Shown one piece after another: positions 1 through 64,000 of a stretch of 64,000 nt of DNA. How positions within the stretch are numbered: the stretch's first letter is position 1; every line of letters starts with the position of its first letter. Below the pieces are notes generated by a model. That model saw nothing but the letters and a program-made list of their open reading frames with translations. It ran no database searches and was not told the DNA's origin. The stretch is from a virus. Taxonomy: Duplodnaviria; Caudoviricetes. The position numbers were made by a program, and so were the translations under genes. The stretch lies in the IMG/VR virus record IMGVR_UViG_3300010051_000550, positions 1 through 64,000 of that record; one strand, written 5' to 3'.

Positions 1-987
1 CTAGACGCCGAAGAGCCGGCGCATCTCGTCGAGTTCGCCGGGATCGGGCGCTGCGGCGTAGTGGGGTGAAACGATGGCGCGGCTGGCGTCATCCTCGTCG
101 GGGTGGTGGTAGAAGGCGATGGCGGTGGCCGGTTGCTGCCAGTCGCGGTGGTTCAGCAGGATCGCCGCCACCTTCGGGCCGAATTGCCGGGTCGTCAGAT
201 CGCCGAGGCGGTGGCGGAGGGCGTGGCTGCGAATGTACGGCTTCACGCCGGCCGACTTGCAAATGCTGACGTAGATGTGGTCGGCGGCCGAGCGGGTCAG
301 GCCACGGACGGCAACAACCCCGCCTTTCCTCGGCCGCACAGCGTGGATTGTGGTAAAGAACTCAGCCGCGCCGGAGCGCGGCCGTAGCTCTGTCCATCGC
401 TGGAACGCGCCGACGAGATGCGCGGCGACGCGTATGACCACACGTCCGGTTTTCCCTCTCGACGGCATTCTGTAAACGCCGTAGGTGTCCGGCCCGGAAC
501 GCAGGGCCTTGTCCACGGCGGCGGCGCGCAGATACATAATCTCGCCCAGACGCGGGCCTGAGTGGTAGCTCAGCATCCAGATCAGGCCGTCGCGCAGCTG
601 GTGGGGGGTGTCGGATTGGAGCCAGGTCTGGGCCAGGTCGGTCACTCGCTGGACATCCGGCTCAGGCGGCAGCATGTCCTGGCGGTTTGTGGCAAACGTG
701 CCGATCTTCAGGTGCCCAGCGGGCGAGCGTGGAATATCCCCTTTCGATACACAGTAATTGAAGAGCGCTTTGAGCGCCTGCCGGTATCCGGCCACAGTCG
801 CCGGCGCGAGGCCGCGCTGCTTGAGCCGGCTGTGCCAGGCGTTGACGTCAGCGGCCGTTATCTCGCCGGCGGTCTTGTGGCCGTGGTCGGCAAGAAAGGC
901 TTTCAATCTCCGTTGGTAGTTTTGCTGACTGGAATCTGACTGACCACAGGTCTGAAGAAACTCCCGAAACCGATCATCTAACCTCAT
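1..987 (-). CDS. Tyrosine recombinase / phage integrase (XerC/D-like)
   Basis: N-terminal SAM-like core-binding region; catalytic set R (GPRLGEI), K (KTG), HxxR (HALRH), H (NHRD), Y (AFYHH). Confidence 0.9.
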   Translation of the reverse strand: MRLDDRFREFLQTCGQSDSSQQNYQRRLKAFLADHGHKTAGEITAADVNAWHSRLKQRGLAPATVAGYRQALKALFNYCVSKGDIPRSPAGHLKIGTFATNRQDMLPPEPDVQRVTDLAQTWLQSDTPHQLRDGLIWMLSYHSGPRLGEIMYLRAAAVDKALRSGPDTYGVYRMPSRGKTGRVVIRVAAHLVGAFQRWTELRPRSGAAEFFTTIHAVRPRKGGVVAVRGLTRSAADHIYVSICKSAGVKPYIRSHALRHRLGDLTTRQFGPKVAAILLNHRDWQQPATAIAFYHHPDEDDASRAIVSPHYAAAPDPGELDEMRRLFGV

Positions 988-1054
988 CTATTCCGCCTCC
1001 AGGCAGGGGTTTGTCTGCACCCGTCTTCTGCTCCTTGTTGAAGGCGTGCGGAAA

Positions 1055-1096
1055 TTGGCCGTGCCGGTGCTCTCCCAAGGACCCCGGCACGGTCAA
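1055..1096. promoter_or_regulatory. 13-bp inverted repeat in the divergent int / early-operon intergenic region
   Basis: TTGGCCGTGCCGG (1055-1067) and CCGGCACGGTCAA (1084-1096), 1 mismatch, next to an AT-rich tract. Confidence 0.45.
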
Positions 1097-1140
1097 ATTA
1101 AATCATAAGTAAATGGCGCGTCAAGAAACGCGCGAAAAGG

Positions 1141-1494
1141 ATGCCCATGAACAAAAAAGCAACCGGCGCAAGAGTGTTTTTGCTCCTCACCAGTCTGTTG
1201 TACGACCGCGCAGTCATACGGCGCGGCGAGAGACAGGGGTGGCTGGAGCCGTTCACGGCTTTGTCCGTGGTGGTCGGCGTGCTGTACACGCTGCTGGGTG
1301 TTTGGCTGGTGGATCGGCGGGCGGCCGTGACGGTCTTCTGGGCGTTCGTCTTCTCGGGGACGCCGATGATTTTGGGCGACCTGGAGCGGTATCTGGAGCG
1401 CGTCCGAAACGGCGACGATGCGCTGTCGTCTCTGGCGGCCAAGTACGGGAGGGGTTGCATTGAACCCAAACACGCAGGGACTGTCAACGAATAG
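1141..1494 (+). CDS. Small membrane protein, 2-3 TM segments
   Basis: Hydrophobic stretches FTALSVVVGVLYTLLGVWLV and AAVTVFWAFVFSGTPMILG; first gene of the rightward operon. Confidence 0.65.
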   Translation: MPMNKKATGARVFLLLTSLLYDRAVIRRGERQGWLEPFTALSVVVGVLYTLLGVWLVDRRAAVTVFWAFVFSGTPMILGDLERYLERVRNGDDALSSLAAKYGRGCIEPKHAGTVNE

Positions 1495-1759
1495 TCAGGG
1501 CGAGGCCGTGCTGCTCTCGACGTTGATGGAGCTTCTTGACGTGAAGCAGGAGGCATTCCGGGATCTCGGCCGCGCGTTGGTGGTGGCCAGGGATACGCTG
1601 CAACCGTTGGCGGATAACAAACCGCTGAGCATGCCGGCGCAACGAGCGCTGGTCACGATGGCGCTGATGTCGCTGAGTCAGGCGGCAGAGGCATTCGATG
1701 AGTTAGCCGCAATTGGCGAGTCGCGAGACGAATTGCGCCAGCGGCAGGGAGGGGGTTGA
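1418..1759 (+). CDS. Hypothetical helical protein
   Basis: ORF with phage-like codon use chained between neighbours; start uncertain. Confidence 0.55.
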   Translation: MRCRLWRPSTGGVALNPNTQGLSTNSQGEAVLLSTLMELLDVKQEAFRDLGRALVVARDTLQPLADNKPLSMPAQRALVTMALMSLSQAAEAFDELAAIGESRDELRQRQGGG

Positions 1760-2804
1760 GGTGCACATCGTACCTAACTCATACCAGAAGCCGAATCTGT
1801 ACACGGATAAGTTGATGGCTTATCTGACCGGCGACGAATGGAAGACGCTGGACTATGCGCTCAGGAGAACGTTCGGGTTCCAGAAGCAGCGCGACCGGAT
1901 TAGCGTCAGCCAGTTCATGAACGGTAACGGCCGTCTGGACGATGAAGGCGCGCCGGTCGAGCTGGGAACCGGCTTGTCGCGGCCGGCGCAGATTCAGGCG
2001 TTGAACGAGCTGATGCGCTTCGGGATTCTTATTGAGATCGCCCCCGACTCACAGAAGCGCGGCCGTTTGTGGATGCTCCAGTTGGATGAGTCGCTCATCC
2101 GCTTCGACCTGCTCAGCGAACGCGCGTCGGAGCAGAAGGCGCTCGGCCGGCAGCGCACTGCCAAGGCGCGGGCAAGCCGGCCGACTGCTGCGGCGGCTAT
2201 CGGTCAGTCAGACATACCAGTGGAATCGGTTAGTCCCACTAACCAACATCGGTTAGTCCCACTAACCAACATCGGTCAGTCCGACTTACCAGTATCGGTT
2301 AGTCCAGCTAACCCACAGAAACCCAGAAGAAACAAAGGAGAAACCCAGAGAGAAAGCCAGTCCGAAGCGGGCGAGGCGGCCGTCGTCAGCGCGTGGCGGT
2401 TGCTGGTGAATCTATGCGGTGGCAATGAAGCGGTCGCGACGGATGTGTGGCGGCTTCAGGAGAAGTTCACGATGGTGACGCGGCTCAAGCGCCCGGACCC
2501 GGCGACGGACGCGGGGAGAGAGAAGCTGGTGAGCGAGTGGTGGCCGCATTTGCGCCAGGTGCTGGCTGAGGCCGACGACGATCTGGCCGTGGCCGAGGCG
2601 GCGATGCAGGAGGCTTTCCAGTCGATGACGGAGCGGCCGAAGCCGCTGACCGTGAGCGGGCCTCGCTCAATCGTGAACGTGACGAATGCGGTGCTGGCGG
2701 GGAAGCGTCGGGGGCCGAACGTCGGCGCGGGGAAGCAGCGGCCGAAGGGGTTTGCGGGGCTGGAGGCATATGCCAGCAGGCGAGGGCTGAACAATGGCAG
2801 TTGA
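1713..2804 (+). CDS. Replication initiator (lambda O / replisome-organiser-like)
   Basis: N-terminal wHTH signature LTGDEWKTLDYALRRTFGFQKQRDRISVSQF; central iteron-encoded repeats; start uncertain. Confidence 0.85.
   Translation: MASRETNCASGREGVEVHIVPNSYQKPNLYTDKLMAYLTGDEWKTLDYALRRTFGFQKQRDRISVSQFMNGNGRLDDEGAPVELGTGLSRPAQIQALNELMRFGILIEIAPDSQKRGRLWMLQLDESLIRFDLLSERASEQKALGRQRTAKARASRPTAAAAIGQSDIPVESVSPTNQHRLVPLTNIGQSDLPVSVSPANPQKPRRNKGETQRESQSEAGEAAVVSAWRLLVNLCGGNEAVATDVWRLQEKFTMVTRLKRPDPATDAGREKLVSEWWPHLRQVLAEADDDLAVAEAAMQEAFQSMTERPKPLTVSGPRSIVNVTNAVLAGKRRGPNVGAGKQRPKGFAGLEAYASRRGLNNGS
2199..2316. repeat. Iteron array, putative replication origin
   Basis: ATCGGT(T/C)AGTC units at 2199, 2225, 2248, 2271, 2294 (23-bp period); central copies contain the dyad GGTTAGT-ccc-ACTAACC. 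Confidence 0.85.
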
Positions 2805-3288
2805 TTACGAAGAGTATTGGGTACCGGCCAGCGAGGCGGAAGTGATGTGCATCATGGGGTACATGGTGGCGGCGTGGCCGAGGCAGGAGATTCCGGTGCA
2901 GACAGTGGCGGTTTACGTCGTGCAGATGCTGCGGAGCGGGCTGGCGGCGGATGTGCTGCTGCTGGCGGCGATGGCGCTGGTCGACGTCTCGACGTTTTTC
3001 CCCAGTGTGGCGGAGTGGCGGGCGAAGGCGGAGGAGATTCAGTCGCACCTGAAAATGTGGCTGGTGTCTTCGAACTACCTGAACCACGGCGAGGAGTGGC
3101 CGCTGCGGTTGCCGCCGGGGATGAAGGAAACGGTTATTGAACAAGGCAGGTTGTTTTTGGAGGTGGACGATGAGCAGGAAGGTTTTTTTCGACTACAGGG
3201 CTCTGCCGCTGGAGGAGATCGCGGAGCGCTACCAGCGCGGCGAGTCGTGGCGGGCGCTGGCGGTAGCTTACGGCTGTCCGGACGATAA
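2794..3288 (+). CDS. Helicase loader/inhibitor-like protein (SPP1 G39P-like)
   Basis: Directly after the initiator; motif ...STFFPSVAEWR is typical of this family. Confidence 0.55.
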   Translation: MAVDYEEYWVPASEAEVMCIMGYMVAAWPRQEIPVQTVAVYVVQMLRSGLAADVLLLAAMALVDVSTFFPSVAEWRAKAEEIQSHLKMWLVSSNYLNHGEEWPLRLPPGMKETVIEQGRLFLEVDDEQEGFFRLQGSAAGGDRGALPARRVVAGAGGSLRLSGR

Positions 3289-3439
3289 GTCGCTGCAAAC
3301 GCACGTGACGGCGAAGTTCCCGGAGTTGAAGGTGCGGGATCACGCGCAGGCGCAGCGGGCGCGTCGGGAGCGGGAAGGGGCCAAGCGGCGGCGGACGGCG
3401 GCTGAGAAGCCGCAGAGTAAGGGTTGGTGGCAACGATGA
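3170..3439 (+). CDS. Small HTH DNA-binding protein
   Basis: GGAGG RBS before ATG 3170; EEIAERYQRGESWRALAVAYG helix-turn-helix; basic C-terminus. Confidence 0.6.
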   Translation: MSRKVFFDYRALPLEEIAERYQRGESWRALAVAYGCPDDKSLQTHVTAKFPELKVRDHAQAQRARREREGAKRRRTAAEKPQSKGWWQR

Positions 3440-4899
3440 GACGGGAAATTTCGAGACGGGAGTTTTTGGGGTTGGGCGCGGCTGCTGCGGCTGCTGCGGC
3501 GTTAGGGCTGGGGCCTCTGCGAGGCGGGCCGGCATGGGCGGCTGCGCTCGGCGACGTGCCGGCGGATGAACTCCCTGTTGACGGCGGTGGCCGGGTGGAG
3601 CGGCCGAACATCCTGCACATCATGACTGATGATCAGGATTATCAGTCATGGGCGGAGAAGTACACGCTGGTAGATCGGCGTGGGGAGGCGCTGCTCGATG
3701 CCGACGGCAATCCGCGCCAGGAGTACGCGATGCGTTTCGCACGCAGCTTTCCCGAGGGCGGGTGGACGGACTTCACGCAGCATACCTGCACCAGCGCGAT
3801 CTGCGCTCCGTCGCGGGCGGCGATTCTGTCGGGCGTGCCGGCCAGGGAGCACGGAGTGACGAGGAACGGCCTCATCGGCAACCTGGACGAGACAAACACG
3901 CTGGCGACGTGGCTGGCGGCGGCAGGCTACCGGACGCATCTGCTGGGCAAGTACTCGTTCGGCAAAGGCGGCCGCAAGCACCCGACGCCGCCGGGCTGGA
4001 CGACTTTTCAAGGGCGTGGCGGGTTGGCGAGGTGGATTTTCCAGAAGGGGGCGGAGGAAATTTACCGGTCGGCGGCCGACGCGGAGCCGTGGGCTATGTT
4101 CCTGTGGCCGGTGGACCCGCATCGGCGGGCCAAGCCTGAGGCGAAAAACGCAAAGATTGCCCTGCGACCGCCGGCGCTGCCGGAGAACATCAACGAGGCG
4201 GACATGAGCGATAAGCCGAGCTGGGTTCGCAACGCGAAGATGCTGCCGGTTGGGAAGCTGCGCGCGGCCGAGCGGGAGCGGGTTCGCGGCTATCAGGCGT
4301 TGATGGGCGTGGATCAGGGGATTGAGCAGGTGATCAATGCGCTTAAGGCCACGGGGCAGTTTGAACGGACGATCATCATCATCACGGCCGATAACGGGGA
4401 GAGCTGGGGCAGCCACCGGCAATTCCACAAGGACATGATCTATGACGAAGCGGCGCGCGTGCCGCTGGCGATCCGCGTGCCGTGGCTGCAGGAGAATCGG
4501 GCCGAGGGCCGGGTGGTCTCGTCGCTGGATGTGACGGCGACGATTGTGGAAGCGTGCGGGCTGTCGGCCGGCCGGCCGCTGATGGGGAACAGTCTGCTGC
4601 CGATCATTGAGGATGGCGCAGCTCCCTGGGAGGGCGCGGCTTATGTGGAGAGCCACGGCAGTCCGGGGACGAGGGGTAAGGGACGCCCGGCGTTCAAGGG
4701 GCTGCGGGTCGGCGGCGATGCATGGGGGCACTACAGCTATGCGTGGTACCCGGACACGGACGAGGTGGAACTGTATGACCGGACGGCCGACCCGGCGCAG
4801 TTAGAGAACTTGGCCGGGCGTGCGGAGTACGCGGCCGTGCGGGTCGCGCTGGAGGCGAGGCTGGCCGAGTTTTTAGGACGGGCAGGGTATCAGAGTTAG
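3436..4899 (+). CDS. Tat-exported Cys-type sulfatase (N-acetylglucosamine-6-sulfatase-like)
   Basis: Twin-arginine signal SRREFLGLGAAAA...AWA; RPNILHIMTDDQ; CAPSR formylglycine motif; GKY; TADNG; ELYD...DP.QLENLA C-terminus. Confidence 0.92.
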   Translation: MRREISRREFLGLGAAAAAAAALGLGPLRGGPAWAAALGDVPADELPVDGGGRVERPNILHIMTDDQDYQSWAEKYTLVDRRGEALLDADGNPRQEYAMRFARSFPEGGWTDFTQHTCTSAICAPSRAAILSGVPAREHGVTRNGLIGNLDETNTLATWLAAAGYRTHLLGKYSFGKGGRKHPTPPGWTTFQGRGGLARWIFQKGAEEIYRSAADAEPWAMFLWPVDPHRRAKPEAKNAKIALRPPALPENINEADMSDKPSWVRNAKMLPVGKLRAAERERVRGYQALMGVDQGIEQVINALKATGQFERTIIIITADNGESWGSHRQFHKDMIYDEAARVPLAIRVPWLQENRAEGRVVSSLDVTATIVEACGLSAGRPLMGNSLLPIIEDGAAPWEGAAYVESHGSPGTRGKGRPAFKGLRVGGDAWGHYSYAWYPDTDEVELYDRTADPAQLENLAGRAEYAAVRVALEARLAEFLGRAGYQS

Positions 4900-4935
4900 G
4901 CGTTTGCGCGCCAACATTTAAAGGAGACAAAGACC

Positions 4936-6687
4936 ATGTTGGTTCACGTACCTATTGGACAGATCGACGATAACCCATTTCAAAAGCGCCAGGACTATGG
5001 CGATGTCGAGAGTCTCGCGGCCGACATCCAGCAGCGCGGGCTGCTACAGATCCCTCGCGGTCGAATACTTGACCACAACGCTCAGTGCATCACGCCTGAG
5101 GGGTCCCTGTCGATCACAGAACTCTTCGACCTGCGCGGTTATCGCGTCCAGCTGGCTTTTGGCCACCGGCGGCTGCGGGCGTTCCGTCATCTCAGCGAGA
5201 CGGCCGCAGGATGGAATACCATGCCGGTTTACATCGAGGCCCTCGACGACGACGCCATGCTCGACGCGGTATGGAGCGAAAACCAGCACCGCAGCGACAT
5301 CAACGCCATCGAGCAGGCCGAGCTACTGGCCGCCAAGCTCGAACGCGCCCGCGCTGACGGCGGCAACCAAACCACCGTCGCGGCCGAATGGCGGCTCGAC
5401 CGCAGCACCATCGCTAACAAGCTGCGCCTGCTGGAACTGCCGGCCGAAGTCCAGACGGCTGTCCGCGAGCGTCGGCTCTCTGAGCGACAGGCGCTGGCGC
5501 TATTGGGCGTCAAGGGCTTCGCGCAGCGCCTCAACGGAACCGAGGGCGTCCAGTGGTCGGCGGTCAAAGACCTTCATTACGGCTCGCCGCCTTCCCCTGA
5601 GACGTTCGTTGCTCTCGTCGTGGCCGACCCCGAAAGCTACACCAGCGACCGCATCCGCGACTACGTCGGCCGCGCCAGTCGGCACGCCGGTGAGGACTTG
5701 CCCGAGCCAATCGCCCTGACGCCGGTGGAGGCCGACGGCGTGGTGCAGCCGCTCTGCAAGGGCTGCCCGAAACGCTATGACCAATACTGCCTGCACCGGC
5801 CGTGCCTGGTCGTCAAGCAGCGAGCCATCGCCGAGCGAGCTGCCCGCACCGCGGCCGAGGATTTGGGGCTCCCCTACTCCGACGATCCGGAGCATTTCAA
5901 ATACTTTGACCGCTGGGATCGCAAGACCACGCTCAGGGAACTGCACAAGGCCAACATTACCGAAAATCTGGTCATCGGCTACAGCCTCGACTACGACGGC
6001 GGGGCCAGGCTCCATGACGACGGCTACAACCTGGCAAATATGTGGGTCGACGACGCACGAAAAACGGTCGTGCTCGGCCACCGGTTAGGTAAGCCCACGG
6101 CTGAGGAGTTGGCCTCGTTGCGCTCCGCGCCGGCCGATGAAGACGCCGAAGGCCCCGGACGGTCCTTGGTGGACTTCTGGAACAAGATGCGCCAGCAGAC
6201 CTGGGCTGCGCGAGAAGTGCGCGGCCAGGCGGCCGTGCGCGCGGTGCTCCACGACGGCATTGTCGACGACCGCGTGTGGCGCGTGCTCCACACAATGTTC
6301 ACCTGGGCGGGCGACTGGGGCCGGGTTACTGAGGTCGGGCAAGGGGAGGCCCTTCAGGCCATGTGGGACAGGATGTCAACCCCACTCTCCGATCTGGAGC
6401 GGTGGGTCGCGTTCCTGACGGCCGCTGGACTGAATCCCCACGCGGCCGAGTCGAATGACGAGCCGACGCGCCTCCGCGAGGCCGTTTATGACCTGGTATG
6501 GGCATGGTATCGAACCGCGGGCGACTACAGCCGGTGGCGAATCGCCTCGGACGTCGTGGCCCTCTGCGACGCGCTGGACGCCCATCCCAACGCGCTGCTG
6601 ACCGATGAGGCCCGCCTCGCGGCCGACTGGCTGCGCCGCGCCCGGCCGGAAGCCGAGCAATTGATGACGGAAAAGGAGAACTCATGA
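4936..6687 (+). CDS. ParB/Srx-like N-terminal domain protein with HTH and long C-terminal extension
   Basis: PIGQIDDNPFQKR, GHRRLRAF, ENQHRSDINAIEQA, HTH QTTVAAEWRLDRSTIANKLRLL. Confidence 0.85.
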   Translation: MLVHVPIGQIDDNPFQKRQDYGDVESLAADIQQRGLLQIPRGRILDHNAQCITPEGSLSITELFDLRGYRVQLAFGHRRLRAFRHLSETAAGWNTMPVYIEALDDDAMLDAVWSENQHRSDINAIEQAELLAAKLERARADGGNQTTVAAEWRLDRSTIANKLRLLELPAEVQTAVRERRLSERQALALLGVKGFAQRLNGTEGVQWSAVKDLHYGSPPSPETFVALVVADPESYTSDRIRDYVGRASRHAGEDLPEPIALTPVEADGVVQPLCKGCPKRYDQYCLHRPCLVVKQRAIAERAARTAAEDLGLPYSDDPEHFKYFDRWDRKTTLRELHKANITENLVIGYSLDYDGGARLHDDGYNLANMWVDDARKTVVLGHRLGKPTAEELASLRSAPADEDAEGPGRSLVDFWNKMRQQTWAAREVRGQAAVRAVLHDGIVDDRVWRVLHTMFTWAGDWGRVTEVGQGEALQAMWDRMSTPLSDLERWVAFLTAAGLNPHAAESNDEPTRLREAVYDLVWAWYRTAGDYSRWRIASDVVALCDALDAHPNALLTDEARLAADWLRRARPEAEQLMTEKENS

Positions 6688-6710
6688 CCATCCGAAAATT
6701 GTAGCCAGGA

Positions 6711-6959
6711 ATGAGCAGGAAAGAGGCCGTTCGGGGGTATCTAAGGATCGCGGCCGAGTTTCACGATTTGGAAGCGCGTGTCGACGGCATTGATGACATG
6801 GTGGCTATTCAGTGCAGCGACGGCAACTGGAACACCAGCGAGTACATGCGCGGCTTGGCAAACGGCTTGCTGCTGGCACAAGCCATACTTCGCAACCGAG
6901 ATTACGAACCGTTTGGAGTGCCGCCCGCAGCCGAGCACGCCGCTCAGAAGGAGAACTGA
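6711..6959 (+). CDS. Hypothetical protein
   Basis: AGGA RBS; TGATG coupling to the next gene. Confidence 0.6.
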   Translation: MSRKEAVRGYLRIAAEFHDLEARVDGIDDMVAIQCSDGNWNTSEYMRGLANGLLLAQAILRNRDYEPFGVPPAAEHAAQKEN

Positions 6960-7219
6960 TGAAGCGACAGATCGAAACCATCCACTATCTCATCATCGTG
7001 GCCCTCGCGGCCGCAGCCTTGGCCATCGCCGTATGGGCCTACGCCGGCGCGGCCGGTGACGCGGCCGAGCCGACCTACACGCCGCCCAGCGTGCCGACCG
7101 CCGGCTATCCCGGCCCCGACCCGTATCCCGCGCCCTACCCGGCACCCTATCCCGCGCCGGTGTTCCTGCCGGCCGTGGTCGATGGGGAGGCGTATCCGAT
7201 TGTCCGCAGCCGGCCGTGA
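6959..7219 (+). CDS. Small exported or membrane-anchored Pro/Tyr-rich protein
   Basis: Signal/TM YLIIVALAAAALAIAVWAYAG followed by YPGPDPYPAPYPAPYPAP repeats. Confidence 0.65.
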   Translation: MKRQIETIHYLIIVALAAAALAIAVWAYAGAAGDAAEPTYTPPSVPTAGYPGPDPYPAPYPAPYPAPVFLPAVVDGEAYPIVRSRP

Positions 7220-7277
7220 CGGATAACGAGACGGTCGAGGACGGCGTACAGGAAGCACGAGTTCCAGCGGAGCGGAT

Positions 7278-7898
7278 ATGAAAGATCATCAGTTAATTAA
7301 TCAGAACAGCGGCCGGGTGGAGTGGTACACGCCGGCCAATATCATCGAAGCGGCACGAGCAACGATGGGTTGGATCGACCTCGATCCGGCTTCGTCGGCC
7401 GCAGCCAATGAGACGGTCCGTGCCGACCACTTCTTTACAGAGGCCGATAACGGTCTGGCGCAGGTGTGGGCCGGGCGGGTGTGGCTGAACCCGCCATTCT
7501 CAAAGAACGCTCGCTTTATCCCGCGAGTCGTGGGGGAGTTCAACGCCGGACGCATCTCTCAGGCGTGTGTATTGACTTTTGCCTCGCTCGACACCGAGTG
7601 GGCGCGGTTACTGGCCCAATTTCCCCGCTGGTACGCGCCCGGCCGGGTTGCCTATGTGCCCGGTTGGGAGACGCCGGCGGCGCGTCAGTTCGCCCTGCCG
7701 GGTTTGGACGCGCCAGACGCCGATCTCCCCGGCGAGGACGCTCCGCCGAAGGCCTCGATGGTGACGTACCTGGGGCCAGAGGTGTCGCGCTTCGTGTCCG
7801 AGTTCACTGAGCGTTTAGGTGGATGGGTGGATGTGCCGTGGGCATGGCATATCCAGCGTTTCATGTGGCAAAGGAATAGGGAGAGCAGTGATGAATGA
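7278..7898 (+). CDS. Phage DNA N6-adenine methyltransferase (phage Dam-like)
   Basis: EWYTP...IDLDPASS...DNGL..W.GRVWLNPPFS; NPPF catalytic motif. Confidence 0.88.
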   Translation: MKDHQLINQNSGRVEWYTPANIIEAARATMGWIDLDPASSAAANETVRADHFFTEADNGLAQVWAGRVWLNPPFSKNARFIPRVVGEFNAGRISQACVLTFASLDTEWARLLAQFPRWYAPGRVAYVPGWETPAARQFALPGLDAPDADLPGEDAPPKASMVTYLGPEVSRFVSEFTERLGGWVDVPWAWHIQRFMWQRNRESSDE

Positions 7899-7916
7899 TT
7901 ACGAGGAAGGTAGACG

Positions 7917-8282
7917 ATGACGTACTTTGATGTAGGGCAATTGGGAAGGGGAGCTGCGGCCATCGGCCGCATGGTACAGGATTACGACGAGAGGATAGCG
8001 AACCTCGAAGCCGAACGCGACGCCGCTCTAGTCCGCGCCGAACGCGCCGAGGCCGAACGCGACGCGCTGCGGGCGCAGATCGACGCTGAGGGCTGGCGGC
8101 CGGTTGATGGCTTACAAGAGGCCGACAGGACGTACCTGGTGTGGAACGGTATAGAGATGGAGACGGCGTTCTGGATTGATAAAACCAGTTACAGAGGTGG
8201 CTTGTGGGGAAATGGTCACGGTCTTGCCTGGAAAGCCTCTCATTATCGGCCGCTGCCCCCGCCGCCGGCCGAGGAGGAGTGA
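7917..8282 (+). CDS. Hypothetical coiled-coil protein
   Basis: GAGGAAGG RBS; shares both termini with the next gene. Confidence 0.65.
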   Translation: MTYFDVGQLGRGAAAIGRMVQDYDERIANLEAERDAALVRAERAEAERDALRAQIDAEGWRPVDGLQEADRTYLVWNGIEMETAFWIDKTSYRGGLWGNGHGLAWKASHYRPLPPPPAEEE

Positions 8283-8899
8283 TGACGTACTTTGATACAG
8301 GGCAATTACCAATTACGAGGAAGGATGAAATGGGATACATATCGCATCACGCATTCGTTGTCACTGACTATAGCTATGGAGACTGGATAGAGAGAGCACA
8401 CGCCGAGGCGAGGCGCCTCTTCGGACCGCTCGTGTCGGAGATCATTCCATCGATCATCAATGGATATCGGTCGTTCCTCGTAGCCCCGGACGGCAGCAAG
8501 GAAGGTTGGGCGGAGTCAGACGCGGGCGACGCGGCCCGCGCTGCTTTTCGTGAGTGGTTACGCGCCATAGAGTACGACGACCACAGTAGCCCGCTCCACT
8601 GGGTCGAGATTCAGTATGGCGATGATGATTTGGACACCATCATCATTGACGACAGTGACGCAAACCAGCGTTCGCTACAGGCGCAACTTGATGCTGAAGG
8701 CTGGCGGCCGGTCGGTACCGGAGAGTTGCCACCAGGCGAAATCGAGGTGATGACCACCGGGCGATTGGTGAATTCTCCTGACAGTGACCAGCTCGAGCTC
8801 GTAGTAATCAAAGCGCCGTGGGGGAGCAGTCCGTATTGGTGGATAAACGGCAACGATTGGAAATGGCGGCCGTCTCCGCCGCCGACTGAGGAGGCGTAA
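8282..8899 (+). CDS. Hypothetical mosaic protein
   Basis: TGATG coupling; MTYFDTGQL start duplicates the previous gene; alternative in-frame start at 8330. Confidence 0.65.
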   Translation: MTYFDTGQLPITRKDEMGYISHHAFVVTDYSYGDWIERAHAEARRLFGPLVSEIIPSIINGYRSFLVAPDGSKEGWAESDAGDAARAAFREWLRAIEYDDHSSPLHWVEIQYGDDDLDTIIIDDSDANQRSLQAQLDAEGWRPVGTGELPPGEIEVMTTGRLVNSPDSDQLELVVIKAPWGSSPYWWINGNDWKWRPSPPPTEEA

Positions 8900-8903
8900 C
8901 CTC

Positions 8904-9104
8904 ATGCCAATCATCAAAGACGGTCATATCTCGCTCGCCGAGATAACCCCTACGTCCCAGCTTCATGCCTGCGCGAACTGCGGCACACGAGTTATTCTGC
9001 TGCTACCGATGCCGGTGAGGGAGTACGCACGTCATTTAAGAGCCTTCGAGCGGGCGCACAAGCGGTGCGAGCCGATGACCGCGCCGCCGGCTGAGGAGGC
9101 CTAA
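8904..9104 (+). CDS. Small Cys/His (Zn-binding?) protein
   Basis: CANC...HKRC; GAGGAGG RBS. Confidence 0.55.
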   Translation: MPIIKDGHISLAEITPTSQLHACANCGTRVILLLPMPVREYARHLRAFERAHKRCEPMTAPPAEEA

Positions 9105-9107
9105 CCC

Positions 9108-9560
9108 ATGCCCATCCTCAACTACACCACAGAGATATCGGCCGCGCGCACGGTTGGCGAGATTCAGAATATCCTTGCCCGCGCCGGCGCGGCATCCATT
9201 CGCGTCGACTATCAGGACAAGGAACCCGACGCCATCATCTTCATGCTGATGATTGGTTCTGCTCCGGTAGAGTTCCGCGTGCCGTCTCGCTGGCAGGGCG
9301 TTCATAGAATCCTGTATCTGGACGACAGCCCGGGAATGCGGCCGAAGTTTCGCACCGAAGCGCACGCGCGTCGCGTGGCGTGGCGCATCGTCAAGGACTG
9401 GATTGAGGCTCAGCTCGCTTTAGTCGAATCCGGCCAGGCCACGCTGCCCCAGCTTTTTCTGCCCCACGCGATTCGCGCTGACGGGCAGACGCTCTATGAA
9501 GTTGTCGCGGCCAACCCGCGATTCCTGCTGGGCGCAGGGGATGGGGCGGCCGACCGATAA
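9108..9560 (+). CDS. Conserved phage hypothetical protein
   Basis: MPILNYTTEI...TVGEIQ..L..AGA and RVAWRIVKDWIEAQLALVE resemble a widespread phage family. Confidence 0.75.
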   Translation: MPILNYTTEISAARTVGEIQNILARAGAASIRVDYQDKEPDAIIFMLMIGSAPVEFRVPSRWQGVHRILYLDDSPGMRPKFRTEAHARRVAWRIVKDWIEAQLALVESGQATLPQLFLPHAIRADGQTLYEVVAANPRFLLGAGDGAADR

Positions 9561-9590
9561 GAAACAGAGATGGAAACGAGCGAGGGATTA

Positions 9591-9929
9591 ATGGCACACA
9601 CATTCTACATTCTGGATGAGAACGGAGAGCCGCGGCCGATCGATGACATTTTGGTCTGGGGCAACTGGTGGGAACAGAATGATCGGGCCGTCGCCAAGAG
9701 CGATCTGGGTGATAACGGTCTGGTATCCACCGTCTTCCTCAGCATCAACCATCGGTTCGGCGGAGAGGGCACGCCCATCTTGTATGAAACGATGGTGTTC
9801 GGCGGGCCGCTGGGTGGGGAAATGGAGCGCTACACGTCGAGGGAAGCGGCCGTCGCCGGGCATGAGCAGATGGTGGCGCGGGTCCTGCAAGCGGCCGGTC
9901 TGGCCGACGACTCGACCTTCCCGGAGTAA
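9591..9929 (+). CDS. Conserved phage hypothetical protein
   Basis: VSTVFLSINHRFG..P.LYETMVFGG motif. Confidence 0.7.
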   Translation: MAHTFYILDENGEPRPIDDILVWGNWWEQNDRAVAKSDLGDNGLVSTVFLSINHRFGGEGTPILYETMVFGGPLGGEMERYTSREAAVAGHEQMVARVLQAAGLADDSTFPE

Positions 9930-9937
9930 TCGCATTT

Positions 9938-10108
9938 ATGGCATCTAAGCGCCACAAGCGCAGGCGGGCGTGTGTCACGAAGCGGGGCCACAGGGAGTGG
10001 GAGAGCGCTCGGTACGCCGCCAGGCGGCTGAATGGGAGTGATCCTTTCGGGCAAAAGTGGCGGCCGTATCGGTGTCAGTTCTGTGGGTTGTGGCATGTGG
10101 GTAGATAG
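9938..10108 (+). CDS. 56-aa basic Zn-finger-like protein (absent from the ORF track)
   Basis: Manual translation: MASKRHKRRRACVTKRGHREWESARYAARRLNGSDPFGQKWRPYRCQFCGLWHVGR. Confidence 0.65.
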   Translation: MASKRHKRRRACVTKRGHREWESARYAARRLNGSDPFGQKWRPYRCQFCGLWHVGR

Positions 10109-10123
10109 GAAATTGAGGGAACG

Positions 10124-10333
10124 ATGAAGCTGGATTTTTATGCGATTCGCGCGCTGAGGGAGGCCATTCGCCAGCTGCTGCCAGACGGCTGGGAGCCGTC
10201 TGAGGAGGAGCCGCAGATTACGGCCGCGCAAGATGGGCCTGACGCAGGGCGGATCGCGGTAGTGTTCGGGATTCGTCGCCGGAAAGAGATCGACCTGACG
10301 TTTCTGGAGCGTCGTCGTCGTGGTAAGTATTGA
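10124..10333 (+). CDS. Hypothetical protein
   Basis: GAGGGG RBS; operon context. Confidence 0.55.
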   Translation: MKLDFYAIRALREAIRQLLPDGWEPSEEEPQITAAQDGPDAGRIAVVFGIRRRKEIDLTFLERRRRGKY

Positions 10334-10362
10334 AAGCTTTGGAGAGTGAGGAAAACAAGACC

Positions 10363-11286
10363 ATGAAAAACAGCAAGATCGAGTGGACGGATCACACATT
10401 CAACCCGTGGGTTGGATGCACCCGCGTATCGCCGGGATGCCAGCACTGTTATGCCGAGACGCTGATGGCTGATCGGTATAAGAAGGTGAAGTGGGGGCCA
10501 CAGGGCGCGCGGGTGCGAACGTCGGCCGCTTACTGGAAGCAGCCCCTCAAGTGGAACCGCGAAGCCGAGGCCGCCGGTGTTCGCCGGCGCGTGTTCTGCG
10601 CGAGTCTGGCGGATGTGTTCGAGGATAAGGCTGACCAGGCGTACGAGATGGCCAACTGGCGGGAGGAGTTGTGGAATCTAGTTCAGGCCACGCCCTGGCT
10701 CGACTGGCTGGTCTTGACGAAGCGGCCGGAGAACGTGCGGCCGATGGTTCCGTTCGCCATGGAAGGCAATCCGTACAGTGAACTAGCCTGGCCTCACAAC
10801 ATTTGGATCGGGACGTCTGTAGAGAATCAGCAGCAGGCTGACAAGCGCATCCCGGAGTTGCTGAGAATCCCAGCGGTGGTGCGCTTCCTGAGCGTTGAGC
10901 CGCTGCTGGGGCCAGTTGACCTGAGCAACTACCAGCCATTCATCCAAAACGACCCGCGCCCATATCGCCGCGCGGCAGGCATCCTGTCGGGCCACATCTC
11001 GTGGGTGATCGTCGGCGGCGAGAGCGGCCCCGATGCGCGGCCGATGCACCGGGATTGGGCGCGGTCAGTTCGTGACCAGTGTGTCGAGGCCGGCGTACCT
11101 TTCTTCTTCAAGCAGAATGGGGAGTGGCTTCATTGGGAAGATGCACCCTCAGATCAGCCATACAGTTGGCTGCAAAAGAACGGCGAAATGAGGCGCGTCG
11201 GCAAGAAGGCTGCTGGCCGCCTGCTCGACGGCCGGGAGTGGAATGAGTATCCACAGGTGGCGGTGATTCAAGGCCAGGGGGCATGA
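10363..11286 (+). CDS. Phage Gp37/Gp68 family (DUF5131), radical-SAM-like three-Cys protein
   Basis: SKIEWTDHTFNPWVGCTRVSPGCQHCYAE; VFCASLADVF; LTKRPEN; RFLSVEPLL; WVIVGGESG; PFFFKQ. Confidence 0.92.
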   Translation: MKNSKIEWTDHTFNPWVGCTRVSPGCQHCYAETLMADRYKKVKWGPQGARVRTSAAYWKQPLKWNREAEAAGVRRRVFCASLADVFEDKADQAYEMANWREELWNLVQATPWLDWLVLTKRPENVRPMVPFAMEGNPYSELAWPHNIWIGTSVENQQQADKRIPELLRIPAVVRFLSVEPLLGPVDLSNYQPFIQNDPRPYRRAAGILSGHISWVIVGGESGPDARPMHRDWARSVRDQCVEAGVPFFFKQNGEWLHWEDAPSDQPYSWLQKNGEMRRVGKKAAGRLLDGREWNEYPQVAVIQGQGA

Positions 11287-11519
11287 TGAGCAAGCTGTAT
11301 TCGGGATTGCTGTGGCTGATGAATACGTCGCTGAAACAGGAAGCCGAGTTGGAGAAGGCGGCCGAGTATACGGAGGCGAAGTGCGGCGGTTCGGTGCGGC
11401 TGATCGCGTGTCCGATGGGTGAGGAGTATCCGGTTGCGTTTCGGGATATACCCATCCGGCCGGACAAGCGGATCATGAAGGGTCATGTTTATCTGGTGAC
11501 GGATGTGGAGGGGGAGTGA
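11283..11519 (+). CDS. Hypothetical protein
   Basis: ATGA overlap with the upstream gene. Confidence 0.55.
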   Translation: MMSKLYSGLLWLMNTSLKQEAELEKAAEYTEAKCGGSVRLIACPMGEEYPVAFRDIPIRPDKRIMKGHVYLVTDVEGE

Positions 11520-11776
11520 TGAGCAGATACTGGGAATGGGCTATTGCATTGATGATGATGCCGTGTGGATTGCTTCTCTTAACGACTGTATTCGATATGA
11601 CGACAATGGAAGGAGTGCGTATTGGACAAGTAGCATTCCCGTTGGCCGCGATTATCGTTGGAGTATTGGCCGAGGGTGAGCTGAGCAGAGATGTTGGTCA
11701 CTGCGACGACGAGTTTCAAATAGCATTGCAGGCGCTGGGCGGGGAGCCGGACAAGAGGATCATGTTTATCTGGTGA
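11516..11776 (+). CDS. Small 2-TM membrane protein, lower GC
   Basis: Two hydrophobic segments; flanked by a direct repeat. Confidence 0.55.
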   Translation: MMSRYWEWAIALMMMPCGLLLLTTVFDMTTMEGVRIGQVAFPLAAIIVGVLAEGELSRDVGHCDDEFQIALQALGGEPDKRIMFIW

Positions 11777-11806
11777 CGGATGTTGGTGGAGAGGAATAGA
11801 AGAACT

Positions 11807-12085
11807 ATGAAACTTTCTGAATTGAAGCCGTGCGAGATCTGTGGCGGGCCGGTGGCGCCGGTGTTTTATCGGGTGACAGTGGAGCAGGTCATGATTGACC
11901 CTGAGGCAGCCAATCGGGTGCTCGGCCTGAACATGATGTTCGGCGGTAATGCTCTGGACCTGGCGGAAACGTTCACGCCGGACGACGTGACTTTGGTGTT
12001 GCAGACGAACGCGACGGTTCTGTGCAGCGATTGCGCGACGACGATAGCGCTGGGGCAGGTGTTGTTTGATGATGACAGTTCATAA
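11807..12085 (+). CDS. Zn-finger protein
   Basis: CEICGG ... LCSDCA. Confidence 0.65.
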   Translation: MKLSELKPCEICGGPVAPVFYRVTVEQVMIDPEAANRVLGLNMMFGGNALDLAETFTPDDVTLVLQTNATVLCSDCATTIALGQVLFDDDSS

Positions 12086-12299
12086 CTGGGTAACGACCTA
12101 CCCGCTGTTAGCAGAAGGACGAGTTGCCTACATTGACTACAGAGCACACGGGATGATCGAGATTACAATAAAAGTTGGCGTATTCCCGACAACGGCCGAC
12201 GGGCTGCGGGGGGAAACTCTTTATTTTGAAGTTCCAGCGTCATACATGGAAATGCGGCCGCTGGGCAACATGGCGTCAATAACGGTAACGAACTCCTGA
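12066..12299 (+). CDS. Hypothetical protein
   Basis: Operon context. Confidence 0.45.
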   Translation: MMMTVHNWVTTYPLLAEGRVAYIDYRAHGMIEITIKVGVFPTTADGLRGETLYFEVPASYMEMRPLGNMASITVTNS

Positions 12300-12319
12300 G
12301 ATTCCCGTCGCCGGCCGTC

Positions 12320-12895
12320 ATGCAACTCTACCTTATCCCCGGGTTCTACCGATGCGACGACTGCGGCCGAACGGTTGACCGCGTTCGCCCGACGCGCCGC
12401 TTCCGGCTGTGCGACGATTGCTATGATCGCATCGTTCCGGAGTTTCGGCCGGGGGCGAAGGTCGGCCCCGACTCGCCTGAGCAACAGGCAATGACCCGCT
12501 ATTGGGAGTGGTACGGCGACATGGAAGAGCGCGTGCCGCCGCGCCGCCGGCCGGGGCACGCGGCGCGAATCCGGCCGACTGGCAGGATTGCCCGTTCGAC
12601 AAATCAGCTATTCCCGCTGTGCGATTGCGGCCAGCGGCGAGAAACCATCTCGTTCGTCAGCCGCGCCGAGGGCGGGCTGTTCGGTGGGCCGTTCCTGAAC
12701 GAGTGCCGGACGTGCCGCATGAAGCGCGAGATAGAAGAGCACGCCCGGGCGTCGTCGTGGTTGCACCCGGATTGGGATGATGAAGAGTGGCTCGACTTGC
12801 TCTACAAGTTCATTCCAGAGGCGTTTGAACTGAGGATTTTGCCGGATTACTGGTACGAATTGCGGCGAAAGGCGGCGAAATGGAGTGAGGGATGA
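12320..12895 (+). CDS. Cys-rich (multiple CxxC) hypothetical protein
   Basis: CDDC, CDDC, CDC, CRTC. Confidence 0.55.
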   Translation: MQLYLIPGFYRCDDCGRTVDRVRPTRRFRLCDDCYDRIVPEFRPGAKVGPDSPEQQAMTRYWEWYGDMEERVPPRRRPGHAARIRPTGRIARSTNQLFPLCDCGQRRETISFVSRAEGGLFGGPFLNECRTCRMKREIEEHARASSWLHPDWDDEEWLDLLYKFIPEAFELRILPDYWYELRRKAAKWSEG

Positions 12896-12925
12896 TTGAC
12901 ATCGGACATAAGGCAGGGTTACAAT
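12896..12925 (+). promoter_or_regulatory. Sigma70-type promoter
   Basis: TTGACA (12896-12901), 18 nt, TACAAT (12920-12925), followed by an AT-rich operator-like tract. Confidence 0.75.
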
Positions 12926-12970
12926 GAATTAATAATTAATATTTAATCAGCCCAAGGAGACAAGACCACT

Positions 12971-13291
12971 ATGGCTAAGAGAGGGCGACGGCCGCGCGGG
13001 GTTTCACCTATGCCGCCGGTTACAGTTACGGCGCTGCCTGAGGAACTCATCGCTATCACCATTCTCGGAGACGGGTCAACGTCTCTCGGCCTGCAGAAGG
13101 CGGTCAGGAGATTGGCCGAACTCGACCCGGAGATGGGGGATATGTTCAAACGGGCACTCTGGATCAGGAACCGGGTGGTCGAGATACTGGAGGAGAGAGG
13201 GGATAAGGTGACCGAACGCAACATCTATCGATATGCCAGCACCAACTTCTACGAGCTGGCGGATGAGGCCAGCAAGGTCGATGTTGGTTAA
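12971..13291 (+). CDS. Small DNA-binding protein (RHH/CopG-like N-terminus)
   Basis: RGRRP..VTVTALPEELIAITILGDGSTSLGLQKAVRR; paralogous to the next gene. Confidence 0.6.
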   Translation: MAKRGRRPRGVSPMPPVTVTALPEELIAITILGDGSTSLGLQKAVRRLAELDPEMGDMFKRALWIRNRVVEILEERGDKVTERNIYRYASTNFYELADEASKVDVG

Positions 13292-13318
13292 CGTTATTAA
13301 TTGTGATAAAATAACATT

Positions 13319-13528
13319 ATGTTAGTGGTTATGAATCAACAAACACGTCGTGGACGCCGGCACCTGGACGGCAAGTCGCCGGGGGCGGGTGTCTATGCAG
13401 TTCCTGTGTCATTCTCCCTGCTCCCTGACGATGTCGAGGAGCTTACCAAGATTGGTAACGGCAACCGCTCGGACGGCCTCCGCAAAGTGCTGGAGACGTA
13501 TCGGTTGACGCAGCAGAACGACCAGTAG
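13319..13528 (+). CDS. Small RHH/CopG-like regulator
   Basis: RRGRR..VPVSFSLLPDDVEELTKIGNGNRSDGLRKVLE; probable start 13331. Confidence 0.65.
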   Translation: MLVVMNQQTRRGRRHLDGKSPGAGVYAVPVSFSLLPDDVEELTKIGNGNRSDGLRKVLETYRLTQQNDQ

Positions 13529-13564
13529 AAGCTCCGCATCCCCTCTGGAGCAACGCGCCCCAAG

Positions 13565-13599
13565 AAAAACGGCCCTGACCAAAAGTCGGGGCCGTTTTT
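13565..13599. terminator. Bidirectional rho-independent terminator
   Basis: AAAAACGGCCCTGAC-caaaa-GTCGGGGCCGTTTTT. Confidence 0.85.
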
Positions 13600-13680
13600 C
13601 ATTGGGGGAGTGCAGTTGAGGGTGATTGTGGAAAATTATTAATTCATATAAAATAATACTATCAAATTTGCTCATTTCTA

Positions 13681-14994
13681 TTGACTATGAAACACAATAT
13701 CCACCCCGATCTCCTGCCCCTGGCGATGCCGATTGAAGAATGCCACCTTGACCCGGCCAATGCGCGCACGGGCCATAATGTGGAGCGTATTGCGGGGAGC
13801 TTGCAGCAGTATGGGCAGCGGAAGCCCATCGTCGTGAACCGCAGCGAGGCGGGCAAGATCGAGGCAGGCAACGGCACATGGCAGGCCGCGAAGTTGCTGG
13901 GCTGGACCCATGTCGCGGCGGTTGCCGTCGAGGATGATCCCAGCACGGCCGTGGGGTATGCGATAGCCGACAACCGGACTTCTGAGTTATCCCAGTGGGA
14001 CTACGAGGTGCTGCAGGCGTTGATAGACAGCCTCGATCCTGATCTCGGACTGGTGACGGGCTTCGAAGGGGATGAGCTGGAGGAGATGCTGCGGGCGGCG
14101 GGGATTGACCTCGGCGCGCCGGAGATTGGCGAACCGGGAGACGCCGAGCCACAGCTCGACCGGGCGGAGGAGTTGGCGGCCGAGTGGGGGGTCAAGCCTG
14201 GACAGATGTGGCGGCTGGCCAGCCGGACGGCCGGCCACGAGCATTTGATCATCTGCGGCAGCTCGACCGACGCGGCCGTTGTGCAGCGGTTGATGGGGGG
14301 CAAGCGGGCGGCGCTGTTCGCGACCGACCCACCCTACCTGGTCGACTACGACGGCACCAATCACCCGCAGGCGTGGAATGCGCCGGCCAACAAGACCAAG
14401 TCGATGAACAAGGACTGGTCGGAATCGTACAAGGACTGGGACTCGGCCGAGCAGGGGGTCGAGCTATATGACGGCTTCGTCTCGGTCGCGATTGAACACG
14501 CGATTGATCCGCACGCGGCCTGGTATTGCTGGCACGCGAGCCGGCGGCAGGCAATGTTGGAGGACGTGTGGGTGCGCCACGGGGCGTTTGTGCACCAGCA
14601 GATCATCTGGTTCAAGGATCGGCCGGTGCTGACGCGCAGCTTCTACATGTGGCAGCACGAGCCGTGCTTCTTCGGCTGGATCAAGGGCAATAAGCCGAAG
14701 CGTGCCGTCGACGAGTGGCTGGGGAGCGTGTGGTCGTTCCCGACGCAGACGGCGTTTGAGAAGACGGATCACCCGACGCAGAAACCGCTCCAATTGTTTG
14801 AGATTCCGATGCGGCAGCACACGGAGGTCGGCGATATCTGCTACGAGCCGTTCAGCGGATCGGGCACGCAGATTGTGGCGGCCGAGAATCTGGGCCGGCA
14901 GTGCCGGGCGGTGGAGCTTGCGCCGCCGTTTGTGGCGGTGGCGTTGCAGCGGTATTTGGATGCGTTTGAGATTCGGGCGGAGTTGGTGGAGTGA
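13681..14994 (+). CDS. ParB-like domain + N4/N6 DNA methyltransferase (beta class)
   Basis: N-terminal DPANARTGH/IVVN..IEAGNG/AIADNRTSEL; TDPPY catalytic motif; HPTQKP; YEPFSGSGT SAM motif. Confidence 0.92.
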   Translation: MTMKHNIHPDLLPLAMPIEECHLDPANARTGHNVERIAGSLQQYGQRKPIVVNRSEAGKIEAGNGTWQAAKLLGWTHVAAVAVEDDPSTAVGYAIADNRTSELSQWDYEVLQALIDSLDPDLGLVTGFEGDELEEMLRAAGIDLGAPEIGEPGDAEPQLDRAEELAAEWGVKPGQMWRLASRTAGHEHLIICGSSTDAAVVQRLMGGKRAALFATDPPYLVDYDGTNHPQAWNAPANKTKSMNKDWSESYKDWDSAEQGVELYDGFVSVAIEHAIDPHAAWYCWHASRRQAMLEDVWVRHGAFVHQQIIWFKDRPVLTRSFYMWQHEPCFFGWIKGNKPKRAVDEWLGSVWSFPTQTAFEKTDHPTQKPLQLFEIPMRQHTEVGDICYEPFSGSGTQIVAAENLGRQCRAVELAPPFVAVALQRYLDAFEIRAELVE

Positions 14995-15152
14995 CGCATT
15001 ACTACGCCTGGCGCAACAATGCGAAGCGAGCGCTGCTCTACAAGCGGCCGTGTCGCATCATTGCGGCCGGGAAGCTTGGTAGCGTGCTGGTTGAGTTCGA
15101 GGACGGCGGCCGGGAGGTGGTGTCGCGTCGAGCGCTGCGGAGGCTTAGGTGA
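14991..15152 (+). CDS. 53-aa conserved phage protein (absent from the ORF track)
   Basis: GTGA overlap; MTHYYAWRNNAKRALLYKRPCRIIAAGKLGSVLVEFEDGGREVVSRRALRRLR. Confidence 0.6.
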   Translation: MTHYYAWRNNAKRALLYKRPCRIIAAGKLGSVLVEFEDGGREVVSRRALRRLR

Positions 15153-15208
15153 TGGGGCGGACGAGAGAAGCCGGCAGGTGCCGGCTAAGAAGGTGAATGG
15201 TTCAGATG

Positions 15209-15493
15209 CTAGTCTTCGGGGACGCTGACGTAGCGGTTGGCGCTGGCGCACCAGTACAAGTTGTAGCCGTTGGGGCTGCGCTTTACCGGAGCAGGCTCGT
15301 CGCTGTTCTCTTGCGCAGCGATCAGGGCCTCGGCCGCTTTCGCTTGCAACTCTTCTATCTGGGCGCGCTTGGCGGCGAGGGCGGCGTCGGCGTGCTGGAC
15401 GGCTTCGGTGAGGCTGAAGCCGGATTTGAGCGAGAGCTTGTATTCGTTTTCCCAAGTCTTCCAAATCTGTCGTTCGGTCGGTTGCTTTTTCAT
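15209..15493 (-). CDS. Small hypothetical protein (cassette 3)
   Basis: GAGGAG RBS and its own promoter. Confidence 0.7.
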   Translation of the reverse strand: MKKQPTERQIWKTWENEYKLSLKSGFSLTEAVQHADAALAAKRAQIEELQAKAAEALIAAQENSDEPAPVKRSPNGYNLYWCASANRYVSVPED

Positions 15494-15524
15494 GGCGTAT
15501 CTCCTCGTATTGATGTGTGTCTAT

Positions 15525-15590
15525 CTGATGGACATGTTACTCGGACGGGGTACGAAGTCAAGGTCAATCGAATGTCTTTTGAATGTCTTT
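15525..15590 (-). promoter_or_regulatory. Repeated leftward promoter module, copy 1
   Basis: TTGACT (15556-15561), 16 nt, TAACAT (15534-15539); tandem AAAGACA boxes at 15573 and 15584. Confidence 0.75.
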
Positions 15591-15603
15591 TGGAGCGGGT
15601 CGT

Positions 15604-15638
15604 GACAGAGAGGAAGCGACCCGTTGCCGGGCCGCTGG
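15604..15638 (-). terminator. Repeated GCAA-tetraloop hairpin, terminator-like
   Basis: Minus strand GCGGCCCG-GCAA-CGGGTCGC plus pyrimidine tail; 34/35 identical to 15967-16001. Confidence 0.6.
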
Positions 15639-15661
15639 GGGTTGGGAAGAGGTTGTTCGGC

Positions 15662-15862
15662 TTATTCGTCGTTTTCGGTGAGGTACTGGAGGGCTTCCTT
15701 CAAGGTGTCCTCGGCCCTTCTTATATCGGAGAGGAAAGTACCCGCGAAGCTGGGGGCGCCGCGCAGGCGTTCCCGGTTGTGGATCATAACGGTGCGGATG
15801 TCATCCAGAAGAACCTCGATCATTTCTTGATGTTTTTCGTATTGCAGCAGTTTGTCGTTCAT
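15662..15862 (-). CDS. Small acidic helical protein (cassette 2)
   Basis: GGAG RBS, own promoter, downstream hairpin. Confidence 0.7.
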   Translation of the reverse strand: MNDKLLQYEKHQEMIEVLLDDIRTVMIHNRERLRGAPSFAGTFLSDIRRAEDTLKEALQYLTENDE

Positions 15863-15886
15863 TTTTCTCTCTCCGTAAGTGGTTTA

Positions 15887-15953
15887 CTGATGGACATGTT
15901 ACTCGGACGGGGGCAAAAGCCAAGGCTCAGTTCGATGTCTTTTCAGTGTCTTT
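15887..15953 (-). promoter_or_regulatory. Repeated leftward promoter module, copy 2
   Basis: TTGGCT (15918-15923), 16 nt, TAACAT (15896-15901); AAAGACA boxes at 15936 and 15947. Confidence 0.7.
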
Positions 15954-15966
15954 CGGGACGAGATGA

Positions 15967-16001
15967 GACAGAGAGGCAGCGACCCGTTGCCGGGCCGCTG
16001 G
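15967..16001 (-). terminator. Repeated GCAA-tetraloop hairpin, terminator-like
   Basis: Second copy of 15604-15638. Confidence 0.6.
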
Positions 16002-16024
16002 AAAGGTGGGGATGGAGTTGGGGG

Positions 16025-16276
16025 TTATTCGTCGTCGTCCTCGGCCTCAAACTGGTTGAGCTGCTCGATGATGTCATCGAGGTTGAGGTCGCCGCCGAGG
16101 AAACCGTGGTTGCTGCTGGCCATGATTTTCAGGTGGTCGAGGATGTAGGCCTCGGCCGCGTGGTCGCCGGAGCGCCGGACATACTCGTCGATGCGTTCAA
16201 TGGCGGCGTTCAGGTACTCCTGGGCTTCGGTGACCAGGTCGAGCAGGGCTTCTTTGTCAAAGGTTCGGGCAATCAT
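16025..16276 (-). CDS. Small acidic protein
   Basis: AAGGAG RBS; ATGA coupling; MIARTFDKEALL...EAEDDDE. Confidence 0.7.
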   Translation of the reverse strand: MIARTFDKEALLDLVTEAQEYLNAAIERIDEYVRRSGDHAAEAYILDHLKIMASSNHGFLGGDLNLDDIIEQLNQFEAEDDDE

Positions 16277-16512
16277 CGGGTCGTCTCCTTGCGGCCGAGT
16301 TCTCGGTCGACCGCGTCCTCGATCAGGCTCCAAAAATACTCTTCGCGCAGGCATCTCGTGCCGGCGGCGAGCAGCTCTTTGTACGCGTCCCGGGCTTCGT
16401 CGGTCTGGAAGATGAACTCGTCGTCATCTGCCTCGTCGGCGTGGTCGGCGATTAGCTCAGCGATCAGCTGGGCGATGGTGATGGGGCGCAGGTGGTTAAG
16501 CAAGTTGGTCAT
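16273..16512 (-). CDS. Small acidic protein
   Basis: GAGGAG RBS; MTNLLNHLRPIT...ADEADDDEF. Confidence 0.7.
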   Translation of the reverse strand: MTNLLNHLRPITIAQLIAELIADHADEADDDEFIFQTDEARDAYKELLAAGTRCLREEYFWSLIEDAVDRELGRKETTR

Positions 16513-16516
16513 GGTT

Positions 16517-16726
16517 TTACTCCTCATCGGTTACTTGCAGGAAGGTAAGCGCTTCTCGCAGGTGCTCTTCTACGTATCCAAGATCGCCAACGTAGGCCCA
16601 GTTGCTGCTATCGTCTCGGAAGCTGCGGCTGTGGTCGGCGACCAACTCGCTGAGTTGGCTCAGCATGCGCTGAACGTTGTCCTTGCGAGTTTGGTATTCC
16701 TTTTTCGTGGGCGTGTTGTTGATCAT
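16517..16726 (-). CDS. Small helical protein
   Basis: GGAG RBS after promoter copy 3; SNWAYVGDLGYV motif. Confidence 0.7.
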   Translation of the reverse strand: MINNTPTKKEYQTRKDNVQRMLSQLSELVADHSRSFRDDSSNWAYVGDLGYVEEHLREALTFLQVTDEE

Positions 16727-16748
16727 GTTTCTCTCCGTAAGTCGTTTA

Positions 16749-16815
16749 CTGATGGACATGTTACTCGGAACGGGCATAAAGCCAAGGCTCAATCTGGTGT
16801 CTTTTCAATGTCTTT
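16749..16815 (-). promoter_or_regulatory. Repeated leftward promoter module, copy 3
   Basis: TTGGCT (16780-16785), 16 nt, TAACAT (16758-16763); AAAGACA boxes at 16798 and 16809. Confidence 0.7.
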
Positions 16816-16825
16816 TTTAATCTAA

Positions 16826-17410
16826 ATGGAGCATGGTGGTATCGAGATGGACGATAATTCGGTTCGTTTGTGGGAAAGGGCGCATTTGGAGCCGACACGG
16901 TGGTTCTACCGTTTCGATACGTATTACCGGCCGTTGGGGCCGGAGCGGAGTCTCCTGACGGCCTACCGATTGTGGTGTCAGGCAGAAAAGGGCAGAAAGA
17001 GCGCGGCGGTCAGCGCGCCGACGAGCTGGCGGGAGGCGGCCGAGCAGTGGCAGTGGAAGGACCGGGCCGAGGCCTGGGACATGAGCCAGCGGCTGGAGCG
17101 ACTAAAGGAAGACGACGAGGCGCGGCGCAAGAACCGGGAGCGACGGCTGGCGGTGTTGAACGCGGTGATGGCGCGGGCTTCAGACGCGCTGGTGAGGTTG
17201 AAGACGGAGGACGCGCGCTGGGGCGACGTGATCGCCGCGATCCGGCTGGCGGTGCAGGAGCTTCGTCACGAATACGGTGACGACGTGACGACGGTCAAGG
17301 TGGAAGCGGTTGACACGGCGCCGGACTGGATGATGGTCATGGCTCGGATGGATTCGGATCAGCTGGAGAAAGTCATCTCCAATCTCGACATGGTGGATAG
17401 ATATGAGTGA
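16826..17410 (+). CDS. Terminase small subunit-like protein A
   Basis: F..YY.PLGPERSL...W...A..WQWKDRAEAWD pattern seen in TerS-like proteins; helical C-terminus. Confidence 0.55.
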   Translation: MEHGGIEMDDNSVRLWERAHLEPTRWFYRFDTYYRPLGPERSLLTAYRLWCQAEKGRKSAAVSAPTSWREAAEQWQWKDRAEAWDMSQRLERLKEDDEARRKNRERRLAVLNAVMARASDALVRLKTEDARWGDVIAAIRLAVQELRHEYGDDVTTVKVEAVDTAPDWMMVMARMDSDQLEKVISNLDMVDRYE

Positions 17411-17600
17411 TCAAACACCCGGCGCGGAACTGGACGAGGCGATGCGAGAGATGCTGGAGCACCTCCGCGCGTTGTTCGTCAGCACCCTGCCGGCACTTGT
17501 CGGTATTGAGGATTTGCTCGGTGTTCCTCCCGAGGAACAGTATGTGCGGCGCGAACGTCTGGAGCGGGGTGAGGACGGCGACACCGGATGTTACGTATAG
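17403..17600 (+). CDS. Hypothetical protein
   Basis: Overlap-coupled short ORF. Confidence 0.45.
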   Translation: MSDQTPGAELDEAMREMLEHLRALFVSTLPALVGIEDLLGVPPEEQYVRRERLERGEDGDTGCYV

Positions 17601-17622
17601 CCGTGATGGAGGTTGAGGCAGG

Positions 17623-17916
17623 ATGGAGCCAGGTGCGGGACATATAGACGCGGGACAGGATCGGGAGCGGCGCGACAAAGTCTATGCGTTCGTCTGTTCG
17701 TTTATGAAGGCCAGCGGCGGAGTTGCGCCTTCCGCGCGGGAGATTCAGCGCGGCACGGGGCTTCGCTCGCTGAATCATGTTCACGGCTGCCTGGGCACGC
17801 TGGAGCGTGAAGGGCGCATCCAGCGCGGCAAGTTCGGCCGGCCGCGCAGCCTGCGCATCGTGGGCGCTCGCTATTTGCTGCCGGACGAGGCGGAGGCGGG
17901 AGGTCGGGACAGATGA
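17623..17916 (+). CDS. LexA-type winged-helix DNA-binding domain only (no S24 peptidase)
   Basis: RRDKVYAFV...GGVAPSAREIQRGTGLRSLNHVHGCLGTLEREGRIQR....PRSLRI matches the LexA N-domain pattern. Confidence 0.8.
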   Translation: MEPGAGHIDAGQDRERRDKVYAFVCSFMKASGGVAPSAREIQRGTGLRSLNHVHGCLGTLEREGRIQRGKFGRPRSLRIVGARYLLPDEAEAGGRDR

Positions 17917-18611
17917 CAGCGAGAGGTGGAAGCGCGTCGGGTAAGCGCGTGCGAGCGGCCGAGCGGCGCGAGCGGGCGTGGGAGCTTCGCAAACGGGGAC
18001 TGACGTATCGGGCGATTGCCGAGCAGCTGGCGCCGGAGTTCGGTTCGTATTCGAAGTCGCAGGCGGAGCGGGACATCAAGCACACGCTCGACGAGTTGAA
18101 CGAGCGGACGCTGGAGACGGCGGCCGAGGCGCGGGCGATTGACCTGGCGCGGTTGGATGACCTGCTGCTGGCGTGGTTCGCCACGGCGCTGCGGGAGCAC
18201 GAGCGGCCGACGGCGACGCCGGCTCGTGGCGAAGGCGAGGAGGGTGATATCGTTTCGGCCTGGTTCGCGAAGGCGGTTAAGTCGGCCGCTGAAGGGAGCG
18301 AACCGGCCGAGGGGAGTGAGGCGGCCGGGAGCACGCCGCTTGACAACATCGACTGGAGCACGCTCTCGCCTATGGATTTGCTCGACGCGGTGCTCAAGAG
18401 GGCGCAGCTTTCTAAGCAGGCGACGGAGATCGTCCTCAAGATATTTGAGCAGCGAGCCAGGCTGCTGGGCTTGCACCGGCAGGAAGTGGCGCTGACGACG
18501 CCCAGCCCGCTACAGGTGGCGTCGGCGGTTGACCTGTCCGGGATGGATGAGGATGGCCTGAATGCAATCATCAGAAATCTCGCGGCTGCGCGAGGCGACG
18601 GCACGGATTGA
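17913..18611 (+). CDS. Terminase small subunit-like protein B (HTH)
   Basis: AERRERAWELRKRGLTYRAIAEQL...DLARLDDL...EQRARLLGL; immediately upstream of TerL. Confidence 0.7.
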   Translation: MTARGGSASGKRVRAAERRERAWELRKRGLTYRAIAEQLAPEFGSYSKSQAERDIKHTLDELNERTLETAAEARAIDLARLDDLLLAWFATALREHERPTATPARGEGEEGDIVSAWFAKAVKSAAEGSEPAEGSEAAGSTPLDNIDWSTLSPMDLLDAVLKRAQLSKQATEIVLKIFEQRARLLGLHRQEVALTTPSPLQVASAVDLSGMDEDGLNAIIRNLAAARGDGTD

Positions 18612-20268
18612 ATGGCAACGTCGCCAAGCGGCCGGGAATGGCCTCGCCGGCGCGGGGCAGCTGGATTTACTGACATGGACGGTGGTATATCGATGCTGGC
18701 TGCAACCGGGGCAACTATTCGACATAGCAGAGCACCTGTACCTGGTGGACATCTACAACAGCCGGGCGCGCGAGCTGGTGATCTTCAAGGCCGGTCAGAT
18801 GGGGGCCAGCGAGTTCGCTGTGAGTTACGCGCTGCACGCCTGCGACCAGGAGCGGGCGACGGTGCTCTACGTTTTCCCGACCGAGGACGACGTGAGCGAC
18901 TTCTCGACGTCGCGCATCAACCCGGCGCTGGAGGCCAGTCCGTACTTGAACCAGCTGGTGGTGCCCGGCGGCGGCGGCGGTGGGCGCGGCGCGGACCGGG
19001 TGACGCTGAAGCGAATCCGCGACCGGTTTCTGTATCTGCGCGGGGCGCGGGTGAGCAAGACGGGCCAGGCGTCGCAGTTGAAATCGGTGGCGGCCGACAA
19101 GGTTATCTTCGACGAGCTGGACGAGATGGACCCGCGCGCACCGGTTATTGCCGTCAAGCGGTTGGGCCACAGCGCCATCGGCGGGCGGCTGGACATTTCG
19201 ACACCCACCCACCCCGGTCGCGGGATTCACGCTCGCTGGCTGGAGTCGGATCAGCGGGAGTGGTTTGTGCAGTGCGCGGGATGTGGGGAGCGGCAGCCGC
19301 TGACGATCAACCAGCTGGTGAGCGAGTGGGACGAGCTGGAGCGGCCGGTGGCGTGGCACGGGATGAAGGACGGCCGCGCGTTCGTCGCCTGTCGCAAGTG
19401 CGGCCGGGAACTGGATCGGCTCGGTCGTGGCCAGTGGGTGGCGGCATATCCCGAGCGGCCGGTGACGGGGTTCCACCTGAGCAAGCTGTTTTCGTCGCGG
19501 ACGGACCTGATGTCGATCATCGCTCAGCTGCAGTCAGTGGACGAGAGCGTGCGGAAGGAGTGCTTCAATCAGGATTTGGGGCTGCCTTACAAACCGCGCG
19601 GCGGCAAGTTGAGCGAGGAGATGCTGGACGAGTGCCGGCGCGACTATGGGCATGGGCCGGAGCGCGGCGAGCGGCCGTTTATCGGCGTGGACGTGGGCAC
19701 GGTGCTGCACGTGGTGGTGCGCGGGCCGCTCAACGGCGAGGGGGAGCGGCCCCAGCGGTTTGCCGGCGAGTTGGCCAGCTTCGAGGAGTTGGGGCGGCTC
19801 ATCCGGCAGTATCGGCCGCGACGGGTGGTGATCGACGCGCTGCCGGAGACGCGGATGGCGCGGGCGCTGCAGGCGGATTTCCCGGATGGGCTGATCTGGC
19901 TGTCGTACTACACGGAGGGCAGCAAGGACGAAGCGGCCGTGCGGTGGGATCAGAAGAACGGCACGGTGCTGGTCGACCGGACGCGGGCGATGGACGCGAT
20001 GATCGCGGGGTTCTCGCCGGTGGTGCAGGAGAACACGCTGCCGGCCGGCGCGCGGGGTATCAGCGGCGGCAATTATTACCGGCACATGACGGAGCCGGTG
20101 CGCGTCGTGGAGACGGCCGCGGGCCGGGCAGGAACGGACGTGGCGCGGTATGTGTCGGAGAAGGCGGATCACTTCGCGCACGCGGAGAATTATTGTTGGG
20201 TGGCGAGCCAGTCGCCGAAGGCGCCACTGTTGGGCGTGGCGCTGGGTGTTGGGGTGAAGGGCTGGTAG
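18562..20268 (+). CDS. terL: Terminase large subunit (GpA-like)
   Basis: Walker A-like KAGQMGASE; Walker B VIFDELD; ISTPT; Zn ribbon CAGC/CRKC; RNaseH-like FIGVDVG ... DHFAHAENY. Confidence 0.9.
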   Translation: MQSSEISRLREATARIEWQRRQAAGNGLAGAGQLDLLTWTVVYRCWLQPGQLFDIAEHLYLVDIYNSRARELVIFKAGQMGASEFAVSYALHACDQERATVLYVFPTEDDVSDFSTSRINPALEASPYLNQLVVPGGGGGGRGADRVTLKRIRDRFLYLRGARVSKTGQASQLKSVAADKVIFDELDEMDPRAPVIAVKRLGHSAIGGRLDISTPTHPGRGIHARWLESDQREWFVQCAGCGERQPLTINQLVSEWDELERPVAWHGMKDGRAFVACRKCGRELDRLGRGQWVAAYPERPVTGFHLSKLFSSRTDLMSIIAQLQSVDESVRKECFNQDLGLPYKPRGGKLSEEMLDECRRDYGHGPERGERPFIGVDVGTVLHVVVRGPLNGEGERPQRFAGELASFEELGRLIRQYRPRRVVIDALPETRMARALQADFPDGLIWLSYYTEGSKDEAAVRWDQKNGTVLVDRTRAMDAMIAGFSPVVQENTLPAGARGISGGNYYRHMTEPVRVVETAAGRAGTDVARYVSEKADHFAHAENYCWVASQSPKAPLLGVALGVGVKGW

Positions 20269-20282
20269 GAGAGGGATGAGAG

Positions 20283-21869
20283 ATGGCAGAAAGTAACGCG
20301 TGGAGCAGGTTTTGGCAGGGGCGAGGGGCGACGGCGGCCAGGGAGCGGCAGCTTCGGAGGGGCGATCTTCAGGTCGGCGCGAGGGCGCTGGCGGGCGCGC
20401 GGGCGCGGCCGAAGGCGCCGGCCGGGTCGCGGGCGCGATTGACCCAGGACGGCAGCGCGCCCTACGGGGCGCTGTGGGGGCTGGCGTTGCAGGCAGATCG
20501 GGAGGTGGATTGGCAGGCGCTTGACCTGGACGCGCGGATGCTGGGGCGGATGTCGACCGGCGACCTGGTGGAGTTGATGGCGGATCTGTCGCCGGAGGTG
20601 AGCGGGGCGCTGTGGCATTTCACGCGGTTTTGCAATCCGGGCTGGGAGGCGCGGGCGCTGAAACCGGGTTCGCTGGTGGAGGACGCGACGGGCAAGAAGT
20701 TGCTGGACGCGTTCCTGGACAGGCTGAATGAGAAGTACGGCGCGGTGGACGTGGTGTGGAATTCGTTCTTCATGACCGCCTTCCTGCGCGGGGCGTTTTT
20801 CGGGGAGTTGGTGATGAGCAAGGACAGGCGGACGCCGCTGGACTTGATCGCCGTCGACCCATACGCGGCCGAGTATGTGCGGCGCGATGATCCGGAGTTG
20901 GGCGAGGTGTGGCAGTTGGGGCAGACGGTGGGCGGCCAGTTCAGGCCTTTGGACGTGCCGACGGTGCAGTATGTGCCGATTGACCCGCTGCCGGGTCGGG
21001 CGCCTTACGGCCGCTCGCTGGTGACGCCGGCGATTTTCTCGTCGCTGTTCCTGTTGGGGCTGCTCCATGACTTGAGGCGGGTTGTGGCCCAGCAGGGGTA
21101 TCCGCGCCTCGATCTGGAGGTGAGTCTGGCGCGGCTGACGGAGTCGATGCCTGAGGAGATTGACGACGACCCGGACAAGCAGCGGGAGTGGGTGCAGCTG
21201 GTCATCGGCCAGATCGCGGAGATGTTTTCGCAGTTGCAGCCGGACGACGCCTATGTGCACACGGACGTGGTGAAGGTGAACCGGCCGGTGGGCGCGGTGG
21301 ACGCGTCGAGCCTGGGCGCGGTGGACGCGCTGATCCGCTCGGTGGAGCGGATGGCGACGCGGGGGCTGAAGACGATGCCGCTGTTGATGGGCAGTAATGA
21401 GGCGGTGAGCGAGACGCACGCGAACCGGCAGTGGGAGATTCATGTGGCGGGCATCAAGGCGCTGCAGCACCTGGCCGAGCAGATGTTGAGCCACCTGCTG
21501 ACGCTGGCGCTGGAGGCGCAAGGCGCGCGGGTGGTGGTGGAGTTGCGGTTCGCGGAACTGCGGGAGAGCGAGGCGCTGCGGGACGCGCAGGCGGAATCGG
21601 CCGTTATCGACAACGCCATGCGGAAATACCTGGCGGGATGGATTAGCCAGGATGAGGCGGCGCTGGAGGTGACGGGGCACGCGCCGGACAGGGATCGGCC
21701 GCGGGTGATTGAGGTCGTGGGCGGGGCGGACATTGTCGACTTGAGCGTGGCTGAGGGCGGCGCAGACGCGCGCGGCCGGGAAGGGGTGTGGCGGCGGGAG
21801 CTGCTGGCGGAGATGGAGGCGGCGCGGGTGGCGTTGGAGAAGGTGATCGGAGAGGAGCGACATGGATGA
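20283..21869 (+). CDS. Portal protein
   Basis: Position after TerL; 528 aa; PYGRS motif; helical architecture. Confidence 0.8.
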   Translation: MAESNAWSRFWQGRGATAARERQLRRGDLQVGARALAGARARPKAPAGSRARLTQDGSAPYGALWGLALQADREVDWQALDLDARMLGRMSTGDLVELMADLSPEVSGALWHFTRFCNPGWEARALKPGSLVEDATGKKLLDAFLDRLNEKYGAVDVVWNSFFMTAFLRGAFFGELVMSKDRRTPLDLIAVDPYAAEYVRRDDPELGEVWQLGQTVGGQFRPLDVPTVQYVPIDPLPGRAPYGRSLVTPAIFSSLFLLGLLHDLRRVVAQQGYPRLDLEVSLARLTESMPEEIDDDPDKQREWVQLVIGQIAEMFSQLQPDDAYVHTDVVKVNRPVGAVDASSLGAVDALIRSVERMATRGLKTMPLLMGSNEAVSETHANRQWEIHVAGIKALQHLAEQMLSHLLTLALEAQGARVVVELRFAELRESEALRDAQAESAVIDNAMRKYLAGWISQDEAALEVTGHAPDRDRPRVIEVVGGADIVDLSVAEGGADARGREGVWRRELLAEMEAARVALEKVIGEERHG

Positions 21870-22002
21870 TATTTGGACGTTCTTGCTCTTCGCGGTGGCG
21901 TATACGTCGGTGGCGCTCCTGTATTTGTTCTGGGTGTTGCCCAGGGCTTTCAAGTGGCTGTTTGGGAAGATGAAGGGCAACGATTCGGACAGAGGCCAAT
22001 GA
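21862..22002 (+). CDS. 46-aa single-TM peptide (absent from the ORF track)
   Basis: GAGGAG RBS; MDDIWTFLLFAVAYTSVALLYLFWVLPRAFKWLFGK... Confidence 0.55.
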   Translation: MDDIWTFLLFAVAYTSVALLYLFWVLPRAFKWLFGKMKGNDSDRGQ

Positions 22003-22035
22003 GCGCCTCGATAAGGTAACGAGAGCGGAGGACTG

Positions 22036-22476
22036 ATGTGCGATTCTGATGAGGTTAGAGACAAGGTCAGGGAGGAGTTGTTACACGTTCTGAATACGCC
22101 GGAGTGGCGCGACTGGAAGCCGACGGCCGAAGAGCGGGCGGCGCTGGTGGAGTTGAGGGAAGCGATGCTACTTCTCATGGCCGAGGCCAGCGGCCGGGCC
22201 ATCGAACGGATAGTGGATGGGATGCGTGAATTCCTCGCGCGTCTCCGGCCGCATATGGAAGCGCTGTTGGAGGAGATGCGTTCGCTCGGTGAAACGATTG
22301 TTAACGCATTGGTCGAGGGAATCTCTCTGTTGCGGGGGGAGGAAGACGCGGCCTTCTCGTGGCGGAAGCGGAAGCGGAAGCCGGAGGTACGCCCGGCGCG
22401 AGTGGTGGACTCGGTGGCGGCCGGGAGGAATCCGGCGATGGTGATGCGGACGCGCATTCGCGGGGGGCGGCGATGA
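22036..22476 (+). CDS. Hypothetical protein, paralog 1
   Basis: Shares EW..W..TAEERAALVE and NALVEG.SLLRG with the next gene. Confidence 0.65.
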   Translation: MCDSDEVRDKVREELLHVLNTPEWRDWKPTAEERAALVELREAMLLLMAEASGRAIERIVDGMREFLARLRPHMEALLEEMRSLGETIVNALVEGISLLRGEEDAAFSWRKRKRKPEVRPARVVDSVAAGRNPAMVMRTRIRGGRR

Positions 22477-22700
22477 GCGATAGCGATGAGGAGTTGATAC
22501 ACGTTCTGCATATGCTGGAGTGGCGCTACTGGGAGCTGACGGCCGAAGAACGGGCGGCGCTGGTGGAGATGGCGGAGTTGAGGGAAGCGCCGTTATTTCT
22601 CAAGATGGAAGCGTTCGTGGAGGCGGTACATTCACTCCGTGAAGCGATTATTAACGCTTTGGTTGAGGGATTCTCTCTGTTGCGTGGGGGGCGGCGATGA
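22473..22700 (+). CDS. Hypothetical protein, paralog 2 (shortened)
   Basis: ATGA coupling; tandem duplicate. Confidence 0.65.
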   Translation: MSDSDEELIHVLHMLEWRYWELTAEERAALVEMAELREAPLFLKMEAFVEAVHSLREAIINALVEGFSLLRGGRR

Positions 22701-22866
22701 CGGCAAGCACTGAAAAGGAATCAGAGAAAGAAAGACGCAGGAGGATGGAGGATTGTTTGGCGCGGCTGGACGAGGGAGTTAAGCAGCTGTTAGCAAACAA
22801 CTATAAGTATGGTATGGCGGGCGGCCGCAGAGCGTACCGTCGAGGTCAAGGGGAAAAAGGAGTAGT
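22697..22866 (+). CDS. Short hypothetical ORF whose 3' region copies the gene upstream of the major tail gene
   Basis: Coupled start; the ORF track extends it to 22891; boundaries uncertain. Confidence 0.3.
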
Positions 22867-22940
22867 GAGAGATGGCCGAGATTCCATTTGAGGCATTGTT
22901 ATTTGGACTGGAAGGCACGCCGGGAACCGGGGCCGCGCCG
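22821..22940 (+). repeat. 120-bp direct repeat of 39022-39141
   Basis: 7 mismatches by eye; includes the RBS and the first ~23 codons of the major tail gene. Confidence 0.9.
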
Positions 22941-23216
22941 GAGACCGAGCCGGCTCGAATGCGCCGGCTGCTGAACGAGGAGCGGGCGCAGCGTGTCGCG
23001 GCTATGCGGGTGGCGAGCGAGATGTTCGGGAACTTCAATCGACTGCTGGCCGAGTCGGTGGCGCAGCAAGCCGCGACTCAGGCGGCGTTGGACAAGGCGA
23101 ATCGGGATATTGACGCGCTGAGGGCTCGGCCGGTGGGAGGAGTGCTCCGCTGGAGAGAAAGACGCTTTATGGGGGACACAGATGCCAGAATGTACGTTGA
23201 CGGAGAAGAAGAATAG
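22872..23216 (+). CDS. Chimeric coiled-coil protein with a tail-tube-derived N-terminus
   Basis: MAEIPFEALLFGLEGTPGTGAAP vs MAEIPFEALLLGLESTSGTGVAP (39073). Confidence 0.65.
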   Translation: MAEIPFEALLFGLEGTPGTGAAPETEPARMRRLLNEERAQRVAAMRVASEMFGNFNRLLAESVAQQAATQAALDKANRDIDALRARPVGGVLRWRERRFMGDTDARMYVDGEEE

Positions 23217-23228
23217 AAGGAACTTAAG

Positions 23229-23486
23229 GTGAATATGATGAAAGCAGCTGCTAACGTAATCGCGGTGTTGGGATGGGGCGGGTTCCTGGTGGCCTTGTGG
23301 TGGCCGCTTGTGATGGGCGAGATGCCGGCTCTCGGTTCATGGCTAGCCGTCATTTTGTTTTCGCTTCTGACGGGTTTGGTCGTGCCGTCGTATCTCCTTC
23401 GACTGGAGATTCAGATCAGCTCCACGGCGGCCGGCTCGGCGGAGCGCGCGAAGGCGGTTGGTTCGCGGCCGGGCAGGCAGCCGTGA
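23229..23486 (+). CDS. 2-TM membrane protein
   Basis: Two hydrophobic helices. Confidence 0.6.
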   Translation: MNMMKAAANVIAVLGWGGFLVALWWPLVMGEMPALGSWLAVILFSLLTGLVVPSYLLRLEIQISSTAAGSAERAKAVGSRPGRQP

Positions 23487-24421
23487 GCCCATATGACCCA
23501 GCTGCGGCCTTCGCCGGCGCAGGGCCGGTTTTATCCACCGCCACCCTCGCGCGGGAGGTCGCCCGGTATCATCGGGCGCTGTCGTCGGGGTTGGCGCTGG
23601 CCGGCGCGCGTTCGGCGGCGGATGGGCCGACGGCGGGCGAGTTGCTGATGGAGGCCGGATTCGGGCAGGCGTTGCAGCCGGCGCTGGCGACGATGTACCA
23701 GCGGCCGCTCGACGAGGGCCTGACGGCGATGGTGGGGATGAGCCGGGAGGAGATCTCCGGCTCGGTGCTGGCGTTCTATCGGGAGCGGCCGGACACGTTG
23801 GAGCCGGCGCGGCGGGTGTTGGGCCGGTATGCGCGGCGCGGGTTCGAGTTGGGTGGCCAGATGGGGCTGGACGGGCTGGACCTTCCCGGAGTGTTTGAGT
23901 TGAGCGATGAGGATATTGAGGCGGCGCTGGAGGCGCATACGGCGCAGTTGACGGTGGCCGAGCGTGGGGCGGAGATGTCGCTGGCAGTGACGACGGCCGA
24001 GGAGATCGGCCGCCGGGTGGACAAGCAGCGGGATGAGGGCCTGTCGGTGGCGGAGATGTTGCCGCTGATGAGCGCCTGGGTGCTGGGGAGGACGGTCATT
24101 CGCTCGGCCAACATCGCGGCGACGGAGTCGGTGCGGATGACGCGCTGGGGGATGGTGTGGGCGTTCGCGGGGAACGGGATTCGCGGCGTGCGGCACGAGT
24201 GCGCCCTGGACGTGGAGCAGCGCTGCAGCGGGGAGTGCCCGGCTTTGTGCGGGGTGGAGTATGAGTTGGGCGGGGTGTTCGCTCCGATGAGCGGTATCCC
24301 GAGCGCGGGGCAGATTCCGCTGCACCCGCGCTGCCGGTGTGTATACGCGCCGCTGATGGACGGATGGGTGAAGCCGGCGCTGATCTGGACGGGATTTGCA
24401 TTGGGTTTGTTGAGTGATTAG
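23483..24421 (+). CDS. Head morphogenesis protein (Mu gpF / SPP1 gp7-like)
   Basis: IAATES..., C-x7-C-xx-C cluster, IPLHPRCRC motif; GTG start overlapping the upstream TGA. Confidence 0.8.
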   Translation: MSPYDPAAAFAGAGPVLSTATLAREVARYHRALSSGLALAGARSAADGPTAGELLMEAGFGQALQPALATMYQRPLDEGLTAMVGMSREEISGSVLAFYRERPDTLEPARRVLGRYARRGFELGGQMGLDGLDLPGVFELSDEDIEAALEAHTAQLTVAERGAEMSLAVTTAEEIGRRVDKQRDEGLSVAEMLPLMSAWVLGRTVIRSANIAATESVRMTRWGMVWAFAGNGIRGVRHECALDVEQRCSGECPALCGVEYELGGVFAPMSGIPSAGQIPLHPRCRCVYAPLMDGWVKPALIWTGFALGLLSD

Positions 24422-24432
24422 GAGATAGGTCG

Positions 24433-24597
24433 ATGAGCAAAAAGACGAAAGGGCAGACGGTGACGACTGAGAAGAACGGCATCGTCATCGAGACGACGTA
24501 TGACGGCGAGGGGAATGTGATCGCTGTCAAGAAATGGGTGAAGCCGGACAAACGGCAGCGAGGCCCGGCCCCCAACGTGGAGCAGCGGCCGCAATAG
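24433..24597 (+). CDS. 54-aa hypothetical (absent from the ORF track)
   Basis: GGAG RBS; MSKKTKGQTVTTEKNGIVIETTYDGEGNVIAVKKWVKP... Confidence 0.5.
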   Translation: MSKKTKGQTVTTEKNGIVIETTYDGEGNVIAVKKWVKPDKRQRGPAPNVEQRPQ

Positions 24598-24610
24598 GGA
24601 CGAGGACGTT

Positions 24611-24823
24611 ATGGCGCAACAATCGCGGGAGCCGGCCGCCGGCCAAGGGCCGACATTGCCGGGCGGGTTGGCGAAATGGGCGTGGAAGGCGGCGCTGCGT
24701 CTGGCGACGCTGAAGCAGCCGGGGGTGTACGGGCTGCTTCTGATCGTGCGGCCGGACAACACGCGGGAGTTGGTGATCCAGAACAGCGACCGGCCGCACA
24801 AGCCGGAGGATTTAGGTGCGTGA
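24611..24823 (+). CDS. Hypothetical protein
   Basis: GAGGA RBS; TGATG coupling. Confidence 0.55.
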   Translation: MAQQSREPAAGQGPTLPGGLAKWAWKAALRLATLKQPGVYGLLLIVRPDNTRELVIQNSDRPHKPEDLGA

Positions 24824-25086
24824 TGACAAATAAGCAGAATGTGAACAGCAGTCAGAACTCGGCGCTGGCGGGACTCGGCCAGGCGCTGGATCAGGGAGCG
24901 TGGGTGAATTTGTACAAGTCGAATCCGGTGCTGGCGCAGGCAGTGGCGGATGCGGTGGGCCAGGGAGTGACGCCGATAGCTATTCGGCATTATGTGATGC
25001 GCCACACGGGTGGCCAGTCGGATTTGGCGAAGTTCGTGGAGCAGGCGGCGCGCTGGGTGGCGAAAGCGGCACCGGACGAGACGTAA
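24823..25086 (+). CDS. Hypothetical helical protein
   Basis: Coupled ATG at 24823. Confidence 0.55.
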   Translation: MTNKQNVNSSQNSALAGLGQALDQGAWVNLYKSNPVLAQAVADAVGQGVTPIAIRHYVMRHTGGQSDLAKFVEQAARWVAKAAPDET

Positions 25087-25122
25087 ATCGCGCGGCCGAG
25101 CGGCCCCTTTCCTATTCTGTGT

Positions 25123-25144
25123 AGCCCGGTTCGCCGGGTTTTTT
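25123..25144 (+). terminator. Rho-independent terminator
   Basis: CCCGG-TTCG-CCGGG followed by TTTTTT. Confidence 0.8.
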
Positions 25145-25202
25145 CATCTGTTTGCGCGCCAACATTTGAGCCGATTCCCCTGCCGTTTCTCTCTGTAAAA
25201 CC

Positions 25203-25255
25203 TTGACTTTCACGGCCGAACGATTATAATATTATTAATTGTTAATTATTAATTT
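25203..25255 (+). promoter_or_regulatory. Strong sigma70 promoter with AT-rich operator tract
   Basis: TTGACT (25203-25208), 16 nt, TATAAT (25225-25230); TTATTAATT repeats downstream. Confidence 0.85.
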
Positions 25256-25271
25256 TGGAGACAAGACCACC

Positions 25272-25496
25272 ATGACGATTTACGAGGAAGTCAACGAGCA
25301 GCTGGAGAACAAGAATATCGATTCGTCGCAGATATCGGCCATCGGCTTCACGCCCGCTATCGGCCGGTACGCGCAGATGGACGACGGCACGCGGATCGCG
25401 CTGAGCGACCACGACTACTGGCTGCTGGACGACAACCTGGAAGCGATGAATCAGGCGTGGCTGGCGCAGCAAGCAGAAGAAACCATTCCCGCCTGA
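25272..25496 (+). CDS. Small acidic hypothetical protein
   Basis: GGAGACAAGACC RBS motif. Confidence 0.7.
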   Translation: MTIYEEVNEQLENKNIDSSQISAIGFTPAIGRYAQMDDGTRIALSDHDYWLLDDNLEAMNQAWLAQQAEETIPA

Positions 25497-25523
25497 AGAG
25501 CGGGGCCAAAAGGAGACAAGACC

Positions 25524-25856
25524 ATGTTGACTGTAGATTCCTTGACCGCAGTGTACGCCGCCATGAAGGCGGCGACCGCCGAGGCCTTTAACGCGGCCGA
25601 AGCGGCCGAGATCGCAAGCGCCGCCTACGAGGCGGGCAAGAGCGCCCTTCTGCTGGACGGCAAGTTGGACGGCAAGAACGAGGCTCAGCGCGAGGCGCAG
25701 GCCCGCGAGGCGCTGGCTCCTCTGTTCGAGACCGTCCAGGCGACCGGGCGGGCGGCGCGCCTGAAGAAGCACCTTCAGGAGATGGCGCGGATGGATGTGG
25801 AACTGGTTCGCGCACAGCTCCGGTTTCTGGAGCTGGCTGAGGTGAACGAGGCCTAG
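25524..25856 (+). CDS. Coiled-coil hypothetical protein
   Basis: GGAGACAAGACC RBS; LDGKNEAQREAQ motif. Confidence 0.7.
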   Translation: MLTVDSLTAVYAAMKAATAEAFNAAEAAEIASAAYEAGKSALLLDGKLDGKNEAQREAQAREALAPLFETVQATGRAARLKKHLQEMARMDVELVRAQLRFLELAEVNEA

Positions 25857-25901
25857 CACGACAGGCCGGGGAGGTGACTAACCCGGCCGAGGAGATACGA
25901 G

Positions 25902-26291
25902 ATGGCTGTCAATAGAATGGCCGAGGTGTGCGAGTTTTTGGTGTACCTCAGCGACGAGACGCTGGCGCGAGTTGAGGCGGCCGCCTCTCAGGAGATAGAG
26001 CGGCCGGGCGCGACAGCGGAAGAAATAGAGAACGGGCGTGTGGTCGTAGATGCGGTACGCCGCGTCTATGACGGCCGCGAGCCGGCCAGGCATGTGGAGC
26101 ACGCCCCCCACGTCGGGGAGACGGGCATCGAATGCCCGTTCTGCGACCGGGAGCTCGACTGGAACGGTCACTTGCACGTTTTCTGCTGCGACTGCTGCGA
26201 CTACAAGTGGAAGGATGCGGCCGAGATCGAGCGCGACCGGAAGCTGGTCGCGATGGCGTACAGCCAGATGACCGGTGGCCTGGACGGGTAA
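25902..26291 (+). CDS. Zn-ribbon protein
   Basis: CPFC ... CCDCC. Confidence 0.65.
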   Translation: MAVNRMAEVCEFLVYLSDETLARVEAAASQEIERPGATAEEIENGRVVVDAVRRVYDGREPARHVEHAPHVGETGIECPFCDRELDWNGHLHVFCCDCCDYKWKDAAEIERDRKLVAMAYSQMTGGLDG

Positions 26292-26304
26292 AGAGGAAAA
26301 AATC

Positions 26305-26811
26305 ATGAAGGAATTTCCGGTTGATGCGGGGATTATTGGAATCGTGCCGGTGGCGGCCATCCAGCGCGAGGACAGCTGGAAGGAAGGCGGGCTGGTGATT
26401 CGGGTGCAGGGCGGGCGGTTTCTGAACCTGCACTACGACTATGGAACGATCACCATCACGGCCGACCTGAACGGGGCGGTGCCGGTGCTGGAAGACACCG
26501 ATTTCTGGGTAGGGGATTTGTGCTACGTGCTGGAGAACAATATCCCGGCCGACGATCCCCAGTGGCACGAGTCGACTAATCCGGCTCCCGGCTACTGGGC
26601 GGCATGCGTCAGTTCATTCGAGACGCCGCGACATGGCGGGTGCTATTTTGCCCGGCCGTTCCGTTTGGAAGGGGGAATGGCGGGGCTGGTTTCGAGCACA
26701 CAGTGGGGAGACGGGTTGTACCCGGGCGCGGTTCAGCACGAGGGCAAGTACACGGTTCGCGTGCGGATTGAAACCGGTGAGGTAGATGATTTTGAGGATG
26801 AGGAGGAGTGA
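26305..26811 (+). CDS. Hypothetical protein (DUF4241-like GDGxYP motif)
   Basis: VDAG.IGI, VGDLCYV, STQWGDGLYP. Confidence 0.6.
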   Translation: MKEFPVDAGIIGIVPVAAIQREDSWKEGGLVIRVQGGRFLNLHYDYGTITITADLNGAVPVLEDTDFWVGDLCYVLENNIPADDPQWHESTNPAPGYWAACVSSFETPRHGGCYFARPFRLEGGMAGLVSSTQWGDGLYPGAVQHEGKYTVRVRIETGEVDDFEDEEE

Positions 26812-27623
26812 TGGGCGGCTTGATACGAAGACTAGTAGTAGATAGCGATGAACTGGTGGATGGGCTAGACAAGGCCGTTGCGCCGGTGGCCGACGAGATC
26901 GACCTGACATTACTGGATGAGAAACGCAGTTTGACCGGCATGGTGCTTAGGTGCGTATGGGAGGTGCGGGTGAAGTCGGTCGACATGCGTCCGTTTCGGT
27001 TGATCTACGACGACAGCAGAGCGGCGGAGGACGGTGAATGGTTCCTCGAAAGCGATGACGAGAGCGTCACTCTGACGTGGTGGGCAGAGTACGGCGACTG
27101 GCAAAGTCAGCCAATTCGGGAATTTTTGCGCCGACAGTTATGGCCGTCGAAATCGGCCGTCGTGCTGATCGTCTGGAACGGCGATTACGAACTGTTCGAG
27201 AATGCGTTGGTGCAGTTTAAAGACCCGGCCGTTATCCGGGAAATGTACAACCTCACGAAAGCGCTCAGGCCGGTAGGCCAGGGGAAAGTGGCGGGGCTGA
27301 GCGTCTATAGCACCTGTGCCAAGTTGACAGCCGATTCCGTCACCGCTTATCAAACCCACGCGACCCACGATACTACGCCGGGGCGCTCGCTTGGTGATGA
27401 GGTTCTCCTTGAGCCGCTAGTCGCCGCTCCCTTGTTCGGAGAAGAGATCGATGACCTGATGTTGGAAGTGAGCGACGACGGCATGCTTCTGATCCGAAGT
27501 GACAGGCTCAACGGATGGGGATCGATTGATCTGGGTGACCTTGTCTTGGCGCTTGATACAGAGTCAGCATGCGGATTGGGATCGGCGATGAGGACGAGGA
27601 GGAATGATGGGTCTGTTAGCTGA
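26808..27623 (+). CDS. Hypothetical protein, paralog A
   Basis: Tandem paralog of 27604-28437. Confidence 0.75.
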   Translation: MMGGLIRRLVVDSDELVDGLDKAVAPVADEIDLTLLDEKRSLTGMVLRCVWEVRVKSVDMRPFRLIYDDSRAAEDGEWFLESDDESVTLTWWAEYGDWQSQPIREFLRRQLWPSKSAVVLIVWNGDYELFENALVQFKDPAVIREMYNLTKALRPVGQGKVAGLSVYSTCAKLTADSVTAYQTHATHDTTPGRSLGDEVLLEPLVAAPLFGEEIDDLMLEVSDDGMLLIRSDRLNGWGSIDLGDLVLALDTESACGLGSAMRTRRNDGSVS

Positions 27624-28437
27624 TTTGATGCGGGAGGAGTCGGCCGACGACTTGGCGCTGGCGGGTGAAGAGAGCTTGCGCCGGGACTGGAGAGAGATTA
27701 CTTCAGAACTGGCCAGAGTGATCGCGCCGGTGGCGGACGAGGTGGAGCTGACCGAGGTCTTTCGGGAGCGCACCGACACAGCCGTTCTCAAATGCACGTG
27801 GCTCGTTCGGCCCAAGCCCGAAGCAGCCCTGGATGGGGCGTTTCATTTGGTGTTCGATGTTGCCAGGGGATGGTACCTGGTAGACGCGAACTCGAAGAGA
27901 GTCTTCCTCGTTAACGGTGGCTCTCTGGACAGAGAGCCGCATTGGGAGGCGGCTGAGGTTCGCGCGTTCCTGAAGAGGGTGCTGGTTCCGAAGGAGAAGG
28001 GGCTGGTATGGGTGGTGGCCGATTGGTCAGGAGATACTGACTATGAGGAAGTTCTGGTCAGCTTCGACGGGAAGGCGCTCGTCGGCGAGATGTGCCGGGT
28101 GGTGCGCGCCGGTCTTCATCCGCTTCTTCAGCCACCGATGTTCGGGGATGATGACTGGTTGCGCGTGACGGGGTCGTCAATCGAGATGCGAGGCAAGGCG
28201 ATACAGGTGTATCGGTTCCGGCCGGGGCGCACAGCGAGAGATGGAAGCTTGCCGGGAGCTGGGATGCTGCTCGATGCGGCCGACGCTATGGCGTTGTGCG
28301 GCGCGCCGATTGGGACGCTCATTTTGGAACTGGGCAACGACGGGATGTTGCTAGTGCATAGCGACGAGTATGAGAGGGAGGGGTGGGCAACGGTCGATTT
28401 GCTGGCGGTGGAGGAGATGCTGGATGAAGCACAGTAA
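27604..28437 (+). CDS. Hypothetical protein, paralog B
   Basis: APVADE..L...L.C.W.VR and LE...DGMLL..SD...GW...DL shared with paralog A. Confidence 0.75.
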   Translation: MMGLLADLMREESADDLALAGEESLRRDWREITSELARVIAPVADEVELTEVFRERTDTAVLKCTWLVRPKPEAALDGAFHLVFDVARGWYLVDANSKRVFLVNGGSLDREPHWEAAEVRAFLKRVLVPKEKGLVWVVADWSGDTDYEEVLVSFDGKALVGEMCRVVRAGLHPLLQPPMFGDDDWLRVTGSSIEMRGKAIQVYRFRPGRTARDGSLPGAGMLLDAADAMALCGAPIGTLILELGNDGMLLVHSDEYEREGWATVDLLAVEEMLDEAQ

Positions 28438-28717
28438 AACCGGCCGCGAACTTGATTACGAGGAATTCGCCAAGCTGCACGCTTTCCAGTATCGGCTCTC
28501 GGAGCTTCTGGTGACCTGCGAAGTGGTGTCTGTCGCTATGAGCGATGACTTCGTGTTCTGCGTCTGGGGAGTTCTCCGGCATGGGCCAGAGAAAAAGCCG
28601 GCGCTTCTGGCGTCGGTGCCGGGAGACTTGGACAAGGCCATTGAGTTGGCCATGTTCGCCGCACAGGAGTTGGAGCGGCCGTATCTTGAAACGGTGGAAT
28701 TGGAGACAACATCATGA
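28424..28717 (+). CDS. Hypothetical protein
   Basis: GAGGAG RBS; operon context. Confidence 0.55.
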   Translation: MKHSKTGRELDYEEFAKLHAFQYRLSELLVTCEVVSVAMSDDFVFCVWGVLRHGPEKKPALLASVPGDLDKAIELAMFAAQELERPYLETVELETTS

Positions 28718-29859
28718 GACTGGAAGAACTGTTGGAAATGGGGCTGGATGAGGAAAAGGCTGAGGAAGCGAGGAAGGCCGAGCGCGATGCGGCATTCCGC
28801 TCTCGACTGGCCAAGCACGACGCGGCGTTTCGGTCTTGGCTGGGCGAGCTGGCCGAGGACTTCGAGATCGATAGGCCGGAGGAGTTGGACGGATATATCG
28901 GTGGTGAGCAGCCGATACGCTGGACAATCCGCCCGAAGTGGCGGTTGCCCTATCCCTTCACCGCCATGACGGCGGGTAGCGGCGCATACCGGTTTGGGCT
29001 GAACGGCACAGCCTACGCGGTCAGCACGGCCAACGATCCGGACTTCGCCCGCTTCCTGCTGAATGCCAAGAAAGCGCATGACGCGGAACTCGAAGAGCGG
29101 ATCGCGGGACTGGCGAGGGAACTGGCGGTCGTCAAGGTGTTCACCCGCGCCGATAGCGAGGAGGCCCGGCTACGGAACACGCACGCGAAGCTTATGCAAC
29201 TGGCTCCGGCGCGGTGGGAAGAGTGGGCCGCCTTGTTGAATAAGTCGCTGGCCGAGTTGAAGGGGCAAGTCGCACAGCAGGAAGAAGAGGAGGCCTTCCG
29301 CGCGTCGGCGATAGAGGCATATCGCCTCGCGATGGAGGCGTGGGCCGATGAGTGCGAGGCCGTCGCCGCCCACAACGCCGAGGTGATCAACCGGCTGAAG
29401 AACGCCCTGGGCGAGGTGAAGCAGGAGCTCATGATGGTCGAGTACGCCGTCGTTGCCGACGACGAGTACGGCCCCCAGGTCGAGATACGCACGGCATGGA
29501 GCGCCGGCGAGATTGCCGACGCGCCTGACGCGCATCTGCTCATTGAAGGCGGCCGAGTTCGGAAGTGGACGATCCGCAACATCATCCGCATGTCCGAGTT
29601 GGAAGAGGTGACGCCGGATAGACATCCCAACCTGTTCGACGAGATGCAGATCGCCGGAGAGAGGGTCTTCTTCCTGCCCTGCTCGGCCGAGCACCGGACG
29701 TTGGTCAACGAGGCATTGAGCGCCGTCCGTGTCGCCCCGGATGCGCCAAGCTGGGATGAGTCCAGCGGCGGGCTGGGGTACGGTGATGACGTACGCGACG
29801 CCGCGCGGCCGGCGCGGGATCGGGCTAACCAGGTCGTCACGGAGTGGTGGCCGTTCTGA
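28714..29859 (+). CDS. Acidic coiled-coil hypothetical protein
   Basis: 381-aa ORF, ATGA coupling. Confidence 0.75.
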   Translation: MRLEELLEMGLDEEKAEEARKAERDAAFRSRLAKHDAAFRSWLGELAEDFEIDRPEELDGYIGGEQPIRWTIRPKWRLPYPFTAMTAGSGAYRFGLNGTAYAVSTANDPDFARFLLNAKKAHDAELEERIAGLARELAVVKVFTRADSEEARLRNTHAKLMQLAPARWEEWAALLNKSLAELKGQVAQQEEEEAFRASAIEAYRLAMEAWADECEAVAAHNAEVINRLKNALGEVKQELMMVEYAVVADDEYGPQVEIRTAWSAGEIADAPDAHLLIEGGRVRKWTIRNIIRMSELEEVTPDRHPNLFDEMQIAGERVFFLPCSAEHRTLVNEALSAVRVAPDAPSWDESSGGLGYGDDVRDAARPARDRANQVVTEWWPF

Positions 29860-29877
29860 GTTGTGTGGAGGTAAGGG

Positions 29878-30126
29878 ATGGCAACTGATACCAAAGAATC
29901 ACAGGCGGTTCGCGCATGGTGCATTGAACTGAAGGCGGCGCTGTTGCGTTTGGAAGCGGCCGTCTACATGGTTGAAATCGGCCGCGACGCGCCGGAGACG
30001 GTGCAGGTGGAGTTGGCGCGGGTGCGCGAGGTGTGGGATCGATGCCCGCTTCCGTTGCACGAGATGGGCGCGATGAAGGTGCACGTGCTCGCCAACGGGA
30101 CGTGGGAGACGCACGATGTCTCATAA
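29878..30126 (+). CDS. Hypothetical protein
   Basis: GGAGG RBS. Confidence 0.55.
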   Translation: MATDTKESQAVRAWCIELKAALLRLEAAVYMVEIGRDAPETVQVELARVREVWDRCPLPLHEMGAMKVHVLANGTWETHDVS

Positions 30127-30156
30127 CCCGATGGGCGGCGGTTTTGGGAGGCGAGT

Positions 30157-30546
30157 ATGACGAGGAAGCAAGGCAGCGACGGGTATCTGCCGACGGCGCG
30201 GTATGTGGGACCGAGCGACGAACTGCGCTTCGGCGAGGCGGAGTATCAGGGCGGGCGGATTTATCCGGTTTCGCCGGAGGCTCACGCGAAGTTGCGCGCG
30301 TTCTGCCTGGCCCAGCGGGAAGCGGCTGCGGCGCGGCGTAAGGCGGCGCGGCGTCGGGTTGAGTTGTCGTCGGAGCAGTTGGAGGAGGTGATTCGCCGGC
30401 ACGAGGGGGGTGAGTCGCTGACAAATTTGGCGGCCGAGTTCGGGGTTAGCGCGATTACGCTGATCCTGCGGCTGCGTGAGTTGGGTCATGATACGTCGCG
30501 CCGGCCGGGAAAGGGCCGGCGCAAGAGGCAGAGGCTGGAGAAGTGA
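30157..30546 (+). CDS. HTH DNA-binding protein
   Basis: EEVIRRHEGGESLTNLAAEFGVSAITL helix-turn-helix. Confidence 0.7.
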   Translation: MTRKQGSDGYLPTARYVGPSDELRFGEAEYQGGRIYPVSPEAHAKLRAFCLAQREAAAARRKAARRRVELSSEQLEEVIRRHEGGESLTNLAAEFGVSAITLILRLRELGHDTSRRPGKGRRKRQRLEK

Positions 30547-30580
30547 ACGGAATGAAGTTCAAGTTTATTGAAGGCGCGCA

Positions 30581-30877
30581 ATGACATTCGCCATCAGACT
30601 GTCCGACCTAGCCATCCTGCCTGAGTTTCATCCACTCGGGTTTCTGCTTGGCCCGGTATTAACCGATAGGATCGTTAACCTTGGCGGCCAGTTCGATGCG
30701 GCGGGAGTAGTCCTGGAATGCGACGACGCCGAACGGCTGGATGCAATTCTGCGCGTCGCTACGTCGCAGAACCTACCCGGATTATCGTGGCCGATACGGA
30801 CGTATAAGAGCACTACCGGCGCGGGCGCCTGGCGGCGGTGGAATCCGACTGAGGAGACCCCGGCTACCGTAGACTAG
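30581..30877 (+). CDS. Hypothetical protein
   Basis: ORF inside the repeat-flanked insert. Confidence 0.55.
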   Translation: MTFAIRLSDLAILPEFHPLGFLLGPVLTDRIVNLGGQFDAAGVVLECDDAERLDAILRVATSQNLPGLSWPIRTYKSTTGAGAWRRWNPTEETPATVD

Positions 30878-30927
30878 CCCCCTGCCCTCTGACACCGTGT
30901 TTTTGAAATAGTTCAAAGGAGAATGAA

Positions 30928-31275
30928 ATGATCAACATTGACGATTTAACAATAGGACAGGCCCGCGAGTTAGCGGCCATGTTCGCCGGCGCACACGCCG
31001 CGCCGCCAACCGTTATTGACCACGGCCTGCAAATCGCAGTGCTGGATAGAGGTTTCGTCTACATCGGATACGTGACCACCGATGGCGAGTGGTGTCGCAT
31101 CGAGAACGCCTGGAACATCCGACGCTGGGGCACTAAGAAGGGCCTCGGTGAACTGGTGAACGGGCCACTGTCCGACACGGTTTTAGATCGCGTCGGCCGG
31201 ATTCGACTGCCAATGAGCGCGCTATTACACCTCATCGAGGCAAAGGGGACGGCGTGGACGAGCAAATTAAACTGA
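30928..31275 (+). CDS. Conserved phage protein (DUF6948-like)
   Basis: AVLDRGFVYIG...NAWNIRRWGTKKGLGELVNGP. Confidence 0.7.
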   Translation: MINIDDLTIGQARELAAMFAGAHAAPPTVIDHGLQIAVLDRGFVYIGYVTTDGEWCRIENAWNIRRWGTKKGLGELVNGPLSDTVLDRVGRIRLPMSALLHLIEAKGTAWTSKLN

Positions 31276-31490
31276 CCGGCGTCTACCGCTTCGGCGGCCT
31301 CTTCGGCGACGGCGGTGGCTACGGCTACGGCAACGGCAACGGCACCGGCTTCGGCGCCGGCAGCGACGGCTACGGCGACGGCTACGGTGATGGCTATGGC
31401 TACGACGGCGACGGCAACGGCACCGGCTTCGGCGACGGCAGCGACGGCTTCGGCGACGGCTGCGGCGACGGCGGCTACGGCCATGCCTAA
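31254..31490 (+). CDS. Gly-rich G-x-G repeat protein
   Basis: GYGNGNGTGFG.../GYGDGYGDG; GTG start with RBS; GGCGAC/GGCTAC microrepeats. Confidence 0.6.
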   Translation: MDEQIKLTGVYRFGGLFGDGGGYGYGNGNGTGFGAGSDGYGDGYGDGYGYDGDGNGTGFGDGSDGFGDGCGDGGYGHA

Positions 31491-31555
31491 AAGTAACGGC
31501 CGCGTTCCAAGCGCAGCCGGGCGGCTGCGCAAGAGGCAGAGGCTGGAGGAGTGAA

Positions 31556-32302
31556 ATGAGTGATCTATTGACATTGACAGACGCGGCTTTCGATAACCTG
31601 GTCATCAACATGACGAGCAAGGAGCGGGCTTCTGCTTTACGGCAGATGGTGCGCCAAGTGCGCGAACTTCAGGAGGCATTGGGGCAGGTCGATCTTGGCG
31701 AGTGGGAAGATGACCGGCTTCGGGAGTGGCTGCCGGCGGCGGCGGAAAGCGAGATGGTCAAGCGGTTGACCGCCCGGAGCGAGGGGCTGAACTGGGAGCT
31801 TGGAATGGCTACTCGACGTATGGCCGAACTGGAAGCTGAGAATGTCCGGCTTCGGGAGCGTTTGGCGGCGGCCGAAGAGCGCGGAAGCGAATTTGAGGAA
31901 GGTCTGGCGTATGTGGAAACAAACTCCGATAGCCTCGCTCCACCAGTGGGGTATAAGCCGGACCCGATCCAGTTTCAATGTTTGAGGACGTGGTACTCGG
32001 CGGGGGAGGTGTCAATCCATCACTCCGAACAGGTTCTGCACGCGGTGCTGGGTCTAACGGGGGAGGCGGGGGAAGTTGCCGACCTGGTGAAAAAGTGGGC
32101 GTTCAAGCCAGGGGCGTCGGTCGGCCGCGAGGACGTGCTCGATGAGCTGGCGGACGTGCTGTATTACACGGCGGTGCTGGCGCATCTGTGGGAGTTCGAT
32201 AATGAGGACATGCTCGACCATCTGGCGAAGAAGCTGGCGGATGGGCATGGATGGAAGGGGTTGCCGCCGATTGTGGCGATGAGGTGCGGTGAAGGCCGGT
32301 AG
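31556..32302 (+). CDS. Coiled-coil + MazG-like NTP pyrophosphohydrolase
   Basis: LHAVLGLTGEAGEVADLVKK ... DELADVLYY (ExxE/ExxD metal motif). Confidence 0.85.
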   Translation: MSDLLTLTDAAFDNLVINMTSKERASALRQMVRQVRELQEALGQVDLGEWEDDRLREWLPAAAESEMVKRLTARSEGLNWELGMATRRMAELEAENVRLRERLAAAEERGSEFEEGLAYVETNSDSLAPPVGYKPDPIQFQCLRTWYSAGEVSIHHSEQVLHAVLGLTGEAGEVADLVKKWAFKPGASVGREDVLDELADVLYYTAVLAHLWEFDNEDMLDHLAKKLADGHGWKGLPPIVAMRCGEGR

Positions 32303-32414
32303 CGGGAGAGCAGAGACATGAGCTAGATGCTGAACGGAACGTGCGTGACGACCTGGCGAAGCACGGGGTGGCTATCAAGGGCAATCTGAGCATTGAGATC
32401 GAACTGTAACGAGG

Positions 32415-32948
32415 GTGGAGATGGCCGAGTTGGTATTTGATAATTGCAGGGTGCTGGCGCTGGCAGTGGTGACGAATGGAATTCACGATGCTGTGACCGG
32501 GGTGGAAGAGGCGAGGGAGTGGATCGGCTCAGAGGTGTTTGAGTTATGGTGCGACCGGTGTGATTTGCATCCTGAGTACCTGCGCCGGCGGGTGGCGCGG
32601 CTTCTGGCTTCGGGGCGGTCTGTTCTGCTGCCGGACGATGGGGATGACGAGGCGGTGGATATTGACGAGGCGGTGCGGCTGCATGAAGAAGAGGGGTATA
32701 CCTGGTCGGAGGCCGCCGCGAAGATGAACGTGTCTGTTTCGACCTTGCGGAATAGACGCAAGGCGGCCGGGCATAACATGGCTAAGAGCACCGGCGCAGG
32801 GGCGACCGGTAAGGAGATCATCAAGATCGATTTGGAAGCGGCCAGGCGGCTGCATGAGCGGGGACTTACCTGGAGGGAGATCGCCGACCAGCTCGGGGTG
32901 AGTGCCGAGACGCTGCGACTGCGGCGGAAGGCGTTTGGAGGATTGTGA
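32415..32948 (+). CDS. Double-HTH DNA-binding protein
   Basis: YTWSEAAAKMNVSVSTL and LTWREIADQLGVSAETL. Confidence 0.75.
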   Translation: MEMAELVFDNCRVLALAVVTNGIHDAVTGVEEAREWIGSEVFELWCDRCDLHPEYLRRRVARLLASGRSVLLPDDGDDEAVDIDEAVRLHEEEGYTWSEAAAKMNVSVSTLRNRRKAAGHNMAKSTGAGATGKEIIKIDLEAARRLHERGLTWREIADQLGVSAETLRLRRKAFGGL

Positions 32949-33322
32949 TGGCTCTTTGCAGATGGTCTGATTACCGATGTGACTTGTATATCTATGAGAG
33001 CGACTGGGGCATCGAGTGCCATGTGGCCTGGCGGCGGCGCGTGGGCGAACCGGAGCCGCCGCTTATCCCCGTGGATGGGGACGATGAGGCGTGGCTGGCG
33101 TGGCAAAAGGCATTTGTGGTTTATGAAGAGCAACTGCTGGCGGCGCCGCTGGAGCGGATCGGCCTGCCCCACGACGGAGAGAGCCGCACCTTCGGCGAGT
33201 GGGGCGAGTTGCTGGCGTATGTGACGGGGTTGAAGGAGTTGGGGTATGGGGTGCCGGATTGGGTGATTGAGGAGATCAAGGAGGAGGTTGCCGCGTCCGG
33301 TTTGTTGGAAAGCGAGGAGTGA
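32945..33322 (+). CDS. Hypothetical protein
   Basis: CRWS..CDLYIYES..G..CHVA motif. Confidence 0.65.
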   Translation: MMALCRWSDYRCDLYIYESDWGIECHVAWRRRVGEPEPPLIPVDGDDEAWLAWQKAFVVYEEQLLAAPLERIGLPHDGESRTFGEWGELLAYVTGLKELGYGVPDWVIEEIKEEVAASGLLESEE

Positions 33323-33374
33323 ACATGTGTTCACGCGGGGCGTATTGACGCGCGGCCGGGGCGCGTGATAACCT
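33319..33374 (+). promoter_or_regulatory. Capsid-operon promoter with upstream SOS-box-like palindrome
   Basis: GTGAACATGTGTTCAC (33319-33334), 10 nt, TTGACG (33345-33350), 18 nt, TAACCT (33369-33374) preceded by an extended -10 TG. Confidence 0.7.
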
Positions 33375-33448
33375 ATCAGCACAGCGATAAATCATATATT
33401 CTGAGCGCGGCGCAACGGCCGCGAACAGCGACGTAAAACGTGTGAATG

Positions 33449-33484
33449 ACGCCGCTCCCAATTCGGGAGCGGCGTTTTTGTTTT
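33449..33484 (+). terminator. Leader terminator/attenuator upstream of the protease gene
   Basis: ACGCCGCTCCC-aattc-GGGAGCGGCGT-TTTTGTTTT. Confidence 0.75.
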
Positions 33485-33494
33485 CGGAGGTGGT

Positions 33495-34919
33495 ATGGCA
33501 GTTCTGACGAAGACCGGCCTGAGCGCCAATCGAGCTGAGCAAGAACCGGATGTTTCCTACATCACGCGACGGGCGCGGCTGCGGCCGGCGTCGTTTAGTG
33601 AGGTTCGGGAAGCGGGCTTGCTGGACGGGCGGGCGAACGGGGAAGGGGAGCAAGATGACACTCGGTACTGGTTCACGGCCGAGATTTCGAGCGAGGCGCT
33701 GGATTCGTATTTCACGCACATGTCGAGCGGCACTCTGCGCAACTTCGCGCGGAACGCGGCCGAGGGTGTGTCGCTGCTGGACAGCCACGACGGTCACAAG
33801 CTAGGCGTGGGGTACTCGGCCGGCGGGCGATATGAAGAGGAGAACGGCCAGGGACGCGCGTTGGGCATCTTCTACATTGTGCGCGGCATCCGGTTCGGCG
33901 GCAAGCATTCTTATGCCAGCACCGACGACCTGATCACCGCCATCGAGAACGGGGTTGTGCGCGACGTGTCGGTCGGGTTCTACGGCGGCCGGTGGGTTTG
34001 CGACTTGTGCCATCAGCCTTATTTCGGCTACGGCTCGGCCTGCAATCACTGGGCGGGGATCGAGTATGAGATTGAGCGCGACGGCAAGATGGTGCGCGAG
34101 GTGTGCACGGTCCAGATCGACGATGCGCACCTGTCGGAGGTGTCGCTGGTGTTCGATGGGGCGACGCCGGGGGCGATGATTCTGAAGGCGGAGCAGGCGG
34201 CGGAAGACGGCCGTCTGACGCCGGACATGACACGCCAACTGGAGATGCAGTACCGGATCAAGTTGCCGGGACCGGTTGCCGATGGCCGGACATTGAACGT
34301 TCGGGGCGGCTTTGTGAGCACCACCGGCAACGCGGCCGACATCAGGATCGTCGCAGGCGCGGCGGTCAATGGAGCGAGAGTGATGGAAGAGGAAGAAGTT
34401 ATCGAGACTGTGGAAGAGGTAGTTGAAGAGCCGGCCGCCGACGCGGCCGTCGACCAGGCAGGGGCGGATGAGGCTCGCGCGGAACTGGACGCGGCCCGCC
34501 AGGCGCTGACCGAGATTCGGGATGTGGTGGTCGACTCCGGCGCGCCGGAGGGCACCACGCTGGCCGTGTCGGTGCGCTGGCTGAATGAGCAGCTGGCGAA
34601 GGTCACTGAGGAGCGCGACCGTGCGCTGGGGCAGGTGGCCGAGTTGCAGCCGCTGGCCGACCAGGGGCGTGAGTATCGCTCGCGCCTGGTGGAGGAGGCG
34701 GTAGCTGAGGGCGTGCGCGCCATGAGCGCGTCGTTCCCGGAGGAGACGTATCGGGCGATGCTGGAAAACGCGCCGCTGGAGCACATTCGCAAGGTGAAGG
34801 AGACGTTCGCGGCGCAGGCGGCCGAACGGTTCCCAGGCGGGCGGCAGACGCGCGATGAAACGAGTAACGGCAAGAAGCCGAAGCCGGAAGTGCCGGCGGC
34901 GGCCTACGGGGTGAAGTAA
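33495..34919 (+). CDS. Prohead protease / scaffold fusion
   Basis: SLLDSH (His), RDVSVGF (Ser), LSEVSLV..GA HK97-type protease motifs; coiled-coil scaffold C-terminus. Confidence 0.85.
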   Translation: MAVLTKTGLSANRAEQEPDVSYITRRARLRPASFSEVREAGLLDGRANGEGEQDDTRYWFTAEISSEALDSYFTHMSSGTLRNFARNAAEGVSLLDSHDGHKLGVGYSAGGRYEEENGQGRALGIFYIVRGIRFGGKHSYASTDDLITAIENGVVRDVSVGFYGGRWVCDLCHQPYFGYGSACNHWAGIEYEIERDGKMVREVCTVQIDDAHLSEVSLVFDGATPGAMILKAEQAAEDGRLTPDMTRQLEMQYRIKLPGPVADGRTLNVRGGFVSTTGNAADIRIVAGAAVNGARVMEEEEVIETVEEVVEEPAADAAVDQAGADEARAELDAARQALTEIRDVVVDSGAPEGTTLAVSVRWLNEQLAKVTEERDRALGQVAELQPLADQGREYRSRLVEEAVAEGVRAMSASFPEETYRAMLENAPLEHIRKVKETFAAQAAERFPGGRQTRDETSNGKKPKPEVPAAAYGVK

Positions 34920-34963
34920 CCCTGAATTCTCAGTAGATGAACAGCAGGACGGAGGACTAGGAC

Positions 34964-35389
34964 ATGAGCGAGCGGACGAATGTCAGCAACATCGGCGTGG
35001 GCGGGGTCTATCGCACGTACAAGATCGACGACTCGACGATCACTTACGATGCGACGAAGCCCGGCGGCTCGGAGCAGGTGGGGCTGGCGGTAACTTTATC
35101 GGCAGCGGATACGGTGGCGCTGACGGCCGACGCGGACGAGGTGATCGGGAAGCTGATCCTCGTCGAGTCGGACGACAAGTGCACGGTGATGACCGACGGC
35201 ACGATGGCGCTGCCGGGCGGAGATGGGGCGGCCTTGACGCTGGGCACGAAGATCGTGGGCGACCTGGGGGCGGGCAACGCCAAGGGGTACATCCGGTCGG
35301 CGGCTTCGGGGCAGGCGGCCGAGTTGCTGGTGGCGCGCGGGCGAATTGAGAATGCCGGCACGGCTTCGGCCGTGGTGGTGACGCTGTAG
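34964..35389 (+). CDS. Head decoration / capsid stabilising protein
   Basis: Between protease and MCP; small beta-rich, Gly/Ala-rich. Confidence 0.65.
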   Translation: MSERTNVSNIGVGGVYRTYKIDDSTITYDATKPGGSEQVGLAVTLSAADTVALTADADEVIGKLILVESDDKCTVMTDGTMALPGGDGAALTLGTKIVGDLGAGNAKGYIRSAASGQAAELLVARGRIENAGTASAVVVTL

Positions 35390-35415
35390 GGCAAGAAGGG
35401 AGGAGAGAGAAGACG

Positions 35416-36627
35416 ATGAGCACGATTGAGACGAAAGCACGCGCCGGCGATCTGCTGGGGCAGATGGGCCTGAGCATGTACCGGCGCGCCTACGATCAGG
35501 GCATGTCCCTGTCGGCGCTGCTGGAGAAGGAAGACCCGTCGGGTGATTACCGCGACGGGACCGACGCCTTCCAGCGCATTTTGATGGCGGCCGATCTTCG
35601 CACGGAGACGCTGCCGCACTACGGGGTGCAGGCGAGCACCTTCGGCGAGTTCCTGAGCGACGAGCGGACGCGGGCCTTGATTCCCGAATGGCTGCTGCGC
35701 GAGTGGCGCAGTGTGCAGACGGGGCGGCCGTTTTCGACCCGCGCCATGTACACCAGCGCCGATGCCGCCGCCGGATCGTGGGAGCGGCCGTATGCCGAGG
35801 CGAACACGCCGCGCGTGGATCAGCAGATCGCGCCGGCCATTCCGTTGAGCCAGCTGGTCGCCATTACGACCCCGATCAACTCGGCCGAGTATCGCTCCTA
35901 CTATCTGGAGAACGACGAGAGCCAGACCAGCATGGTGCGCGTGGCTGAGGGTGCCGAGGTTCCGCGCGTGAAGCTGACCGGCAGCCAGCACGTGATCAAC
36001 CTGCTGAAGTACGGCCGCGCGCTCGAGGCCTCCTACGAGGTGTTGAAGCGCCAGCGTGTGGATCGCCTGGCGCTGACGGTGCGCATGATGGCGGCTCAGG
36101 CTGAGGCGGACAAGGTTGGGGCGATCATCGACGTGATGGTCAACGGCGACGGCAACAACAACGCGCCGACGACTCACGCGCTGACCACTCTGGACTCGAC
36201 CGCGACGCCCGGCACGCTGTCCCTGAAGGCCTGGCTGGCTTTCAAGATTAAGTTCGGCAATCCGTATGCCATCACCGGCGCGCTGGCGCAGGAGGCTGTG
36301 GCGCTGCAGATGCTTCTGTTGAACACCGGCTCGGCCAACACGCCGCTGGTGGCTGTGCAGCAGCCGAGCGGCTTCGGCGCGTTCACGCAGATCAATCCGG
36401 GCTTGCGCGACAGCGTGGCGCTGGGCTGGACGGCCGATGCGCCGTCGCTGAAGATCGTCGGTTTCGACCGCCGCTTCGCCATCGAGCGCGTGGTGGACGT
36501 GGGCATGACCATCACCGAGATCGAGCGGTTCATCACTCGTCAGGTGGAAGTGCTGGTTGTGACCGAAGCCGAAGGGTACGCCATCATCGACAAGAACGCG
36601 ATCAACGTTCTGAATGTGAACGCCTAG
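35416..36627 (+). CDS. Major capsid protein
   Basis: 403 aa; VAEGAEVP..KL, KYGRALEASYE HK97-fold patterns; high-expression codon bias. Confidence 0.85.
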   Translation: MSTIETKARAGDLLGQMGLSMYRRAYDQGMSLSALLEKEDPSGDYRDGTDAFQRILMAADLRTETLPHYGVQASTFGEFLSDERTRALIPEWLLREWRSVQTGRPFSTRAMYTSADAAAGSWERPYAEANTPRVDQQIAPAIPLSQLVAITTPINSAEYRSYYLENDESQTSMVRVAEGAEVPRVKLTGSQHVINLLKYGRALEASYEVLKRQRVDRLALTVRMMAAQAEADKVGAIIDVMVNGDGNNNAPTTHALTTLDSTATPGTLSLKAWLAFKIKFGNPYAITGALAQEAVALQMLLLNTGSANTPLVAVQQPSGFGAFTQINPGLRDSVALGWTADAPSLKIVGFDRRFAIERVVDVGMTITEIERFITRQVEVLVVTEAEGYAIIDKNAINVLNVNA

Positions 36628-36643
36628 CGTTGAGGAGGCGGAT

Positions 36644-37051
36644 GTGGGCACGACTAATTTCGATGCGGTAGTGGCGGCGAGTGTGGCGGCGGCTATCGGC
36701 TTTCCGACGGCGGCGCGGACGGCGACGGCCGCGCCCGGCGGGACGACCGGTGTGATCGCCGACGCCGGCATGCTGCAGTTTGTGACGGTGGCCAGCGACA
36801 ACGCGGCCAAGGTTATCACGCTACCGACGCCGACGCCGGGCACAATCGTCATCTTGCGCAATGGCGCTACAGGTTACGAATTGCGCTCCAGCGACCCGGC
36901 GACAGTGGCCATCAATGGCGGAGCCGGCGCGGACGCGGAGTCGGCTATCGCCGCCAATGCGATGGTGATCGCCGTCTGTACGTCGGCCACGACCTGGCAG
37001 GCTATCAGTCTGGCCGGGACGACGCTGGCGGCGGTGGAGGCTGCGGCGTAA
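36644..37051 (+). CDS. Virion structural protein (head fibre/decoration-like)
   Basis: Ala/Thr-rich beta protein after MCP. Confidence 0.55.
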   Translation: MGTTNFDAVVAASVAAAIGFPTAARTATAAPGGTTGVIADAGMLQFVTVASDNAAKVITLPTPTPGTIVILRNGATGYELRSSDPATVAINGGAGADAESAIAANAMVIAVCTSATTWQAISLAGTTLAAVEAAA

Positions 37052-37452
37052 TGGATATCATCCGCGTGCGGGTGGCCGAGCCGGAGAGCAATCGGGTGGC
37101 GTTGTGGGAGCGCCACCCGGCCCATCCACACGGCGAGGTGTGGCTGGCCGGCGCTGGGGAGTACGACGTTGCGGCTACTCCGGCGGTGATGTCGCGGCTA
37201 CGGAACGGCACCCTTGTAAAGGTGGACACCGTAGCCGCGCCCGCGCCGGAGCCGGTGTCGACCGGCGAGCGGCCGAATCCGGAGGATGACCCGCAGGTCG
37301 AGAGGAGCGTGCCGGGCAAACAAAAGGCGCGCGGCCGGAAGAGCGGCGTGCATCCCGACGAGGAGCCGAGCGAGGAGGCGTCAGTCATCACTACTGTTGC
37401 AGGTGACGGCGCGCCGTCGAGCCGGCCGCAGCGCAAGGCGCGAGGGAGTTAG
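37051..37452 (+). CDS. Hypothetical protein
   Basis: TAATG coupling; disordered C-terminus. Confidence 0.6.
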   Translation: MDIIRVRVAEPESNRVALWERHPAHPHGEVWLAGAGEYDVAATPAVMSRLRNGTLVKVDTVAAPAPEPVSTGERPNPEDDPQVERSVPGKQKARGRKSGVHPDEEPSEEASVITTVAGDGAPSSRPQRKARGS

Positions 37453-37878
37453 ATGGCGATCCTGACCTCGGCGGATTACCCGGCGATTCGGGCGGCTTTG
37501 GACGTTGGTCTCTCGGATGGGCAGCTGTCGGACGCGACGATTGGGCAGGACATCTTCGTCGGCGCGGCCGAGGCGGAACTGCTGCGGCGGGTCCCGGACG
37601 CGGCCAGTATGGTCGGCGAGGACCTGAAGCGGGTGAAGCGGGCGCTGGTGTGGTTGACGGCAGCCCTGCTGGCGCACTCGGTGGTGCGGATTACCAGTTT
37701 GAGCGTTCAGACGCGGGATCTGTCGTACAGCCGGCAGACGTTCGACCCGGACGAGAAGGCGGCCGAGTTGCGCGCGCGGGCGGAGACGGAGATCGCGGCG
37801 TTGGTCGCGTCGGAAACGACGGAGGCGACGATGCCGACGATGTTCACGCTGGCGGGCAGCGGCTGGAGCCGGAGGTGA
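37453..37878 (+). CDS. Head-tail connector/adaptor-like protein
   Basis: Position, size and helical pattern. Confidence 0.6.
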   Translation: MAILTSADYPAIRAALDVGLSDGQLSDATIGQDIFVGAAEAELLRRVPDAASMVGEDLKRVKRALVWLTAALLAHSVVRITSLSVQTRDLSYSRQTFDPDEKAAELRARAETEIAALVASETTEATMPTMFTLAGSGWSRR

Positions 37879-37885
37879 GTGGGGC

Positions 37886-38275
37886 GTGATCAGCATCGAG
37901 ATTTCATCTCTGGATGATGTGGCCGCCGCGCTGGCGCAGCTCGAGGATTTGCCGGCGTATCTGAACACGCCGTTCGTGGAGTGGGGCGAGGCCACGCTAA
38001 TGAACAATCTGTGGGGCATGAAGAACTATGCCCCACCCCCGCCGAACTCGACGTATCAGCGCACGGGCCAGCTGGGTACGGACTGGGATGTTCACGGGAT
38101 CGCCGATAGCCAGGTTTTGTTTGTGAACTGGCACGAGGCGGCCGAGTTGGTGGTGGGCGAGAATCAGGCCTGGATGCATGAGGGGCGTTGGTGGAAGGCC
38201 ATCGACCGGATTGAGGAGCAGGCTGAGAAGGCGATTTCGATGCTGATTGAGCGCCTTAACAAGTGGCCGAACTAG
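37886..38275 (+). CDS. Neck/tail completion protein (HK97 gp10-like)
   Basis: YQRTGQL motif and position. Confidence 0.6.
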   Translation: MISIEISSLDDVAAALAQLEDLPAYLNTPFVEWGEATLMNNLWGMKNYAPPPPNSTYQRTGQLGTDWDVHGIADSQVLFVNWHEAAELVVGENQAWMHEGRWWKAIDRIEEQAEKAISMLIERLNKWPN

Positions 38276-38278
38276 GCT

Positions 38279-38797
38279 ATGGCAGACTACACCGTTTCGG
38301 ACGCGCTGGTGGCGTTGAAAGAGATTCTGATGACGGCTTCGGCCGTTGGGCAGTCGCCTCTGGCCGGGGGGTATGTGCTGCCGGATGACGCGGCGACCGG
38401 CGTTTTGCCGCAAGTGCTGCCGCTGCCGTGCATCACGGTCAGCGAGGTTTACAACACGCCCAATGACTGGACTCGGAAGGCCGAGGGCACCGGACTGAAT
38501 ACGTGGAAGGCGGAGGTGCTGCTGTTCGTCGCTCCGGGGCCGCTGACGGTGTTGAACGCGGCGACGGCGGCGGCGATGCTGAAGACGCGGAACTGGGCCA
38601 AGGCGTTCGCGGATCGGCTGAATGCGAACCAGTCGCTGAATGGGAAGGCGCTGGTCATTGGCGAGCACACGGGCGGCAACCGGAGGCTCTTTCGCTACGG
38701 GATCGGCCACGTCTTTCTGGATGCGACGAAGGAGTATTGGGGGATGCGGCTGGAGTTGGCGATTCAGCAGCGGCATACGCAGCAGATGAGCGCATAG
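38279..38797 (+). CDS. Tail terminator-like protein
   Basis: LPLPCITV motif; position upstream of the tail tube gene. Confidence 0.6.
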   Translation: MADYTVSDALVALKEILMTASAVGQSPLAGGYVLPDDAATGVLPQVLPLPCITVSEVYNTPNDWTRKAEGTGLNTWKAEVLLFVAPGPLTVLNAATAAAMLKTRNWAKAFADRLNANQSLNGKALVIGEHTGGNRRLFRYGIGHVFLDATKEYWGMRLELAIQQRHTQQMSA

Positions 38798-38808
38798 GAG
38801 AGAAGGAA

Positions 38809-39066
38809 ATGGAAGGGAAGGATTTGTGGATTTACATCGGCAAGGGGGCCTTCATTGACGGCATTCCGGCCCGGAATCTCACTCAGCATGATTGGGACAG
38901 GCTGAACGAGGATGAGCGGTCGGCCGTGGAGAACCAGGGGTTGTATCGACGGGCGGCGCGGCCGAAGGTCGAGGAAGTGAAGCAGCCGGAGAAGCAGCCG
39001 GAGAAAGAGGCGGGTAAGAACGCGGCCGCAGAGCGTGCCGTCGAGGTCAAGGGGAAAAAGGAGTAG
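38809..39066 (+). CDS. Small hypothetical protein
   Basis: AAGGA RBS; YIGKGAFIDGIPARNLT. Confidence 0.6.
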   Translation: MEGKDLWIYIGKGAFIDGIPARNLTQHDWDRLNEDERSAVENQGLYRRAARPKVEEVKQPEKQPEKEAGKNAAAERAVEVKGKKE

Positions 39067-39072
39067 TGAGAG

Positions 39073-40290
39073 ATGGCCGAGATTCCATTTGAGGCATTGT
39101 TATTGGGACTGGAGAGCACGTCGGGAACCGGAGTCGCGCCGACGCATTATGCCAGTATGGTCGGCTCGTTGAAGCCGGTGAAGGAGCGGTACCGGCCGGA
39201 CGAGGCCAGGGGCACGCTGGTTGAGGCGTATCGCTCGAAGGTAGCTCGTGAGTGGAGCGAGTGGTCGGGCGAGGGGCCGCTGGATGTGTACCTGCTGCCG
39301 GTTCTGCTGAATATGTGCGTGACCGGCAACATGACGAGCCAGCCGACGACGCCCGGCGGCGCGACGAACGCGCGGCTGTGGACGTTCAAGCCGACGATCA
39401 ACGCCAATGACCTGAAGACGGCGACGATCTTCTGGGGCGACCGGAACGTGCAGATGTTCCGTGGCCGCTTCGGAACGCTGGACGAGCTGACGATTACGGC
39501 CGATGCCTCGGGCACGGATGGCTCGAAGATGTCGGCCAGCGGCCGGACGCAGATTCAGGATTACGAAGAGTACGACGTCTCAGCGATCTCGAAGGACAAC
39601 CCGGCCGAGGTGACCATCGGCACGCACTCGCTTCTGGCGGGCGATAAGGTGCGAATCGTCGGCGGTGAGATGGTGGAGCTGCACGATCTGGTGTTCACTG
39701 TGGCGAACCCGACGGGCACGACCGTTGAACTGGCGGGGATCGATTCGACCGGATATACGACCTACGTGGGGGGCGGCACGCTGGAGAAGGTGGCGCCGGC
39801 GTTCCCGTCCATCCTGACCGCGCCGCTGATCTCGGGGCCGGGGATGCAGATGTGGCTGGATACGTCCTCGGCGATTGGGTCGACGGAGATTTCGGGCCGG
39901 CTGATTTCGGCCGAGCACGTGATTCCGGTCAACTACGGGTACAAGCACCTCGCCGTCGGCCCGGCCGGCGCGAAGACGTACTCGCGGGTCGGCCGCAACA
40001 AGCGCTCGATCACGACTCGCGTGACGCTGGAACTGTTCGACATGGATCAGTATAAGTTGTTCCAGAACGAGACAAACACCAAGCTGCGAATCCGGCACAA
40101 CGGAGACTTGATCGAGGCCGGCTTCTACCACTACGTGGAAGTGGACACCTACGGGCCGTTGAACTTCACGGATTGGGGCGAGTTGGAAGGGACGAACCGG
40201 ACGCTGACGCTGGAAATACAGAGCCAATATGACGCGACGCTGGGGGCGGACTTCAGCGTGAAGGTGCAGAACGACCGGGCGACGCTTTAG
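39073..40290 (+). CDS. Major tail (tube) protein with an inserted E1-FCCH-like beta domain
   Basis: GLESTSGT start; insert AISKDNPAEVT..HSL..GDKVRI.G.M.EL...FTV...T..TVEL.GIDSTGY. Confidence 0.8.
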   Translation: MAEIPFEALLLGLESTSGTGVAPTHYASMVGSLKPVKERYRPDEARGTLVEAYRSKVAREWSEWSGEGPLDVYLLPVLLNMCVTGNMTSQPTTPGGATNARLWTFKPTINANDLKTATIFWGDRNVQMFRGRFGTLDELTITADASGTDGSKMSASGRTQIQDYEEYDVSAISKDNPAEVTIGTHSLLAGDKVRIVGGEMVELHDLVFTVANPTGTTVELAGIDSTGYTTYVGGGTLEKVAPAFPSILTAPLISGPGMQMWLDTSSAIGSTEISGRLISAEHVIPVNYGYKHLAVGPAGAKTYSRVGRNKRSITTRVTLELFDMDQYKLFQNETNTKLRIRHNGDLIEAGFYHYVEVDTYGPLNFTDWGELEGTNRTLTLEIQSQYDATLGADFSVKVQNDRATL

Positions 40291-40314
40291 TACGATTGCA
40301 ATACATTCCGTGAG

Positions 40315-40355
40315 GGAAGAGTATGGAAAGGCCTCGAATTCGAGGCCTTTTTGTT
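40315..40355. terminator. Terminator hairpin, left copy of an imperfect direct repeat
   Basis: GGAAGAGTATGGAAAGGCCTCGAATTCGAGGCCTTTTTGTT. Confidence 0.75.
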
Positions 40356-40426
40356 GAGATTGTACGATGATCAGAATGTCGATGAGCATCATTGATTAAG
40401 TTCTGGATGGACTATATCAATTATAA

Positions 40427-40855
40427 TTGACAGATCGAGTTCAAATGATCTATTATCCGGTTCCCTCAATCGAAATGAGCGCCCGGCAACATCGAGGGCG
40501 GGTGTCGAAAGTGCTAACTGGGCAAACAACCAATATGAGCGAAGAAAACAATGCCATCGAATTTAATATAGTCTGGGAATCGGATAGACACCTCCAGACG
40601 ATCTATGCCAATCACTTCTATATCACTCACGCTGGAGACGAGTTCTATTTGATGTTTGGCGAGCTACCGTCTCCAAATATTGCGAATATGGCCCCGGACA
40701 AAATAAGAGACTATCTTGGCGACAGTCTTGAGATCAGGCCCTTGGTACGGCTGGCTATCGCGCCTCAAACGATGCTCAGGATAGCCGAGGCCATACAAAC
40801 GAATGTGTCCAATTACATCGGGAAAAATATCGGTGGTAAGGACGATGAAGAATGA
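40427..40855 (+). CDS. DUF3467-like protein
   Basis: IYANHFYITHAGDEFYLMFG...PLVRLAIAPQT; likely start 40445 or 40535 because TATAAT lies at 40422-40427; low GC. Confidence 0.75.
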   Translation: MTDRVQMIYYPVPSIEMSARQHRGRVSKVLTGQTTNMSEENNAIEFNIVWESDRHLQTIYANHFYITHAGDEFYLMFGELPSPNIANMAPDKIRDYLGDSLEIRPLVRLAIAPQTMLRIAEAIQTNVSNYIGKNIGGKDDEE

Positions 40856-41301
40856 GCACCCTAACTCTAAGAGTTGATCCATTTTCCGGAACCGGCCTAA
40901 ATAGAGGACATCAGAAGATCGGCGATCTGCCAGCAATCTATCGCCGCAAGACAAATACAACGGCCCGCCCTAAGGTTACTCTGAGCGATGAGTCCAACTC
41001 GTCAACCGATACCGATTCAGGGGTCACATATCTTGTAGGACAAGGCGGGATCGACGGTGAATGGAAGCTCTTACAACCTCTCTCCATCGTCATAGAAATT
41101 GACGAGGACGGCGATTACATTGTGTCCGACAAAGTGTTCTCTAGATACGGTGTAGGTGCAACTGTGCTGGAGGCATTTAAGGACTTCATATCCGATCTAA
41201 CCACGTACTACACGATTGTTGCTGAGTCCGCGGCGCACAATCCGGCCGCGGCAGCGTTGTTAGAGGAGATTCAACAGTACCTTCAACGAGCAGATGGCTA
41301 A
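40852..41301 (+). CDS. HicB-like antitoxin with N-terminal extension
   Basis: IVIEIDEDGDYIV....YGVGATVLEAFKDF partial RNaseH fold pattern; ATGA coupling. Confidence 0.65.
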   Translation: MSTLTLRVDPFSGTGLNRGHQKIGDLPAIYRRKTNTTARPKVTLSDESNSSTDTDSGVTYLVGQGGIDGEWKLLQPLSIVIEIDEDGDYIVSDKVFSRYGVGATVLEAFKDFISDLTTYYTIVAESAAHNPAAAALLEEIQQYLQRADG

Positions 41302-41312
41302 ATACGTCTCAA

Positions 41313-41609
41313 ATGTTTACATCGAAACAGATTTTACGCACTTTGCGCACCAAGTTTAAATTTACCGACGTTAAAGGAAAGTATGCAGATATATACGTTA
41401 CGCTTGAACTCCCTGGAGTTCGGCCAGTTGTAACAAAGGTTTCACATCCTAAGTCCCAAAGAAAAACTGTCGGGAAACCCCTTGAGAACCTGATGGCAAA
41501 GCAGTTGCGCGTTGAGACACAGTACTTCCGTAACATGATCGGATGCACGCGCAGTCAGGAAGAGTATTATGAGCGACTCAGGTCAGAGCAGTTCCCGCCT
41601 GTCGAGTAG
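41313..41609 (+). CDS. HicA-like toxin (putative mRNA interferase)
   Basis: Small and basic; KQILRTL..KF.F..,TKVSH (His), KPLENLMAKQL. Confidence 0.6.
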   Translation: MFTSKQILRTLRTKFKFTDVKGKYADIYVTLELPGVRPVVTKVSHPKSQRKTVGKPLENLMAKQLRVETQYFRNMIGCTRSQEEYYERLRSEQFPPVE

Positions 41610-41621
41610 GTTCCCTGCGAA

Positions 41622-41665
41622 GGAAGAGTATGGAAAAGCCCCTCGAAATCGAGGGGCTTCTTGTT
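41622..41665. terminator. Terminator hairpin, right copy of the imperfect direct repeat
   Basis: GGAAGAGTATGGAAAAGCCCCTCGAAATCGAGGGGCTTCTTGTT. Confidence 0.75.
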
Positions 41666-41803
41666 TATTGGGGGCTAACCCACACCCCTCACGCCCGTGA
41701 GAGCAACCCATCGGCCGCAGGTTTCCGGTTCATCTGACGGTGTCTACCGTACCTGGGCGTTTAACGACTCGATCTATGTAGTATCGCTTTGACGAGTTAT
41801 TAA

Positions 41804-44800
41804 TCATGTTTTTGATAATCTCTGAAGTACGCGTTTTATGGGCGGGTTCTTGATGTTACGAGGGATAATGGGCAAATCACCTTTTTGTAAGGCAGCAATA
41901 TCCGGATCGTTTTCTCCTATCTCCCATGCGGACCGAATAATCAACTCATGCTTTCCAATTGCATAATCCCAATCCGGATCAGGAAACTCTGTTTCCGAGA
42001 TGTATTGTGCAGGTAGGAGGACATACCTTCCCACACTTTTATAGTTCTTCAAAAAACCATCTAGATTATCGGAGTTCTGTGGCTCCATTGTATGAACCCG
42101 ACTAACCAGATGTAATTGGTTGCCCTTTGATGGCCTAATAGCATTAAGGTTAGTAGAAATCATCATTCTGTAATTAGCTTTTTTTCTTCTGTTAATCCCC
42201 CTAATAATCGAGATTCGCAACTGATCCTCTTCGTCAACACTGCCAAATCTGTCTATCCACTTTCTGAAAATATGTTTGGCTGGCTCTATATTCTCGAAGC
42301 CAAGGCCCAAAATCAGTACATCTTCAGGCAAAAAACCGAAACTGATTGCGGTCCATTTTGCCCTATCCCAAAGCGGAATGTTAATAAGCGAAATTATCTT
42401 GCGATCTTTGTGTTTCAAATTATCGATTGCGAATGAGGACTCAGGAATTTCGCCTTTTCCTAATTCCAGAGTCCATTCCTCTCTTTCATCTATGCCCTCT
42501 GCTTCTAAGTGATGATCCCACGGGAGACTACGTTTCATGGGATAATCGATATCGCTTTTATCATCTTTCCAATCGGAAAGGCGGAATCTAGGCGAACTTC
42601 CGATCATATTCACAACCGCAATGTCAATGTCTGTAATAAGCATTGCTCGACCAATGCTATGCTCGCTTTTGGCTAGTCGCTCCGTGAATGAATCAGTATC
42701 AACAACCACACCAATTTGAAGAGTTGTGTGAAGTAGAAAGTCCAGTAGCCATGCACTGAAGTCGCCCCTCTCATCCTGATTAGTCCGTCTTAATGTCCGG
42801 GGATGCCTAATGCTTATGGTTTGGCCAGTAGCCGTTTCATCGGTTTCAAACTTTGGCAAGCCGGCAAGGAAATCAGATGGTTCAATCGAAATATGCAATT
42901 CAGAGCGATACGGCAATATTACACTTTCAAGGCTCGTTGCTAATAATGCTTCAAGCGCCCCTAAGATCGTTTCGGCCAAATATATCGAGGTATGGTCATT
43001 GAATGCGTGAATTGACACCTCGCAACCGAGTACATTCGAGCGAAGAGTAACCTTCTTGCTCAAGAGCAAGTCAGGTTGGTACAACAAGTCGCGGCTGGCA
43101 GGTTGATTACGCCACCTTATGAATAAGTCACAAATTTCTTCAGGGCTGTCGTTCTCAGAAATGATATTCTCTGAACGCAGGTATTCCTCATATCCCAGTA
43201 CATACAACAGCGCCATCCGTGAGTAGGAAAGTTCCGCTCGCTCCAAGACTGACGGTAAGAAGTTGAGCCATTTTGAATCCCATATGCTTAGCCTCAAGAA
43301 CTGTATCGCTAAGACCTGATCCTGAATAGTCCGTTCATTTATGAACTTCTCTTGTTTCTCCTCATTTAGGAGCAAGGATTTTGCCAACAATGAAGCTACT
43401 TCTATCCATTCAAGAACGTGAGGGATGCGACCCAGTTGTAACTCCAACCAAATTATCCTTTGGGTGAGGGCAAGTGTCTGCGGCAAGAGTTTTCCATATT
43501 TATGGTATGCTGACCAAGAAGAGTTGATAGCAATAAGGAGATTTGAACGTGCTGCCCATAATAATCCAACTCTTTCATACGCAGCTCCACAGGCAGCAAC
43601 TGACATAATCCACTCCTCCATATGCTCCTCCACGGCCAATTCCTGTTGGGACTTTCCGAGGAGCCTGATAGCATCGTAATTCTTACCTGCTAGCAATTTT
43701 TGATACCCACGTGTAAGATGCAATTCTCCGGCTACGCTATCACCTGTTCTACGCTTAATGAATTCCTCGACCTCTTCCATCAATTCATCGTACTTAGCGT
43801 GAGACGCCAGAATCATTCCTAGCTCTTGAATGATATGAATTGTCGAGATAACAGGGTACTCGGCCAGCCCTTGGCTCTTCTTTAAAATACTTCCAAGCTG
43901 AGTGAGGATACCATTCACTCCTCGTCCCTTTGCCAACGCCTCGGCTAGTTCCATGAGTAATTTGATTGTGCGTGCATGATGTGCATTATTCGGACGTTGG
44001 GAGCTCATTGCCAGGCGGTTGAGTTCGGCTTTAGCTGTCCTAGTACGTTTCGATAATTTTCTCCTGCTTGTACCGGGCCGGCCCCGCTGGACTTCAACAT
44101 GAAGAAGTTGCCATAGATTGATCATCAGTTCGATATCAGTTGTCTGATTACTGCCTACTGCCAACTCCTCGACTCGTTCATACAAATTGTCAAACAACTC
44201 AATATCGCCGTACCACCAATATGCTGTCCAAGCTCTATTGTAAGCAATACGTAACATCTGCTGCCGATGTCCAACTTTCATGGCAACATGCTCAGCACGT
44301 TCGAACCTAGCTTCGATCTCCATCCGAGAAAGTTCAAGCCCACGCGCAAGCAGTGCCACTTGCAAGCAGTCTTCCGCGAGTTGATACCTAACCCCCTTGT
44401 ATCTCTCAGGGTCATTGATGCGCTCCTCGAGTTCCTTCATTTCTGCTTGACGTTTTGTGTCCTGTGATCCCAACTCCCTCTTCGATAATTCACCGAAGCC
44501 TTCTATATGGAGCGATTCAATTGCAAGTCGTAACCGCTCGTGCTCGAAGACGCACTTTACGATCCAATTTCGATCAAGTACCCGAACATCTATGCTGAAC
44601 TCTCGGGACAAGGCATCTTCAACTTCAGCTCGGGTGCTGTCCTTTACAAATTGATTTGTTATGAAATAAACAAGCTTGTAGCTTCGATTAGTCTTGGCGA
44701 TTTTCTCGACGTCAGACCGAACCTTTGATCGCCAGTCTTTCTTGGCGCTGAAGGCAAATGCCCACCGTTCTTGACTAGCTTCCCTACCAACCCCCTCATA

Positions 44801-45142
44801 CCACCCTAGCGCAAGCTCGTCCGCAACCGGGTAAGTCTCGGTATCCACTTTACTGTCCCCTCCACCAGTCGACCCGGTTTGAGGTATCAGGTTTGGACAA
44901 ATTTCCTTTTCTGCCAATCTTCTGCAAAAGTGTTCGAATTCAATTTCTTGTTTTCGATGAGTAAGGGTTTCTAAGTGGTATTCGAAGCTCACTTGTGTCA
45001 ATTGAAGTGTAGTTGAGACCCTAGTATCAGAAAAAAGTTCGGGTCGCCGAGCGCGCATGAAGTCTGAGGGACGCCACTGCGATCCCTGTTGGTGTTCAAC
45101 ATCATGCGATGATGCTTCTTCAGGTAAACTGGTTTTCGACAT
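41804..45142 (-). CDS. Putative defence protein: N-terminal REase-like (PD-D/ExK) domain + TPR-like helical region
   Basis: 1112 aa, low GC; FEHFCRRL...TGGGDSKVD...FAFSAKKDW..KV.SDV.KI...Y.LVYFITNQ; no P-loop seen. Confidence 0.6.
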   Translation of the reverse strand: MSKTSLPEEASSHDVEHQQGSQWRPSDFMRARRPELFSDTRVSTTLQLTQVSFEYHLETLTHRKQEIEFEHFCRRLAEKEICPNLIPQTGSTGGGDSKVDTETYPVADELALGWYEGVGREASQERWAFAFSAKKDWRSKVRSDVEKIAKTNRSYKLVYFITNQFVKDSTRAEVEDALSREFSIDVRVLDRNWIVKCVFEHERLRLAIESLHIEGFGELSKRELGSQDTKRQAEMKELEERINDPERYKGVRYQLAEDCLQVALLARGLELSRMEIEARFERAEHVAMKVGHRQQMLRIAYNRAWTAYWWYGDIELFDNLYERVEELAVGSNQTTDIELMINLWQLLHVEVQRGRPGTSRRKLSKRTRTAKAELNRLAMSSQRPNNAHHARTIKLLMELAEALAKGRGVNGILTQLGSILKKSQGLAEYPVISTIHIIQELGMILASHAKYDELMEEVEEFIKRRTGDSVAGELHLTRGYQKLLAGKNYDAIRLLGKSQQELAVEEHMEEWIMSVAACGAAYERVGLLWAARSNLLIAINSSWSAYHKYGKLLPQTLALTQRIIWLELQLGRIPHVLEWIEVASLLAKSLLLNEEKQEKFINERTIQDQVLAIQFLRLSIWDSKWLNFLPSVLERAELSYSRMALLYVLGYEEYLRSENIISENDSPEEICDLFIRWRNQPASRDLLYQPDLLLSKKVTLRSNVLGCEVSIHAFNDHTSIYLAETILGALEALLATSLESVILPYRSELHISIEPSDFLAGLPKFETDETATGQTISIRHPRTLRRTNQDERGDFSAWLLDFLLHTTLQIGVVVDTDSFTERLAKSEHSIGRAMLITDIDIAVVNMIGSSPRFRLSDWKDDKSDIDYPMKRSLPWDHHLEAEGIDEREEWTLELGKGEIPESSFAIDNLKHKDRKIISLINIPLWDRAKWTAISFGFLPEDVLILGLGFENIEPAKHIFRKWIDRFGSVDEEDQLRISIIRGINRRKKANYRMMISTNLNAIRPSKGNQLHLVSRVHTMEPQNSDNLDGFLKNYKSVGRYVLLPAQYISETEFPDPDWDYAIGKHELIIRSAWEIGENDPDIAALQKGDLPIIPRNIKNPPIKRVLQRLSKT

Positions 45143-45216
45143 ATTAGATCAGCCGCACTGCACACGCCTATGGGAGCATCGCCGGGGTGCTTTATGTTGG
45201 CGCGCAAACGGATTTG

Positions 45217-46056
45217 TTAGTTCGTTTCGAAGCCGTGCGCAGCCAGGAAGTAGCGGCTGCAACTGGCGGTGTTACTAAACAGGTTGACGCTGAAGGGTAG
45301 CTCGGCGTTAGCGTCGACCTCCCCTTGGTCTGTGAAGGAACTGGGGGCAGCGATGGGCACCAGGTCGTCGTCGAAGCAGATGGCAGCGCCCTGAACAAGG
45401 TCCAGCGGGGCGTCGTTGGAGTTCAGCAGTATGCCGACGATATTGTTGCCGACGATATTGTGCTCAAGGACTTCGAGGTCGCGACGGGCAAGAAAGACGC
45501 TAGGGGCGTCTTGGGCTGTAACGCGGTAGTCGATGGTGGCGCCGTCCAGGTCAGTGTCCATGAACCCGACTGTACCGAAGGCGACGCTTCCAGGGGGCAC
45601 GTAGGATGGGGCGAAGAGAAGCCCGGAGCCGGTGCCTAGGACGCCGCCGGCTTCGTCACGGGCGGTGGCAGAGATTTCGACGTTGTAGACGGGGGCGTCG
45701 ACGTTGTTGCGGACGACAACGGAGATGCTACCGAATTCACTGGGCTGACCTTGGGCAATCACGGAGAGGCCGGGACCACCAGCGGGCAGATCGTCGGGGG
45801 TTATGTTGGCTGTGGCGAGGTAGGAAGTGGGTTCGATTGCGGCCGCGGGCGCTGGGGTAGGAGGCGGCGGTGCCGTCGGGGCGACTTCAACGAGGCGGGT
45901 GACCTCCACCTCAATCTCGACGAGGCGGGTGACTTCTACTTCAATCTCAACCAAGCGGGTAATTTCGATTTGCTCGGCTTGGGGGGCGGCCGTGGGCTGT
46001 CCGCCGCAGGCGCTAAGAAGATGGGTAGCGAGAGCGATTAGGGCAATGCGTTTCAA
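45217..46056 (-). CDS. Lipoprotein with VEVTRLVE repeats and FxLYD-like domains
   Basis: GGAGG RBS before TTG 46056; lipobox LSAC; EVTRLVEIEV repeats; VRNN..A.VYNVEI.A...D..G.VLGT. Confidence 0.75.
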   Translation of the reverse strand: MKRIALIALATHLLSACGGQPTAAPQAEQIEITRLVEIEVEVTRLVEIEVEVTRLVEVAPTAPPPPTPAPAAAIEPTSYLATANITPDDLPAGGPGLSVIAQGQPSEFGSISVVVRNNVDAPVYNVEISATARDEAGGVLGTGSGLLFAPSYVPPGSVAFGTVGFMDTDLDGATIDYRVTAQDAPSVFLARRDLEVLEHNIVGNNIVGILLNSNDAPLDLVQGAAICFDDDLVPIAAPSSFTDQGEVDANAELPFSVNLFSNTASCSRYFLAAHGFETN

Positions 46057-46370
46057 TGGGAGCCTCCTGTTTGTATCGGATTGGCTCGGCCACGGGAACA
46101 CGCGGCGGAGTATGAGGCGGACTATAAATGATAGGGTCTATCTGGTCAATCGTTTTGGCGAGGCGCGGCCGATGTGGATGGCGTGGGCTTGGTGGGCAGG
46201 GCGGTCCCGGCTGGATGTGGTTACCATGTACACTAGAGACGCGCGGGTTTTCATTCGGCCGGGGGATGAGATCTGGCGGAATAGCGGGGATTGCGAGTTA
46301 TAATGTGCGGAAGGGGTTGAAGTGTCGCGGTTTTGGTGGAGTTTGTTTTGTGCAAAAGGAGTGAAACAAA

Positions 46371-46595
46371 ATGACCGATGCATTATTGAGGTTGATTATG
46401 CTTGACGTAGAGGAAGGGATCAGGAAGAGAAGCTATTCGGGATACACGGATGAAGCAGTTCTCTCGCATAAGCAATATCTACTCGACAGCGGGCTGGCAA
46501 AGGGAAACCGGCAACGCGGCGATGATACCGTGAAATCTGTTATTCTGACCGGCTTGACCGAACGTGGAAAAGAGCTTCTGAGCACGTTGGGTTGA
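46371..46595 (+). CDS. DUF2513-like winged-helix protein
   Basis: LLRLIML.VE..., EAVLSH..YLLDSGL..G, LT..G.ELL. Confidence 0.6.
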   Translation: MTDALLRLIMLDVEEGIRKRSYSGYTDEAVLSHKQYLLDSGLAKGNRQRGDDTVKSVILTGLTERGKELLSTLG

Positions 46596-46823
46596 TGTTA
46601 ACAACGGTCGCTGTCAGCACACTTTCTGTGATAGATTTCTTGACAAGGAGTGGATTGCTTTCAGTCGATTATGGGAATTAAGAGGAGGCCCCTGAGCGAT
46701 CAGGGGTCTCTCCGTTTTAGCGGACGGGGAGACCAAGGTCGGGCCGGACTTCTTGGATCATCTGCACAATTACTGTTCGAAGTCGGGGTAGATGTTGAAG
46801 AGGTCGGCTCTCGAAGACTTCCT

Positions 46824-46878
46824 GTGAACATCTGTTCACATCGGCCGCGTGTACAGGAGTGCTCGAGTGACCTATAAT
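46824..46878 (+). promoter_or_regulatory. Tail-operon promoter with upstream SOS-box-like palindrome
   Basis: (T)GTGAACATCTGTTCAC(A) (46823-46840), 10 nt, TGTACA (46850-46855), 17 nt, TATAAT (46873-46878). Confidence 0.7.
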
Positions 46879-46939
46879 ATTAGCAATTGAATTTGCCTCG
46901 CGGAGAACCCGCGAGTAGCGACGTGAAACGACCGGACAC

Positions 46940-46982
46940 ACGCCGCGCTGACATGTAGTAGTCAGCGCGGCGTTTTTTATTT
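46940..46982 (+). terminator. Leader terminator/attenuator upstream of the tail chaperone gene
   Basis: ACGCCGCGCTGAC-atgtagta-GTCAGCGCGGCGT-TTTTTATTT. Confidence 0.75.
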
Positions 46983-47006
46983 CCGGCAAAAGGGAGAAAC
47001 AAAACG

Positions 47007-47432
47007 ATGGGACTTTTGGTAGACAGAAACACGCCGCCGGTTGCCGTGAAGTTCGGCAACGACCCCGATGACGAGCAAGAGGTGAACACCGTCTTCGTCA
47101 AGGCCAGATTCACACTGGGGGACACGATTCAGATCGAGGAGGCCAGCCTGCGACTGGAGGTGGCCCAGTCCGATGACAGCAAGGACGGAGAGCCGCAGGC
47201 CTTTCGCGTGCCGGTATCCACCATCGGTCAGATGGTGGCCGCTATGCGGCACGCCGTGACGGGCTGGGAGGGGCCGATGTTCAAGGATCACCGCTATCGC
47301 CGGAGCATCTGGAACGACATCGACATCGCGGAGAACGAGTGGTGGATTCGCAAGGTTCACAAGCGGATTGACGAACTCAACACGCCGCGTACCGATGACC
47401 CGAAGCCGGCGAAAAGCCCAAACGCCAAGTAG
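47007..47432 (+). CDS. Tail assembly chaperone (G)
   Basis: Upstream of the tape measure gene; ends at a slippery site. Confidence 0.75.
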   Translation: MGLLVDRNTPPVAVKFGNDPDDEQEVNTVFVKARFTLGDTIQIEEASLRLEVAQSDDSKDGEPQAFRVPVSTIGQMVAAMRHAVTGWEGPMFKDHRYRRSIWNDIDIAENEWWIRKVHKRIDELNTPRTDDPKPAKSPNAK

Positions 47433-47680
47433 CTGCGGCCGAACCAACGCCGCGCGAGAAGTACCTGACGCGAGTTGAGAACCGATGGCTGCGTCGCTTG
47501 CAGGGCTTGCTGCCGGCGGGGACGGCGAGTGGCGAATTCGACCTGTACGTGCTGATGGCTACCCGATACCGCTGGACGCCCGAGCAAGTTAACGCCTTGA
47601 CCCCGGATTTCCTGGAGGAACTGCTTGCTTATCAGGCGGCTGAGGCGCGGTGGGAAGAGGAAGCAGCGGAAGGAATCTGA
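47417..47680 (+). CDS. Tail assembly chaperone -1 frameshift extension (GT)
   Basis: C CCA AAC heptamer at 47417-47423; -1 frame open to 47680; contains YRWTPEQVNAL. Confidence 0.8.
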   Translation, partial: PKRQVAAAEPTPREKYLTRVENRWLRRLQGLLPAGTASGEFDLYVLMATRYRWTPEQVNALTPDFLEELLAYQAAEARWEEEAAEGI

Positions 47681-47722
47681 GCGCAAGGCCAGGGAGGCCA
47701 GAGCGAAGGCCGGACGATAGTT

Positions 47723-50700
47723 ATGGCTGCTGAACTGGCAATCATCGCCAAACTGCAGGACGACGCATCGTCCGGCATTCGCTCACTTCGGGGGGAAGTT
47801 GAGGGACTGGGGGACTCCGGAGGAATTGCGGCGAAGGGGTTCCAGACGCTGCAGAGTGTGGGGACGGCGTCGATTGTTGCCATTGGCGTGGCCGTGGCTG
47901 CGGCCACAGCGGCGGCCGTGTCGTTCGTCAAGTCGGCAATTGACGCCGGCATCGAGTTTGAGTCGGCCTTCGCGGGCGTGGTCAAAACCGTTGATGGAGT
48001 AGCCGATGCCAGTGGGGCTTTGACTGAATTGGGGCAGCAGTTGCGGGATGAGTTCCGGCAACTGGCTTTGGAAATCCCCATTGCGGTTACGGAACTAGCC
48101 AGGATCGGCGAGTTGGGCGGACAACTCGGCGTAGCCTCCGGTGATCTCATCGCCTTCACAGAACTGATTGCCAAGCTGGGAGTGACAACGAATCTCTCCA
48201 CTGAGGAAGCGGCGATGTCGTTTGCCCAGTTGGGGAACATCATGCAGTCGTCTCAGGACGATTTGACGCGGCTCGGCTCGTCCATCGTGTGGTTGGGAAA
48301 CAACTTCGCAACCACTGAGGCGGAGATCGTGGAGTTCACATCACGCATCGCCGGTGCGGGCGCGATAGCCAATATGTCGGAAGCAGACCTGGCCGGTATC
48401 GCCGCCGCGTTTGCTTCGGTTGGCGTAAGCGCAGAGGCAGGCGGTACGGCCGTGCAGAAGGTCATCCTGGACATGAACACGGCCGTGGTTTCTGGGGGTG
48501 CTCAACTTGAGCTTTACGCCAGGACGGCCGGAATGACTGCGCAGGAGTTCGCGCAGGCGTGGCGAGAAGACGCGGCGGGGGCGTTTATAGCGTTCGTGGA
48601 GGGGTTGGGGCGCGCCGGCGACCAAGCCATCCTGATCCTGAAGGAGTTGGGGCTGACGGATGCTCGATTGACGCGCGGCTTCCTGTCGGTGGCCAACGCC
48701 GGTGAACTACTGCGAGAGGCGGTCGAGGGCAGTAATCAGGCGTTCCGGGAGAACATGGCGCTGGTGCGGGAGGCGGCACTGCGGTTCCAGACGGTCGAGA
48801 GCCAGATGCAGTTGTTCCGCAATGTCATTAACGACGTCAAGATTTCGCTCTATGACGCACTGCGGCCGGCGATTGGGGCGATCATCGCCGCGCTGACACT
48901 GTTCCTCACGTCGGTGGCCCCCCAGGTTCGCGAGGTATTTCAGGCGATAGGCGGGGCCGTCAACGAACTGGTGACGGCTCTGCTGAAGGGGGAGTCTCCT
49001 GTTCTGGCTCTGGTCGACGCGCTTTACATGCTTGGCGCAGGGCTTGGCATGCCGATTGAGAGGCTTGAAGCGATACGACAAGGCGTTCTGAATTTCATTT
49101 CGGGTGTCAGCAGAGTTTTGGGGCCTATCGCGCAGGCTATCACCTCATTTTTCTCGTGGAAGGATGTGCTGGTCGCGCTGGGGGTTGCTATCGCGAGCGT
49201 GGTTATTCCGGCGCTAATTGCCATCGTGCAGTTCGCCGCGCCCATTGTGGCGGTGTTTGGAGGGCTGGTGCTGGCAATCGCAGCCGTGCGGAATGCGTGG
49301 GAGGCGGATTTCCTGGGTATCAGGACGGCTGTAGAGGGCTTTGTCCAGAATGTTTTGAAGCTGATCGAAACGCTGCGGGCCACGAATTTGGACGATTTTT
49401 CGCGCCTCTTCAACGAGCTGCCGCCGCTATTCCAGGAGGCCGCGCGGGCATTGGTGAATCTGAAGGACGCACTGCGAATCGCTTTGGATGGTATTAGGGC
49501 TTTGCTCAGCGGCGATACGGCGACGGCGATGGAGGCGTTTCGCTCGGCATGGGAGAAGGGCTGGACTGCCATCGTCGGCTTTGTGCAGAATGCGGGGGCG
49601 CAGATCGGACAGGCTTTGCAAGGGTTGTGGCAGGGCATTGTGGCGTGGTTCCAGAGCGTGGACTGGGGCGGTCTGGCGCGGGACTTGATCGAGAGGTTCC
49701 TGAGCGGGATGGCGGCGCTGGGGCAGGCGCGGGCTGACCTGTGGGCGTGGATTCTCACTGCGCTGACGAATTTCATCAACAGCGTCGATTGGGCGCAGAT
49801 CGGCTATTCGCTGGTTGACCTGCTGGGCAAGGGGATTCTGGGAGCCGTTGGGCTGATCGCGACGGCCGTGGCGGGCATCGTTACCTTCATCTGGAATTTC
49901 ATCACCGGCACGAACTGGATCGAACTGGGAATCAACCTGGTCAACGCCGTGATAGATGGCTTGGGTTCGTTCGCTAGCGGTGTAGGCGCGAAGCTGGCCG
50001 AATGGCGTCAGGCCATCTTCGACTGGGCCGGCGCTGAGGACTGGAGCGGCGTTGCCGAGAAGATTTCCACGATGGTCGGCGAGAAGCTAGGAGAGATGAG
50101 AGACGCGATTTCCGGCAAGCTCAACGAGTGGCAGACTGCGATCTTCGACTGGGCCGGAGCAGAGGACTGGAGTGGCGTTGCGGCGCACATTGCCGAGAAC
50201 ATCGGCGAGAAGCTGGGTGAGGCGGGGGACGCGATCTCCGGCAAGCTCAACGAGTGGCAGGCGGCCATCTTCGACTGGGCCGGGGCTGAGGATTGGCAAG
50301 GGGTTGCTGATCATATTGCCGAGAACATCGGTGAGAAGCTGGGCGAGGCCGGGAGCAGTGTCACCGCGACGCTCAGCAATTGGCAGAGGGCTATCTTCGA
50401 TTGGGCGGGGGCTGAAGATTGGAATGGAGTGGCAACGCACATTGCCGAATTGGTAGGTTCGGCTTTGGGAGATGCGGCCGGTTCTATTGTTTCGACTTTG
50501 GATAGCTGGGAGCAGGCTATCTTCGACTGGGCTGGAGGAGCGGATTGGGGGGACGTGTCGGAGTCTATCGCCACCCTGGTGGGCGACTCTCTGGGAGAGA
50601 CCAGCGACAAGGTTACAGGCAAGCTGAGCAGCTGGATCACGGCGTTCACTGACTGGGTCAACACGGTCGACTGGTATCAGGTCGGCTATGACATCATGTA

Positions 50701-53700
50701 CAAGATTACCGACGCCTTCCTGGACTTTAAGACGGCCGTCACAGTGAAGATCGCGGGCTGGCTGACCGACGTCAAGACTGAGACAGAGGGATACGCCTGG
50801 TACGAAGTGGGAGCCTACATCCTGCTCAAGATCGCCGAGAGCGCCGCCGGAGCGGTGACGGACTGGGTGCAGGCGGTGAGCGCCTGGGTTGGCAACATCG
50901 GTTCAGCCATCACGCAACATCTGGGTAACTTGGCCCAGGTCGGCCGCGACATTGTGGCTGGAATTGCGGCCGGTATTTCGGCGGCTGGGGACCTCATTCA
51001 AGGCGCTATCGCCGGCGTGGCTGCCGGCTCTGAGCCAGCAGCCCGACAGGCCGTCGGCGCGCAATCGCCCGCGCGCAAGCTCATTCCCGTTGGTATGGAT
51101 ATCAGCGCCGGTATTGCGGTCGGTATCACGCAAGGGGCGGGGGCCATTATCAGCGCGATTCACACCGTGGCGGACGCGACGCAGATGGAATCGGCGAAGG
51201 CATTCGGCGAGGCGATGGCGGCTGTGGCGAAAGGGATTGCGTCGGCGCTGAGCGCGGCGCTGGACGTAGGTTCGTTCTCCGGGTTGGGGTCGGGGTTCGG
51301 CGCGGCCATGCAGCAGATCGCGGCGGCTATGGCCGTGATGGTCGGCGCTGTGGCTTCGGCCAATACCTACAGCCAGGAGGCGCTGGAGGAGCTGTCGGCG
51401 TTTCTCGAGGTGGTGGGGGAGATCGGCGCGGTGCTGAACTCGGTGCGCGACGCGACGGGGGTGGTGATGAATTTCCAGCCGCCACCGCTGAATATCGTCA
51501 CGCTGGCGTTCGAGCGGATGGCGGGTTATCTGGCGGTGATGCTGACGGTCCTGAACGGGCTGACGCTGGAGACTATCGGCGTCGTGTCAGAGTTGGGCGA
51601 CTTCATCGACGTGGCGACTGAGTTGGGGACGCTGATGGTGTCGATCCATTCGGCCGTGGGCGCGGCGATGAACTGGCAGCCGCCCCCGCTGAATATCGTG
51701 GCCACGGCCGTGGGGGTGATGGCGCAGCACCTGGCGGCGGTGATGACCGCGTTCTTTGAGGCCAACCGCTTCGGCCTGGGGGGGCTGGCGATTTTGACCG
51801 AGTTCGCCGGGACGGCCGCGGCCATTGCGGAGATGGTGGGGCCGGCCGTGGGCGCCATGCACGACCTGAATGCCTTCGGGTCGGTGCAGCTGGACAGGTT
51901 CCACGAGGGCGTGGCGCAACTGGCCTATACGCTGCAGATCGTGATGCAGGCGTTTAATCAGGCGAACACGTTTGGTTCGCTGGTGCTGGGGCAGATCTCC
52001 GACTTTGCCGATACGGCCGGCGGGATTGCCGAGATGGTGGGGCCGGCGATTCTGGCCATGCACGAGCTGGACGCCTTCGGCGCGGTGCGGCTGGACACGT
52101 TCCACGAGGGTATCGCGCAACTGGCTTATACGCTGCAGATCGTCCTGCAAAACTTCGTGCGGGTGAATACTTTCGGTTCGGCCGTGCTGGGGCTGGCGCG
52201 GGAGTTCGCCGAGGCTGCGGGGGCGGTCGTGGATGTGATCGCGCCGGCCATCGAAGGGATGGACGAGTTGAACGCCTTCGGCGCGGTGCGGCTCGACAGG
52301 TTCCACGAGGGCGTGGCGCAACTGGCCTATACGCTGCAGGTGCTGGTGGGGGCGTTCGTGCGGGCCAACAATTTCGGCTCGGCGATGCTGGCGCAGGCGC
52401 GGGATTTCGCGGAGACGGCGGGGGAGATCATCGACGTGGTAGGGGAGGCTATCGAGGTGATGGGGCTGCTCTCCGGCTACGCAAGCAGCACACAGCAGCT
52501 CGGGGCGGTGATTCAGGCGTTCGCGGCAGATCTGCTGGTGTTGTTGAACACGCTGGTGGGTGCGTTCGCGGCGGCAGCGGCGGCGGCCGGCGGCGCGGTG
52601 GCGACTGCGGCCGAGTTCGCGGGGCACGCGGAAGACATCATTGACGTGGTGGAGCCGGGGATTGAGGCGCTGTTGGCTATCGCCGGATTCGAAGCGGTAG
52701 CCGGGATTCGTGTGGCGGCTATGGCGTTTGCGAACCAGCTGGTGGCTGTGCTGGCTGAACTTGCCAGCGCGTTCTCTCAGGCAGCCGCAAGCGCGGCTGA
52801 GGCTATCGAGGAAGCGGCTGAGTTTGCGGGGCATGCCGAGGACATCCTCGACGTGGTGGAGCCGGGCATTGAGGCGCTGGCGGCTATTGCCGGATTCGAG
52901 GCGGTGGCTGCGATCCGGGTGTCAGCTATGGCGTTTGCGAACCAGCTGGTGGCCGTGCTGGCTGAACTTGCCAGCGCGTTCTCTCAGGCAGCCGCAAGCG
53001 CGGCTGAGGCTATCGAGGAAGCGGCTGAGTTTGCAGGGCATGCCGAGGACATCCTCGACGTGGTAGTGCCGGGGATTGAAGCCCTGGCGGCGGTGGCGGT
53101 TTATGTTCCGGCGTCCGGAATCGGAGCGGCTGTGCAGACGTTCGCAGCCGATTTGATAGCCGTCATTCTCGCTCTCACAAACGCCTTCCAGCAGGCGGGC
53201 ATTCTGGCGAATCAAGCAGTGGTTGAGGCGGGGGAGATGAGCGGGGCGCTGGAAGATATTGTGTCGGTCGTCGAGCCGGCCGTGGAAGCGGTGGTGGCGC
53301 TTGTCGGGTACACGACCGTTGGCGGCTTGCAGGCGAACGCGCGGCAGTTCGCGGCCGATCTGGTCATCGTCGTACAAACGCTTGTGGACGGCCTGTCGCA
53401 GGCCGGACTGCTGGCGAATCAGGCGGTGGCCGAAGCGGGCGAGATGGCGAAGAGCATCGAGGACATCTTGAAGGTGGTGGAGCCGGCGCTCCACCCCGAC
53501 AAGGGCGCGCTCTCGCTTATCGCCAAGTACGTGAGTCAGGGCGGGCTAGTGCAGAAGGCCCAGCAGTTTACGACTGACCTGATCAATGTAACGCAGATTC
53601 TTGTCACCGGGTTGACGACATCGGCCTTGGCGGCCGGGGTAGCGCTGACGAAGGCCGGTGAGATGGCGAAGAGTATTGAGAGCCTGTTTGATGCGCTGGA

Positions 53701-55057
53701 CCCGGCGATGACGGCCATCGGGAAGCTCGCGGATTACGCCAGCGCGGCAAACCTGCAGCAGAAGACGCAACAATTCACGGCCGATCTGGTTGCCGTCGCC
53801 ACCATCCTGGTGGCCGGATTGACCCAAGCCGCGAATCAGCTTGGGGCTGAGGCGGTTTCCGCAGCGCATGCGTTCGCGCAGGCCGTCTCGTTGATGGTGA
53901 GCCGCGTTCAGGCTGTCGTCGAGGCACTCGCCCAGTTCGGCGGCATGGCTACACCGAACATTGAGCCAATCCTTACCTATATCGTTGCCTCGGCACAACA
54001 AATTACCGGCGCTTTTGCCCAGGCGGGCGACATCGGGGCGGCCGTTCAGTATGCGGAGTCGTTCCGGCTGAACCTGCTGCAGCTCGTCAATGAGGTGAAG
54101 GCGGCCGTTGCGTATTTGATCGCGCTGGCGGGAACGGGGGTGAGCGGATCGGTGGGGGCGGCGCTGGCCGCTATCGCGGCGTCGCTGCAGAACACGGAGG
54201 GGCAGTTTGCCGGGGCGGGAGCGAAGCTGGCGACGGCGCTCATCGACGCGCTGCGGGGCGGGATCGACGGCGGCGAGGGGGCCGTGGTGCAGGCGCTGGC
54301 CGGTGTGCTGGCGGCGCTCGAGGGCGCCGGGATGGCCGAGGCGCGCGATTTCGACAATGTGGGCGCGGCCATCGATGACGCGATGGTGGACGGCGTGAAG
54401 GCGGGCCAGTCGCAGGTGATGGCGGCCGTTGTGCAGGTGGTGGCGGCAGCTGTTGCGGCCGGATTGAGCGAGGCCAAGAAGGCGGCGGCCATCGGTGAAG
54501 AGATGATCCGGGCCGTGCTGGCGGAGGTCGGTACAGGTCGGAGCCAGTTGGATCAGGCCGGCGTGGCGGCGGGCGCGGCGCTCATCGATGGCATGGTGCG
54601 GGCCATTACGCTGGGGAAGAGCCGGCTGGTGAACGCGATTAAGGACGCGGTGAATTCGGCCGTGGCAGCGGCGAAGGCGGCGCTGGGGATCGCCTCGCCG
54701 TCGCGAGTGGCGTTTGAGTTGATCGACAACTTCATGCGAACGGCGGCCGGACGGTTCGGAGACGCGAGCGGACTGGTGACAGCGGTCGGCCGCTCGATTG
54801 ACGCGACCATGACGGCGGCGATGAAGCGGCTGGAGCAGGTGCGGCTGGATGTGCCGGTGGTGGCGACGGGCAGGGATATTACGAGGACGCTGGTTCCGCC
54901 GCCGGTGGTGCATTCGCGGCCGTCGGCCGGGGCGCTGGCCTTCGATGGGGCGGGGCGAGGCGGGACGGTCAATGTCTACGGCAATATTGTGCTGCCGAAT
55001 GTGTCGAACCCGGTTTCCTTCCTCGAGGAGCTGGATGCGTTGCGAGGTGGCGGCTAA
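47723..55057 (+). CDS. Tape measure protein, 2444 aa (TP901-like core)
   Basis: FESAFAGVVKT...LGQLG...LGNNFATTEAEI core; 42-aa Trp repeats; 67-69-aa helical repeats; SPSR C-terminal motif. Confidence 0.93.
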   Translation: MAAELAIIAKLQDDASSGIRSLRGEVEGLGDSGGIAAKGFQTLQSVGTASIVAIGVAVAAATAAAVSFVKSAIDAGIEFESAFAGVVKTVDGVADASGALTELGQQLRDEFRQLALEIPIAVTELARIGELGGQLGVASGDLIAFTELIAKLGVTTNLSTEEAAMSFAQLGNIMQSSQDDLTRLGSSIVWLGNNFATTEAEIVEFTSRIAGAGAIANMSEADLAGIAAAFASVGVSAEAGGTAVQKVILDMNTAVVSGGAQLELYARTAGMTAQEFAQAWREDAAGAFIAFVEGLGRAGDQAILILKELGLTDARLTRGFLSVANAGELLREAVEGSNQAFRENMALVREAALRFQTVESQMQLFRNVINDVKISLYDALRPAIGAIIAALTLFLTSVAPQVREVFQAIGGAVNELVTALLKGESPVLALVDALYMLGAGLGMPIERLEAIRQGVLNFISGVSRVLGPIAQAITSFFSWKDVLVALGVAIASVVIPALIAIVQFAAPIVAVFGGLVLAIAAVRNAWEADFLGIRTAVEGFVQNVLKLIETLRATNLDDFSRLFNELPPLFQEAARALVNLKDALRIALDGIRALLSGDTATAMEAFRSAWEKGWTAIVGFVQNAGAQIGQALQGLWQGIVAWFQSVDWGGLARDLIERFLSGMAALGQARADLWAWILTALTNFINSVDWAQIGYSLVDLLGKGILGAVGLIATAVAGIVTFIWNFITGTNWIELGINLVNAVIDGLGSFASGVGAKLAEWRQAIFDWAGAEDWSGVAEKISTMVGEKLGEMRDAISGKLNEWQTAIFDWAGAEDWSGVAAHIAENIGEKLGEAGDAISGKLNEWQAAIFDWAGAEDWQGVADHIAENIGEKLGEAGSSVTATLSNWQRAIFDWAGAEDWNGVATHIAELVGSALGDAAGSIVSTLDSWEQAIFDWAGGADWGDVSESIATLVGDSLGETSDKVTGKLSSWITAFTDWVNTVDWYQVGYDIMYKITDAFLDFKTAVTVKIAGWLTDVKTETEGYAWYEVGAYILLKIAESAAGAVTDWVQAVSAWVGNIGSAITQHLGNLAQVGRDIVAGIAAGISAAGDLIQGAIAGVAAGSEPAARQAVGAQSPARKLIPVGMDISAGIAVGITQGAGAIISAIHTVADATQMESAKAFGEAMAAVAKGIASALSAALDVGSFSGLGSGFGAAMQQIAAAMAVMVGAVASANTYSQEALEELSAFLEVVGEIGAVLNSVRDATGVVMNFQPPPLNIVTLAFERMAGYLAVMLTVLNGLTLETIGVVSELGDFIDVATELGTLMVSIHSAVGAAMNWQPPPLNIVATAVGVMAQHLAAVMTAFFEANRFGLGGLAILTEFAGTAAAIAEMVGPAVGAMHDLNAFGSVQLDRFHEGVAQLAYTLQIVMQAFNQANTFGSLVLGQISDFADTAGGIAEMVGPAILAMHELDAFGAVRLDTFHEGIAQLAYTLQIVLQNFVRVNTFGSAVLGLAREFAEAAGAVVDVIAPAIEGMDELNAFGAVRLDRFHEGVAQLAYTLQVLVGAFVRANNFGSAMLAQARDFAETAGEIIDVVGEAIEVMGLLSGYASSTQQLGAVIQAFAADLLVLLNTLVGAFAAAAAAAGGAVATAAEFAGHAEDIIDVVEPGIEALLAIAGFEAVAGIRVAAMAFANQLVAVLAELASAFSQAAASAAEAIEEAAEFAGHAEDILDVVEPGIEALAAIAGFEAVAAIRVSAMAFANQLVAVLAELASAFSQAAASAAEAIEEAAEFAGHAEDILDVVVPGIEALAAVAVYVPASGIGAAVQTFAADLIAVILALTNAFQQAGILANQAVVEAGEMSGALEDIVSVVEPAVEAVVALVGYTTVGGLQANARQFAADLVIVVQTLVDGLSQAGLLANQAVAEAGEMAKSIEDILKVVEPALHPDKGALSLIAKYVSQGGLVQKAQQFTTDLINVTQILVTGLTTSALAAGVALTKAGEMAKSIESLFDALDPAMTAIGKLADYASAANLQQKTQQFTADLVAVATILVAGLTQAANQLGAEAVSAAHAFAQAVSLMVSRVQAVVEALAQFGGMATPNIEPILTYIVASAQQITGAFAQAGDIGAAVQYAESFRLNLLQLVNEVKAAVAYLIALAGTGVSGSVGAALAAIAASLQNTEGQFAGAGAKLATALIDALRGGIDGGEGAVVQALAGVLAALEGAGMAEARDFDNVGAAIDDAMVDGVKAGQSQVMAAVVQVVAAAVAAGLSEAKKAAAIGEEMIRAVLAEVGTGRSQLDQAGVAAGAALIDGMVRAITLGKSRLVNAIKDAVNSAVAAAKAALGIASPSRVAFELIDNFMRTAAGRFGDASGLVTAVGRSIDATMTAAMKRLEQVRLDVPVVATGRDITRTLVPPPVVHSRPSAGALAFDGAGRGGTVNVYGNIVLPNVSNPVSFLEELDALRGGG

Positions 55058-56925
55058 TGATTCCGCTGAGTTGGGACGGCAACACGCAGATCAATGACGG
55101 CACGACTTTCGCGGCATATTTCGTGGGGCTGGAGTTGGGGCTGCCTAAGAACGACGTCAATCGAGTGCCACGCCACGGCGCGCACCCGCTGCTGGGCGGT
55201 ATCACGCGGCAGGGGCTGGACTTGATGATGGAGGTGGAGGTGCTGACCGGGAGCGCCGACACGCTGCGGGCGTGGTTCGACAACGAGGACGCGACGCCGA
55301 AGCTGTTGGTGGTGACGGATGACAACGGCACCAACGCGCGGTACTGGCAGGCGATGACCGCGGAGCTCATTCCGACGAACTCGCCTTACATCTATCTGGT
55401 GAAGCTGGCGGTTCACGGCGATGTGCGGCTGCGGAATGTGACGCCCACTTCGCTGCATTGGGACGTTTCGACCAGCGGCGCGACGTTGGTGGTGAACAAC
55501 GGCACGGCGGGGGTCAATGACGACGCTTACCCAATTGTCACTTTCACGCCGCGCTCGTATGCAACGGGGAACAACAACTACCGGCGCTTCGTGACGGTTC
55601 GCTGGCGGAATACGTCGGCGGCTACTCGGTATTCAGTGGACATCGTCGACGCCGGGCTGGACACGCGGCCGGCGAATACGAACTTCGCCTCGGCCGCAGG
55701 GGACGATATTCGGGTAATCGTCGACGGGGTGGAGGCCAACTACTGGCTGGATAACGTCAACACCACGACGACGAAGGTCTTCGTCAATCTGGATTGGCAG
55801 CCGATGCAGGAGGCGACGTTAGCGGCGGTCATGGGCACGGGGTCGGTCACGACGATTCGCGTGAATCAGGACATTCTGAACTTCCCGGCCAACGGGCTGT
55901 TGGAAATCGACAGCGAGCTATTCACCTACAGCGGCAAAGATAACGGGCTGCGGCAGTTCACGGGGGTGGCACGGGCGGCGAGGGGCACGTCGGCCGCCGC
56001 GCATTCGGCCGGGGCGACGGTGCGCTGGATTCAACACGACATCTGGATTGAGTATGGGAGTTCGTCGCTGGCCGCGCCGGAGATCGACGACTCGCTGAAG
56101 CCGATGTTCGACCTGTCAACGTCGAGCAATACCTCGTGGGACTACAACGAATTCGACGAGGAGGGAGCCTCGCGCGCTGCGGCGTGGACGTTTGCCAATA
56201 TCAAGTTCATGACCCGCTATGGTGGGAACCAGACGGCGGCGGCGAACCCGTATGCAGAGATGGGTATTCAGGACGACTGTGCGGATCGCAGCGCGACAGC
56301 GATTGAGGCGTACTGGAGCCTGTTTAACCCGTGCGGGATCGTCTCGGCCAATTTCCAGAACGGAGAGTATTACTACAGCCGCGCCGGCTGGACGACGATC
56401 CGCGTTCGTTCCAGTGCCAGCGGCGGTTCATATACCAGCAATTACACCGTGCCGGTTTCGGTGAAAGACGCGTGGACAGCGTGGTCGCAAAACGTGGCGC
56501 TACTGAGCGGCGCTCGCTATGTGCAGCTCCACATGAGCGGCACTGCAAGGAGCACGAAGCGCACGCGGGTGGAAGTGGCAGACGTGACGCTGACGCTGGA
56601 CAGCAACTATACCCCGACAGTCACCATCGGCGCGGAGCAGGCGACGTATCGCCTGACGGCAACAGTGACAAATGAGACGACGGACGAAGTGTTCCAGATT
56701 GATTTCGGCATGGATTTGGACCAGTCGCTGGAAGTGAACACGGACACGGAAGAGGTGACGTTTCTGGCTGACGGCAGCCCGCAATACCAGGCGCTCACTA
56801 TCGTGGGGGAGAACCGGAAGAGGATTATGCGTCTGCAGCCAGGGGCGAACACGCTGAAATATGAAGAAGATGGCCTGGTGGACGTGGATATCGATATCGA
56901 GTTCGAGCGCCGGTATCGGGCGTAG
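55057..56925 (+). CDS. Distal tail (Dit-like) protein with inserted domains
   Basis: TAATG coupling to TMP; C-terminal LQPGANTLKY...RY Dit pattern; internal ELFTYSG..FTGVARAARGTSAAAHSAGATV. Confidence 0.7.
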   Translation: MIPLSWDGNTQINDGTTFAAYFVGLELGLPKNDVNRVPRHGAHPLLGGITRQGLDLMMEVEVLTGSADTLRAWFDNEDATPKLLVVTDDNGTNARYWQAMTAELIPTNSPYIYLVKLAVHGDVRLRNVTPTSLHWDVSTSGATLVVNNGTAGVNDDAYPIVTFTPRSYATGNNNYRRFVTVRWRNTSAATRYSVDIVDAGLDTRPANTNFASAAGDDIRVIVDGVEANYWLDNVNTTTTKVFVNLDWQPMQEATLAAVMGTGSVTTIRVNQDILNFPANGLLEIDSELFTYSGKDNGLRQFTGVARAARGTSAAAHSAGATVRWIQHDIWIEYGSSSLAAPEIDDSLKPMFDLSTSSNTSWDYNEFDEEGASRAAAWTFANIKFMTRYGGNQTAAANPYAEMGIQDDCADRSATAIEAYWSLFNPCGIVSANFQNGEYYYSRAGWTTIRVRSSASGGSYTSNYTVPVSVKDAWTAWSQNVALLSGARYVQLHMSGTARSTKRTRVEVADVTLTLDSNYTPTVTIGAEQATYRLTATVTNETTDEVFQIDFGMDLDQSLEVNTDTEEVTFLADGSPQYQALTIVGENRKRIMRLQPGANTLKYEEDGLVDVDIDIEFERRYRA

Positions 56926-56944
56926 AGGATTTACGAATTAAGAG

Positions 56945-57661
56945 ATGACTATCGGGCTGGATGGGCATTCGAAGGTAACAGGGCAGAGCGCGTCAGGGCC
57001 GCATACGTTGAACCATGCGTGCGGTGGGGTGCAGCGGTTGCTGGTGGTGGTCTTTTCGGGGATGCGCGGGTCGCTGACGCCTTGGACGGCGAGCGTGACT
57101 TATAACGGCGTGGCGATGACGCCGGGAGCGGCGGATGGGGTGTCGGGGAGTTCGCGTAATGTGCGGACTGAGGTCTGGTATATGGTGAATCCGCCGGGGG
57201 GGGCGGCGTATCAGGTGTCAGTCTCGACGAGCGCGACGATGCAGGCGTATTCCCTGGCGGCGATCTCGCTGACGGGGGTGGATCAGTCGTCGCCGGTCGG
57301 TAACACGGGAACGAATGCGGGGAACCAGAGTTATTACGCGGTGGGGTTGGCGACGGCCGTGGCTGATGCGTGGCTGATCGGCGGAGCAGGAATTCGAAAC
57401 GGAACGCTGGCATGGGCCGAGCAGGGGAGCACGGTGGAGGTCTTCGAGCAGGCGTCGGGGAGCAGCACGACGAATGACCTGGTGGGATGTGGGAATTATC
57501 TGGTCTGTGGGGCTGCGGGGTCGTATTCGCTGGAGGCGAATGCGAGCGGCGCGAACTTTGGGGTGATGGGGGGGATTGTGGCGCAGCCGGCGGCGGCAGC
57601 TCCGGCGCAATGGCTGGGAGCGGAGTTGCTGGTTCCGGCCAGTGGGATTTGGACATTTTAA
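56945..57661 (+). CDS. Tail-tip beta-rich structural protein
   Basis: RLLVVVFSG...VTYNGVAMT; Gly/Ser/Ala-rich. Confidence 0.6.
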   Translation: MTIGLDGHSKVTGQSASGPHTLNHACGGVQRLLVVVFSGMRGSLTPWTASVTYNGVAMTPGAADGVSGSSRNVRTEVWYMVNPPGGAAYQVSVSTSATMQAYSLAAISLTGVDQSSPVGNTGTNAGNQSYYAVGLATAVADAWLIGGAGIRNGTLAWAEQGSTVEVFEQASGSSTTNDLVGCGNYLVCGAAGSYSLEANASGANFGVMGGIVAQPAAAAPAQWLGAELLVPASGIWTF

Positions 57662-57676
57662 GTTGGGAGGTGAGAG

Positions 57677-57943
57677 ATGGCCGGCAGCTTCATTGTGACA
57701 GATACGCATGAGAAAGTGAAACGGATTTTGATGCTGATTGAGCAGGCGCAGGGGTTGTCGGCCGAGGTGGTGCAGCAGTGGAACAAGGTCTCGGGGGCAT
57801 CGAAACTGGGCGGATACCAGTGGCCGGAAGGGTATAGCGAAGAGGATTTTGTGACGGCCATTTCGTCGCTGCAGACGTTGATGCCGGATGTGCTGGGAGC
57901 ACATGGAACGAATCTTTACAGGCTCAAGACGGCGTTTAGTTAA
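57677..57943 (+). CDS. Small tail-associated hypothetical protein
   Basis: Position; GAGG RBS. Confidence 0.55.
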   Translation: MAGSFIVTDTHEKVKRILMLIEQAQGLSAEVVQQWNKVSGASKLGGYQWPEGYSEEDFVTAISSLQTLMPDVLGAHGTNLYRLKTAFS

Positions 57944-57962
57944 TCAGGAATAGAGGTGAGGG

Positions 57963-58853
57963 ATGCCATCATATAACCCGCCCAAAAAGAACACGGCGTT
58001 TGTGATGTATTTGTCGCTGCGGAGTCAGGCGGACGTGCGACTATTTCAGGTGAACCCGACGCTGGCGGCCGGCGACGTGAAGGTGAGCAAGGACGGCGGC
58101 GCGTTGGCGAATGTGACGACGCTGCCGACGGTGGTTTCGTCTACCGCGTTGGTGAAGCTGGAGTTGTCGTCGACGGAGATGAACGCCGACAACGTGACGG
58201 TGATTTTCACGGACGCGGCCGGGGGGCAGTGGTGCGACCTGGTGATTAATCTGCAGACGGCGGCGGGCCAATTTGATGACATCGCGGCGATTAAGGCGAA
58301 GACAGATGCCCTGCCGGCCAGCCCGGCGGCGGTGGGCAGCGCGATGACGCTGGCGACGAACGCGGTGAACGCGGCCGCTGTGGCGACGGATGCGGTGACG
58401 GAGATTCAAAACGGACTGGCGACTTCGAGCATGCTGTCAACGGTTGTCGGCTACATCGATACCGAGGTCGCGGCGATTCTGGCGGCCGTGGATACGGAGA
58501 TCGCGGCGATTAAGGCGAAGACGGATGCCCTGCCCAGCGATCCAGCGGATCAGAGCGCGGTGGAGGCAGCCATTACGGCGGCCGTGGCAGGGTTGAATGA
58601 TTTGAGCGCGGCGGACGTGAAGTCGGAGGTGGTGGACGCGCTGAGCGTGGACACCTACGCCGAGCTTTCGAGCGTGCCGGCGGCGACGGCCAGCCTCGTT
58701 GAGAAGGTGAATTGGCTTTACATGCTGGCCAGAAACAAGCGGGTGACCTCCGGCACGCAGGACAAGGTTCGCAATGACGCCGATTCGGCCGACGTGGGGA
58801 CGGCGGCGCTGAGCGACGACGGTACGAATTTCACGCGAGGCGAATACAGCTAA
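57963..58853 (+). CDS. Tail fibre-like protein
   Basis: LAAGDVKVSKDGGA..N.TTLP; repeated IAAIKAKTDALP. Confidence 0.65.
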   Translation: MPSYNPPKKNTAFVMYLSLRSQADVRLFQVNPTLAAGDVKVSKDGGALANVTTLPTVVSSTALVKLELSSTEMNADNVTVIFTDAAGGQWCDLVINLQTAAGQFDDIAAIKAKTDALPASPAAVGSAMTLATNAVNAAAVATDAVTEIQNGLATSSMLSTVVGYIDTEVAAILAAVDTEIAAIKAKTDALPSDPADQSAVEAAITAAVAGLNDLSAADVKSEVVDALSVDTYAELSSVPAATASLVEKVNWLYMLARNKRVTSGTQDKVRNDADSADVGTAALSDDGTNFTRGEYS

Positions 58854-60055
58854 TGGCGATTGATTCGGCCGACAAGCGCCGTTCGGTGCAGGGCTATGCC
58901 GGAGTGTTTGCGGTTATTCCGCCGCTGCCGGATACGGCCGTCGATGAGAATGACCGCAAGCACGCGGCCGGCATCTATCGCGGCAGCCTGATCGCGCAGG
59001 CGATCTTCTCGCTGCTGGAGCCGGCGGGTGTCTCGATCCTGTTCCTGATTGGGGACATCAACGGCCGGGTGCTGACGGAAATCAATCCGTATGTGCATCG
59101 GGTGTCGTGGCGGCACAATGCCATCGGTTCGACGGTCTTCACGATGGCGCGGACGGACCCGAAGTTGAGCGAGGAATATTTCAACGAGGGGAACCGGGTG
59201 CTGCTGGCGTTCGACAACGGGCTTCAGGAGTGGGGCGGGGTGCTGACCGGCGCGCGCGACTGGACGGATTCATCGGTGAGCTTCGAGGCGTATAGCGCGG
59301 AGTGGGTGCTGGCGACGCGGCGCACGCCACGGTCGCGGTATTTCAGCGACGCGCAGGTGGGGACGATTCTGTCTTCGCTAATTCAGGAGGCGAATGTCTT
59401 CTACCCGACAGGATTGAAGCTGGGGAATATCTGGCAGGGTGGAGCAGCGCATTCTCCTGATTATCACTACAAGTCGCTGTATGACGTGGTGGCCGAGAGT
59501 CTGGTCGGCAATCTGAGTGCGGGGGCGTTTGACGTGACGCCGGCGCTGGAGGGCGGGGTCATCGAGTTCTATGTGAACCTCTACGAGCGCAAGGGAGGCG
59601 ACAAGACGAATGTGGCGCTGGTGGAGGGGCAGAACATCAGTGCCGTCCGCTATCGGGAGATTGACGAGATCGTGAACACCTGGCACATGGCCGGTGAAGG
59701 CGACGGCTGGACGGATGACGCGCGGGTGTATGCGACGGTGCTGGAGGGGGCCAGTGTGGGTCGTCACGGGATGCGGGAGGATTTTGAGTTGCGGTCGGGG
59801 GTGGTGCAGCAGGCGACGATTGACCAGACGGCCGCCAAGCGACTGCAGGAAACGGCGTGGCCGACGCGCGTGCTGGGCCTGTCGGTGACGAATTCACCGC
59901 CGGCTCGGTTTCGGGATTACGGCATCGGAGACACGGTAACGTGCCGGCTGCCGTCGTATGGGTTCAACGGGGTGCGCGGGACGTTCGAGGTGAGGGCGCG
60001 GGAGTTCTTTCCGAGTGATGGCGCGGCGGATCTCGTGCTGGTGGAGGCTCGGTGA
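58853..60055 (+). CDS. Minor tail / baseplate hub protein (Tal/Gp37-like)
   Basis: TAATG coupling; WGG.L; FRDYGIGDTV pattern. Confidence 0.7.
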   Translation: MAIDSADKRRSVQGYAGVFAVIPPLPDTAVDENDRKHAAGIYRGSLIAQAIFSLLEPAGVSILFLIGDINGRVLTEINPYVHRVSWRHNAIGSTVFTMARTDPKLSEEYFNEGNRVLLAFDNGLQEWGGVLTGARDWTDSSVSFEAYSAEWVLATRRTPRSRYFSDAQVGTILSSLIQEANVFYPTGLKLGNIWQGGAAHSPDYHYKSLYDVVAESLVGNLSAGAFDVTPALEGGVIEFYVNLYERKGGDKTNVALVEGQNISAVRYREIDEIVNTWHMAGEGDGWTDDARVYATVLEGASVGRHGMREDFELRSGVVQQATIDQTAAKRLQETAWPTRVLGLSVTNSPPARFRDYGIGDTVTCRLPSYGFNGVRGTFEVRAREFFPSDGAADLVLVEAR

Positions 60056-60612
60056 TGTTTGGGAGATTGCAGGTTGTAACGAATCGCCGGCCGCTGGAAG
60101 GCGGAACGCTGCTGGCCGACTTCCTGGGGGAGAGCAATCTGCTGACGCGGACGCGCAAGCTGGAGCAGCAGACGGAGGAGATCGGGACGTCGCTGTTGTC
60201 GGCGGCGGCGGCCGGGCAGGTGTACACGCGGCGGCGCGGCGCGCTGATGTTCACGGGATGGGGACAGTCGTCGGTGCCGGCGTCGCAGTCGAATGTGACG
60301 CTGTCGCGCTTCGGCGTGGGGTGGCAGGGGCCGCTGGTGCTGCCGTTCGCGGGGTCGGTGACGGGGCTGCTGGTGACGATGAGCGCGCAGCAGACGTCCG
60401 GCTCGCTGACGGTGAAGGTGTATGTCTCCGGCTCGGCCAGCGGTATGGAAGCGGTTATTGACAGTGAGAACCGGTTGTATGTTGAGGAAACAGCGGGACA
60501 GGGCGAGTTTGGCTTCGAGGCGGGGGAGCCGATCACGTTACGCATCTCGACGGCGAGTTGGGCGCCGACGACGGCCGACGTGTTCGTGATGCTCGAGGTC
60601 GCGGCGGGGTAG
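60052..60612 (+). CDS. Minor tail protein
   Basis: GTGA coupling; beta-sandwich C-terminus. Confidence 0.6.
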   Translation: MMFGRLQVVTNRRPLEGGTLLADFLGESNLLTRTRKLEQQTEEIGTSLLSAAAAGQVYTRRRGALMFTGWGQSSVPASQSNVTLSRFGVGWQGPLVLPFAGSVTGLLVTMSAQQTSGSLTVKVYVSGSASGMEAVIDSENRLYVEETAGQGEFGFEAGEPITLRISTASWAPTTADVFVMLEVAAG

Positions 60613-60616
60613 GGAT

Positions 60617-61300
60617 ATGACGGATACGGGCGAGGTTGTACTGGTAATTATTGCGATAACTGCGGCGCTGCCGGGGCTGGTGGTCATCTATGTGACGAAA
60701 CGGCAGCAGGTGGCGCTTCGGACGCAGATGCAGCAGCAGATTGAGGCGCAGCTGCAGAAACAGATCGAGGCGCAGCAGGCGGCGCTGCGGGCGCAGATGC
60801 AAGAGCAGATCGAGGCGCAGCAGCGGACGATTCGATTCCTGACGGGGCGGATGGATGAGATGGAGCGGGCGCGGGCGGAGGAGTATGCGGAGACGGAGAT
60901 TCTGCGGCAGGAGACGGATGACTTGCGGCAGGAGGCGTCAGATTTCCGGCATGAGTTGCGGGAGCTGCGGAACGGTGTGGCGGCTCTGACGCGGCAGATT
61001 GAGGCGGCGGGCATGACGCCGACATGGGTGCCGCCGGCGAAGCCCTCGCGCGAGGCACAGGTGGTGAAGCAGGACGCGATAGAGCTGATGCGGTTCATCG
61101 GGACGCATTTCGACATGGATGAGATCACCGACCTGGCGTACCAGCTGGGGATCGATATTGAGAACGTAGCAGGAGAGAACAAAGAGGCGAAAGCGCGGTC
61201 GTTGGTGAGGTATATGCAGCGGCGAAAGCGGTTGGAACAGCTGCGGGAGCTTGCCCGGTCATTGCGGCCGGGAGGAGAGATGTCTGATGGCGGAGTATAG
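60617..61300 (+). CDS. TM + coiled-coil protein with C-terminal EAD7-like effector-associated domain
   Basis: TM VVLVIIAITAALPGLVVIYV; QIEAQ coil; HFDMDEITDLAYQLGIDIENVAGENKEAKARSLVRYMQRRKRLEQLRELARSLRP. Confidence 0.7.
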   Translation: MTDTGEVVLVIIAITAALPGLVVIYVTKRQQVALRTQMQQQIEAQLQKQIEAQQAALRAQMQEQIEAQQRTIRFLTGRMDEMERARAEEYAETEILRQETDDLRQEASDFRHELRELRNGVAALTRQIEAAGMTPTWVPPAKPSREAQVVKQDAIELMRFIGTHFDMDEITDLAYQLGIDIENVAGENKEAKARSLVRYMQRRKRLEQLRELARSLRPGGEMSDGGV

Positions 61301-61338
61301 CAGGGACTTAAGACGATCTCTGAATGGAGGATTTTAGC

Positions 61339-62826
61339 ATGACCGAATACACAGTAGGAAGCGGCGGTGATTTTGTGACCCTGGCGGCCGCGGCGAAGGC
61401 GGTTAAGGCCGGCGACGTTGTGCATATCAGGGCCGGGGTCTATAGGGAACTATTGACGCTTGACACACCCCGCGTGGCGTGGGTGGGTGAACCCGGCGCG
61501 GTCATCGACGGCGGCTGGGACGGCAAGACAAAAACAGAATCGTGGGCAAACCAGGTCACTTTCAAGGCTCCGGGAGTGACAGTGCGAGGGTTGACGATCC
61601 GCAATTGCCCAGGACGAGGCGTGGCGATACTGGCCGATGATCCCACACTGGAAAAATGCATTGTCGAGAATACGTACCGAGGGGCCATCTTGGTCGGTGA
61701 TTCGACCGGCGCGCCGATCTCGGGCGTCACCATTCGGGGCAATGTCTTCCGCCGGATGTCGCTGGCGTGGGACGTGGGCGACCGGGGTAAAAACGGCCGC
61801 AGCGTGAACGGCTCGTTTAACGTCCAGAATGTGCGCAGCCACAACGCGAAGGGAGAGGCACGGCCGAGTGTCATCGAGGACAACGTGCTCCATGACGGCA
61901 ACGGGGAGGCGTACAACATCGGACGCGGGTCTGAGGACGTTTTGGTCATTGGGAACGAAGCCTATAGCACCAGCCATGTGGGCTACTACACCAACCATGC
62001 CGCACGCACGATCTTCGAAAGGAATATCTTTTACCACATCCCCAACCCGAAATACGGCGGGGCGAAAGGGGACAAATATAGCGCCGCGTTTGTTATCGGA
62101 GATGAGGCGGGAATCGGCGAGAAGGGTTTCCCGCCGTCGCATGGCACGGTTATACGCGGCAACGTTGTGGTGAACGCAGGCAAGTTCCTTCAAGTTCGCA
62201 ACAACAAGCATAACTACGATACGAAGTTTCTGGGCACTGTGGTCGAGGATAACACCTTCATCGCCGGACCGCAGACCACGCAGGGGATCATGATTCAGGC
62301 GAACGTGCACGGTCGGCCGCACAAGGACAGCGTCGTTCGCAACAACGTCATCGACATGACCCACGCGGCGAATGGGGCCGTCATTGCCGCGCACCCGCAG
62401 GGGAGCGGCGTAGAGTTCGTGGGGAATGCGTGGAGCAGGCAGCCGCCGGCGGCGCTGCGGTCGCCTTCGGATGTGGTGGGCACGCTGGGCATTGTCCGTC
62501 CCGACGCACCGCGCGATAAGGGATTGGACCTCGAGAACTACCGGCCGTTGCCGGACTCGCCGCTCGTTCGCGGCGACGGATTTGTTATCGGAGCGCTCGC
62601 GCCGAAGGGCGGCACACCGCCTGAGGAACCGGAACCACCGGAGGAGCCGCCGACTGATCCGCCTGAGGAACCGGAACCGCCGGAGGAGCCGGACATCAGT
62701 GATAGGGTGCTGGAGGAGCTACGCGCCGTTCGCGAGATGGTGATGGCGGCATTGGATGCGGGAGAGAGAGCGCTTGGCGCAGTGGACAAGTTGATCGCGT
62801 TGCTCGAATCGGGCAGCGATATTTAG
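61339..62826 (+). CDS. Right-handed parallel beta-helix enzyme (pectate-lyase-like depolymerase)
   Basis: TLAAAAKAVKAGDVVHIRAGVYRE; repeated I.GN.F/IEDN strands; PEEPEPP linker; helical tail. Confidence 0.85.
   Translation: MTEYTVGSGGDFVTLAAAAKAVKAGDVVHIRAGVYRELLTLDTPRVAWVGEPGAVIDGGWDGKTKTESWANQVTFKAPGVTVRGLTIRNCPGRGVAILADDPTLEKCIVENTYRGAILVGDSTGAPISGVTIRGNVFRRMSLAWDVGDRGKNGRSVNGSFNVQNVRSHNAKGEARPSVIEDNVLHDGNGEAYNIGRGSEDVLVIGNEAYSTSHVGYYTNHAARTIFERNIFYHIPNPKYGGAKGDKYSAAFVIGDEAGIGEKGFPPSHGTVIRGNVVVNAGKFLQVRNNKHNYDTKFLGTVVEDNTFIAGPQTTQGIMIQANVHGRPHKDSVVRNNVIDMTHAANGAVIAAHPQGSGVEFVGNAWSRQPPAALRSPSDVVGTLGIVRPDAPRDKGLDLENYRPLPDSPLVRGDGFVIGALAPKGGTPPEEPEPPEEPPTDPPEEPEPPEEPDISDRVLEELRAVREMVMAALDAGERALGAVDKLIALLESGSDI
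62617..62693 (+). repeat. 42-bp tandem duplication encoding a PPEEPEPPEEP linker
   Basis: CCGCCTGAGGAACCGGAACC(A/G)CCGGAGGAGCCG twice. Confidence 0.8.
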
Positions 62827-62848
62827 CCCCAAGGGGCGAGGAATAAAG

Positions 62849-63265
62849 GTGAATGAGATGGGATTTGAGGATTTGGCAGTGGTTGGCGGCGTGTTGGCGT
62901 TGGCGGGTTTTTTGGCCGGCACCGTTGAGCGCGTGATCGAAAAGGCGCTGAAGCCGATGTTCGAGAAGCTTTTCGTGGCGTTCGGTCTGGGCGCGGAGAA
63001 GCTCAGTGCGTTCATCCCGCTCGTGGCGTTCGTGCTTGGCGCTTTGCTCTCCTACGGGTTCGGGCTGGACTTGTTCGCGCCGCTCGCGGAAGTTGTGGGC
63101 CTGGAGCCGGCGGCCTGGCTGACGCAAGGACTGACGGCCGTCGTCGTCGGCGGCGGCAGCAACCTGATTAACGACCTCTGGCCGCAGACCGGCGGCGTAC
63201 TGGAGCCGGTTGAGTTGGAGATCGATGAGGAGGGCAATGTGACGAGCATTGCCCGGTTGGGTTAA
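62849..63265 (+). CDS. Holin-like membrane protein
   Basis: 3 hydrophobic segments; GLDLF...LTAVVVGGGSNLINDL holin pattern. Confidence 0.75.
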   Translation: MNEMGFEDLAVVGGVLALAGFLAGTVERVIEKALKPMFEKLFVAFGLGAEKLSAFIPLVAFVLGALLSYGFGLDLFAPLAEVVGLEPAAWLTQGLTAVVVGGGSNLINDLWPQTGGVLEPVELEIDEEGNVTSIARLG

Positions 63266-63328
63266 CCGGCCCCAGAGTTGATAGCTATGCCCGGCCGCTC
63301 AAAAGGCGGCCGGGCAATGTGTAACAGG

Positions 63329-63589
63329 ATGAACGAGCAACCGGACGACCTGCGCGCCTATTTGTCGGAGGCGGAGGCGCTGGTGATGGACTGGTATAGC
63401 CGCGACGGGGTTGAGGGGTCGCATGGGGCGAATCTGGACATGATCGCCACATTGCTGGGCCTCGACGTGGTGATGAATACAGATTGGCCGTTCGCGATGT
63501 TGAGGGACCGAGCATCCCTCTTCCTGGTGGCGGCGTTTCAGATGGGACGGGCGGCTGCTTATGGCGACGACAGTAGTTCTGCTGAGTGA
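63329..63589 (+). CDS. Hypothetical protein
   Basis: Short ORF; start uncertain. Confidence 0.45.
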   Translation: MNEQPDDLRAYLSEAEALVMDWYSRDGVEGSHGANLDMIATLLGLDVVMNTDWPFAMLRDRASLFLVAAFQMGRAAAYGDDSSSAE

Positions 63590-64000
63590 CCTGCACACGA
63601 ACTCGACCGTGGCGCTGTGCCCGCCGGTGGTGAATCTCGACGACGGCGGGTCGTATCGAGCCAGTACGGCGCAGCGGTGGATTTGGCGGCATTTTGTGGC
63701 CTTTGCCCAGGAAGCGGCCGAGCGTCGGGAGCAGGCGGGCGGGCCGATGGTGGTGGTGTTGAACGGTGAGTTGGCCGACGATAACTATCACAGCAAGTTC
63801 CAGCTGGTGGATCAGAATCCGAAGTCTCAGATGTCGACGGCGATTAAGGCGCTGGAGCCGCTGCTGGCGATCCTGCGACCTGAAGACCGAGTCTACGTGA
63901 CGCGGGGGACGGAGGCGCACAGCGGCCGTTCGGCATGGATGGATGACAAGATCGGCGAGGACATCGGCGCGGTGTCGCCCAGCGAGGGCATTCACAGTTA
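63561..64000 (+). CDS. Calcineurin-like metallophosphoesterase, partial (runs off the window)
   Basis: Manual translation: MATTVVLLSDLHTNS...VVLNGELADD...VTRGTEAH. Confidence 0.75.
   Translation, partial: MATTVVLLSDLHTNSTVALCPPVVNLDDGGSYRASTAQRWIWRHFVAFAQEAAERREQAGGPMVVVLNGELADDNYHSKFQLVDQNPKSQMSTAIKALEPLLAILRPEDRVYVTRGTEAHSGRSAWMDDKIGEDIGAVSPSEGIHS

Follow-up and report, generated by a model that had tools for sequence, protein, structure and literature searches.

The PeSLs of T4-type phages (Arbiol et al. 2010, PMC2839356; Comeau et al. 2014, PMC4122927) are repeated composite cassettes of a sigma70-like promoter and a stem-loop that mediate modular shuffling. They also include an A/T-rich stretch upstream and a ribosome-binding site, and are placed ahead of small genes without assigned function, with gene gain, loss and replacement bounded by the motif. 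Their promoter and terminator activities have been demonstrated, as have mini-circles. The morons of temperate phages (reviewed in PMC3594210) are independent units with their own promoter, gene and 3′ hairpin, found between two blocks of genes that lie side by side in relatives. Among phage regulators, gp6 of GIL01 is a truncated homologue of LexA; in vitro, it activates P3, a late promoter of that phage, through one palindrome centred at −43.5, next to the −35 element (PMC6182141). In acr-aca operons, a helix-turn-helix (HTH) aca gene is combined with an inverted-repeat operator. Operators of the OmpR/PhoB type, for example the Pho boxes, are built from tandem direct-repeat units of 11 bp.

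The array described here comes from a prophage of an uncultured Chloroflexota bacterium, a 79.7-kb provirus of which we analyzed a stretch of 64,000 nucleotides (the window). It consists of three tandem leftward units, each with a predicted promoter of its own from one portable regulatory module: g1-g2-g3 behind P1, g4 behind P2 and g5 behind P3 (Table 1). The pattern AAAGACA-4 nt-AAAGACA has three copies on the minus strand (15573-15590, 15936-15953 and 16798-16815), compared to a mean of 0.12 in shuffled sequences, and opens the modules starting at 15590, 15953 and 16815 with two boxes 11 bp apart; a scan of the 79,666-bp record that allowed 2 mismatches gave no two-box copy beyond these three. 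Exact copies of a 21-bp core lie at 15525, 15887 and 16749 (0 expected), and the alignment has TTGRCT-16 nt-TAACAT in all three modules, the third of which is reported by the promoter scan. The module of two boxes, promoter and core that the sequence-only reading had proposed in triplicate was recovered in full. Each module is about 110 bp long and runs from the phased 11-nt units (consensus AAAGACAYYGA, two units centred near −50 and −61) through TTGRCT-16 nt-TAACAT with its conserved flanks to a leader with a ribosome-binding site. In P1, the core reaches 16749, and GGAGAG is the ribosome-binding site of the leader that comes after it; the leader of P3 differs from those of P1 and P2 and was designated type B. 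The promoter is predicted to be of the housekeeping-sigma type. Since the three units have one cis-regulatory module in common, their co-regulation, put forward earlier, is a fair inference.

TABLE 1 Array features and flanking genes in the window; promoter elements and unit ends are predicted
Feature	Position	Strand	Description
ParB-N domain/N6_N4 DNA methyltransferase fusion	13681..14994	+	Convergent with the array
Hairpin T3	15169..15186	-	7-bp stem; sequence unrelated to T1/T2; between g5 and convergent rightward genes
g5	15209..15493	-	94 aa; basic N-terminal part; C-terminal W...RYVxVP motif
Module P3	15525..15590	-	Boxes 15590-15573; -35 TTGACT 15561-15556; -10 15539-15534
Hairpin T2	15614..15637	-	One-mismatch copy of T1; end of unit 2
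g4	15662..15862	-	66 aa; g1 paralogue
Module P2	15887..15953	-	Boxes 15953-15936; -35 15923-15918; -10 15901-15896
Hairpin T1	15977..16000	-	10-bp GC-rich stem, GCAA loop, C/T-rich tail; end of unit 1
g3	16025..16276	-	83 aa, net charge -15; start overlaps g2 stop (ATGA)
g2	16273..16512	-	79 aa, net charge -10; second gene of unit 1, conserved
g1	16517..16726	-	69 aa, acidic, helical; first gene of unit 1, conserved; g4 paralogue
Module P1	16749..16815	-	Boxes 16815-16809 and 16804-16798; -35 TTGGCT 16785-16780; -10 TAACAT 16763-16758
Terminase-small-subunit-like gene	16826..17410	+	Divergent from P1; start 10-35 nt from distal box in relatives
LexA DNA-binding-domain-only protein	17623..17916	+	97 aa; PF01726 above cut-off

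The two GCAA-loop hairpins noticed from the sequence are both present, as T1 and T2, and fold with −20.6 and −17.9 kcal/mol (z = −3.8 and −2.6, respectively); in relatives, the stem is kept through compensatory changes. The terminator scan did not call the array hairpins, which have no proper U-tract, although the same phage has canonical terminators elsewhere; a search of 14500-17500 against Rfam at a permissive threshold gave no match. Hairpins of the T1/T2 type might act as weak terminators, attenuators or 3′-end stabilisers, and promoters, start sites and termination in the array are all predictions.

We consider it probable that the array is a cassette system of portable promoter-terminator units, similar to morons and PeSLs and provided with a phased direct-repeat operator. 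All three promoters would be read by the host RNA polymerase, and their common timing would be set by a sequence-specific factor on the phased boxes, most likely an upstream activator, with the phage-encoded LexA-domain-only protein as the best candidate. The repeated modules would serve as stretches of homology for cassette gain, loss and swap, as in T4-type PeSLs and lambdoid morons. The parallel with PeSLs drawn in the sequence-only reading is an apt one, given that those cassettes combine a sigma70-like promoter with a stem-loop and shuffle modularly (PMC2839356). The features listed above for PeSLs recur here at the level of sequence: two of the three modules directly follow a conserved hairpin, and the same repeated composite is found in relatives. 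The differences are nevertheless considerable. PeSLs reach about 50 copies, concentrated in the hyperplastic regions, in lytic T4-like myoviruses, whereas there are one to three modules per genome here (three in this provirus), in a temperate Chloroflexota phage with a different gene set. Their hairpin lies inside or overlapping the promoter, compared to 23 to 40 nt upstream of the boxes in our case, and the upstream region here is made of two to four 11-nt direct repeats in strict phase, GACA being invariant (see the counts below). As for morons, inspection of the sequence shows that each unit has a module resembling a promoter and, at its 3′ end, a hairpin without a U-tract, and the second and third cassettes lie between blocks that are adjacent in relatives: in contigs L025, L029 and L030, which have neither g4 nor g5, the convergent methyltransferase block comes immediately after g3. 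Unlike morons, all the units reuse one promoter module, and the first is conserved and not an add-on. If this reading is true, the PeSL/moron principle, in which accessory genes are expressed from a conserved promoter-terminator unit that is also the recombination handle for their shuffling, would be extended from T4-like coliphages to temperate phages in a phylum that has been little studied. It would also provide a compact, testable cis-element, the phased 11-nt repeat together with its promoter, in a group of organisms whose promoters and regulators are almost uncharacterised.

The cargo consists, as first described, of five small and mostly acidic proteins (66 to 94 aa), with net charges of −5, −10, −15, −5 and −1 from g1 to g5 and pI values between 4.2 and 5.8. 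In 5/5 families, orthologues differ on the leftward strand most often at codon position 3, then at 1 and least at 2, so the small ORFs are real genes; the same counts rule out a 542-aa plus-strand ORF over the array (15197-16825), an antisense by-product. The earlier statement that the cargo ORFs are mutually unrelated did not hold, because g1 and g4 are paralogues (BLASTP E value of 2e-4; profile-profile comparison with hhalign, 94% probability, E value of 1.3e-7 over 59 columns). This paralogy indicates local duplication as the source of part of the array. The remaining cargo, namely g5, g2/g3 and a W-rich gene found in relatives, is unrelated to g1/g4. The W...RYVxVP motif of the g5 C terminus is found on g3 in some relatives. 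A homologue of g1 with 94% identity exists. The g3 family comprises more than 187 protein clusters and has no Pfam family. Pfam searches detected no HTH and no other domain in the five proteins, PHROGs gave no functional assignment and PADLOC no match, while profile searches against the PDB returned noise (e.g., a proteasome alpha subunit, E value of 0.006). For g3, the ESM Atlas matches were hypothetical viral clusters, and Foldseek with its model against the PDB and BFVD gave nothing at an E value of ≤0.001. Relatives of g4, g5 and the W-rich gene were sought in IMG/VR, and none was found there.

These proteins might form an anti-defence or host-takeover island, inhibiting host immunity as DNA mimics, anti-CRISPRs or antirestriction factors and switched on jointly by a regulator that binds direct repeats. 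We regard this as possible but rather unlikely. It would agree with the small, helical and acidic nature of the proteins, with the model of g3 (pLDDT 86), in which three helices form a body that carries a predicted disordered acidic tail, and with the variability of the add-on cargo. It would also fit the position of g1-g3, which always adjoin an orphan ParB-methyltransferase gene, likely an antirestriction function, and share its movement between backbones. However, the defence library PADLOC and the general searches with Pfam, PHROGs, PDB profiles and Foldseek (g3 model) showed no similarity to known families or to defence and anti-defence structures. In addition, the conservation of g1-g3 and the wide spread of g3 agree better with a core role in the phage than with counter-defence of rapid turnover. 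An Aca-like HTH gene is missing from the units, and the boxes are direct repeats and not the inverted repeats of acr-aca operons.

Returning to the cassette system, its regulatory part can be followed over 15 modules in nine contigs of uncultured phages, some of which come from Chloroflexota metagenome-assembled genomes (MAGs). The distance from box to −35 and the spacing between −35 and −10 are fixed in all of them except P3, where one nucleotide has been deleted from the stretch that separates the proximal box from the −35 hexamer, and the letters of the spacer between the two hexamers vary, as expected of a promoter. In L030 the −35 is degraded. Modules have two, three or four box units in strict 11-nt register, 37 in total when counted with GAC as the search anchor, and among these the A that follows GAC is kept in 36/37 and the preceding AAA in 31-32/37. 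Nucleotide identity between the window and its relatives is 82 to 93% in the module, compared to 64 to 78% in the cargo genes and 74 to 79% in the flanking terminase-like and methyltransferase genes.

The boxes could instead be an A/T-rich UP element or a phased A-tract bend that boosts the promoter via the alpha subunit of the polymerase, with no dedicated factor. The box region (about −47 to −64) is indeed A/T rich in a genome of ca. 62% G+C, its A-runs recur every 11 bp, and PeSL promoters likewise have an A/T-rich stretch upstream of −35 (PMC2839356). What makes this explanation unlikely is that every unit has a fixed G and C (part of the GAC anchor) and nearly always the next A, while the A-run is the part that decays, as in the L031 units CAGACC, ATGACA and TTGACA. 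Moreover, two to four units in strict register are what is seen in cooperative protein sites. The boxes resemble OmpR/PhoB operators in that each unit has seven conserved and four less conserved nucleotides, the period is 11 bp, and at least two units are placed beside −35, but no protein with the OmpR-type domain (Trans_reg_C, PF00486) was found in the record. The two MAGs in which relatives are found, of 5.3 and 2.5 Mb, have no other exact two-box site, and the module appears in 1/401 sampled genomes of the phylum, which discards an operator of a host regulon. A promoter for a phage sigma factor was also rejected, with no Sigma70_r2 match in the record, as was an ECF-type promoter: GAAC upstream of −35 is absent in P1 and P3, and its distance of about 24 nt to the conserved CCGAG is too large. 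A search of the record for a single-subunit RNA polymerase gave no match, although the positive control was missed as well.

The best candidate for a box-binding factor is the LexA-domain-only protein, judged by co-occurrence in related, non-independent phages. Its gene is found at a distance of ≤3 kb in 6/6 of the module contigs with enough flank, and PF01726 was above the cut-off in the window protein and in neighbours in five relatives. As with gp6 of GIL01, this would be a phage protein limited to the LexA DNA-binding domain with a predicted site just upstream of a weak-to-moderate SigA-type promoter. The GIL01 palindrome overlaps −35, whereas the candidate sites here are two to four direct repeats further upstream, centred at about −50 to −83. 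A broader scenario, which we consider speculative and quite unlikely as a whole, is a mobile expression system in Chloroflexota phages, in which a portable hairpin-operator-promoter unit plugs in and co-activates small genes and the LexA-domain-only protein reads the phased GACA repeats. In this scenario g1-g2-g3 and the ParB-methyltransferase would be a transferable counter-defence island, and the wandering W...RYVxVP peptide (on g5 or g3) would mark a common target or complex.

The behavior of the cargo differs between units. The sequence-only reading had suggested exchangeable cargo and proposed that relatives should show constant repeats with variable genes; over the nine contigs, this is the case for the second and third cassettes, but the first is nearly constant, with g1-g2-g3 in 8/9 contigs and L026 as the exception. 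Unit 1 is probably an old conserved operon. Beyond it, contigs have no extra unit, g4, g4 plus g5, g5′ plus the W-rich gene, or the W-rich gene alone. One to three cassettes and six cargo combinations were counted, in short contigs with breakpoints not resolved to the base. The module stands ahead of the W-rich gene instead of g1-g3 in L026, and ahead of g5′ and the W-rich gene in L022. Leader types are re-assorted too: one type is found ahead of different genes and one gene behind different types, the P3 leader resembling the g1 leader of L025/L029 and not P1 or P2 of its own phage. These mosaic patterns, drawn from short metagenome contigs, suggest recombination at the modules. Units 2 and 3 appear to be add-ons, g4 probably arising by duplication of g1 together with its promoter. 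In relatives g5 would share one predicted transcript with g4, and the hairpin-promoter unit between them, present only in this window among the nine contigs, seems to have been gained in this phage.

Plain tandem duplication would mean local promoter-gene copies that have diverged, repeats of no particular importance and phages that exchange nothing. It would account for g1 and g4 as paralogues behind the same module and leader. It would also account for the similarity of the T1-P2 and T2-P3 junctions (~85% identity over 67 nt) and for the −10 variant (TAACAT or TATCAT), which is uniform within each of the five multimodule genomes. As an explanation of the whole array it is nonetheless improbable, considering the cargo unrelated to g1/g4, the foreign affinity of the P3 leader and the other genes behind the module in L026 and L022. 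In addition, P2-type modules are 91 to 96% identical across phages, closer than to the P1 of their own genome.

The ParB-methyltransferase gene accompanies g1-g3 in all the relatives with enough flank, and the three phage backbones involved have little in common beyond this gene and g1-g3. Unit 1 moves with the methyltransferase gene and, where the flank is present, with the LexA-domain-only gene; in a clade of uncultured Chloroflexota phages, this block borders on the packaging genes. Arrays of short heptamer boxes are used by some ParB systems. That the boxes here are centromere-like or targeting sites of the neighbouring ParB-domain methyltransferase, with a secondary link to the promoter, is very improbable: module and gene are always a few kilobases apart and move jointly between backbones, but the distance from box to −35 is fixed in 14/15 modules, internal ones included (P3 is 1 nt shorter), and of ParB only the N-terminal domain was detected in the fusion. 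Integron-type cassettes were also considered, and an informal look beside the array noticed neither an integrase nor an attC-like element. The segment 13600-21000 had no blastn match in 50,697 phage records, and IMG/VR had neither the exact 21-bp core nor the pattern of boxes plus −10. The three-gene operon, widespread, unannotated and genetically tied to an orphan ParB-methyltransferase, would be a sensible place to search for new phage-host interaction functions. In the closest terminase relative (L004/L017), whose contig stops 645 nt upstream of the terminase-small-like gene with no module inside, a plus-strand gene of 137 aa, and not the array, is located directly upstream of that gene.

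The minus strand of 14800-17300 was read and its ORFs were listed, which gave three leftward units, each headed by a copy of one predicted promoter module (P1 to P3: two AAAGACA boxes, a TTGRCT-16-TAACAT promoter and a 21-bp core), closed by a hairpin (T1 to T3) and together carrying the small genes g1 to g5. The repetition of the module exceeds chance: the two-box pattern was observed three times (0.12 expected), the 21-bp core three times and the GC-rich hairpin twice (0 expected for both), and no further module copies were found in the whole 79,666-bp IMG/VR provirus record, whose first 64 kb make up the window, with two mismatches allowed. The three copies align with a mean column identity of 80%, the boxes, the -35, the -10 and the -10 flanks being invariant. 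These counts, the alignment and the folding of the hairpins confirm the array described in the sequence-only reading, while its interpretation as a co-regulated, exchangeable array is partly supported and an anti-defence or host-takeover role for the cargo is a possibility. All five products are indeed small and four of them clearly acidic, but they are not mutually unrelated as had been claimed, g1 and g4 being paralogues.

Features of the array, its flanks and related loci (window positions unless a locus is named)
Feature	Position	Strand	Remark
ParB-N/N6_N4 DNA methyltransferase fusion	13681-14994	+	left flank, convergent with array
53-aa ORF	left flank	+	convergent with array
Hairpin T3	15186-15169	-	ends unit 3; differs from T1/T2
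g5	15493-15209	-	94 aa, unit 3
Module P3	15590-15525	-	heads unit 3
Hairpin T2	15637-15614	-	ends unit 2
g4	15862-15662	-	66 aa, unit 2
Module P2	15953-15887	-	heads unit 2
Hairpin T1	16000-15977	-	ends unit 1
g3	16276-16025	-	83 aa, unit 1; start overlaps g2 stop
g2	16512-16273	-	79 aa, unit 1
g1	16726-16517	-	69 aa, unit 1
Module P1	16815-16749	-	heads unit 1
Terminase-small-like gene	16826-17410	+	right flank, divergent from P1
LexA-DNA-binding-domain-only protein	17623-17916	+	97 aa, right flank
phrog_645 protein	right flank	+	listed between LexA-domain-only gene and large terminase
Large terminase	18562-20268	+	right flank
Shared block (LexA-domain-only gene, ParB-methyltransferase, g3-g2-g1, module)	13681-17916		window
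Shared block	1787-5008		L043 (G002:C1)
Shared block	about 16000-18300		L040 (G003:C1)
Repeated intergenic element	L013:1884-5675		distant terminase relative
Tandem repeats	L013:947-1058, 6500-6568		distant terminase relative

A 542-codon ORF (15197-16825, plus strand) is open antisense to all five genes and the three intergenic modules, and is in a common frame with g1, g3, g4 and g5. In codon alignments built for each small gene with its orthologues, minus-strand differences were ordered codon position 3 > 1 > 2 in all five families. A register-aligned plus-strand gene would reverse this order, which establishes the small leftward ORFs as true genes and rules out the 542-codon ORF, an antisense by-product of G+C-rich sequence. 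Long antisense ORFs over the array are also present in relatives.

No module was seen in the examined stretches or records of the closest IMG/VR terminase relatives, which have 55-80% identity. Searching with the two boxes plus the -35 context recovered seven true metagenome contigs and one IMG/VR contig, and a g3 profile search added two MAG contigs, one labelled Ardenticatenia and the other Bauldia, a label that we take to be a binning error. Remoter g3 homologues came from Anaerolineae, other Chloroflexota and Planctomycetota MAGs. The 15 modules on nine contigs, window included, have one common geometry: two to four AAAGACAYYGA units stand in a strict 11-nt register, the proximal box keeps a constant spacing to CCTTGRCT except in P3, where the spacing is reduced by 1 nt, the C-rich promoter spacer varies, and a conserved block surrounds TAWCAT. 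Among the 37 units, found with GAC as the search anchor, the A after GAC is kept in 36 and the AAA before it in 31 or 32. Packaging-gene-side modules have two, three or four units and internal ones always two. Between the window and the relatives' loci L023, L024 and L031, nucleotide identity is 82-93% for the module, 64-78% for the cargo genes, 74% for the terminase-small-like gene and 79% for the methyltransferase gene; the non-coding module is thus better kept than its neighbouring genes, which argues that it is under selection. Every genome with two or more modules (five: window, L022, L023, L024 and L031) has a single -10 variant in all its copies, TAACAT in three genomes and TATCAT in two, although, the -10 aside, orthologous modules are closer between genomes than within one genome. 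This uniformity suggests homogenisation between copies; alternatively, the -10 might co-vary with a factor.

Units following the packaging-side promoter (P, promoter module; T, hairpin; W-rich, W-rich gene)
Locus	Units	Remark
Window	P g1 g2 g3 T / P g4 T / P g5 T	
L031	P g1 g2 g3(long) T / P g4 g5(short)	
L024	P g1 g2 g3 T / P g4 g5	g4-g5 gap only 21 nt
L023	P g1 g2 g3 / P g4 T	
L022	P g1 g2 g3 T / P g5' + W-rich	
L026	P W-rich only	
L025, L029, L030	P g1 g2 g3 only	methyltransferase block directly after

The variable cargo that had been expected between related phages is found in the add-on units, whereas unit 1 (g1-g2-g3) is kept in eight of the nine contigs. Leaders are of two types, type A heading g1, g4 or g5' and type B heading g1 (L025, L029), g5 (window) or, in shortened form, the W-rich gene (L026). 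Judging from sequence comparison, recombination at the modules would produce both this re-assortment and the cassette differences. Local duplication also contributed to the array, because g1 and g4 are paralogues, the hairpin-promoter junctions are alike (the window's two are about 85% identical over 67 nt) and each multi-module genome has a uniform -10 variant.

The closest described systems are T4-type PeSLs and temperate-phage morons. PeSLs combine a promoter, an A/T-rich upstream part, a stem-loop and a ribosome-binding site and precede small unknown genes; the modules resemble them in composition, in this placement and in bounding the differences between relatives (PMC2839356, PMC4122927), and resemble morons in that the predicted stand-alone units lie between neighbours that adjoin each other in relatives (PMC3594210). 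Distinguishing features here are the low copy number, the temperate Chloroflexota host, the putative phased direct-repeat operator and a hairpin upstream of the promoter rather than inside it. The distant terminase relative L013 has its own intergenic repeat, present in four to six copies and made up of C-rich sequence and then a GGAGAGGGGAG-type hairpin, and carries tandem AAGTGCGAAGTG-type repeats of 16 nt at two sites, which may be an analogous repeated regulatory unit. At the start of another relative's locus (L012:4-765) a 24-nt unit is repeated in tandem about 22 times.

T1 and T2 are strong hairpins, with folding energies of -20.6 kcal/mol (z-score -3.8) and -17.9 kcal/mol (z-score -2.6), and the hairpin is kept with compensatory stem changes in L022 (CCCG/CGGG to CCTG/CAGG) and L023 (G.U to A-U). 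In the window and relatives it is followed by a conserved C/T-rich tail instead of a U-tract. The terminator scan did not call T1 or T2; a canonical bidirectional terminator is present elsewhere in this phage, at 13553-13611. We infer that the hairpins are attenuators or 3'-end stabilisers delimiting the units. Their CCTCTCT tail (15960-15976 and 15597-15613, minus strand) is complementary to the purine-rich ribosome-binding stretch GGAGAGAG in the next unit's leader (leaders compared, 15866-15880 and 16730-16740), and pairing in read-through transcripts could mask that ribosome-binding site.

The window record and the 48.9-kb and 45.6-kb contigs carrying L029 and L030 have little in common besides the methyltransferase, g1-g3 and a few scattered genes, and their terminases differ. 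A LexA-DNA-binding-domain-only gene lies within 3 kb in all six module contigs with enough flank. Elements common to such differing backbones point to a unit of inheritance, which would comprise the LexA-domain protein, the ParB-methyltransferase, g3-g2-g1 and the module, at the packaging-gene border. This block recurs on three phage contigs, those of the window, L043 and L040, whose terminases differ and which have few other genes in common.

Regarding the reader of the module, a domain search found no sigma factor or OmpR-type domain encoded in the record, and a search of the record for a T7-like polymerase gave no match, its control being likewise silent. The hexamers match the sigma70 consensus moderately well (9/12 for P3). 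Relative to the predicted promoter, box centres would lie near -50, -61, -72 and -83, on one helix face, the usual position of upstream activators of class I type. An A/T-only UP element would not predict the conserved GACA. No other exact two-box sites occur in the two MAGs that carry relatives, and the module is present in one of 401 sampled genomes of the phylum, the carrier itself. The factor is thus probably encoded by the phage, inside the mobile block, where the best candidate binder is the LexA-domain-only protein, as a lead rather than a result. Phage GIL01 gp6, a truncated LexA homologue, activates a late promoter from a site adjoining the -35, but that site is a palindrome (PMC6182141), whereas the boxes here are direct repeats.

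Pfam, PADLOC and PDB searches of the five proteins found no relative, and the only PHROGs match was that of g1 to a family of unknown function. The g3 family has >187 clusters of unnamed metagenome proteins in short and long forms; its model, built with 60 sequences and confident (pLDDT of 86), has three helices and an acidic tail, with no structural match. The g5 family is rare (9 clusters). A C-terminal peptide of about 20 residues (W...RYVxVP plus an acidic end) is found on g5 in the window (15209-15280, minus strand) and L024, is missing from g5 of L031, and ends g3 in L025 (3500-3586), L029 (7520-7601) and L031 (2334-2429) as well as protein P0069. Its movement between g3 and g5 suggests a shared partner on which both act. 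The cargo may have an anti-defence role, in view of its acidity and its linkage to the methyltransferase.

In the window (16816-16850) and relatives, only 10-35 nt separate the distal box from the start of the terminase-small-like gene, and no rightward promoter for it is recognisable at 16816-16850. The packaging genes may rely on transcripts that run in from the methyltransferase operon, antisense to the array, or on the box region itself. Elsewhere in the provirus, a low-G+C island (41804-45142 and 40001-44000; 44-49% versus about 62%) carries a 1112-aa minus-strand ORF.

Follow-up and report, generated by a model that had tools for sequence, protein, structure and literature searches.

A 16-bp palindrome occurs twice in the genome of a tailed phage of a Chloroflexota host, once upstream of the -35 element of the promoter for the head operon (first gene at 33495) and once upstream of that for the tail operon (first gene at 47007). 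These palindromes are best explained as operators for LexA-family winged-helix proteins, and we assign a probability of roughly 55% to this explanation taken together with the mechanism proposed below. Judged from sequence, it is quite likely that some protein of the LexA family reads the site, and probable that the LexA of the host binds it. Binding by the short LexA-like protein encoded by the phage itself, referred to here as mini-LexA, is a possibility that falls somewhat short of even odds, and binding of the site by both proteins must be regarded as rather doubtful. The analysed DNA, hereafter called the window, comprises the first 64 kb of a 79,666-bp IMG/VR provirus record, which is ~82% complete. 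The features discussed in the text are listed in Table 1.

Table 1. Elements of the two late-promoter regions, the gene for mini-LexA, and related cassettes.
Feature	Position	Strand	Description
Palindrome 1	33319..33334		GTGAACATGTGTTCAC; Cheo-type LexA-box core with T...A flanks; PWM score 20.9 bits
Predicted head-operon promoter	33345..33374	+	Sigma-70 type; TTGACG (33345), 18-nt spacer, TAACCT (33369)
Site 1 leader	33404..33476	+	GC hairpin, box AGCGACGTAAAACG (33427-33440), intrinsic terminator (33448-33476), before ATG 33495
First head-operon genes	33495..36627	+	474 aa; 141 aa (virion structural protein); 403-aa major capsid protein
Palindrome 2	46824..46839		GTGAACATCTGTTCAC; PWM score 22.4 bits
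Predicted tail-operon promoter	46850..46878	+	TGTACA (46850), 17-nt spacer, TATAAT (46873)
Site 2 leader	46898..46973	+	Hairpin, box AGCGACGTGAAACG (46917-46930), intrinsic terminator (46940-46973), before ATG 47007
Mini-LexA	17623..17916	+	97 aa; LexA-type winged HTH only, without cleavage site or S24 domain
L003			Viral contig (IMGVR_UViG_3300033121_002288), on the G635 contig; syntenic with site 1; GGGAACATCTGTTCAC
L002			Second contig (IMGVR_UViG_3300033121_002336), same metagenome as L003; GGGAACATCCGTTTAC
L153			Ardenticatenia MAG; before the same tail gene as site 2; ATGAACGCCTGTTCAC
L139			Anaerolineae MAG; contig begins at -35, uninformative upstream

Both palindromes were found where the initial annotation of this DNA had placed them, and they are the only matches to the 16-mer GTGAACA-N2-TGTTCAC in the whole record. 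With two mismatches allowed, the number of matches in the window was still two, as compared to 0.11 expected, and none of 100 shuffles reached this value. The scan of the entire 79,666 bp for the core GAAC-N4-GTTC recovered the same two sites only, both at late promoters. Since two bare cores against 0.83 expected are not significant, the significance of the sites derives from the 16-mer and its conservation in relatives, not from the core motif by itself. An ORF located upstream, at 32945-33322, terminates within the first palindrome (stop codon TGA, 33320-33322). From the end of each palindrome to a -35-like hexamer (TTGACG at 33345; TGTACA at 46850), the distance is exactly 10 nt, a spacing which had also been read correctly in the initial annotation. 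No other recurrent palindrome of the record occupies a regulatory position; the remaining ones are found in the O-like gene (iteron-like), near 78.4 kb, and within the coding sequence of a 2444-aa tail ORF. The repeats in the replication O-like gene (1713-2804) are three copies of GGTTAG-N5-CTAACC at 2228-2310, which look like origin iterons.

The genes of the provirus are arranged in the order integrase, replication O-like gene, ParB-like and methylase genes, terS-like gene, the LexA-like gene, a gene for a 232-aa protein, terL, and portal gene. The next ~11 kb are accessory genes; they are succeeded by a block that extends from site 1 through the head genes to the major tail protein, then by an island, and finally by site 2 with the tail genes. 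The island between the major tail gene and site 2 is a 6-kb, low-GC block on the opposite strand. It is thus fair to say, as the earlier description did, that both promoters restart structural genes downstream of accessory blocks. The tail operon starts with the ATG at 47007 of a 141-aa tail gene, for which 53 homologues were found, followed by the 2444-aa ORF at 47723, which is taken, solely for its size and position, to be the tape-measure gene. The product of the 474-aa head gene (33495-34919) belongs to a PHROG of unknown function and gave no Pfam match. It displays the conserved motifs DSHDG, VSVGFY, and CDLC...C.H as well as a long C-terminal half that looks helical by eye; these motifs, which were judged by eye only, suggest a prohead protease-scaffold fusion.

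An insertion hotspot is located between the major tail gene and the tail gene that follows it; this gap corresponds to positions 40290-46824 in the window, 5145-7431 in L004, and 284-2400 in L153. Three relatives carry three different islands in it, and the related locus in the Chloroflexota genome G324 has none. The low-GC block in the window includes a 1112-aa minus-strand ORF (41804-45142), and the island in L004 contains other minus-strand genes.

The SOS boxes used for comparison were read from genomes that carry related prophages, not from the own host of this provirus. The lexA operator CGAACATGTGTTCG is identical in three Chloroflexota genomes of different orders (G001, G002, and G324). 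In all of them, it represents a Cheo-type box between the -35 and -10 elements, TTGACA-g-CGAACATGTGTTCG-tgt-TATACT. The inner 12 nt of palindrome 1 are the same as the inner 12 nt of this operator. The recA promoters of G001 (L267, G001:C338) and G324 (L268, G324:C19) contain two LexA-type boxes each, the centres of which are 41 bp apart. The proximal box (AGAACATCTGTGC or CGAACATCCGTGC) fills the spacer up to the -10 element. The distal box (TGAACGATTGTTCA or TGAACATCGATTCA) is located 18 nt upstream of -35 when the distance is taken from the 12-nt core end, or 17 nt when it is taken from the 14-mer. These distal boxes (TGAAC...TTCA) share their T...A flanks with the phage palindromes.

A PWM built from only six host SOS boxes, all from hosts of related prophages, gave scores of 20.9 and 22.4 bits for the two phage sites versus 15-23 bits for the host boxes. 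With scores within or above this range and a good match to the lexA and recA operators of three Chloroflexota genomes, the interpretation of the palindrome as a LexA box in the initial annotation is supported. By sequence, the LexA of the host should recognise both sites. The phage sites also share a conserved outer G...C pair at +/-8, which is not a conserved feature of the host boxes. A literature search for a paper on the LexA box of Chloroflexi returned nothing usable. Matches to YGAAC-N4-GTTCR were also present elsewhere in the host genomes; most of those inspected were intragenic.

Outside the two late promoters, only one position in the record reached a PWM score of at least 12 bits, i.e. 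44583, within the island ORF. No host-type LexA boxes were detected with the PWM near the integrase/replication end or the early genes of this ~82% complete record. LexA-type control thus appears to be confined to the late promoters; with no LexA boxes at the early promoters, only the late promoters, and not induction as such, would be wired to LexA. The match at 44583-44596 (CGAACATCTATGCT) scores 15 bits, similar to the recA proximal boxes, and is located inside the 1112-aa minus-strand ORF. It may be a chance match in AT-rich DNA or belong to an internal or mis-called start region.

Relatives of the two late-promoter regions were fished with the leader box described below, and the palindrome played no part in their selection. 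Loci were kept only if a strong terminator follows the leader box, and four independent cassettes remained (L003, L002, L153, and L139). Loose scans of metagenomes and genomes with the leader pattern yielded mostly chance matches; L139 and L153 were the real ones among the matches listed, after the terminator filter. The phylum-wide pattern search (401 genomes) and the class-wide protein search (251 genomes) added only G324. From alignment-based searches, only L004-L008 were gained, a later one recovering nothing but the same contig. No relatives were obtained among viral contigs when single proteins encoded 3' of sites 1 and 2 served as queries. L008 belongs to a distant phage with a GC content of 39.5% and was discarded as an informative relative.

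The motif GAAC-N4-GTT(C/T) was present in all three cassettes with upstream DNA (L003, L002, and L153). Its background frequency of 3.3e-5 per nt, determined on 1.57 Mb of unrelated DNA, corresponds to ~0.004 matches per 130 nt and to a probability of ~8e-8 for three of three. The PWM scores of these copies are 16.3 bits (L003), 16.5 bits (L153), and 6.9 bits (L002), the latter copy being decayed. L002 and L003 probably belong to one phage, and our comparative claims draw on three phage lineages with five sites. The 10-nt spacers as well as the -35 and -10 elements differ between the sites while the dyad is constant, which indicates that the dyad is under selection. The hexamers of the head promoter keep their position in relatives, and the surrounding sequence differs. 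In G324 (L254/L257), a leader with its terminator is located directly 3' of the major tail gene, with neither island nor promoter nor palindrome; in L007, the portal gene is followed by the head genes without any cassette. Hence, the palindrome goes with the promoter, not with the leader RNA. The GAAC-N4-GTTC sequence at position 5855 of L004 was rejected as a chance match within a coding region.

The position of the palindrome relative to the promoter was calculated for predicted transcription starts, assumed to lie ~7 nt after the -10 element. The centre of the 12-nt core is then located at ~-54.5 (site 1), ~-53.5 (site 2), ~-54 (L153), and -75.5 (L002 and L003). The latter value is due to a 21-nt block between the dyad and -35. 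The palindrome accordingly ends 10 nt, or 31 nt in the long-spacing form, upstream of -35, and its distances to the -10 element are 34, 33, 34, 55, and 55 nt. The two forms differ by 21-22 nt in this distance, the long form being known from one lineage only (L002 and L003). The additional block in L002 and L003 is AT-rich, with a consensus of roughly TTAATAWTATTAAATA, and UP-element-like; it is absent from the window and from L153.

A dyad that may keep its helical face when displaced, upstream of non-consensus promoters, looks like an activator site or a site of RNA-polymerase contact, the phasing being taken from one lineage. The operators of the host are placed differently. Their centres are at -22.5 (lexA), -18.5 (recA proximal), and -59.5 (recA distal), so that they either overlap the promoter core or are paired in phase, whereas the phage sites stand alone upstream. 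Common to the phage sites and the Cheo-type host operators (CGAAC-N4-GTTCG) is the core GAAC-AT[G/C]T-GTTC, and the phage sites have T...A flanks and an upstream placement like the recA distal box. A lone LexA dimer at ~-54, with no box in the promoter itself, would be in a poor position to act as a roadblock or repressor. Simple repression by LexA is therefore not the obvious reading of a site located upstream of -35.

The LexA-type HTH protein without a peptidase part and the lack of a visible CI, both reported in the initial annotation, were corroborated by our analysis. Mini-LexA matches the LexA_DNA_bind family (PF01726) above the cut-off, with an E-value of 1.5e-7 and a score of 31.5 bits, and a sequence search of the PDB gave a single match, the LexA of T. 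maritima (3k2z). The AlphaFold model of the protein, obtained with five homologues (pLDDT 71.7), comprises three helices plus a beta wing, and its tails are disordered. The best nine matches in the fold search were all LexA N-terminal domains (1lea: TM-score 0.78, rmsd 1.6 A). Mini-LexA is colinear with the N-terminal domains of host LexA and with gp6 of the Bacillus thuringiensis tectivirus GIL01, and ends ~20 aa after the wing. BLASTP produced no alignment between mini-LexA and gp6, which can be aligned only via the LexA framework. The record encodes no S24 peptidase (PF00717) and no HTH_3 repressor above the cut-off, and no CI-type repressor is recognisable in it. Four homologues of mini-LexA were found in the homologue search; among GenBank phages, only weak matches in Listeria and Staphylococcus phages were obtained.

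The gene for mini-LexA is part of the packaging module, between the terS-like gene (16826-17410) and the genes for the 232-aa protein, terL, and portal. The order terS-like gene, mini-LexA, 232-aa gene, terL is also present in G001 (L251) and G635 (L258). Mini-LexA and the palindrome occur together in all three lineages that could be checked, namely the window, G635 (on one contig), and G001 (in the same MAG, on different contigs). Neither of them was found in the fragmentary assembly of G324. Three residues of the recognition helix (R48, S49, and V53) are invariant among the homologues, while N51, H52, H54, and G55 vary. The variable positions, which we take from the structure to be equivalent to base-contacting residues of E. 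coli LexA, differ from those in host LexA.

These features have to be weighed against an explanation in which host LexA is the sole reader of the palindromes and represses the late promoters until DNA damage occurs, with mini-LexA binding elsewhere or having another role. A variable recognition helix next to a palindrome that is constant across lineages fits the invariant host LexA better than mini-LexA. The spacer bases (AT[G/C]T) are also those of the lexA and recA boxes of the host, recA promoters of the host also possess a T...A-flanked box upstream of -35, and promoter P3 of GIL01 is repressed by LexA (PMC6182141). However, none of the five phage promoters has a second LexA box that overlaps the -35 element, the spacer, or the -10 element, while the distal recA box of the host is always paired with a proximal one 41 bp away. 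The phage sites are also displaced by 6 nt from the register of the recA distal boxes, and their outer G...C pair is not that of a host box. With early genes devoid of LexA boxes, SOS control limited to the late promoters would be surprising. We consider exclusive reading by host LexA to be unlikely, although it is the most serious of the alternatives.

A role of mini-LexA is favoured by its co-occurrence with the palindrome, the activator-like position of the latter, the outer G...C pair, and the GIL01 precedent. In addition, mini-LexA, as a DNA-binding product of the packaging operon, should have a target, for which the palindrome is the sole candidate dyad. The proposal of the initial annotation that the virion genes are wired directly to host LexA and/or to the phage LexA-like protein can thus be retained as far as the match to LexA-family operators at both late promoters and the co-occurrence of mini-LexA are concerned; the position of the sites argues against plain SOS repression.

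The protein of 177 aa encoded directly 5' of site 1 (32415-32948) contains two HTH motifs, one of HTH_23 type and one resembling sigma-70 region 4. The only HTH_3-like signals of the record are in this protein, both below the cut-off. If this or another DNA-binding protein of the phage were to read the palindrome, the likeness of the latter to a LexA box would be coincidental. The gene adjoins site 1, which is a common place for late regulators, and the outer G...C of the 16-mer go beyond the LexA 14-mer. Yet no homologue of the 177-aa gene or of a 125-aa gene immediately 5' of site 1 was detected in L003 and L258, the portions of the G635 contig covered by the analysis, which are separated by a gap of ~2 kb; this contig possesses both the palindrome and mini-LexA. 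Identity of the 12-nt core to the lexA operator of the host also makes coincidence unlikely. Recognition by such a phage protein is therefore improbable, clearly more so than reading by host LexA only.

Both promoters are followed by conserved leaders with terminators, which were absent from the text of the initial annotation. Alignment of the two regions revealed a common leader box, AGCGACGT(A/G)AAACG, at 33427 and 46917. Of all intrinsic terminators between 30 and 48 kb, those of the two leaders are the strongest; their stems measure 12 and 13 bp and are succeeded by T-runs. No family reached the threshold in an Rfam search with the leader. Given terminators of this strength, control of the promoters is not by itself sufficient to turn on the virion genes. 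In G324 (L254/L257; G324:C119, about 1100-1250), a leader hairpin, a GCGACGTGAAAC box, and a terminator were observed between the major tail gene and a tail gene whose product starts with MGILV, with no promoter. Its presence there means that the leader is older than, or independent of, the palindrome-promoter module. Since box and hairpin have both been kept in G324 without a promoter, they point to an RNA-level read-through signal separate from the palindrome; the leader element itself probably acts at the RNA level.

The palindrome could also be something other than a protein operator, i.e. an RNA hairpin at the 3' end of the upstream transcript, a loading site of the Q/AlpA type, or a scar of island insertion. 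Indeed, both copies can fold as a 6-bp hairpin (-7.4 and -8.3 kcal/mol) and lie at the downstream edge of accessory islands. A hairpin or terminator function was rejected because no T-run follows and because conservation across lineages concerns the sequence itself, which equals the SOS box of the host, and not just the pairing; moreover, no co-directional gene ends at site 2. As to a loading site, the arrangement of a promoter and a close intrinsic terminator before late or lysis genes is shared with lambda PR'-qut-tR'/Q and with the AlpA system, the latter having an upstream DNA-damage signal. The binding element of lambda Q is located between -35 and -10. This is also true for the AlpA binding element of the P. 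aeruginosa alpB promoter (PMC7969949). The palindromes end 10 or 31 nt upstream of -35, a position that led us to reject this reading; homologues of Q or AlpA were not identified in the phage. Taken together, explanations in which the palindrome is not a protein operator are very improbable.

The preferred reading of the palindromes as operators for LexA-family proteins includes the following mechanism. In the lysogen, host LexA could occupy the sites. Mini-LexA, expressed from the packaging operon in the course of lytic growth, would then occupy these sites and help RNA polymerase from ~-54 (or, in one relative, from -75.5, two helical turns further), acting like a class I activator and like gp6 of GIL01. 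The transcripts would then have to pass the leader terminator, for which a second, antitermination input would be needed. In its most elaborate form, the mechanism would involve competition between host LexA and the uncleavable mini-LexA for one operator, which would be silent when bound by LexA and activated when bound by mini-LexA. Together with the read-through signal of the leader, this would amount to a three-input gate. We offer this version as a speculative one and regard it as unlikely.

In GIL01, the protein gp7 of ~50 aa stabilises LexA on DNA. Host LexA and gp7 repress the late promoter P3 of this phage from two boxes (dinBox2/3) located downstream of -35, while gp6, a truncated LexA homologue, activates P3 in a class II manner from the palindrome GaCACAC-GTGTGaC centred at -43.5 (PMC6182141). 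The early promoter P1 is under LexA control as well (PMC6182141; Fornelos et al., 2018). The phage examined here is similar to GIL01 in being temperate with no recognisable CI, in having LexA-type boxes at a structural-gene promoter, and in encoding a LexA domain without the self-cleaving half that acts, or here is predicted to act, on that promoter. The differences are as follows. The GIL01 boxes are downstream of -35, while here each promoter has one LexA-box-like site, placed upstream (~-54 or -75.5). The gp6 palindrome is unlike a LexA box and overlaps -35, as opposed to a sole conserved dyad that is LexA-box-like and lies upstream of -35. Finally, this is a tailed phage of a Chloroflexota host, with no LexA box at its early promoters and with two late promoters, for head and tail genes, each in series with a leader terminator. 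The induction logic had been called unusual in the initial annotation. This is an overstatement in view of the GIL01 precedent (PMC6182141), and the suggested scheme also needs amendment, as early boxes are lacking and the leader terminators would act as a further gate.

With regard to position, the sites resemble known upstream activator sites. Dyads of P2 Ogr and P4 Delta are centred near -55, and class I CRP sites are of the same kind. As in these systems, the dyad of the phage is located near -54 before non-consensus late promoters, and it is shifted by two helical turns in one relative. The proteins are unrelated (zinc-finger Ogr, CRP), the DNA motifs differ, and the contact with RNA polymerase is predicted in our case.

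To our knowledge, almost nothing is known about gene regulation in Chloroflexota phages. The closest precedent for the late-gene switch is a single Bacillus phage, GIL01, and the logic outlined here is thus not unprecedented. Although its practical significance is modest, the locus offers a compact testable system composed of a 16-bp site, a 97-aa protein, and host LexA. The analysis also provides the first directly read SOS operators, i.e. the lexA operator and the dual box at recA, for Anaerolineae/Ardenticatenia-type genomes. If, from an activator position, mini-LexA does read what is a genuine SOS box of the host, the case of GIL01 gp6 would be extended to tailed phages, and a captured LexA domain would be able to keep the DNA specificity of the host protein with its regulatory sign reversed.

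Follow-up and report, generated by a model that had tools for sequence, protein, structure and literature searches.

How are the structural genes of a phage expressed when each of the operons that carry them begins behind a strong intrinsic terminator? The question is raised by the window, the 64,000-nt stretch analysed here, which makes up positions 1 to 64,000 of a 79.7-kb provirus record in IMG/VR (IMGVR_UViG_3300010051_000550; about 82% complete). A short leader cassette, in which a GC hairpin and then the motif AGCGACGTRAAACG precede a strong intrinsic terminator, can be read from the sequence at two places in it (33406–33484 and 46897–46982). A preliminary description of this DNA had placed such a leader upstream of both the capsid and the tail operons and had proposed a cis-acting antitermination or attenuation element that needs a phage factor or ligand. 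The placement was correct, with the gene of the major capsid protein among those downstream; the proposal is taken up below.

Two leader cassettes in one provirus

Nearly all genes of the window lie on the plus strand, among them the large terminase (GpA type; 18562–20268) and the portal and MuF-like head gene (20283–24421). Downstream of leader 1 lie a head-module gene of 474 aa, the gene of a virion protein of 141 aa and that of the major capsid protein (PF25209/phrog_3922; 35416–36627), and then neck genes and the major tail protein (39073–40290). The tail module is broken at 40.3–46.1 kb by a low-GC block (44–49% against about 62%) that includes two genes on the minus strand (1112 and 294 aa); after leader 2 come the tail chaperone gene (47007) and a 2444-aa tape-measure-like gene. 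The order at both sites is promoter, leader, terminator and ribosome-binding site (RBS), with about 10–25 nt between the end of the terminator and the RBS or first gene and no space for a further promoter. We propose from this layout that the second promoter and leader restart transcription into the tail chaperone and tape-measure genes. The host is probably a member of the Chloroflexota, since the capsid relatives are named from Anaerolineales, Ardenticatenales and other Chloroflexota metagenome-assembled genomes (MAGs).

On the head side, the P1 hairpin (33406–33423, plus strand), defined by folding and covariation, has a 6-bp GC stem (CGCGGC/GCCGCG) and a 6-nt non-conserved loop. It is followed on the same strand by the conserved single-stranded motif AGCGACGTAAAACG (33427–33440), with the core GYGACGURAAAC and A at R (type B), and by an intrinsic terminator (33448–33484; ΔG about −25 kcal/mol) with an 11–12-bp stem (ACGCCGCTCCC/GGGAGCGGCGT; 33448/9 to 33475/6), a 5-nt loop and a U-tract that runs to 33484. 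An RBS (33486–33492, plus strand) comes directly after the terminator, and the ATG is at 33495. The sigma-70-like promoter read upstream (TTGACG, 18-nt spacer, TG-n-TAACCT; 33345–33374, plus strand), whose geometry TTGACR-18-TAnnCT recurs in the related loci L007 and L169, is predicted to start transcription near 33381. Ten nucleotides 5′ of its −35 element stands the palindrome GTGAACATGTGTTCAC (GAAC-N4-GTTC, LexA-box-like; 33319–33334, no strand), also read from the sequence, which is an associated operator outside the RNA element proper.

The tail side repeats this order. The palindrome GTGAACATCTGTTCAC (46824–46839, no strand) lies 10 nt 5′ of the −35 element of a sigma-70-like promoter, TGTACA-17-TATAAT (46850–46878, plus strand), with a predicted start near 46885. 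Folding gives a P1 hairpin with a 7-bp stem (CTCGCGG/CCGCGAG) and a 5-nt loop (46897–46915, plus strand), of which the hairpin previously placed at 46899–46913 is the inner part; the other earlier hairpin position was confirmed. The motif is here AGCGACGTGAAACG (46917–46930, plus strand; type A), and the terminator (46940–46982, plus strand; ΔG about −28 kcal/mol) has a 13-bp stem with an 8-nt loop (46940–46973) and a T-tract to 46982, ahead of the ATG of the tail-assembly gene at 47007. The motif ends at 33440 and 46930 and the terminators from 33449 and 46940 that had been reported before are read directly in the sequence, and comparison of the two copies bears out that the stem interiors differ while the architecture is kept.

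We asked how far this recurrence exceeds chance. The exact 14-mer motif has two sites in the window and the same two in the whole 79.7-kb record, where the perfect palindrome GTGAACA-NN-TGTTCAC, 10 nt 5′ of each promoter, also occurs exactly twice. With two mismatches allowed, 43 of 100 shuffles gave at least two matches to the 14-mer as well, so its count alone is not significant; what lies beyond chance is the full architecture, found twice in the same order, together with its conservation elsewhere. Folding of the two leaders was far more stable than that of shuffles (z = −4.4 and −4.25; 0 of 200 as good), and their terminators were the top two matches of a terminator scan of the window. 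Both have the canonical features of intrinsic terminators, a GC-rich stem-loop with a direct U-tract, and the stem is kept by compensatory changes. A covariance model and a pattern search detected no further copy, whether in the window or elsewhere in the record. Rfam 15, searched with the whole window, gave no match at the gathering threshold, and at a permissive E-value the two leaders had chance matches only (16–26 bits against cut-offs of 34–60), in keeping with the earlier view that the motif may be uncatalogued.

Further features of the locus were noted. The gap between the major-tail and tail-chaperone genes (40291–47006) is a cargo hotspot whose contents differ among relatives: its equivalents in L097 (8491–10040), L152 (12753–17143) and L155 (9017–14200) belong to a set with minus-strand genes, DUF4411 plus M78 peptidase/HTH, HNH, an integrase and IS elements as cargo, and in L097 a tRNA-Ala(CGC) at 9682–9755, and the hotspot of L105 and L158 has no insert. 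On the head side, small genes homologous to window positions 24433–25087 lie directly 5′ of the capsid leader in L097, L105, L158 and L092, a place that in the window is taken by about 8 kb of other genes (25200–33322; MazG, HTH proteins and a paralogue pair at 26808–28437), a layout consistent with an inserted island. At the end of the head-morphogenesis block (25078–25145), GAGACGTAAATC overlaps the stop codon and is followed by a terminator, CCCGGTTCGCCGGG with a T-tract; a consensus promoter, TTGACT-17-TATAAT, stands directly after it near 25203–25231.

Conservation as RNA and independence from the promoter

Starting from capsid homologues, we collected the surrounding loci from IMG/VR, GTDB genomes, metagenomes and a protein-to-contig index. 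The cassette was present 28 times on related contigs of metagenomic or proviral origin, about 20 in number (L007, L091, L096, L097, L103, L105, L109, L148–L156, L158, L159 and L169), directly 5′ of the homologue of the 474-aa gene (the capsid copy), of the tail-chaperone homologue (the tail copy) or of both, in phages whose capsid identity is 48–91%. A covariance model (R1) built from 22 instances and searched over 1.9 Mb of related loci recovered all 22 at 58–90 bits; L092 (33.9 bits) and L031 (29 bits) were seen to carry diverged members in the homologous place. Scanned with a pattern and then with R1, IMG/VR yielded in addition the tail copy of an L007-type phage (L276) as well as L247 and L259, two loci with no detectable homology to the window. 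Downstream of the cassette in L247 come a gene of 428 aa, one that is scaffold-like (phrog_673) and one for a capsid protein from another family (phrog_1005). Scanning IMG/VR for the exact pattern, flanks included, returned a chance coding match only, a single-protein search of IMG/VR for loci related to the 474-aa gene returned nothing, and the phage nucleotide collection held no match.

Many more distant relatives carry a different leader and a strong terminator directly before the same head gene, so that gating of the head operon by a leader terminator seems to be a general habit of the wider phage group. In one clade further removed, another conserved leader, YGCYCCCGGU..RAACA.C, is directly followed by a terminator with the conserved base GCGGCGAGA...UCUCGCCGC, in the same place before the head operon (L011:5700–5790, L012:8060–8140, L014:2990–3060 and L019:4220–4290); it may represent a second, parallel leader family.

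Across the 28 instances, GACGU.AAAC is without variation and the two preceding bases are G-Y. P1 has a GC stem of 5–9 bp and a loop of 3–8 nt whose sequence is arbitrary; AAAC is separated from the terminator by 8–11 nt, mostly 8; and the terminator starts with ACGCCGC and ends with GCGGCGU around an interior of free sequence and length. Promoter spacers, P1 loops and terminator interiors thus diverge while the core stays fixed. In the alignment of all 28 (A5), which was fitted to the model and so favours the structure, 96.1% of the cells of P1 and the terminator are standard-paired and 10 of the 17 pairs change on both sides; none of 500 shuffles paired as well, and slid registers reached 35–59%. 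The raw sequences show the same compensations in P1 (CGCGGC/GCCGCG, CACGGC/GCCGTG, CCCGGC/GCCGGG and GCCGG/CCGGC). Many of the pairs are U·G or G·U, which would be A·C on the opposite strand, and selection therefore acts on the sense-strand RNA. We conclude from the comparison that the element is real and under selection as sense RNA. The covariance-model search suggested in the preliminary description has thus yielded a family with an invariant core and compensatory stem changes, and a cis-acting element that works at the RNA level and is coupled to a terminator is well supported.

The motif comes in two subtypes, GUGAAAC with C directly before the ACGCC of the terminator and GUAAAAC with G in that place. 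Both occur inside one genome in the window, L105 and L158, where a single reader of the motif must accordingly tolerate either base at R. Three other interpretations were discarded on inspection of the instances: a mini-hairpin inside the motif (ACGU-RAA-ACGU) forms in a subset only, as the bases after AAAC vary; a leader peptide has no conserved start codon or frame in the aligned instances; and GAAAC does not pair consistently with a GUUUC beyond the U-tract.

The cassette can be separated from what stands upstream of it. Most relatives, though not all, keep the palindrome, which the majority of copies have 10 nt before the −35 element; in L007 the distance is 31 nt (10 plus 21). The palindrome is absent, with the promoter present, in the capsid copies of L105, L158, L091 and L109 and in L247 and L259. 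Both promoter and palindrome are missing from the tail copies of L105 and L158, where the cassette comes directly after the stop codon of the major-tail gene. Hairpin, motif and terminator are therefore a unit on their own, and the palindrome is a separate control layer. GAAC-N4-GTTC is the LexA-box form of Gram-positive bacteria and Chloroflexota, and the window encodes a LexA DNA-binding domain without further domains (PF01726, 31.7 bits; 17665–17847, plus strand) in an open frame of about 99 aa just 5′ of the terminase. The LexA-domain protein and the palindromes are likely an operator/regulator pair for initiation at both late promoters, and this protein, listed earlier at 17623 as a candidate regulator of the leader, fits the DNA palindrome better than the RNA motif.

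Probable regulated read-through and its possible reader

The virion genes, which are needed abundantly, lie behind a strong terminator (−25 to −39 kcal/mol) with no space for a promoter, and read-through must therefore be achieved somehow. On balance, we think it probable that the cassette gates the head and tail-assembly operons as a conditional terminator, which the polymerase would pass by antitermination or attenuation; this part of the earlier proposal is retained as an inference. Host RNA polymerase, whether it initiates at the neighbouring sigma-70-type promoter or comes in from further upstream, would transcribe the leader of about 100 nt and by default stop at the very stable terminator before the first gene of the head-assembly operon; a second default stop would precede the tail-chaperone/tape-measure operon. 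The structural genes would then be expressed only when the terminator is overridden. The single-stranded motif, 8–11 nt from the terminator and beside P1, would serve as the recognition site for the override, by a phage or host RNA-binding protein or by the polymerase itself as with put RNA.

In one version of this model, GYGACGU would pair with the first 7–8 nt of the 5′ arm of the terminator (ACGCCRC), leaving a central A·C mismatch, and a bound factor would stabilize this weak antiterminator helix against the far stronger terminator. For most instances the isolated segment is predicted to fold into this helix (−3 to −8.6 kcal/mol), which is 15–30 kcal/mol weaker than the terminator, whose ΔG is about −18 to −39 kcal/mol across instances. 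The helix is compatible with all 27 distinct sequences, and in L091, the one double change, a C-to-U in the motif is matched by a G-to-A in the arm to give a U-A pair. The alternative helix is 83% paired with the central A·C always mismatched, and 74 of 500 shuffles did as well; it cannot be told from shuffles because both partners are nearly invariant. In the 101 genomes of the order that holds a related provirus, an A-rich lead-in and the base ACGCCGC...GCGGCGU are common in ordinary host terminators. Conservation of the base is hence not specific to the element and is weakened as proof of alternative pairing, and the antiterminator helix is put forward as hypothetical.

The host genomes were also examined for the motif itself. 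A loose pattern, GACGTRAAAC-N3-14-RCGCC, was no commoner than its reversed control in 167 genomes, and host-wide use of the motif was discarded, as the recurrent loose matches are coding sequence, for example an ABC-ATPase C-terminus. A single loose match, in the unpublished genome G034, underlies none of our conclusions. In an Ardenticatenaceae MAG, a short GC hairpin and GGACGTAAAACG stand before a host terminator after an mreB-like gene (L164:1520–1590; G001:C12:97579–97667), which R1 scores at 27 bits with an E-value of 0.0017 for that genome; with more than 100 genomes searched, the resemblance may be due to chance. Host terminators of the same order (L171–L195) often combine an A-rich run, (A)CGCCGC...GCGGCG(U) and a U-tract, a base typical of the lineage. 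Some genomes of that order carry dozens to more than 100 tandem (ACGTGAA)n heptamer arrays, which often form intergenic inverted-repeat hairpins directly after stop codons; heptamer variants include CGTGATG and CCGATTA, with up to 115 matches per genome against 0–1 in the reversed control. These loci (L226–L245, L332 and others, in G046, G025, G090, G047, G054 and G144) form an STRR-like family of some Chloroflexota-type genomes. A link of the motif to the (ACGTGAA)n repeats was dismissed as probably coincidental, since genomes that carry the element lack them.

A single-stranded core of about 10 nt, kept at constant spacing to the terminator, would require something that reads its sequence, be it a protein or the polymerase. 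We found no match to NusG (PF02357), cold-shock (CSD) or the Q families PF06530 and PF03589 in the 79.7-kb record, no N-like antiterminator protein in the phage genes scanned, nothing relevant in Pfam and PHROG searches of the neighbouring genes and, among these neighbours, no gene that accompanies the element in all loci. The genes at 32415 and 32945, just 5′ of the leader, are unique to this provirus, and the former, proposed before as a candidate regulator, has a homologue in no other element-bearing locus. The second gene proposed, at 30157, is an HTH_7 gene with homologues in some element-bearing loci and none in the rest, and a 70-aa gene (24611–24823) that lies just 5′ of the leader in several relatives has no recognizable features. 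A phage factor may be needed, as proposed earlier, but the presence of the cassette in L247, whose capsid gene is unrelated, leans towards a host factor or factor-free RNA; either fits at least as well. We offer, as a tentative possibility, a new class of antitermination RNA with no dedicated phage protein, which would act directly on the polymerase (put-like) or through a host RNA-binding factor and be portable among unrelated phages of Chloroflexota-type hosts as a ready-made gate for their structural operons, with the invariant core as contact surface and the terminator arm captured in a helix that a protein or the polymerase stabilizes.

Several other explanations address the same anatomy. 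The cassette might be a constitutive, tuned leaky terminator or insulator that needs no trans factor, with P1 and the motif setting read-through kinetically or protecting the 5′ end of the mRNA. The tail copy of L105 and L158, which is simply the terminator after the major-tail gene, would suit this account, as would the stem base and A-rich upstream run shared with host terminators and the occurrence of the weak antiterminator helix in about half of the truncated-transcript ensembles. However, an invariant core of about 10 nt, kept at capsid identities down to about 50%, far exceeds the needs of pairing or pausing, and a strong terminator between a strong promoter and the most-needed virion genes is hard to explain without an override. 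We regard this account as unlikely, and equally the idea that leakiness fixes the stoichiometry of early and portal against capsid genes and of tail tube against tape measure. Less likely again is promoter-loaded antitermination of the Q or AlpA type, in which a DNA-binding protein, for example one with a LexA domain, would bind the palindrome and ride the polymerase through the terminator while the RNA motif acts as a pause or loading signal only. The fixed phase of the palindrome to the −35 element, the PF01726 protein at 17665–17847 and a layout of promoter, terminator and first ORF that matches lambda PR′-tR′ and alpB (PMC7969949) favour it. Yet six copies dispense with the palindrome and two with the promoter, the palindrome is centred near −54 whereas the sites of Q and AlpA lie between −35 and −10 (PMC7969949), no Q-family protein was found in the record, and the invariance of the motif at a fixed distance from the terminator is left unexplained. 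That the cassette is kept inside a single transcription unit argues for local control at each terminator and against a purely promoter-loaded, processive mechanism.

To a trans-acting small RNA we give still less credence. Such an RNA of about 100 nt, with a 5′ hairpin, GYGACGURAAAC as seed and a Rho-independent terminator, would either have its own promoter or be a cleavage product of the major-tail 3′ UTR; the architecture is classical, with an own promoter, an invariant seed-like core and variable stems, and the tail copies of L105 and L158 resemble small RNAs derived from 3′ UTRs. Every one of the 28 instances, however, is found 10–25 nt 5′ of an RBS, always that of the same two kinds of gene, with no solitary copy among them, and the structural genes downstream have no other promoter. 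The GC hairpin with a tail of about 12 nt ending in GAAAC also recalls a CRISPR repeat, presumably in shape only (type I-C or type III repeats), and could in principle be a mimic acting as an RNA anti-CRISPR. This is highly improbable: in 167 genomes of the order to which related proviruses belong, no array of CRISPR spacing had repeats that end in CGTGAAAC, heptamer microsatellites being the only matches, and a strict position before structural operons is not expected of an anti-CRISPR.

Relation to known antitermination systems

The conditional terminator that we favour has its closest parallels in layout in lambda PR′-qut-tR′ with Q and in alpB with AlpA, where, as here, a promoter and then a strong terminator precede late or lysis genes and the terminator has to be bypassed (PMC7969949). 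By default these systems make a short terminated leader RNA, as we propose for the cassette too. The conserved element of the cassette, in contrast, lies in the transcript, 45–60 nt after the predicted start, and two relatives carry it without a promoter; the lambda Q and Pseudomonas aeruginosa AlpA sites are DNA sites (PMC7969949), and the phage record has no Q or AlpA homologue. What is shared with qut is thus the order of promoter and terminator ahead of late genes; dependence on promoter context and a Q protein were not found.

In N-nut (boxA/boxB) and rrn leaders, as in the cassette, a variable hairpin stands beside a conserved linear RNA element of about 12 nt, in more than one copy per genome and before terminators, and in the cassette both parts lie in the predicted nascent RNA. 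The motif is unrelated to boxA (GCUCUUUA-type in E. coli) and, unlike boxB, the P1 loop is not conserved. The cassette also differs from nut in that its element is 8–11 nt from its terminator and that a second copy is kept within one transcription unit, features more suggestive of a local than of a processive effect. The put RNA has a two-stem-loop fold of about 70 nt, whereas the cassette has one hairpin and a single-stranded motif (two hairpins only with the antiterminator helix) and shows no sequence similarity to it. Like the cassette, put is present in two copies per genome between promoter and terminators; this cis-acting RNA of phage HK022 needs no phage protein (PMC9378689), and put-like action would explain the absence of a partner gene.

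The targets of the RAT/BglG-LicT and ANTAR systems are likewise small RNA elements directly 5′ of the 5′ arm of a terminator, possibly overlapping it; their antiterminator is weak and wins only with a bound protein, as the hypothetical helix here would. The genes scanned, however, encode no CAT/PRD or ANTAR protein, the sequences are unrelated and the P1 loops, of 4–8 nt and not conserved, do not fit the hexaloop rule of ANTAR. The RfaH-ops and LoaP systems resemble the cassette in that long operons carry an invariant leader element of about 12 nt; the motif is predicted to hold a CGUG-type consensus pause, as in ops, with P1 about 11–12 nt 5′ of AAAC/G. Here the differences are a sequence unlike ops and a phage record without a NusG paralogue.

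We conclude, from comparison of sequences throughout, that the cassette is a conserved, uncatalogued cis-regulatory RNA that belongs to a known kind, the leader terminator that must be overridden, with a motif that is new. One small RNA cassette serves both the head and the tail-assembly operons, and its core is kept across deep divergence and in a phage with an unrelated capsid. In our reading, cargo hotspots can split a structural operon, and a promoter with a copy of the leader restores expression downstream. Control of late genes is essentially unknown in phages of Chloroflexota and of other uncultured, GC-rich, monoderm-like hosts. If regulated read-through is true, the cassette would be a new family of antitermination or attenuation RNA and a candidate for Rfam, a means of tracking down the host or phage factor responsible, and a compact, portable terminator switch.

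Follow-up and report, generated by a model that had tools for sequence, protein, structure and literature searches.

EAD/Death-like adaptors are believed to connect the immune sensors of bacteria with suicide effectors, as prokaryotic counterparts of CARD, DD, and PYD signaling; viral FLIPs and pyrin-only proteins, which are virus-encoded Death-fold inhibitors, offer an analogy. To our knowledge, only one phage Death-fold protein has been characterized so far, a small CARD-only inhibitor, and every characterized viral Death-fold protein that we know of acts on host Death-fold signaling. EAD7 has been described as a small all-alpha, non-enzymatic adaptor that serves mainly in effector recruitment (Kaur et al. 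2020; PMC7159879). It is known from NTPase-centered conflict systems in which homotypic EAD pairs recruit effectors, under a coupling principle whereby a core NTPase or sensor component of that genome, in many cases encoded next door, bears a copy of the same EAD (PMC7159879). The papers that define EAD7 (Kaur, Burroughs, Iyer and Aravind; PMC7159879, PMC8195603) do not mention a phage-encoded EAD7, and we found no biochemical data on EAD7 in the cited literature. Acinetobacter phage 133 encodes a CARD-only protein of 141 aa that inhibits a CARD-dependent gasdermin defense (Wein et al.; PMC10312443), and the CARD-NLR-like LypABC is required for the lysis and release of gene transfer agents in Caulobacter (Banks et al. 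2026; PMC13236601). An earlier, sequence-only reading of the locus analyzed here had suggested either a decoy that blocks host conflict systems or a trigger that recruits host death effectors to time lysis, and had stated that it knew of no described phage system of this kind. That statement is out of date, because both ideas have published analogues, in the CARD-only inhibitor and in LypABC, respectively.

The locus lies in a window of 64,000 nucleotides that opens an IMG/VR provirus record of 79.7 kb, and the window belongs to a temperate phage. The gene at 60617..61300 (plus strand, ATG start; from the ORF list) encodes a protein of 227 aa in which a membrane anchor and a coiled-coil stalk are followed by an EAD7 domain, a feature that extends the range of phage-encoded Death-fold adaptors and is real and well supported. 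The EAD7/Death-like helical domain spans aa 145 to 218 (61049..61270); residues 157 to 218 within it (nt 61085-61270) match Pfam EAD7 (PF19960) over positions 1 to 62 of the 62-position profile, with an E value of 2.1e-19 and 69.5 bits against a cut-off of 32 bits. The last 74 aa alone gave an E value of 3.7e-20, and a six-frame family search of the whole record returned the same match at 61085-61270 with 71.3 bits. For the predicted product, the match is far above chance level, and against the cellular Pfam EAD7 model the phage domain reaches scores as high as those of cellular members. The domain is small and all-helical and matched no catalytic family. Searches with PADLOC and NCBIfam returned only coiled-coil noise; the PHROGs gave no match for the protein, and no holin or antiholin family was matched in Pfam or PHROGs.

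A domain-only model built on a 20-sequence alignment (pLDDT 87, pTM 0.74) comprises 78 residues with four clear long helices and a short helical turn; on this basis, the domain may represent the six-helix Death fold in shortened form. In an exhaustive VIA-align search against 48,161 PDB representatives, the top match was 8ss1, a bacterial Death-like domain from Azospirillum solved by Wein et al. (PMC10312443), with a Z of 8.8 and an rmsd of 2.0 Å over 72 of the 78 residues; it was followed mainly by CARD, DD, PYD, and DED domains and also by the viral FLIP MC159 (Z 6.3), these being moderate values in a range, below about 13, that can be common among helical bundles. The assignment to the Death fold is credible because Death-fold entries predominate in the match list, where they make up most of the top 50. 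Death-fold domains assemble into homotypic oligomers, as can be seen from the filament structures of CARD, DD, and PYD domains in the match list. Foldseek with the domain model found nothing in the PDB at E ≤ 1e-3, its weak top rows also being CARD and DD entries, and a BFVD fold search with the full-length model likewise found nothing at E ≤ 1e-3.

The N-terminal membrane anchor (60635..60694), delimited by hydropathy and flank charges, is a hydrophobic helix of 20 residues at aa 7 to 26. Summed over 23 family members, the N-terminal flanks of this helix contain 28 D/E residues and 7 K/R residues, of which a single protein contributes four, and the 15 residues C-terminal of it contain 69 K/R; P19, K28, and R29 are invariant in the family. 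Under the positive-inside rule, these flank charges predict an N-out/C-in orientation with the stalk and EAD7 facing the cytoplasm, a placement that agrees with EAD7 being otherwise fused to cytoplasmic NTPases. A signal peptide was considered for the N terminus and rejected on the strength of the acidic n-region and the 20-residue hydrophobic core. In the full-length AlphaFold2 model (17-sequence family alignment, mean pLDDT 80), a single continuous helix of aa 4 to 130 with a pLDDT of about 90 is followed by a disordered Pro-rich linker and then by the compact helical domain. The predicted cytoplasmic coiled-coil stalk (aa 27 to 130; 60695..61006) is rich in Q, E, and R and includes a stalk core at aa 64 to 105 (60806-60931), while the variable linker (aa 131 to 144; 61007..61048) starts with a conserved MTPxW.PP motif and is non-helical in the model, with pLDDT values of 55 to 62. 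The sequence-only reading had described a TM helix, a Gln/Glu coiled coil, and a C-terminal domain, and the ORF, hydropathy, AlphaFold2, and Pfam results show every one of these elements to be right. From a motif corresponding to residues 165 to 218 it had also named the domain as EAD7-like, proposing an HMM check of the C-terminal part against Pfam, and had called the fold Death-like; the full-profile match to PF19960 bears out the former and the model-based structural matches, headed by 8ss1 and continuing with CARD, DD, PYD, and DED domains, agree with the latter.

Conservation is unevenly distributed along the protein. Within the close family, conservation peaks in the stalk core, with a mean pairwise identity of 86.5% compared with 65.9% for EAD7, and the linker region at aa 133 to 152 is the least conserved (48.7%). 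Since the stalk core is under the strongest constraint there, the stalk would be neither a passive nor a generic tether. Among distant lineages, by contrast, EAD7 is the best-kept part (46% compared with 40%), and the predicted domain is the feature common to all lineages.

At the left end of the window, an integrase gene is followed by Rep-O-like, ParB, and methylase genes, and the structural module includes a gpA-type large terminase and a capsid gene. The replication module also carries an intact sulfatase gene with a Tat signal (3424-4899), which gives no clue to the host because look-alike clusters in the Atlas span many phyla. Inside the structural module lies a low-GC island (40400-46300; 0.44-0.54 compared with about 0.62) with a 1,112-aa minus-strand ORF (41804-45142) and a 294-aa ORF (45217-46101), both without a Pfam or PADLOC match; a DUF3467 gene (40427-40855) adjoins these ORFs. 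A 2,444-aa ORF matches a 2,402-aa gene annotated as PhageMin_Tail in a related locus (L003), and tail genes follow it. Past the tail genes, the order is EAD7 gene, beta-helix enzyme, 138-aa TM protein, and conserved small genes. The last conserved gene of the tail module (186 aa; 60052..60612, plus strand) lies directly upstream of the EAD7 gene, which starts 4 nt past the upstream stop and is preceded by a G-rich RBS. In the stretch from 54 to 64 kb, we found no sigma-70-like promoter and no more terminator-like sites than chance would give. Because there is no promoter, no excess of terminators, and only this short distance from the upstream stop, the EAD7 gene would be read together with the tail and lysis genes, and on this arrangement it is part of a predicted late tail-to-lysis transcription unit.

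Downstream, on the same strand, 61339..62826 encodes a right-handed beta-helix (Pel9A-like) enzyme of 495-500 aa (Pfam Beta_helix, E 5.6e-11; Pel9A-like in L003), whose ATG at 61339 has a GGAGGA RBS. The C terminus of this enzyme (62620-62826) consists of a Pro/Glu-rich linker and an amphipathic helix that might serve for docking, for instance of the conserved stalk of the EAD7 protein. The next gene (62849..63265, plus strand) encodes a protein of 138 aa with three predicted TM segments that is holin-like by size, topology, and position only, having a weak match to an unnamed PHROG and no match to a holin family. It is followed by a gene for a conserved 103-aa protein of the lysis cassette (63278..63589, plus strand), which is 59-60% identical to L003_85 and L004_89 in the same relative position. 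A protein of 1,068 aa with a central GH25 muramidase domain is encoded beyond the window (L002:4804-8010, corresponding to 64804-68010 of the record), 3.5 kb past the conserved small genes; in L004, its homolog directly follows the beta-helix gene. It is through this protein that the phage has a canonical peptidoglycan hydrolase, none being encoded inside the window. Near the right end of the provirus record, an MmeI-type restriction-modification/methyltransferase gene (L002:11802-15248, minus strand, corresponding to 71802-75248 of the record; 1,147 aa) adjoins a low-GC stretch, with SNase/Excalibur genes nearby.

A search of 5.8 billion proteins returned 22 clusters of homologs that were 46-69% identical, 196-234 aa long, and all equipped with EAD7. 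With the EAD7 domain as query, an exhaustive profile search yielded 6,213 representatives at E ≤ 1e-3. The layout of anchor, stalk, and EAD7 recurs in about a dozen clusters at 50% identity; in the ESM Atlas, EAD7 proteins of 172-199 aa form clusters of 53-79 members that are labeled 50-100% viral. No match to the EAD7 domain emerged when 50,697 GenBank phage records were searched by tblastn, pattern scans of IMG/VR with three family alignments gave no further member, and a word-index search for longer fused forms of the phage EAD7 found none. The family is invisible to annotation pipelines because it has neither a PHROG nor a member in cultured phages.

The genomic contexts, drawn from assemblies and a metagenome scan, place the EAD7 gene at the same junction in about 20 independent loci, following either a homolog of the 186-aa gene or a small membrane-protein gene behind it; all of these loci were found via the EAD7 gene itself, an ascertainment bias that bears on whether the gene is core to the cassette. 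The homolog of the 186-aa gene lies upstream, directly or via a holin-like gene, in L003, L006, L009, L015, L020-L022, L024, and L027-L030, so the consensus slot runs from the last tail gene through an optional holin-like gene and the EAD7 gene to the beta-helix enzyme or a second holin-like gene. A protein of 95-109 aa with two or three TM segments is encoded immediately upstream in L004, L012, L015, L016, L021, L025, L027, and L029, and in the four of these loci with called genes its gene runs into the start of the EAD7 gene, with an overlap of 4 bp in L004, L015, and L016 and a longer one in L012. A second small TM protein follows immediately downstream in L016, L021, L025, and L026, which gives L016, L021, and L025 small TM genes on both flanks. 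"Holin-like" refers here to size, TM count, and position, and these flanking proteins match no holin family, with the exception of the one in L009, where the gene immediately downstream of the EAD7 gene encodes a family-level holin (phrog_565, E 2e-6). The beta-helix gene is the commonest downstream neighbor and follows EAD7 in most loci, though not immediately in L009, L010, L016, and L025; in L004, the EAD7, beta-helix, and GH25 genes succeed one another with 4-bp overlaps. In L010, which represents a different phage lineage, the late operon ends with genes for a LysM protein, a coiled-coil protein, and the EAD7 protein. A scan of IMG/VR for the tail gene returned only two unrelated low-GC phages that have a 43-aa motif in common. 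The position beside lysis genes in a phage, as the sequence-only reading had described it, is thus kept across about 20 related loci.

Cellular EAD7 relatives have the architectures that Kaur et al. would lead one to expect, with nSTAND1 and NACHT-like NTPases, CHAT, Roc-COR, and bDLD1, commonly with EAD7 in 3-7 tandem copies. Among single-domain relatives, TIR-EAD7 and EAD7-TIR proteins come nearest, with 47-50% identity. Overall, the phage domains are 35-50% identical to those of cellular STAND, CHAT, Roc-COR, and TIR proteins, which are relatives of the conflict-system type that had been expected. In a domain tree of 163 rows, built on a short alignment that limits its resolution, 22 of the 24 phage-type rows fell on one side of a branch with an SH-aLRT of 87; the only other rows in that group were proteins of 53-161 aa that resemble fragments of the same family. 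These findings fit a single old acquisition of EAD7 followed by evolution within phages rather than a recent capture. Of the proposal that the phage captured a host immune adaptor, what stands is a single old clade with 35-50% identity to cellular EAD7, and the recent event does not.

No second EAD7 was found in the 79.7-kb provirus record, in which the next best match of a sensitive HMM had an E value of about 2; within the record, the coupling expected from cellular systems, with a cognate EAD7 on an NTPase or sensor, is therefore lacking. Among all flanks examined, another EAD7 protein was encoded only in L010 (L010:12762-13286, minus strand), where an apparently soluble protein of 174 aa lies 4 kb from the anchored EAD7 gene and on the opposite strand. 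A recently duplicated cognate pair was considered for the two L010 proteins and rejected: they are 36% identical, their match comes first by only a small margin when searched one way and takes 34th place when searched the other way, and their join in the tree was flagged as long-branch. With no second EAD7 in the provirus and one in the flanks of L010 only, self-association would be the simplest phage-internal partnership.

The sequence-only reading had referred to the EAD systems of filamentous Chloroflexota; a Chloroflexota host is not established. The sole GTDB genome with a relative is a MAG labeled "uncultured Alcaligenaceae", in which the relative lies on L006 (CAYTOT010000073.1), an 18.9-kb contig that is all phage. 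The MAG contains LpxC and lacks the phage TerL, of which no relative was found in 301 genomes of the MAG's order, and the host flank of a related prophage had no DNA match in the MAG. An Alcaligenaceae host was rejected on these grounds, and the label is probably a binning artifact. No other EAD7 was found in the MAG, and none above threshold in 30 of its relatives. The window contains two perfect TGAACA-N2-TGTTCA palindromes (33320-33333 and 46825-46838; 0.05 expected by chance), which could be Cheo-type LexA boxes or phage-repressor operators, and no CTGT-N8-ACAG boxes; the palindromes and the absence of these boxes weakly favor a non-proteobacterial host.

We favor, with a probability of roughly 0.4, the reading that the EAD7 protein is a late inner-membrane, holin-associated lysis regulator that acts via homotypic EAD7 assembly. 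The N-terminal anchor (N outside, C inside) would carry the conserved coiled-coil stalk of about 100 residues, which in turn would hold the Death-fold EAD7 on the cytoplasmic side of the membrane. The conserved phage partner bound by the stalk core would be the small membrane proteins encoded on the flanks or else a further copy of the stalk core, and the EAD7 tips would make homotypic contacts of the Death-fold type, so that the complex would cluster and the clustering would set or sharpen the moment of the membrane lesion. Our analyses show the layout of the protein, its predicted topology, the identity and fold of EAD7, the place in the late operon, and a conserved neighborhood of holin-like, beta-helix, and GH25 genes; we infer the binding partners, the self-assembly of EAD7, and the effect on lysis timing. 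A place in the late operon without a promoter of its own and 4 nt past the upstream stop argues for this regulator, as do the junction kept in about 20 loci with holin-like neighbors, 4-bp overlaps, and the phrog_565 holin of L009, although all loci were gathered via the EAD7 gene and the flanking small membrane proteins other than that of L009 match no holin family. The constraint on the stalk core is consistent with it, and the predicted N-out/C-in orientation puts the stalk and EAD7 where the cytoplasmic tails of holins lie. While EAD7 self-assembly and holin binding are putative, a provirus with no second EAD7 and the homotypic oligomerization of Death-fold domains point in the same direction. 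However, outside these phages, conflict systems are the only setting in which EAD7 is known (PMC7159879), and the known viral Death-fold proteins target host signaling (PMC10312443); both points favor an immune decoy. The EAD7 tip would then bind host EAD7 sensors (STAND, Roc-COR, VMAP) or effectors (TIR, CHAT) and hold these partners at the membrane late in infection, when sensed virion proteins abound, so that abortive infection would be blocked in the manner of viral FLIPs, pyrin-only proteins, and the CARD-only protein of phage 133. We consider such a decoy and its proposed mechanism possible but rather unlikely. The homotypic effector recruitment of NTPase-centered conflict systems (PMC7159879), the TIR-EAD7, EAD7-TIR, STAND, CHAT, and Roc-COR relatives, the Pfam score equal to that of cellular members, and the phage CARD-only protein that inhibits a CARD-dependent defense (PMC10312443) all speak for it, and, with the EAD7 of the provirus an orphan, a partner gene elsewhere is implied. 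Yet the host EAD7 partner is putative, and the sole genome with a relative and 30 relatives of that genome have no other EAD7, albeit in a bin that is itself doubtful. Moreover, decoy function calls for no membrane anchor and for no stalk that is more conserved than the decoy domain, and a fixed slot between overlapping holin-like genes is unusual for anti-defense cargo.

The combination of a lysis-cassette position with an immune-adaptor domain could also be read as co-option, in which the tethered EAD7 would recruit or activate host EAD7 death effectors, thereby aiding or triggering lysis or coupling early lysis to immune activation. LypABC provides a precedent in the lysis and release of the Caulobacter GTA (PMC13236601), but the phage has its own holin-like proteins, beta-helix enzyme, and GH25 muramidase, so host effectors are not obviously needed. 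The host partner is putative here as in the decoy model, and an essential step that rests on patchy host immune genes would be fragile; co-option thus appears improbable to us. Slimmer still are the chances of another membrane role without EAD-type pairing, such as superinfection exclusion in lysogens, a spanin-like role in the envelope, or service as a tether or chaperone for the beta-helix enzyme. An anchor plus a coiled coil is a generic layout, with weak architecture-level matches that include ArlX/FlaX scaffolds and coiled-coil proteins, and the beta-helix gene is the commonest neighbor, but it is not directly downstream in L009, L010, L016, and L025. The predicted C-in topology is the opposite of that of an i-spanin, no lipoprotein partner was seen, the gene lacks a promoter of its own for expression in the lysogen, and EAD7 is the best-kept part across distant lineages. 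The lysis regulator that we favor and an interference with host signaling are compatible with each other: gene order, codon overlaps, predicted late expression, topology, and the constrained stalk point to a role in the lysis module, whereas the identity of the domain and the behavior of characterized viral Death-fold proteins point to interference with host Death-fold signaling. A speculative and, in our estimate, doubtful combination of the two would be a death-receptor-like phage protein, with a single-pass anchor, an oligomerizing stalk, and a cytoplasmic Death-fold domain, that is wired into the holin module and in which Death-fold assembly, either self-nucleated or seeded by host EAD7 immune sensors, controls an all-or-none lysis decision. 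If true, it would represent a direct molecular link from bacterial immune death signaling to the timing of phage lysis.

Our combined results suggest a previously undescribed link between phage lysis and host death signaling, in which Death-fold assembly might serve as a phage lysis clock or host death signaling might be intercepted at the membrane just as late virion proteins set it off. In either case, phage lysis cassettes would gain a new component class, and there would be an experimental handle on EAD7. In comparison with known systems, the phage domain resembles cellular EAD7 (PF19960) in its full-length match and in being small, all-helical, and non-enzymatic, but its fusion partners are a membrane anchor and a coiled coil rather than an NTPase or effector, and it is present as a single orphan copy in a lysis cassette rather than in a conflict operon. 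Holins and antiholins with cytoplasmic domains are likewise small phage membrane or membrane-associated proteins of lysis cassettes with a charged cytoplasmic region, and T4 RIII acts on the cytoplasmic part of holin T. The EAD7 protein has one TM segment, a charged cytoplasmic part, and a cassette position, but this cytoplasmic part is ~200 aa long and there is no sequence match to a holin or antiholin family; we know of no counterpart among described holins to a 200-residue cytoplasmic part that ends in a Death-fold domain. Its orientation, as predicted from 23 members, is also opposite to that of Rz-like i-spanins, which are N-in/C-out with a periplasmic coiled coil, and a cursory inspection of the adjacent small genes revealed no lipobox that would indicate an o-spanin lipoprotein partner.

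Neither of the two published analogues (PMC10312443, PMC13236601) describes a membrane-anchored, holin-linked EAD7 protein. With the CARD-only protein of phage 133, the EAD7 protein has in common that it is a virus-encoded Death-fold adaptor without an enzymatic part, but the 141-aa protein, which lies beside rIIA, shows no sequence relationship to the phage EAD7 (hhalign probability 0.3%). The phage 133 protein is small, has a CARD-like domain as its only predicted domain, and adjoins rIIAB, whereas the EAD7 protein is predicted from its sequence and context to have an anchor, a 100-residue stalk, a late position, and a linkage to holins; with its anchor and stalk, it does not consist of a Death-fold domain only, as CARD-only anti-defense proteins do. 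LypABC resembles the present locus in that Death-fold immune-type modules are tied to lysis by a phage-like element. It is, however, a host-encoded set of a protease, an NLR-like ATPase, and a protease that replaces the holin-endolysin pathway, whereas the EAD7 protein is a single phage-encoded adaptor in a cassette that keeps its holin-like and muramidase genes.
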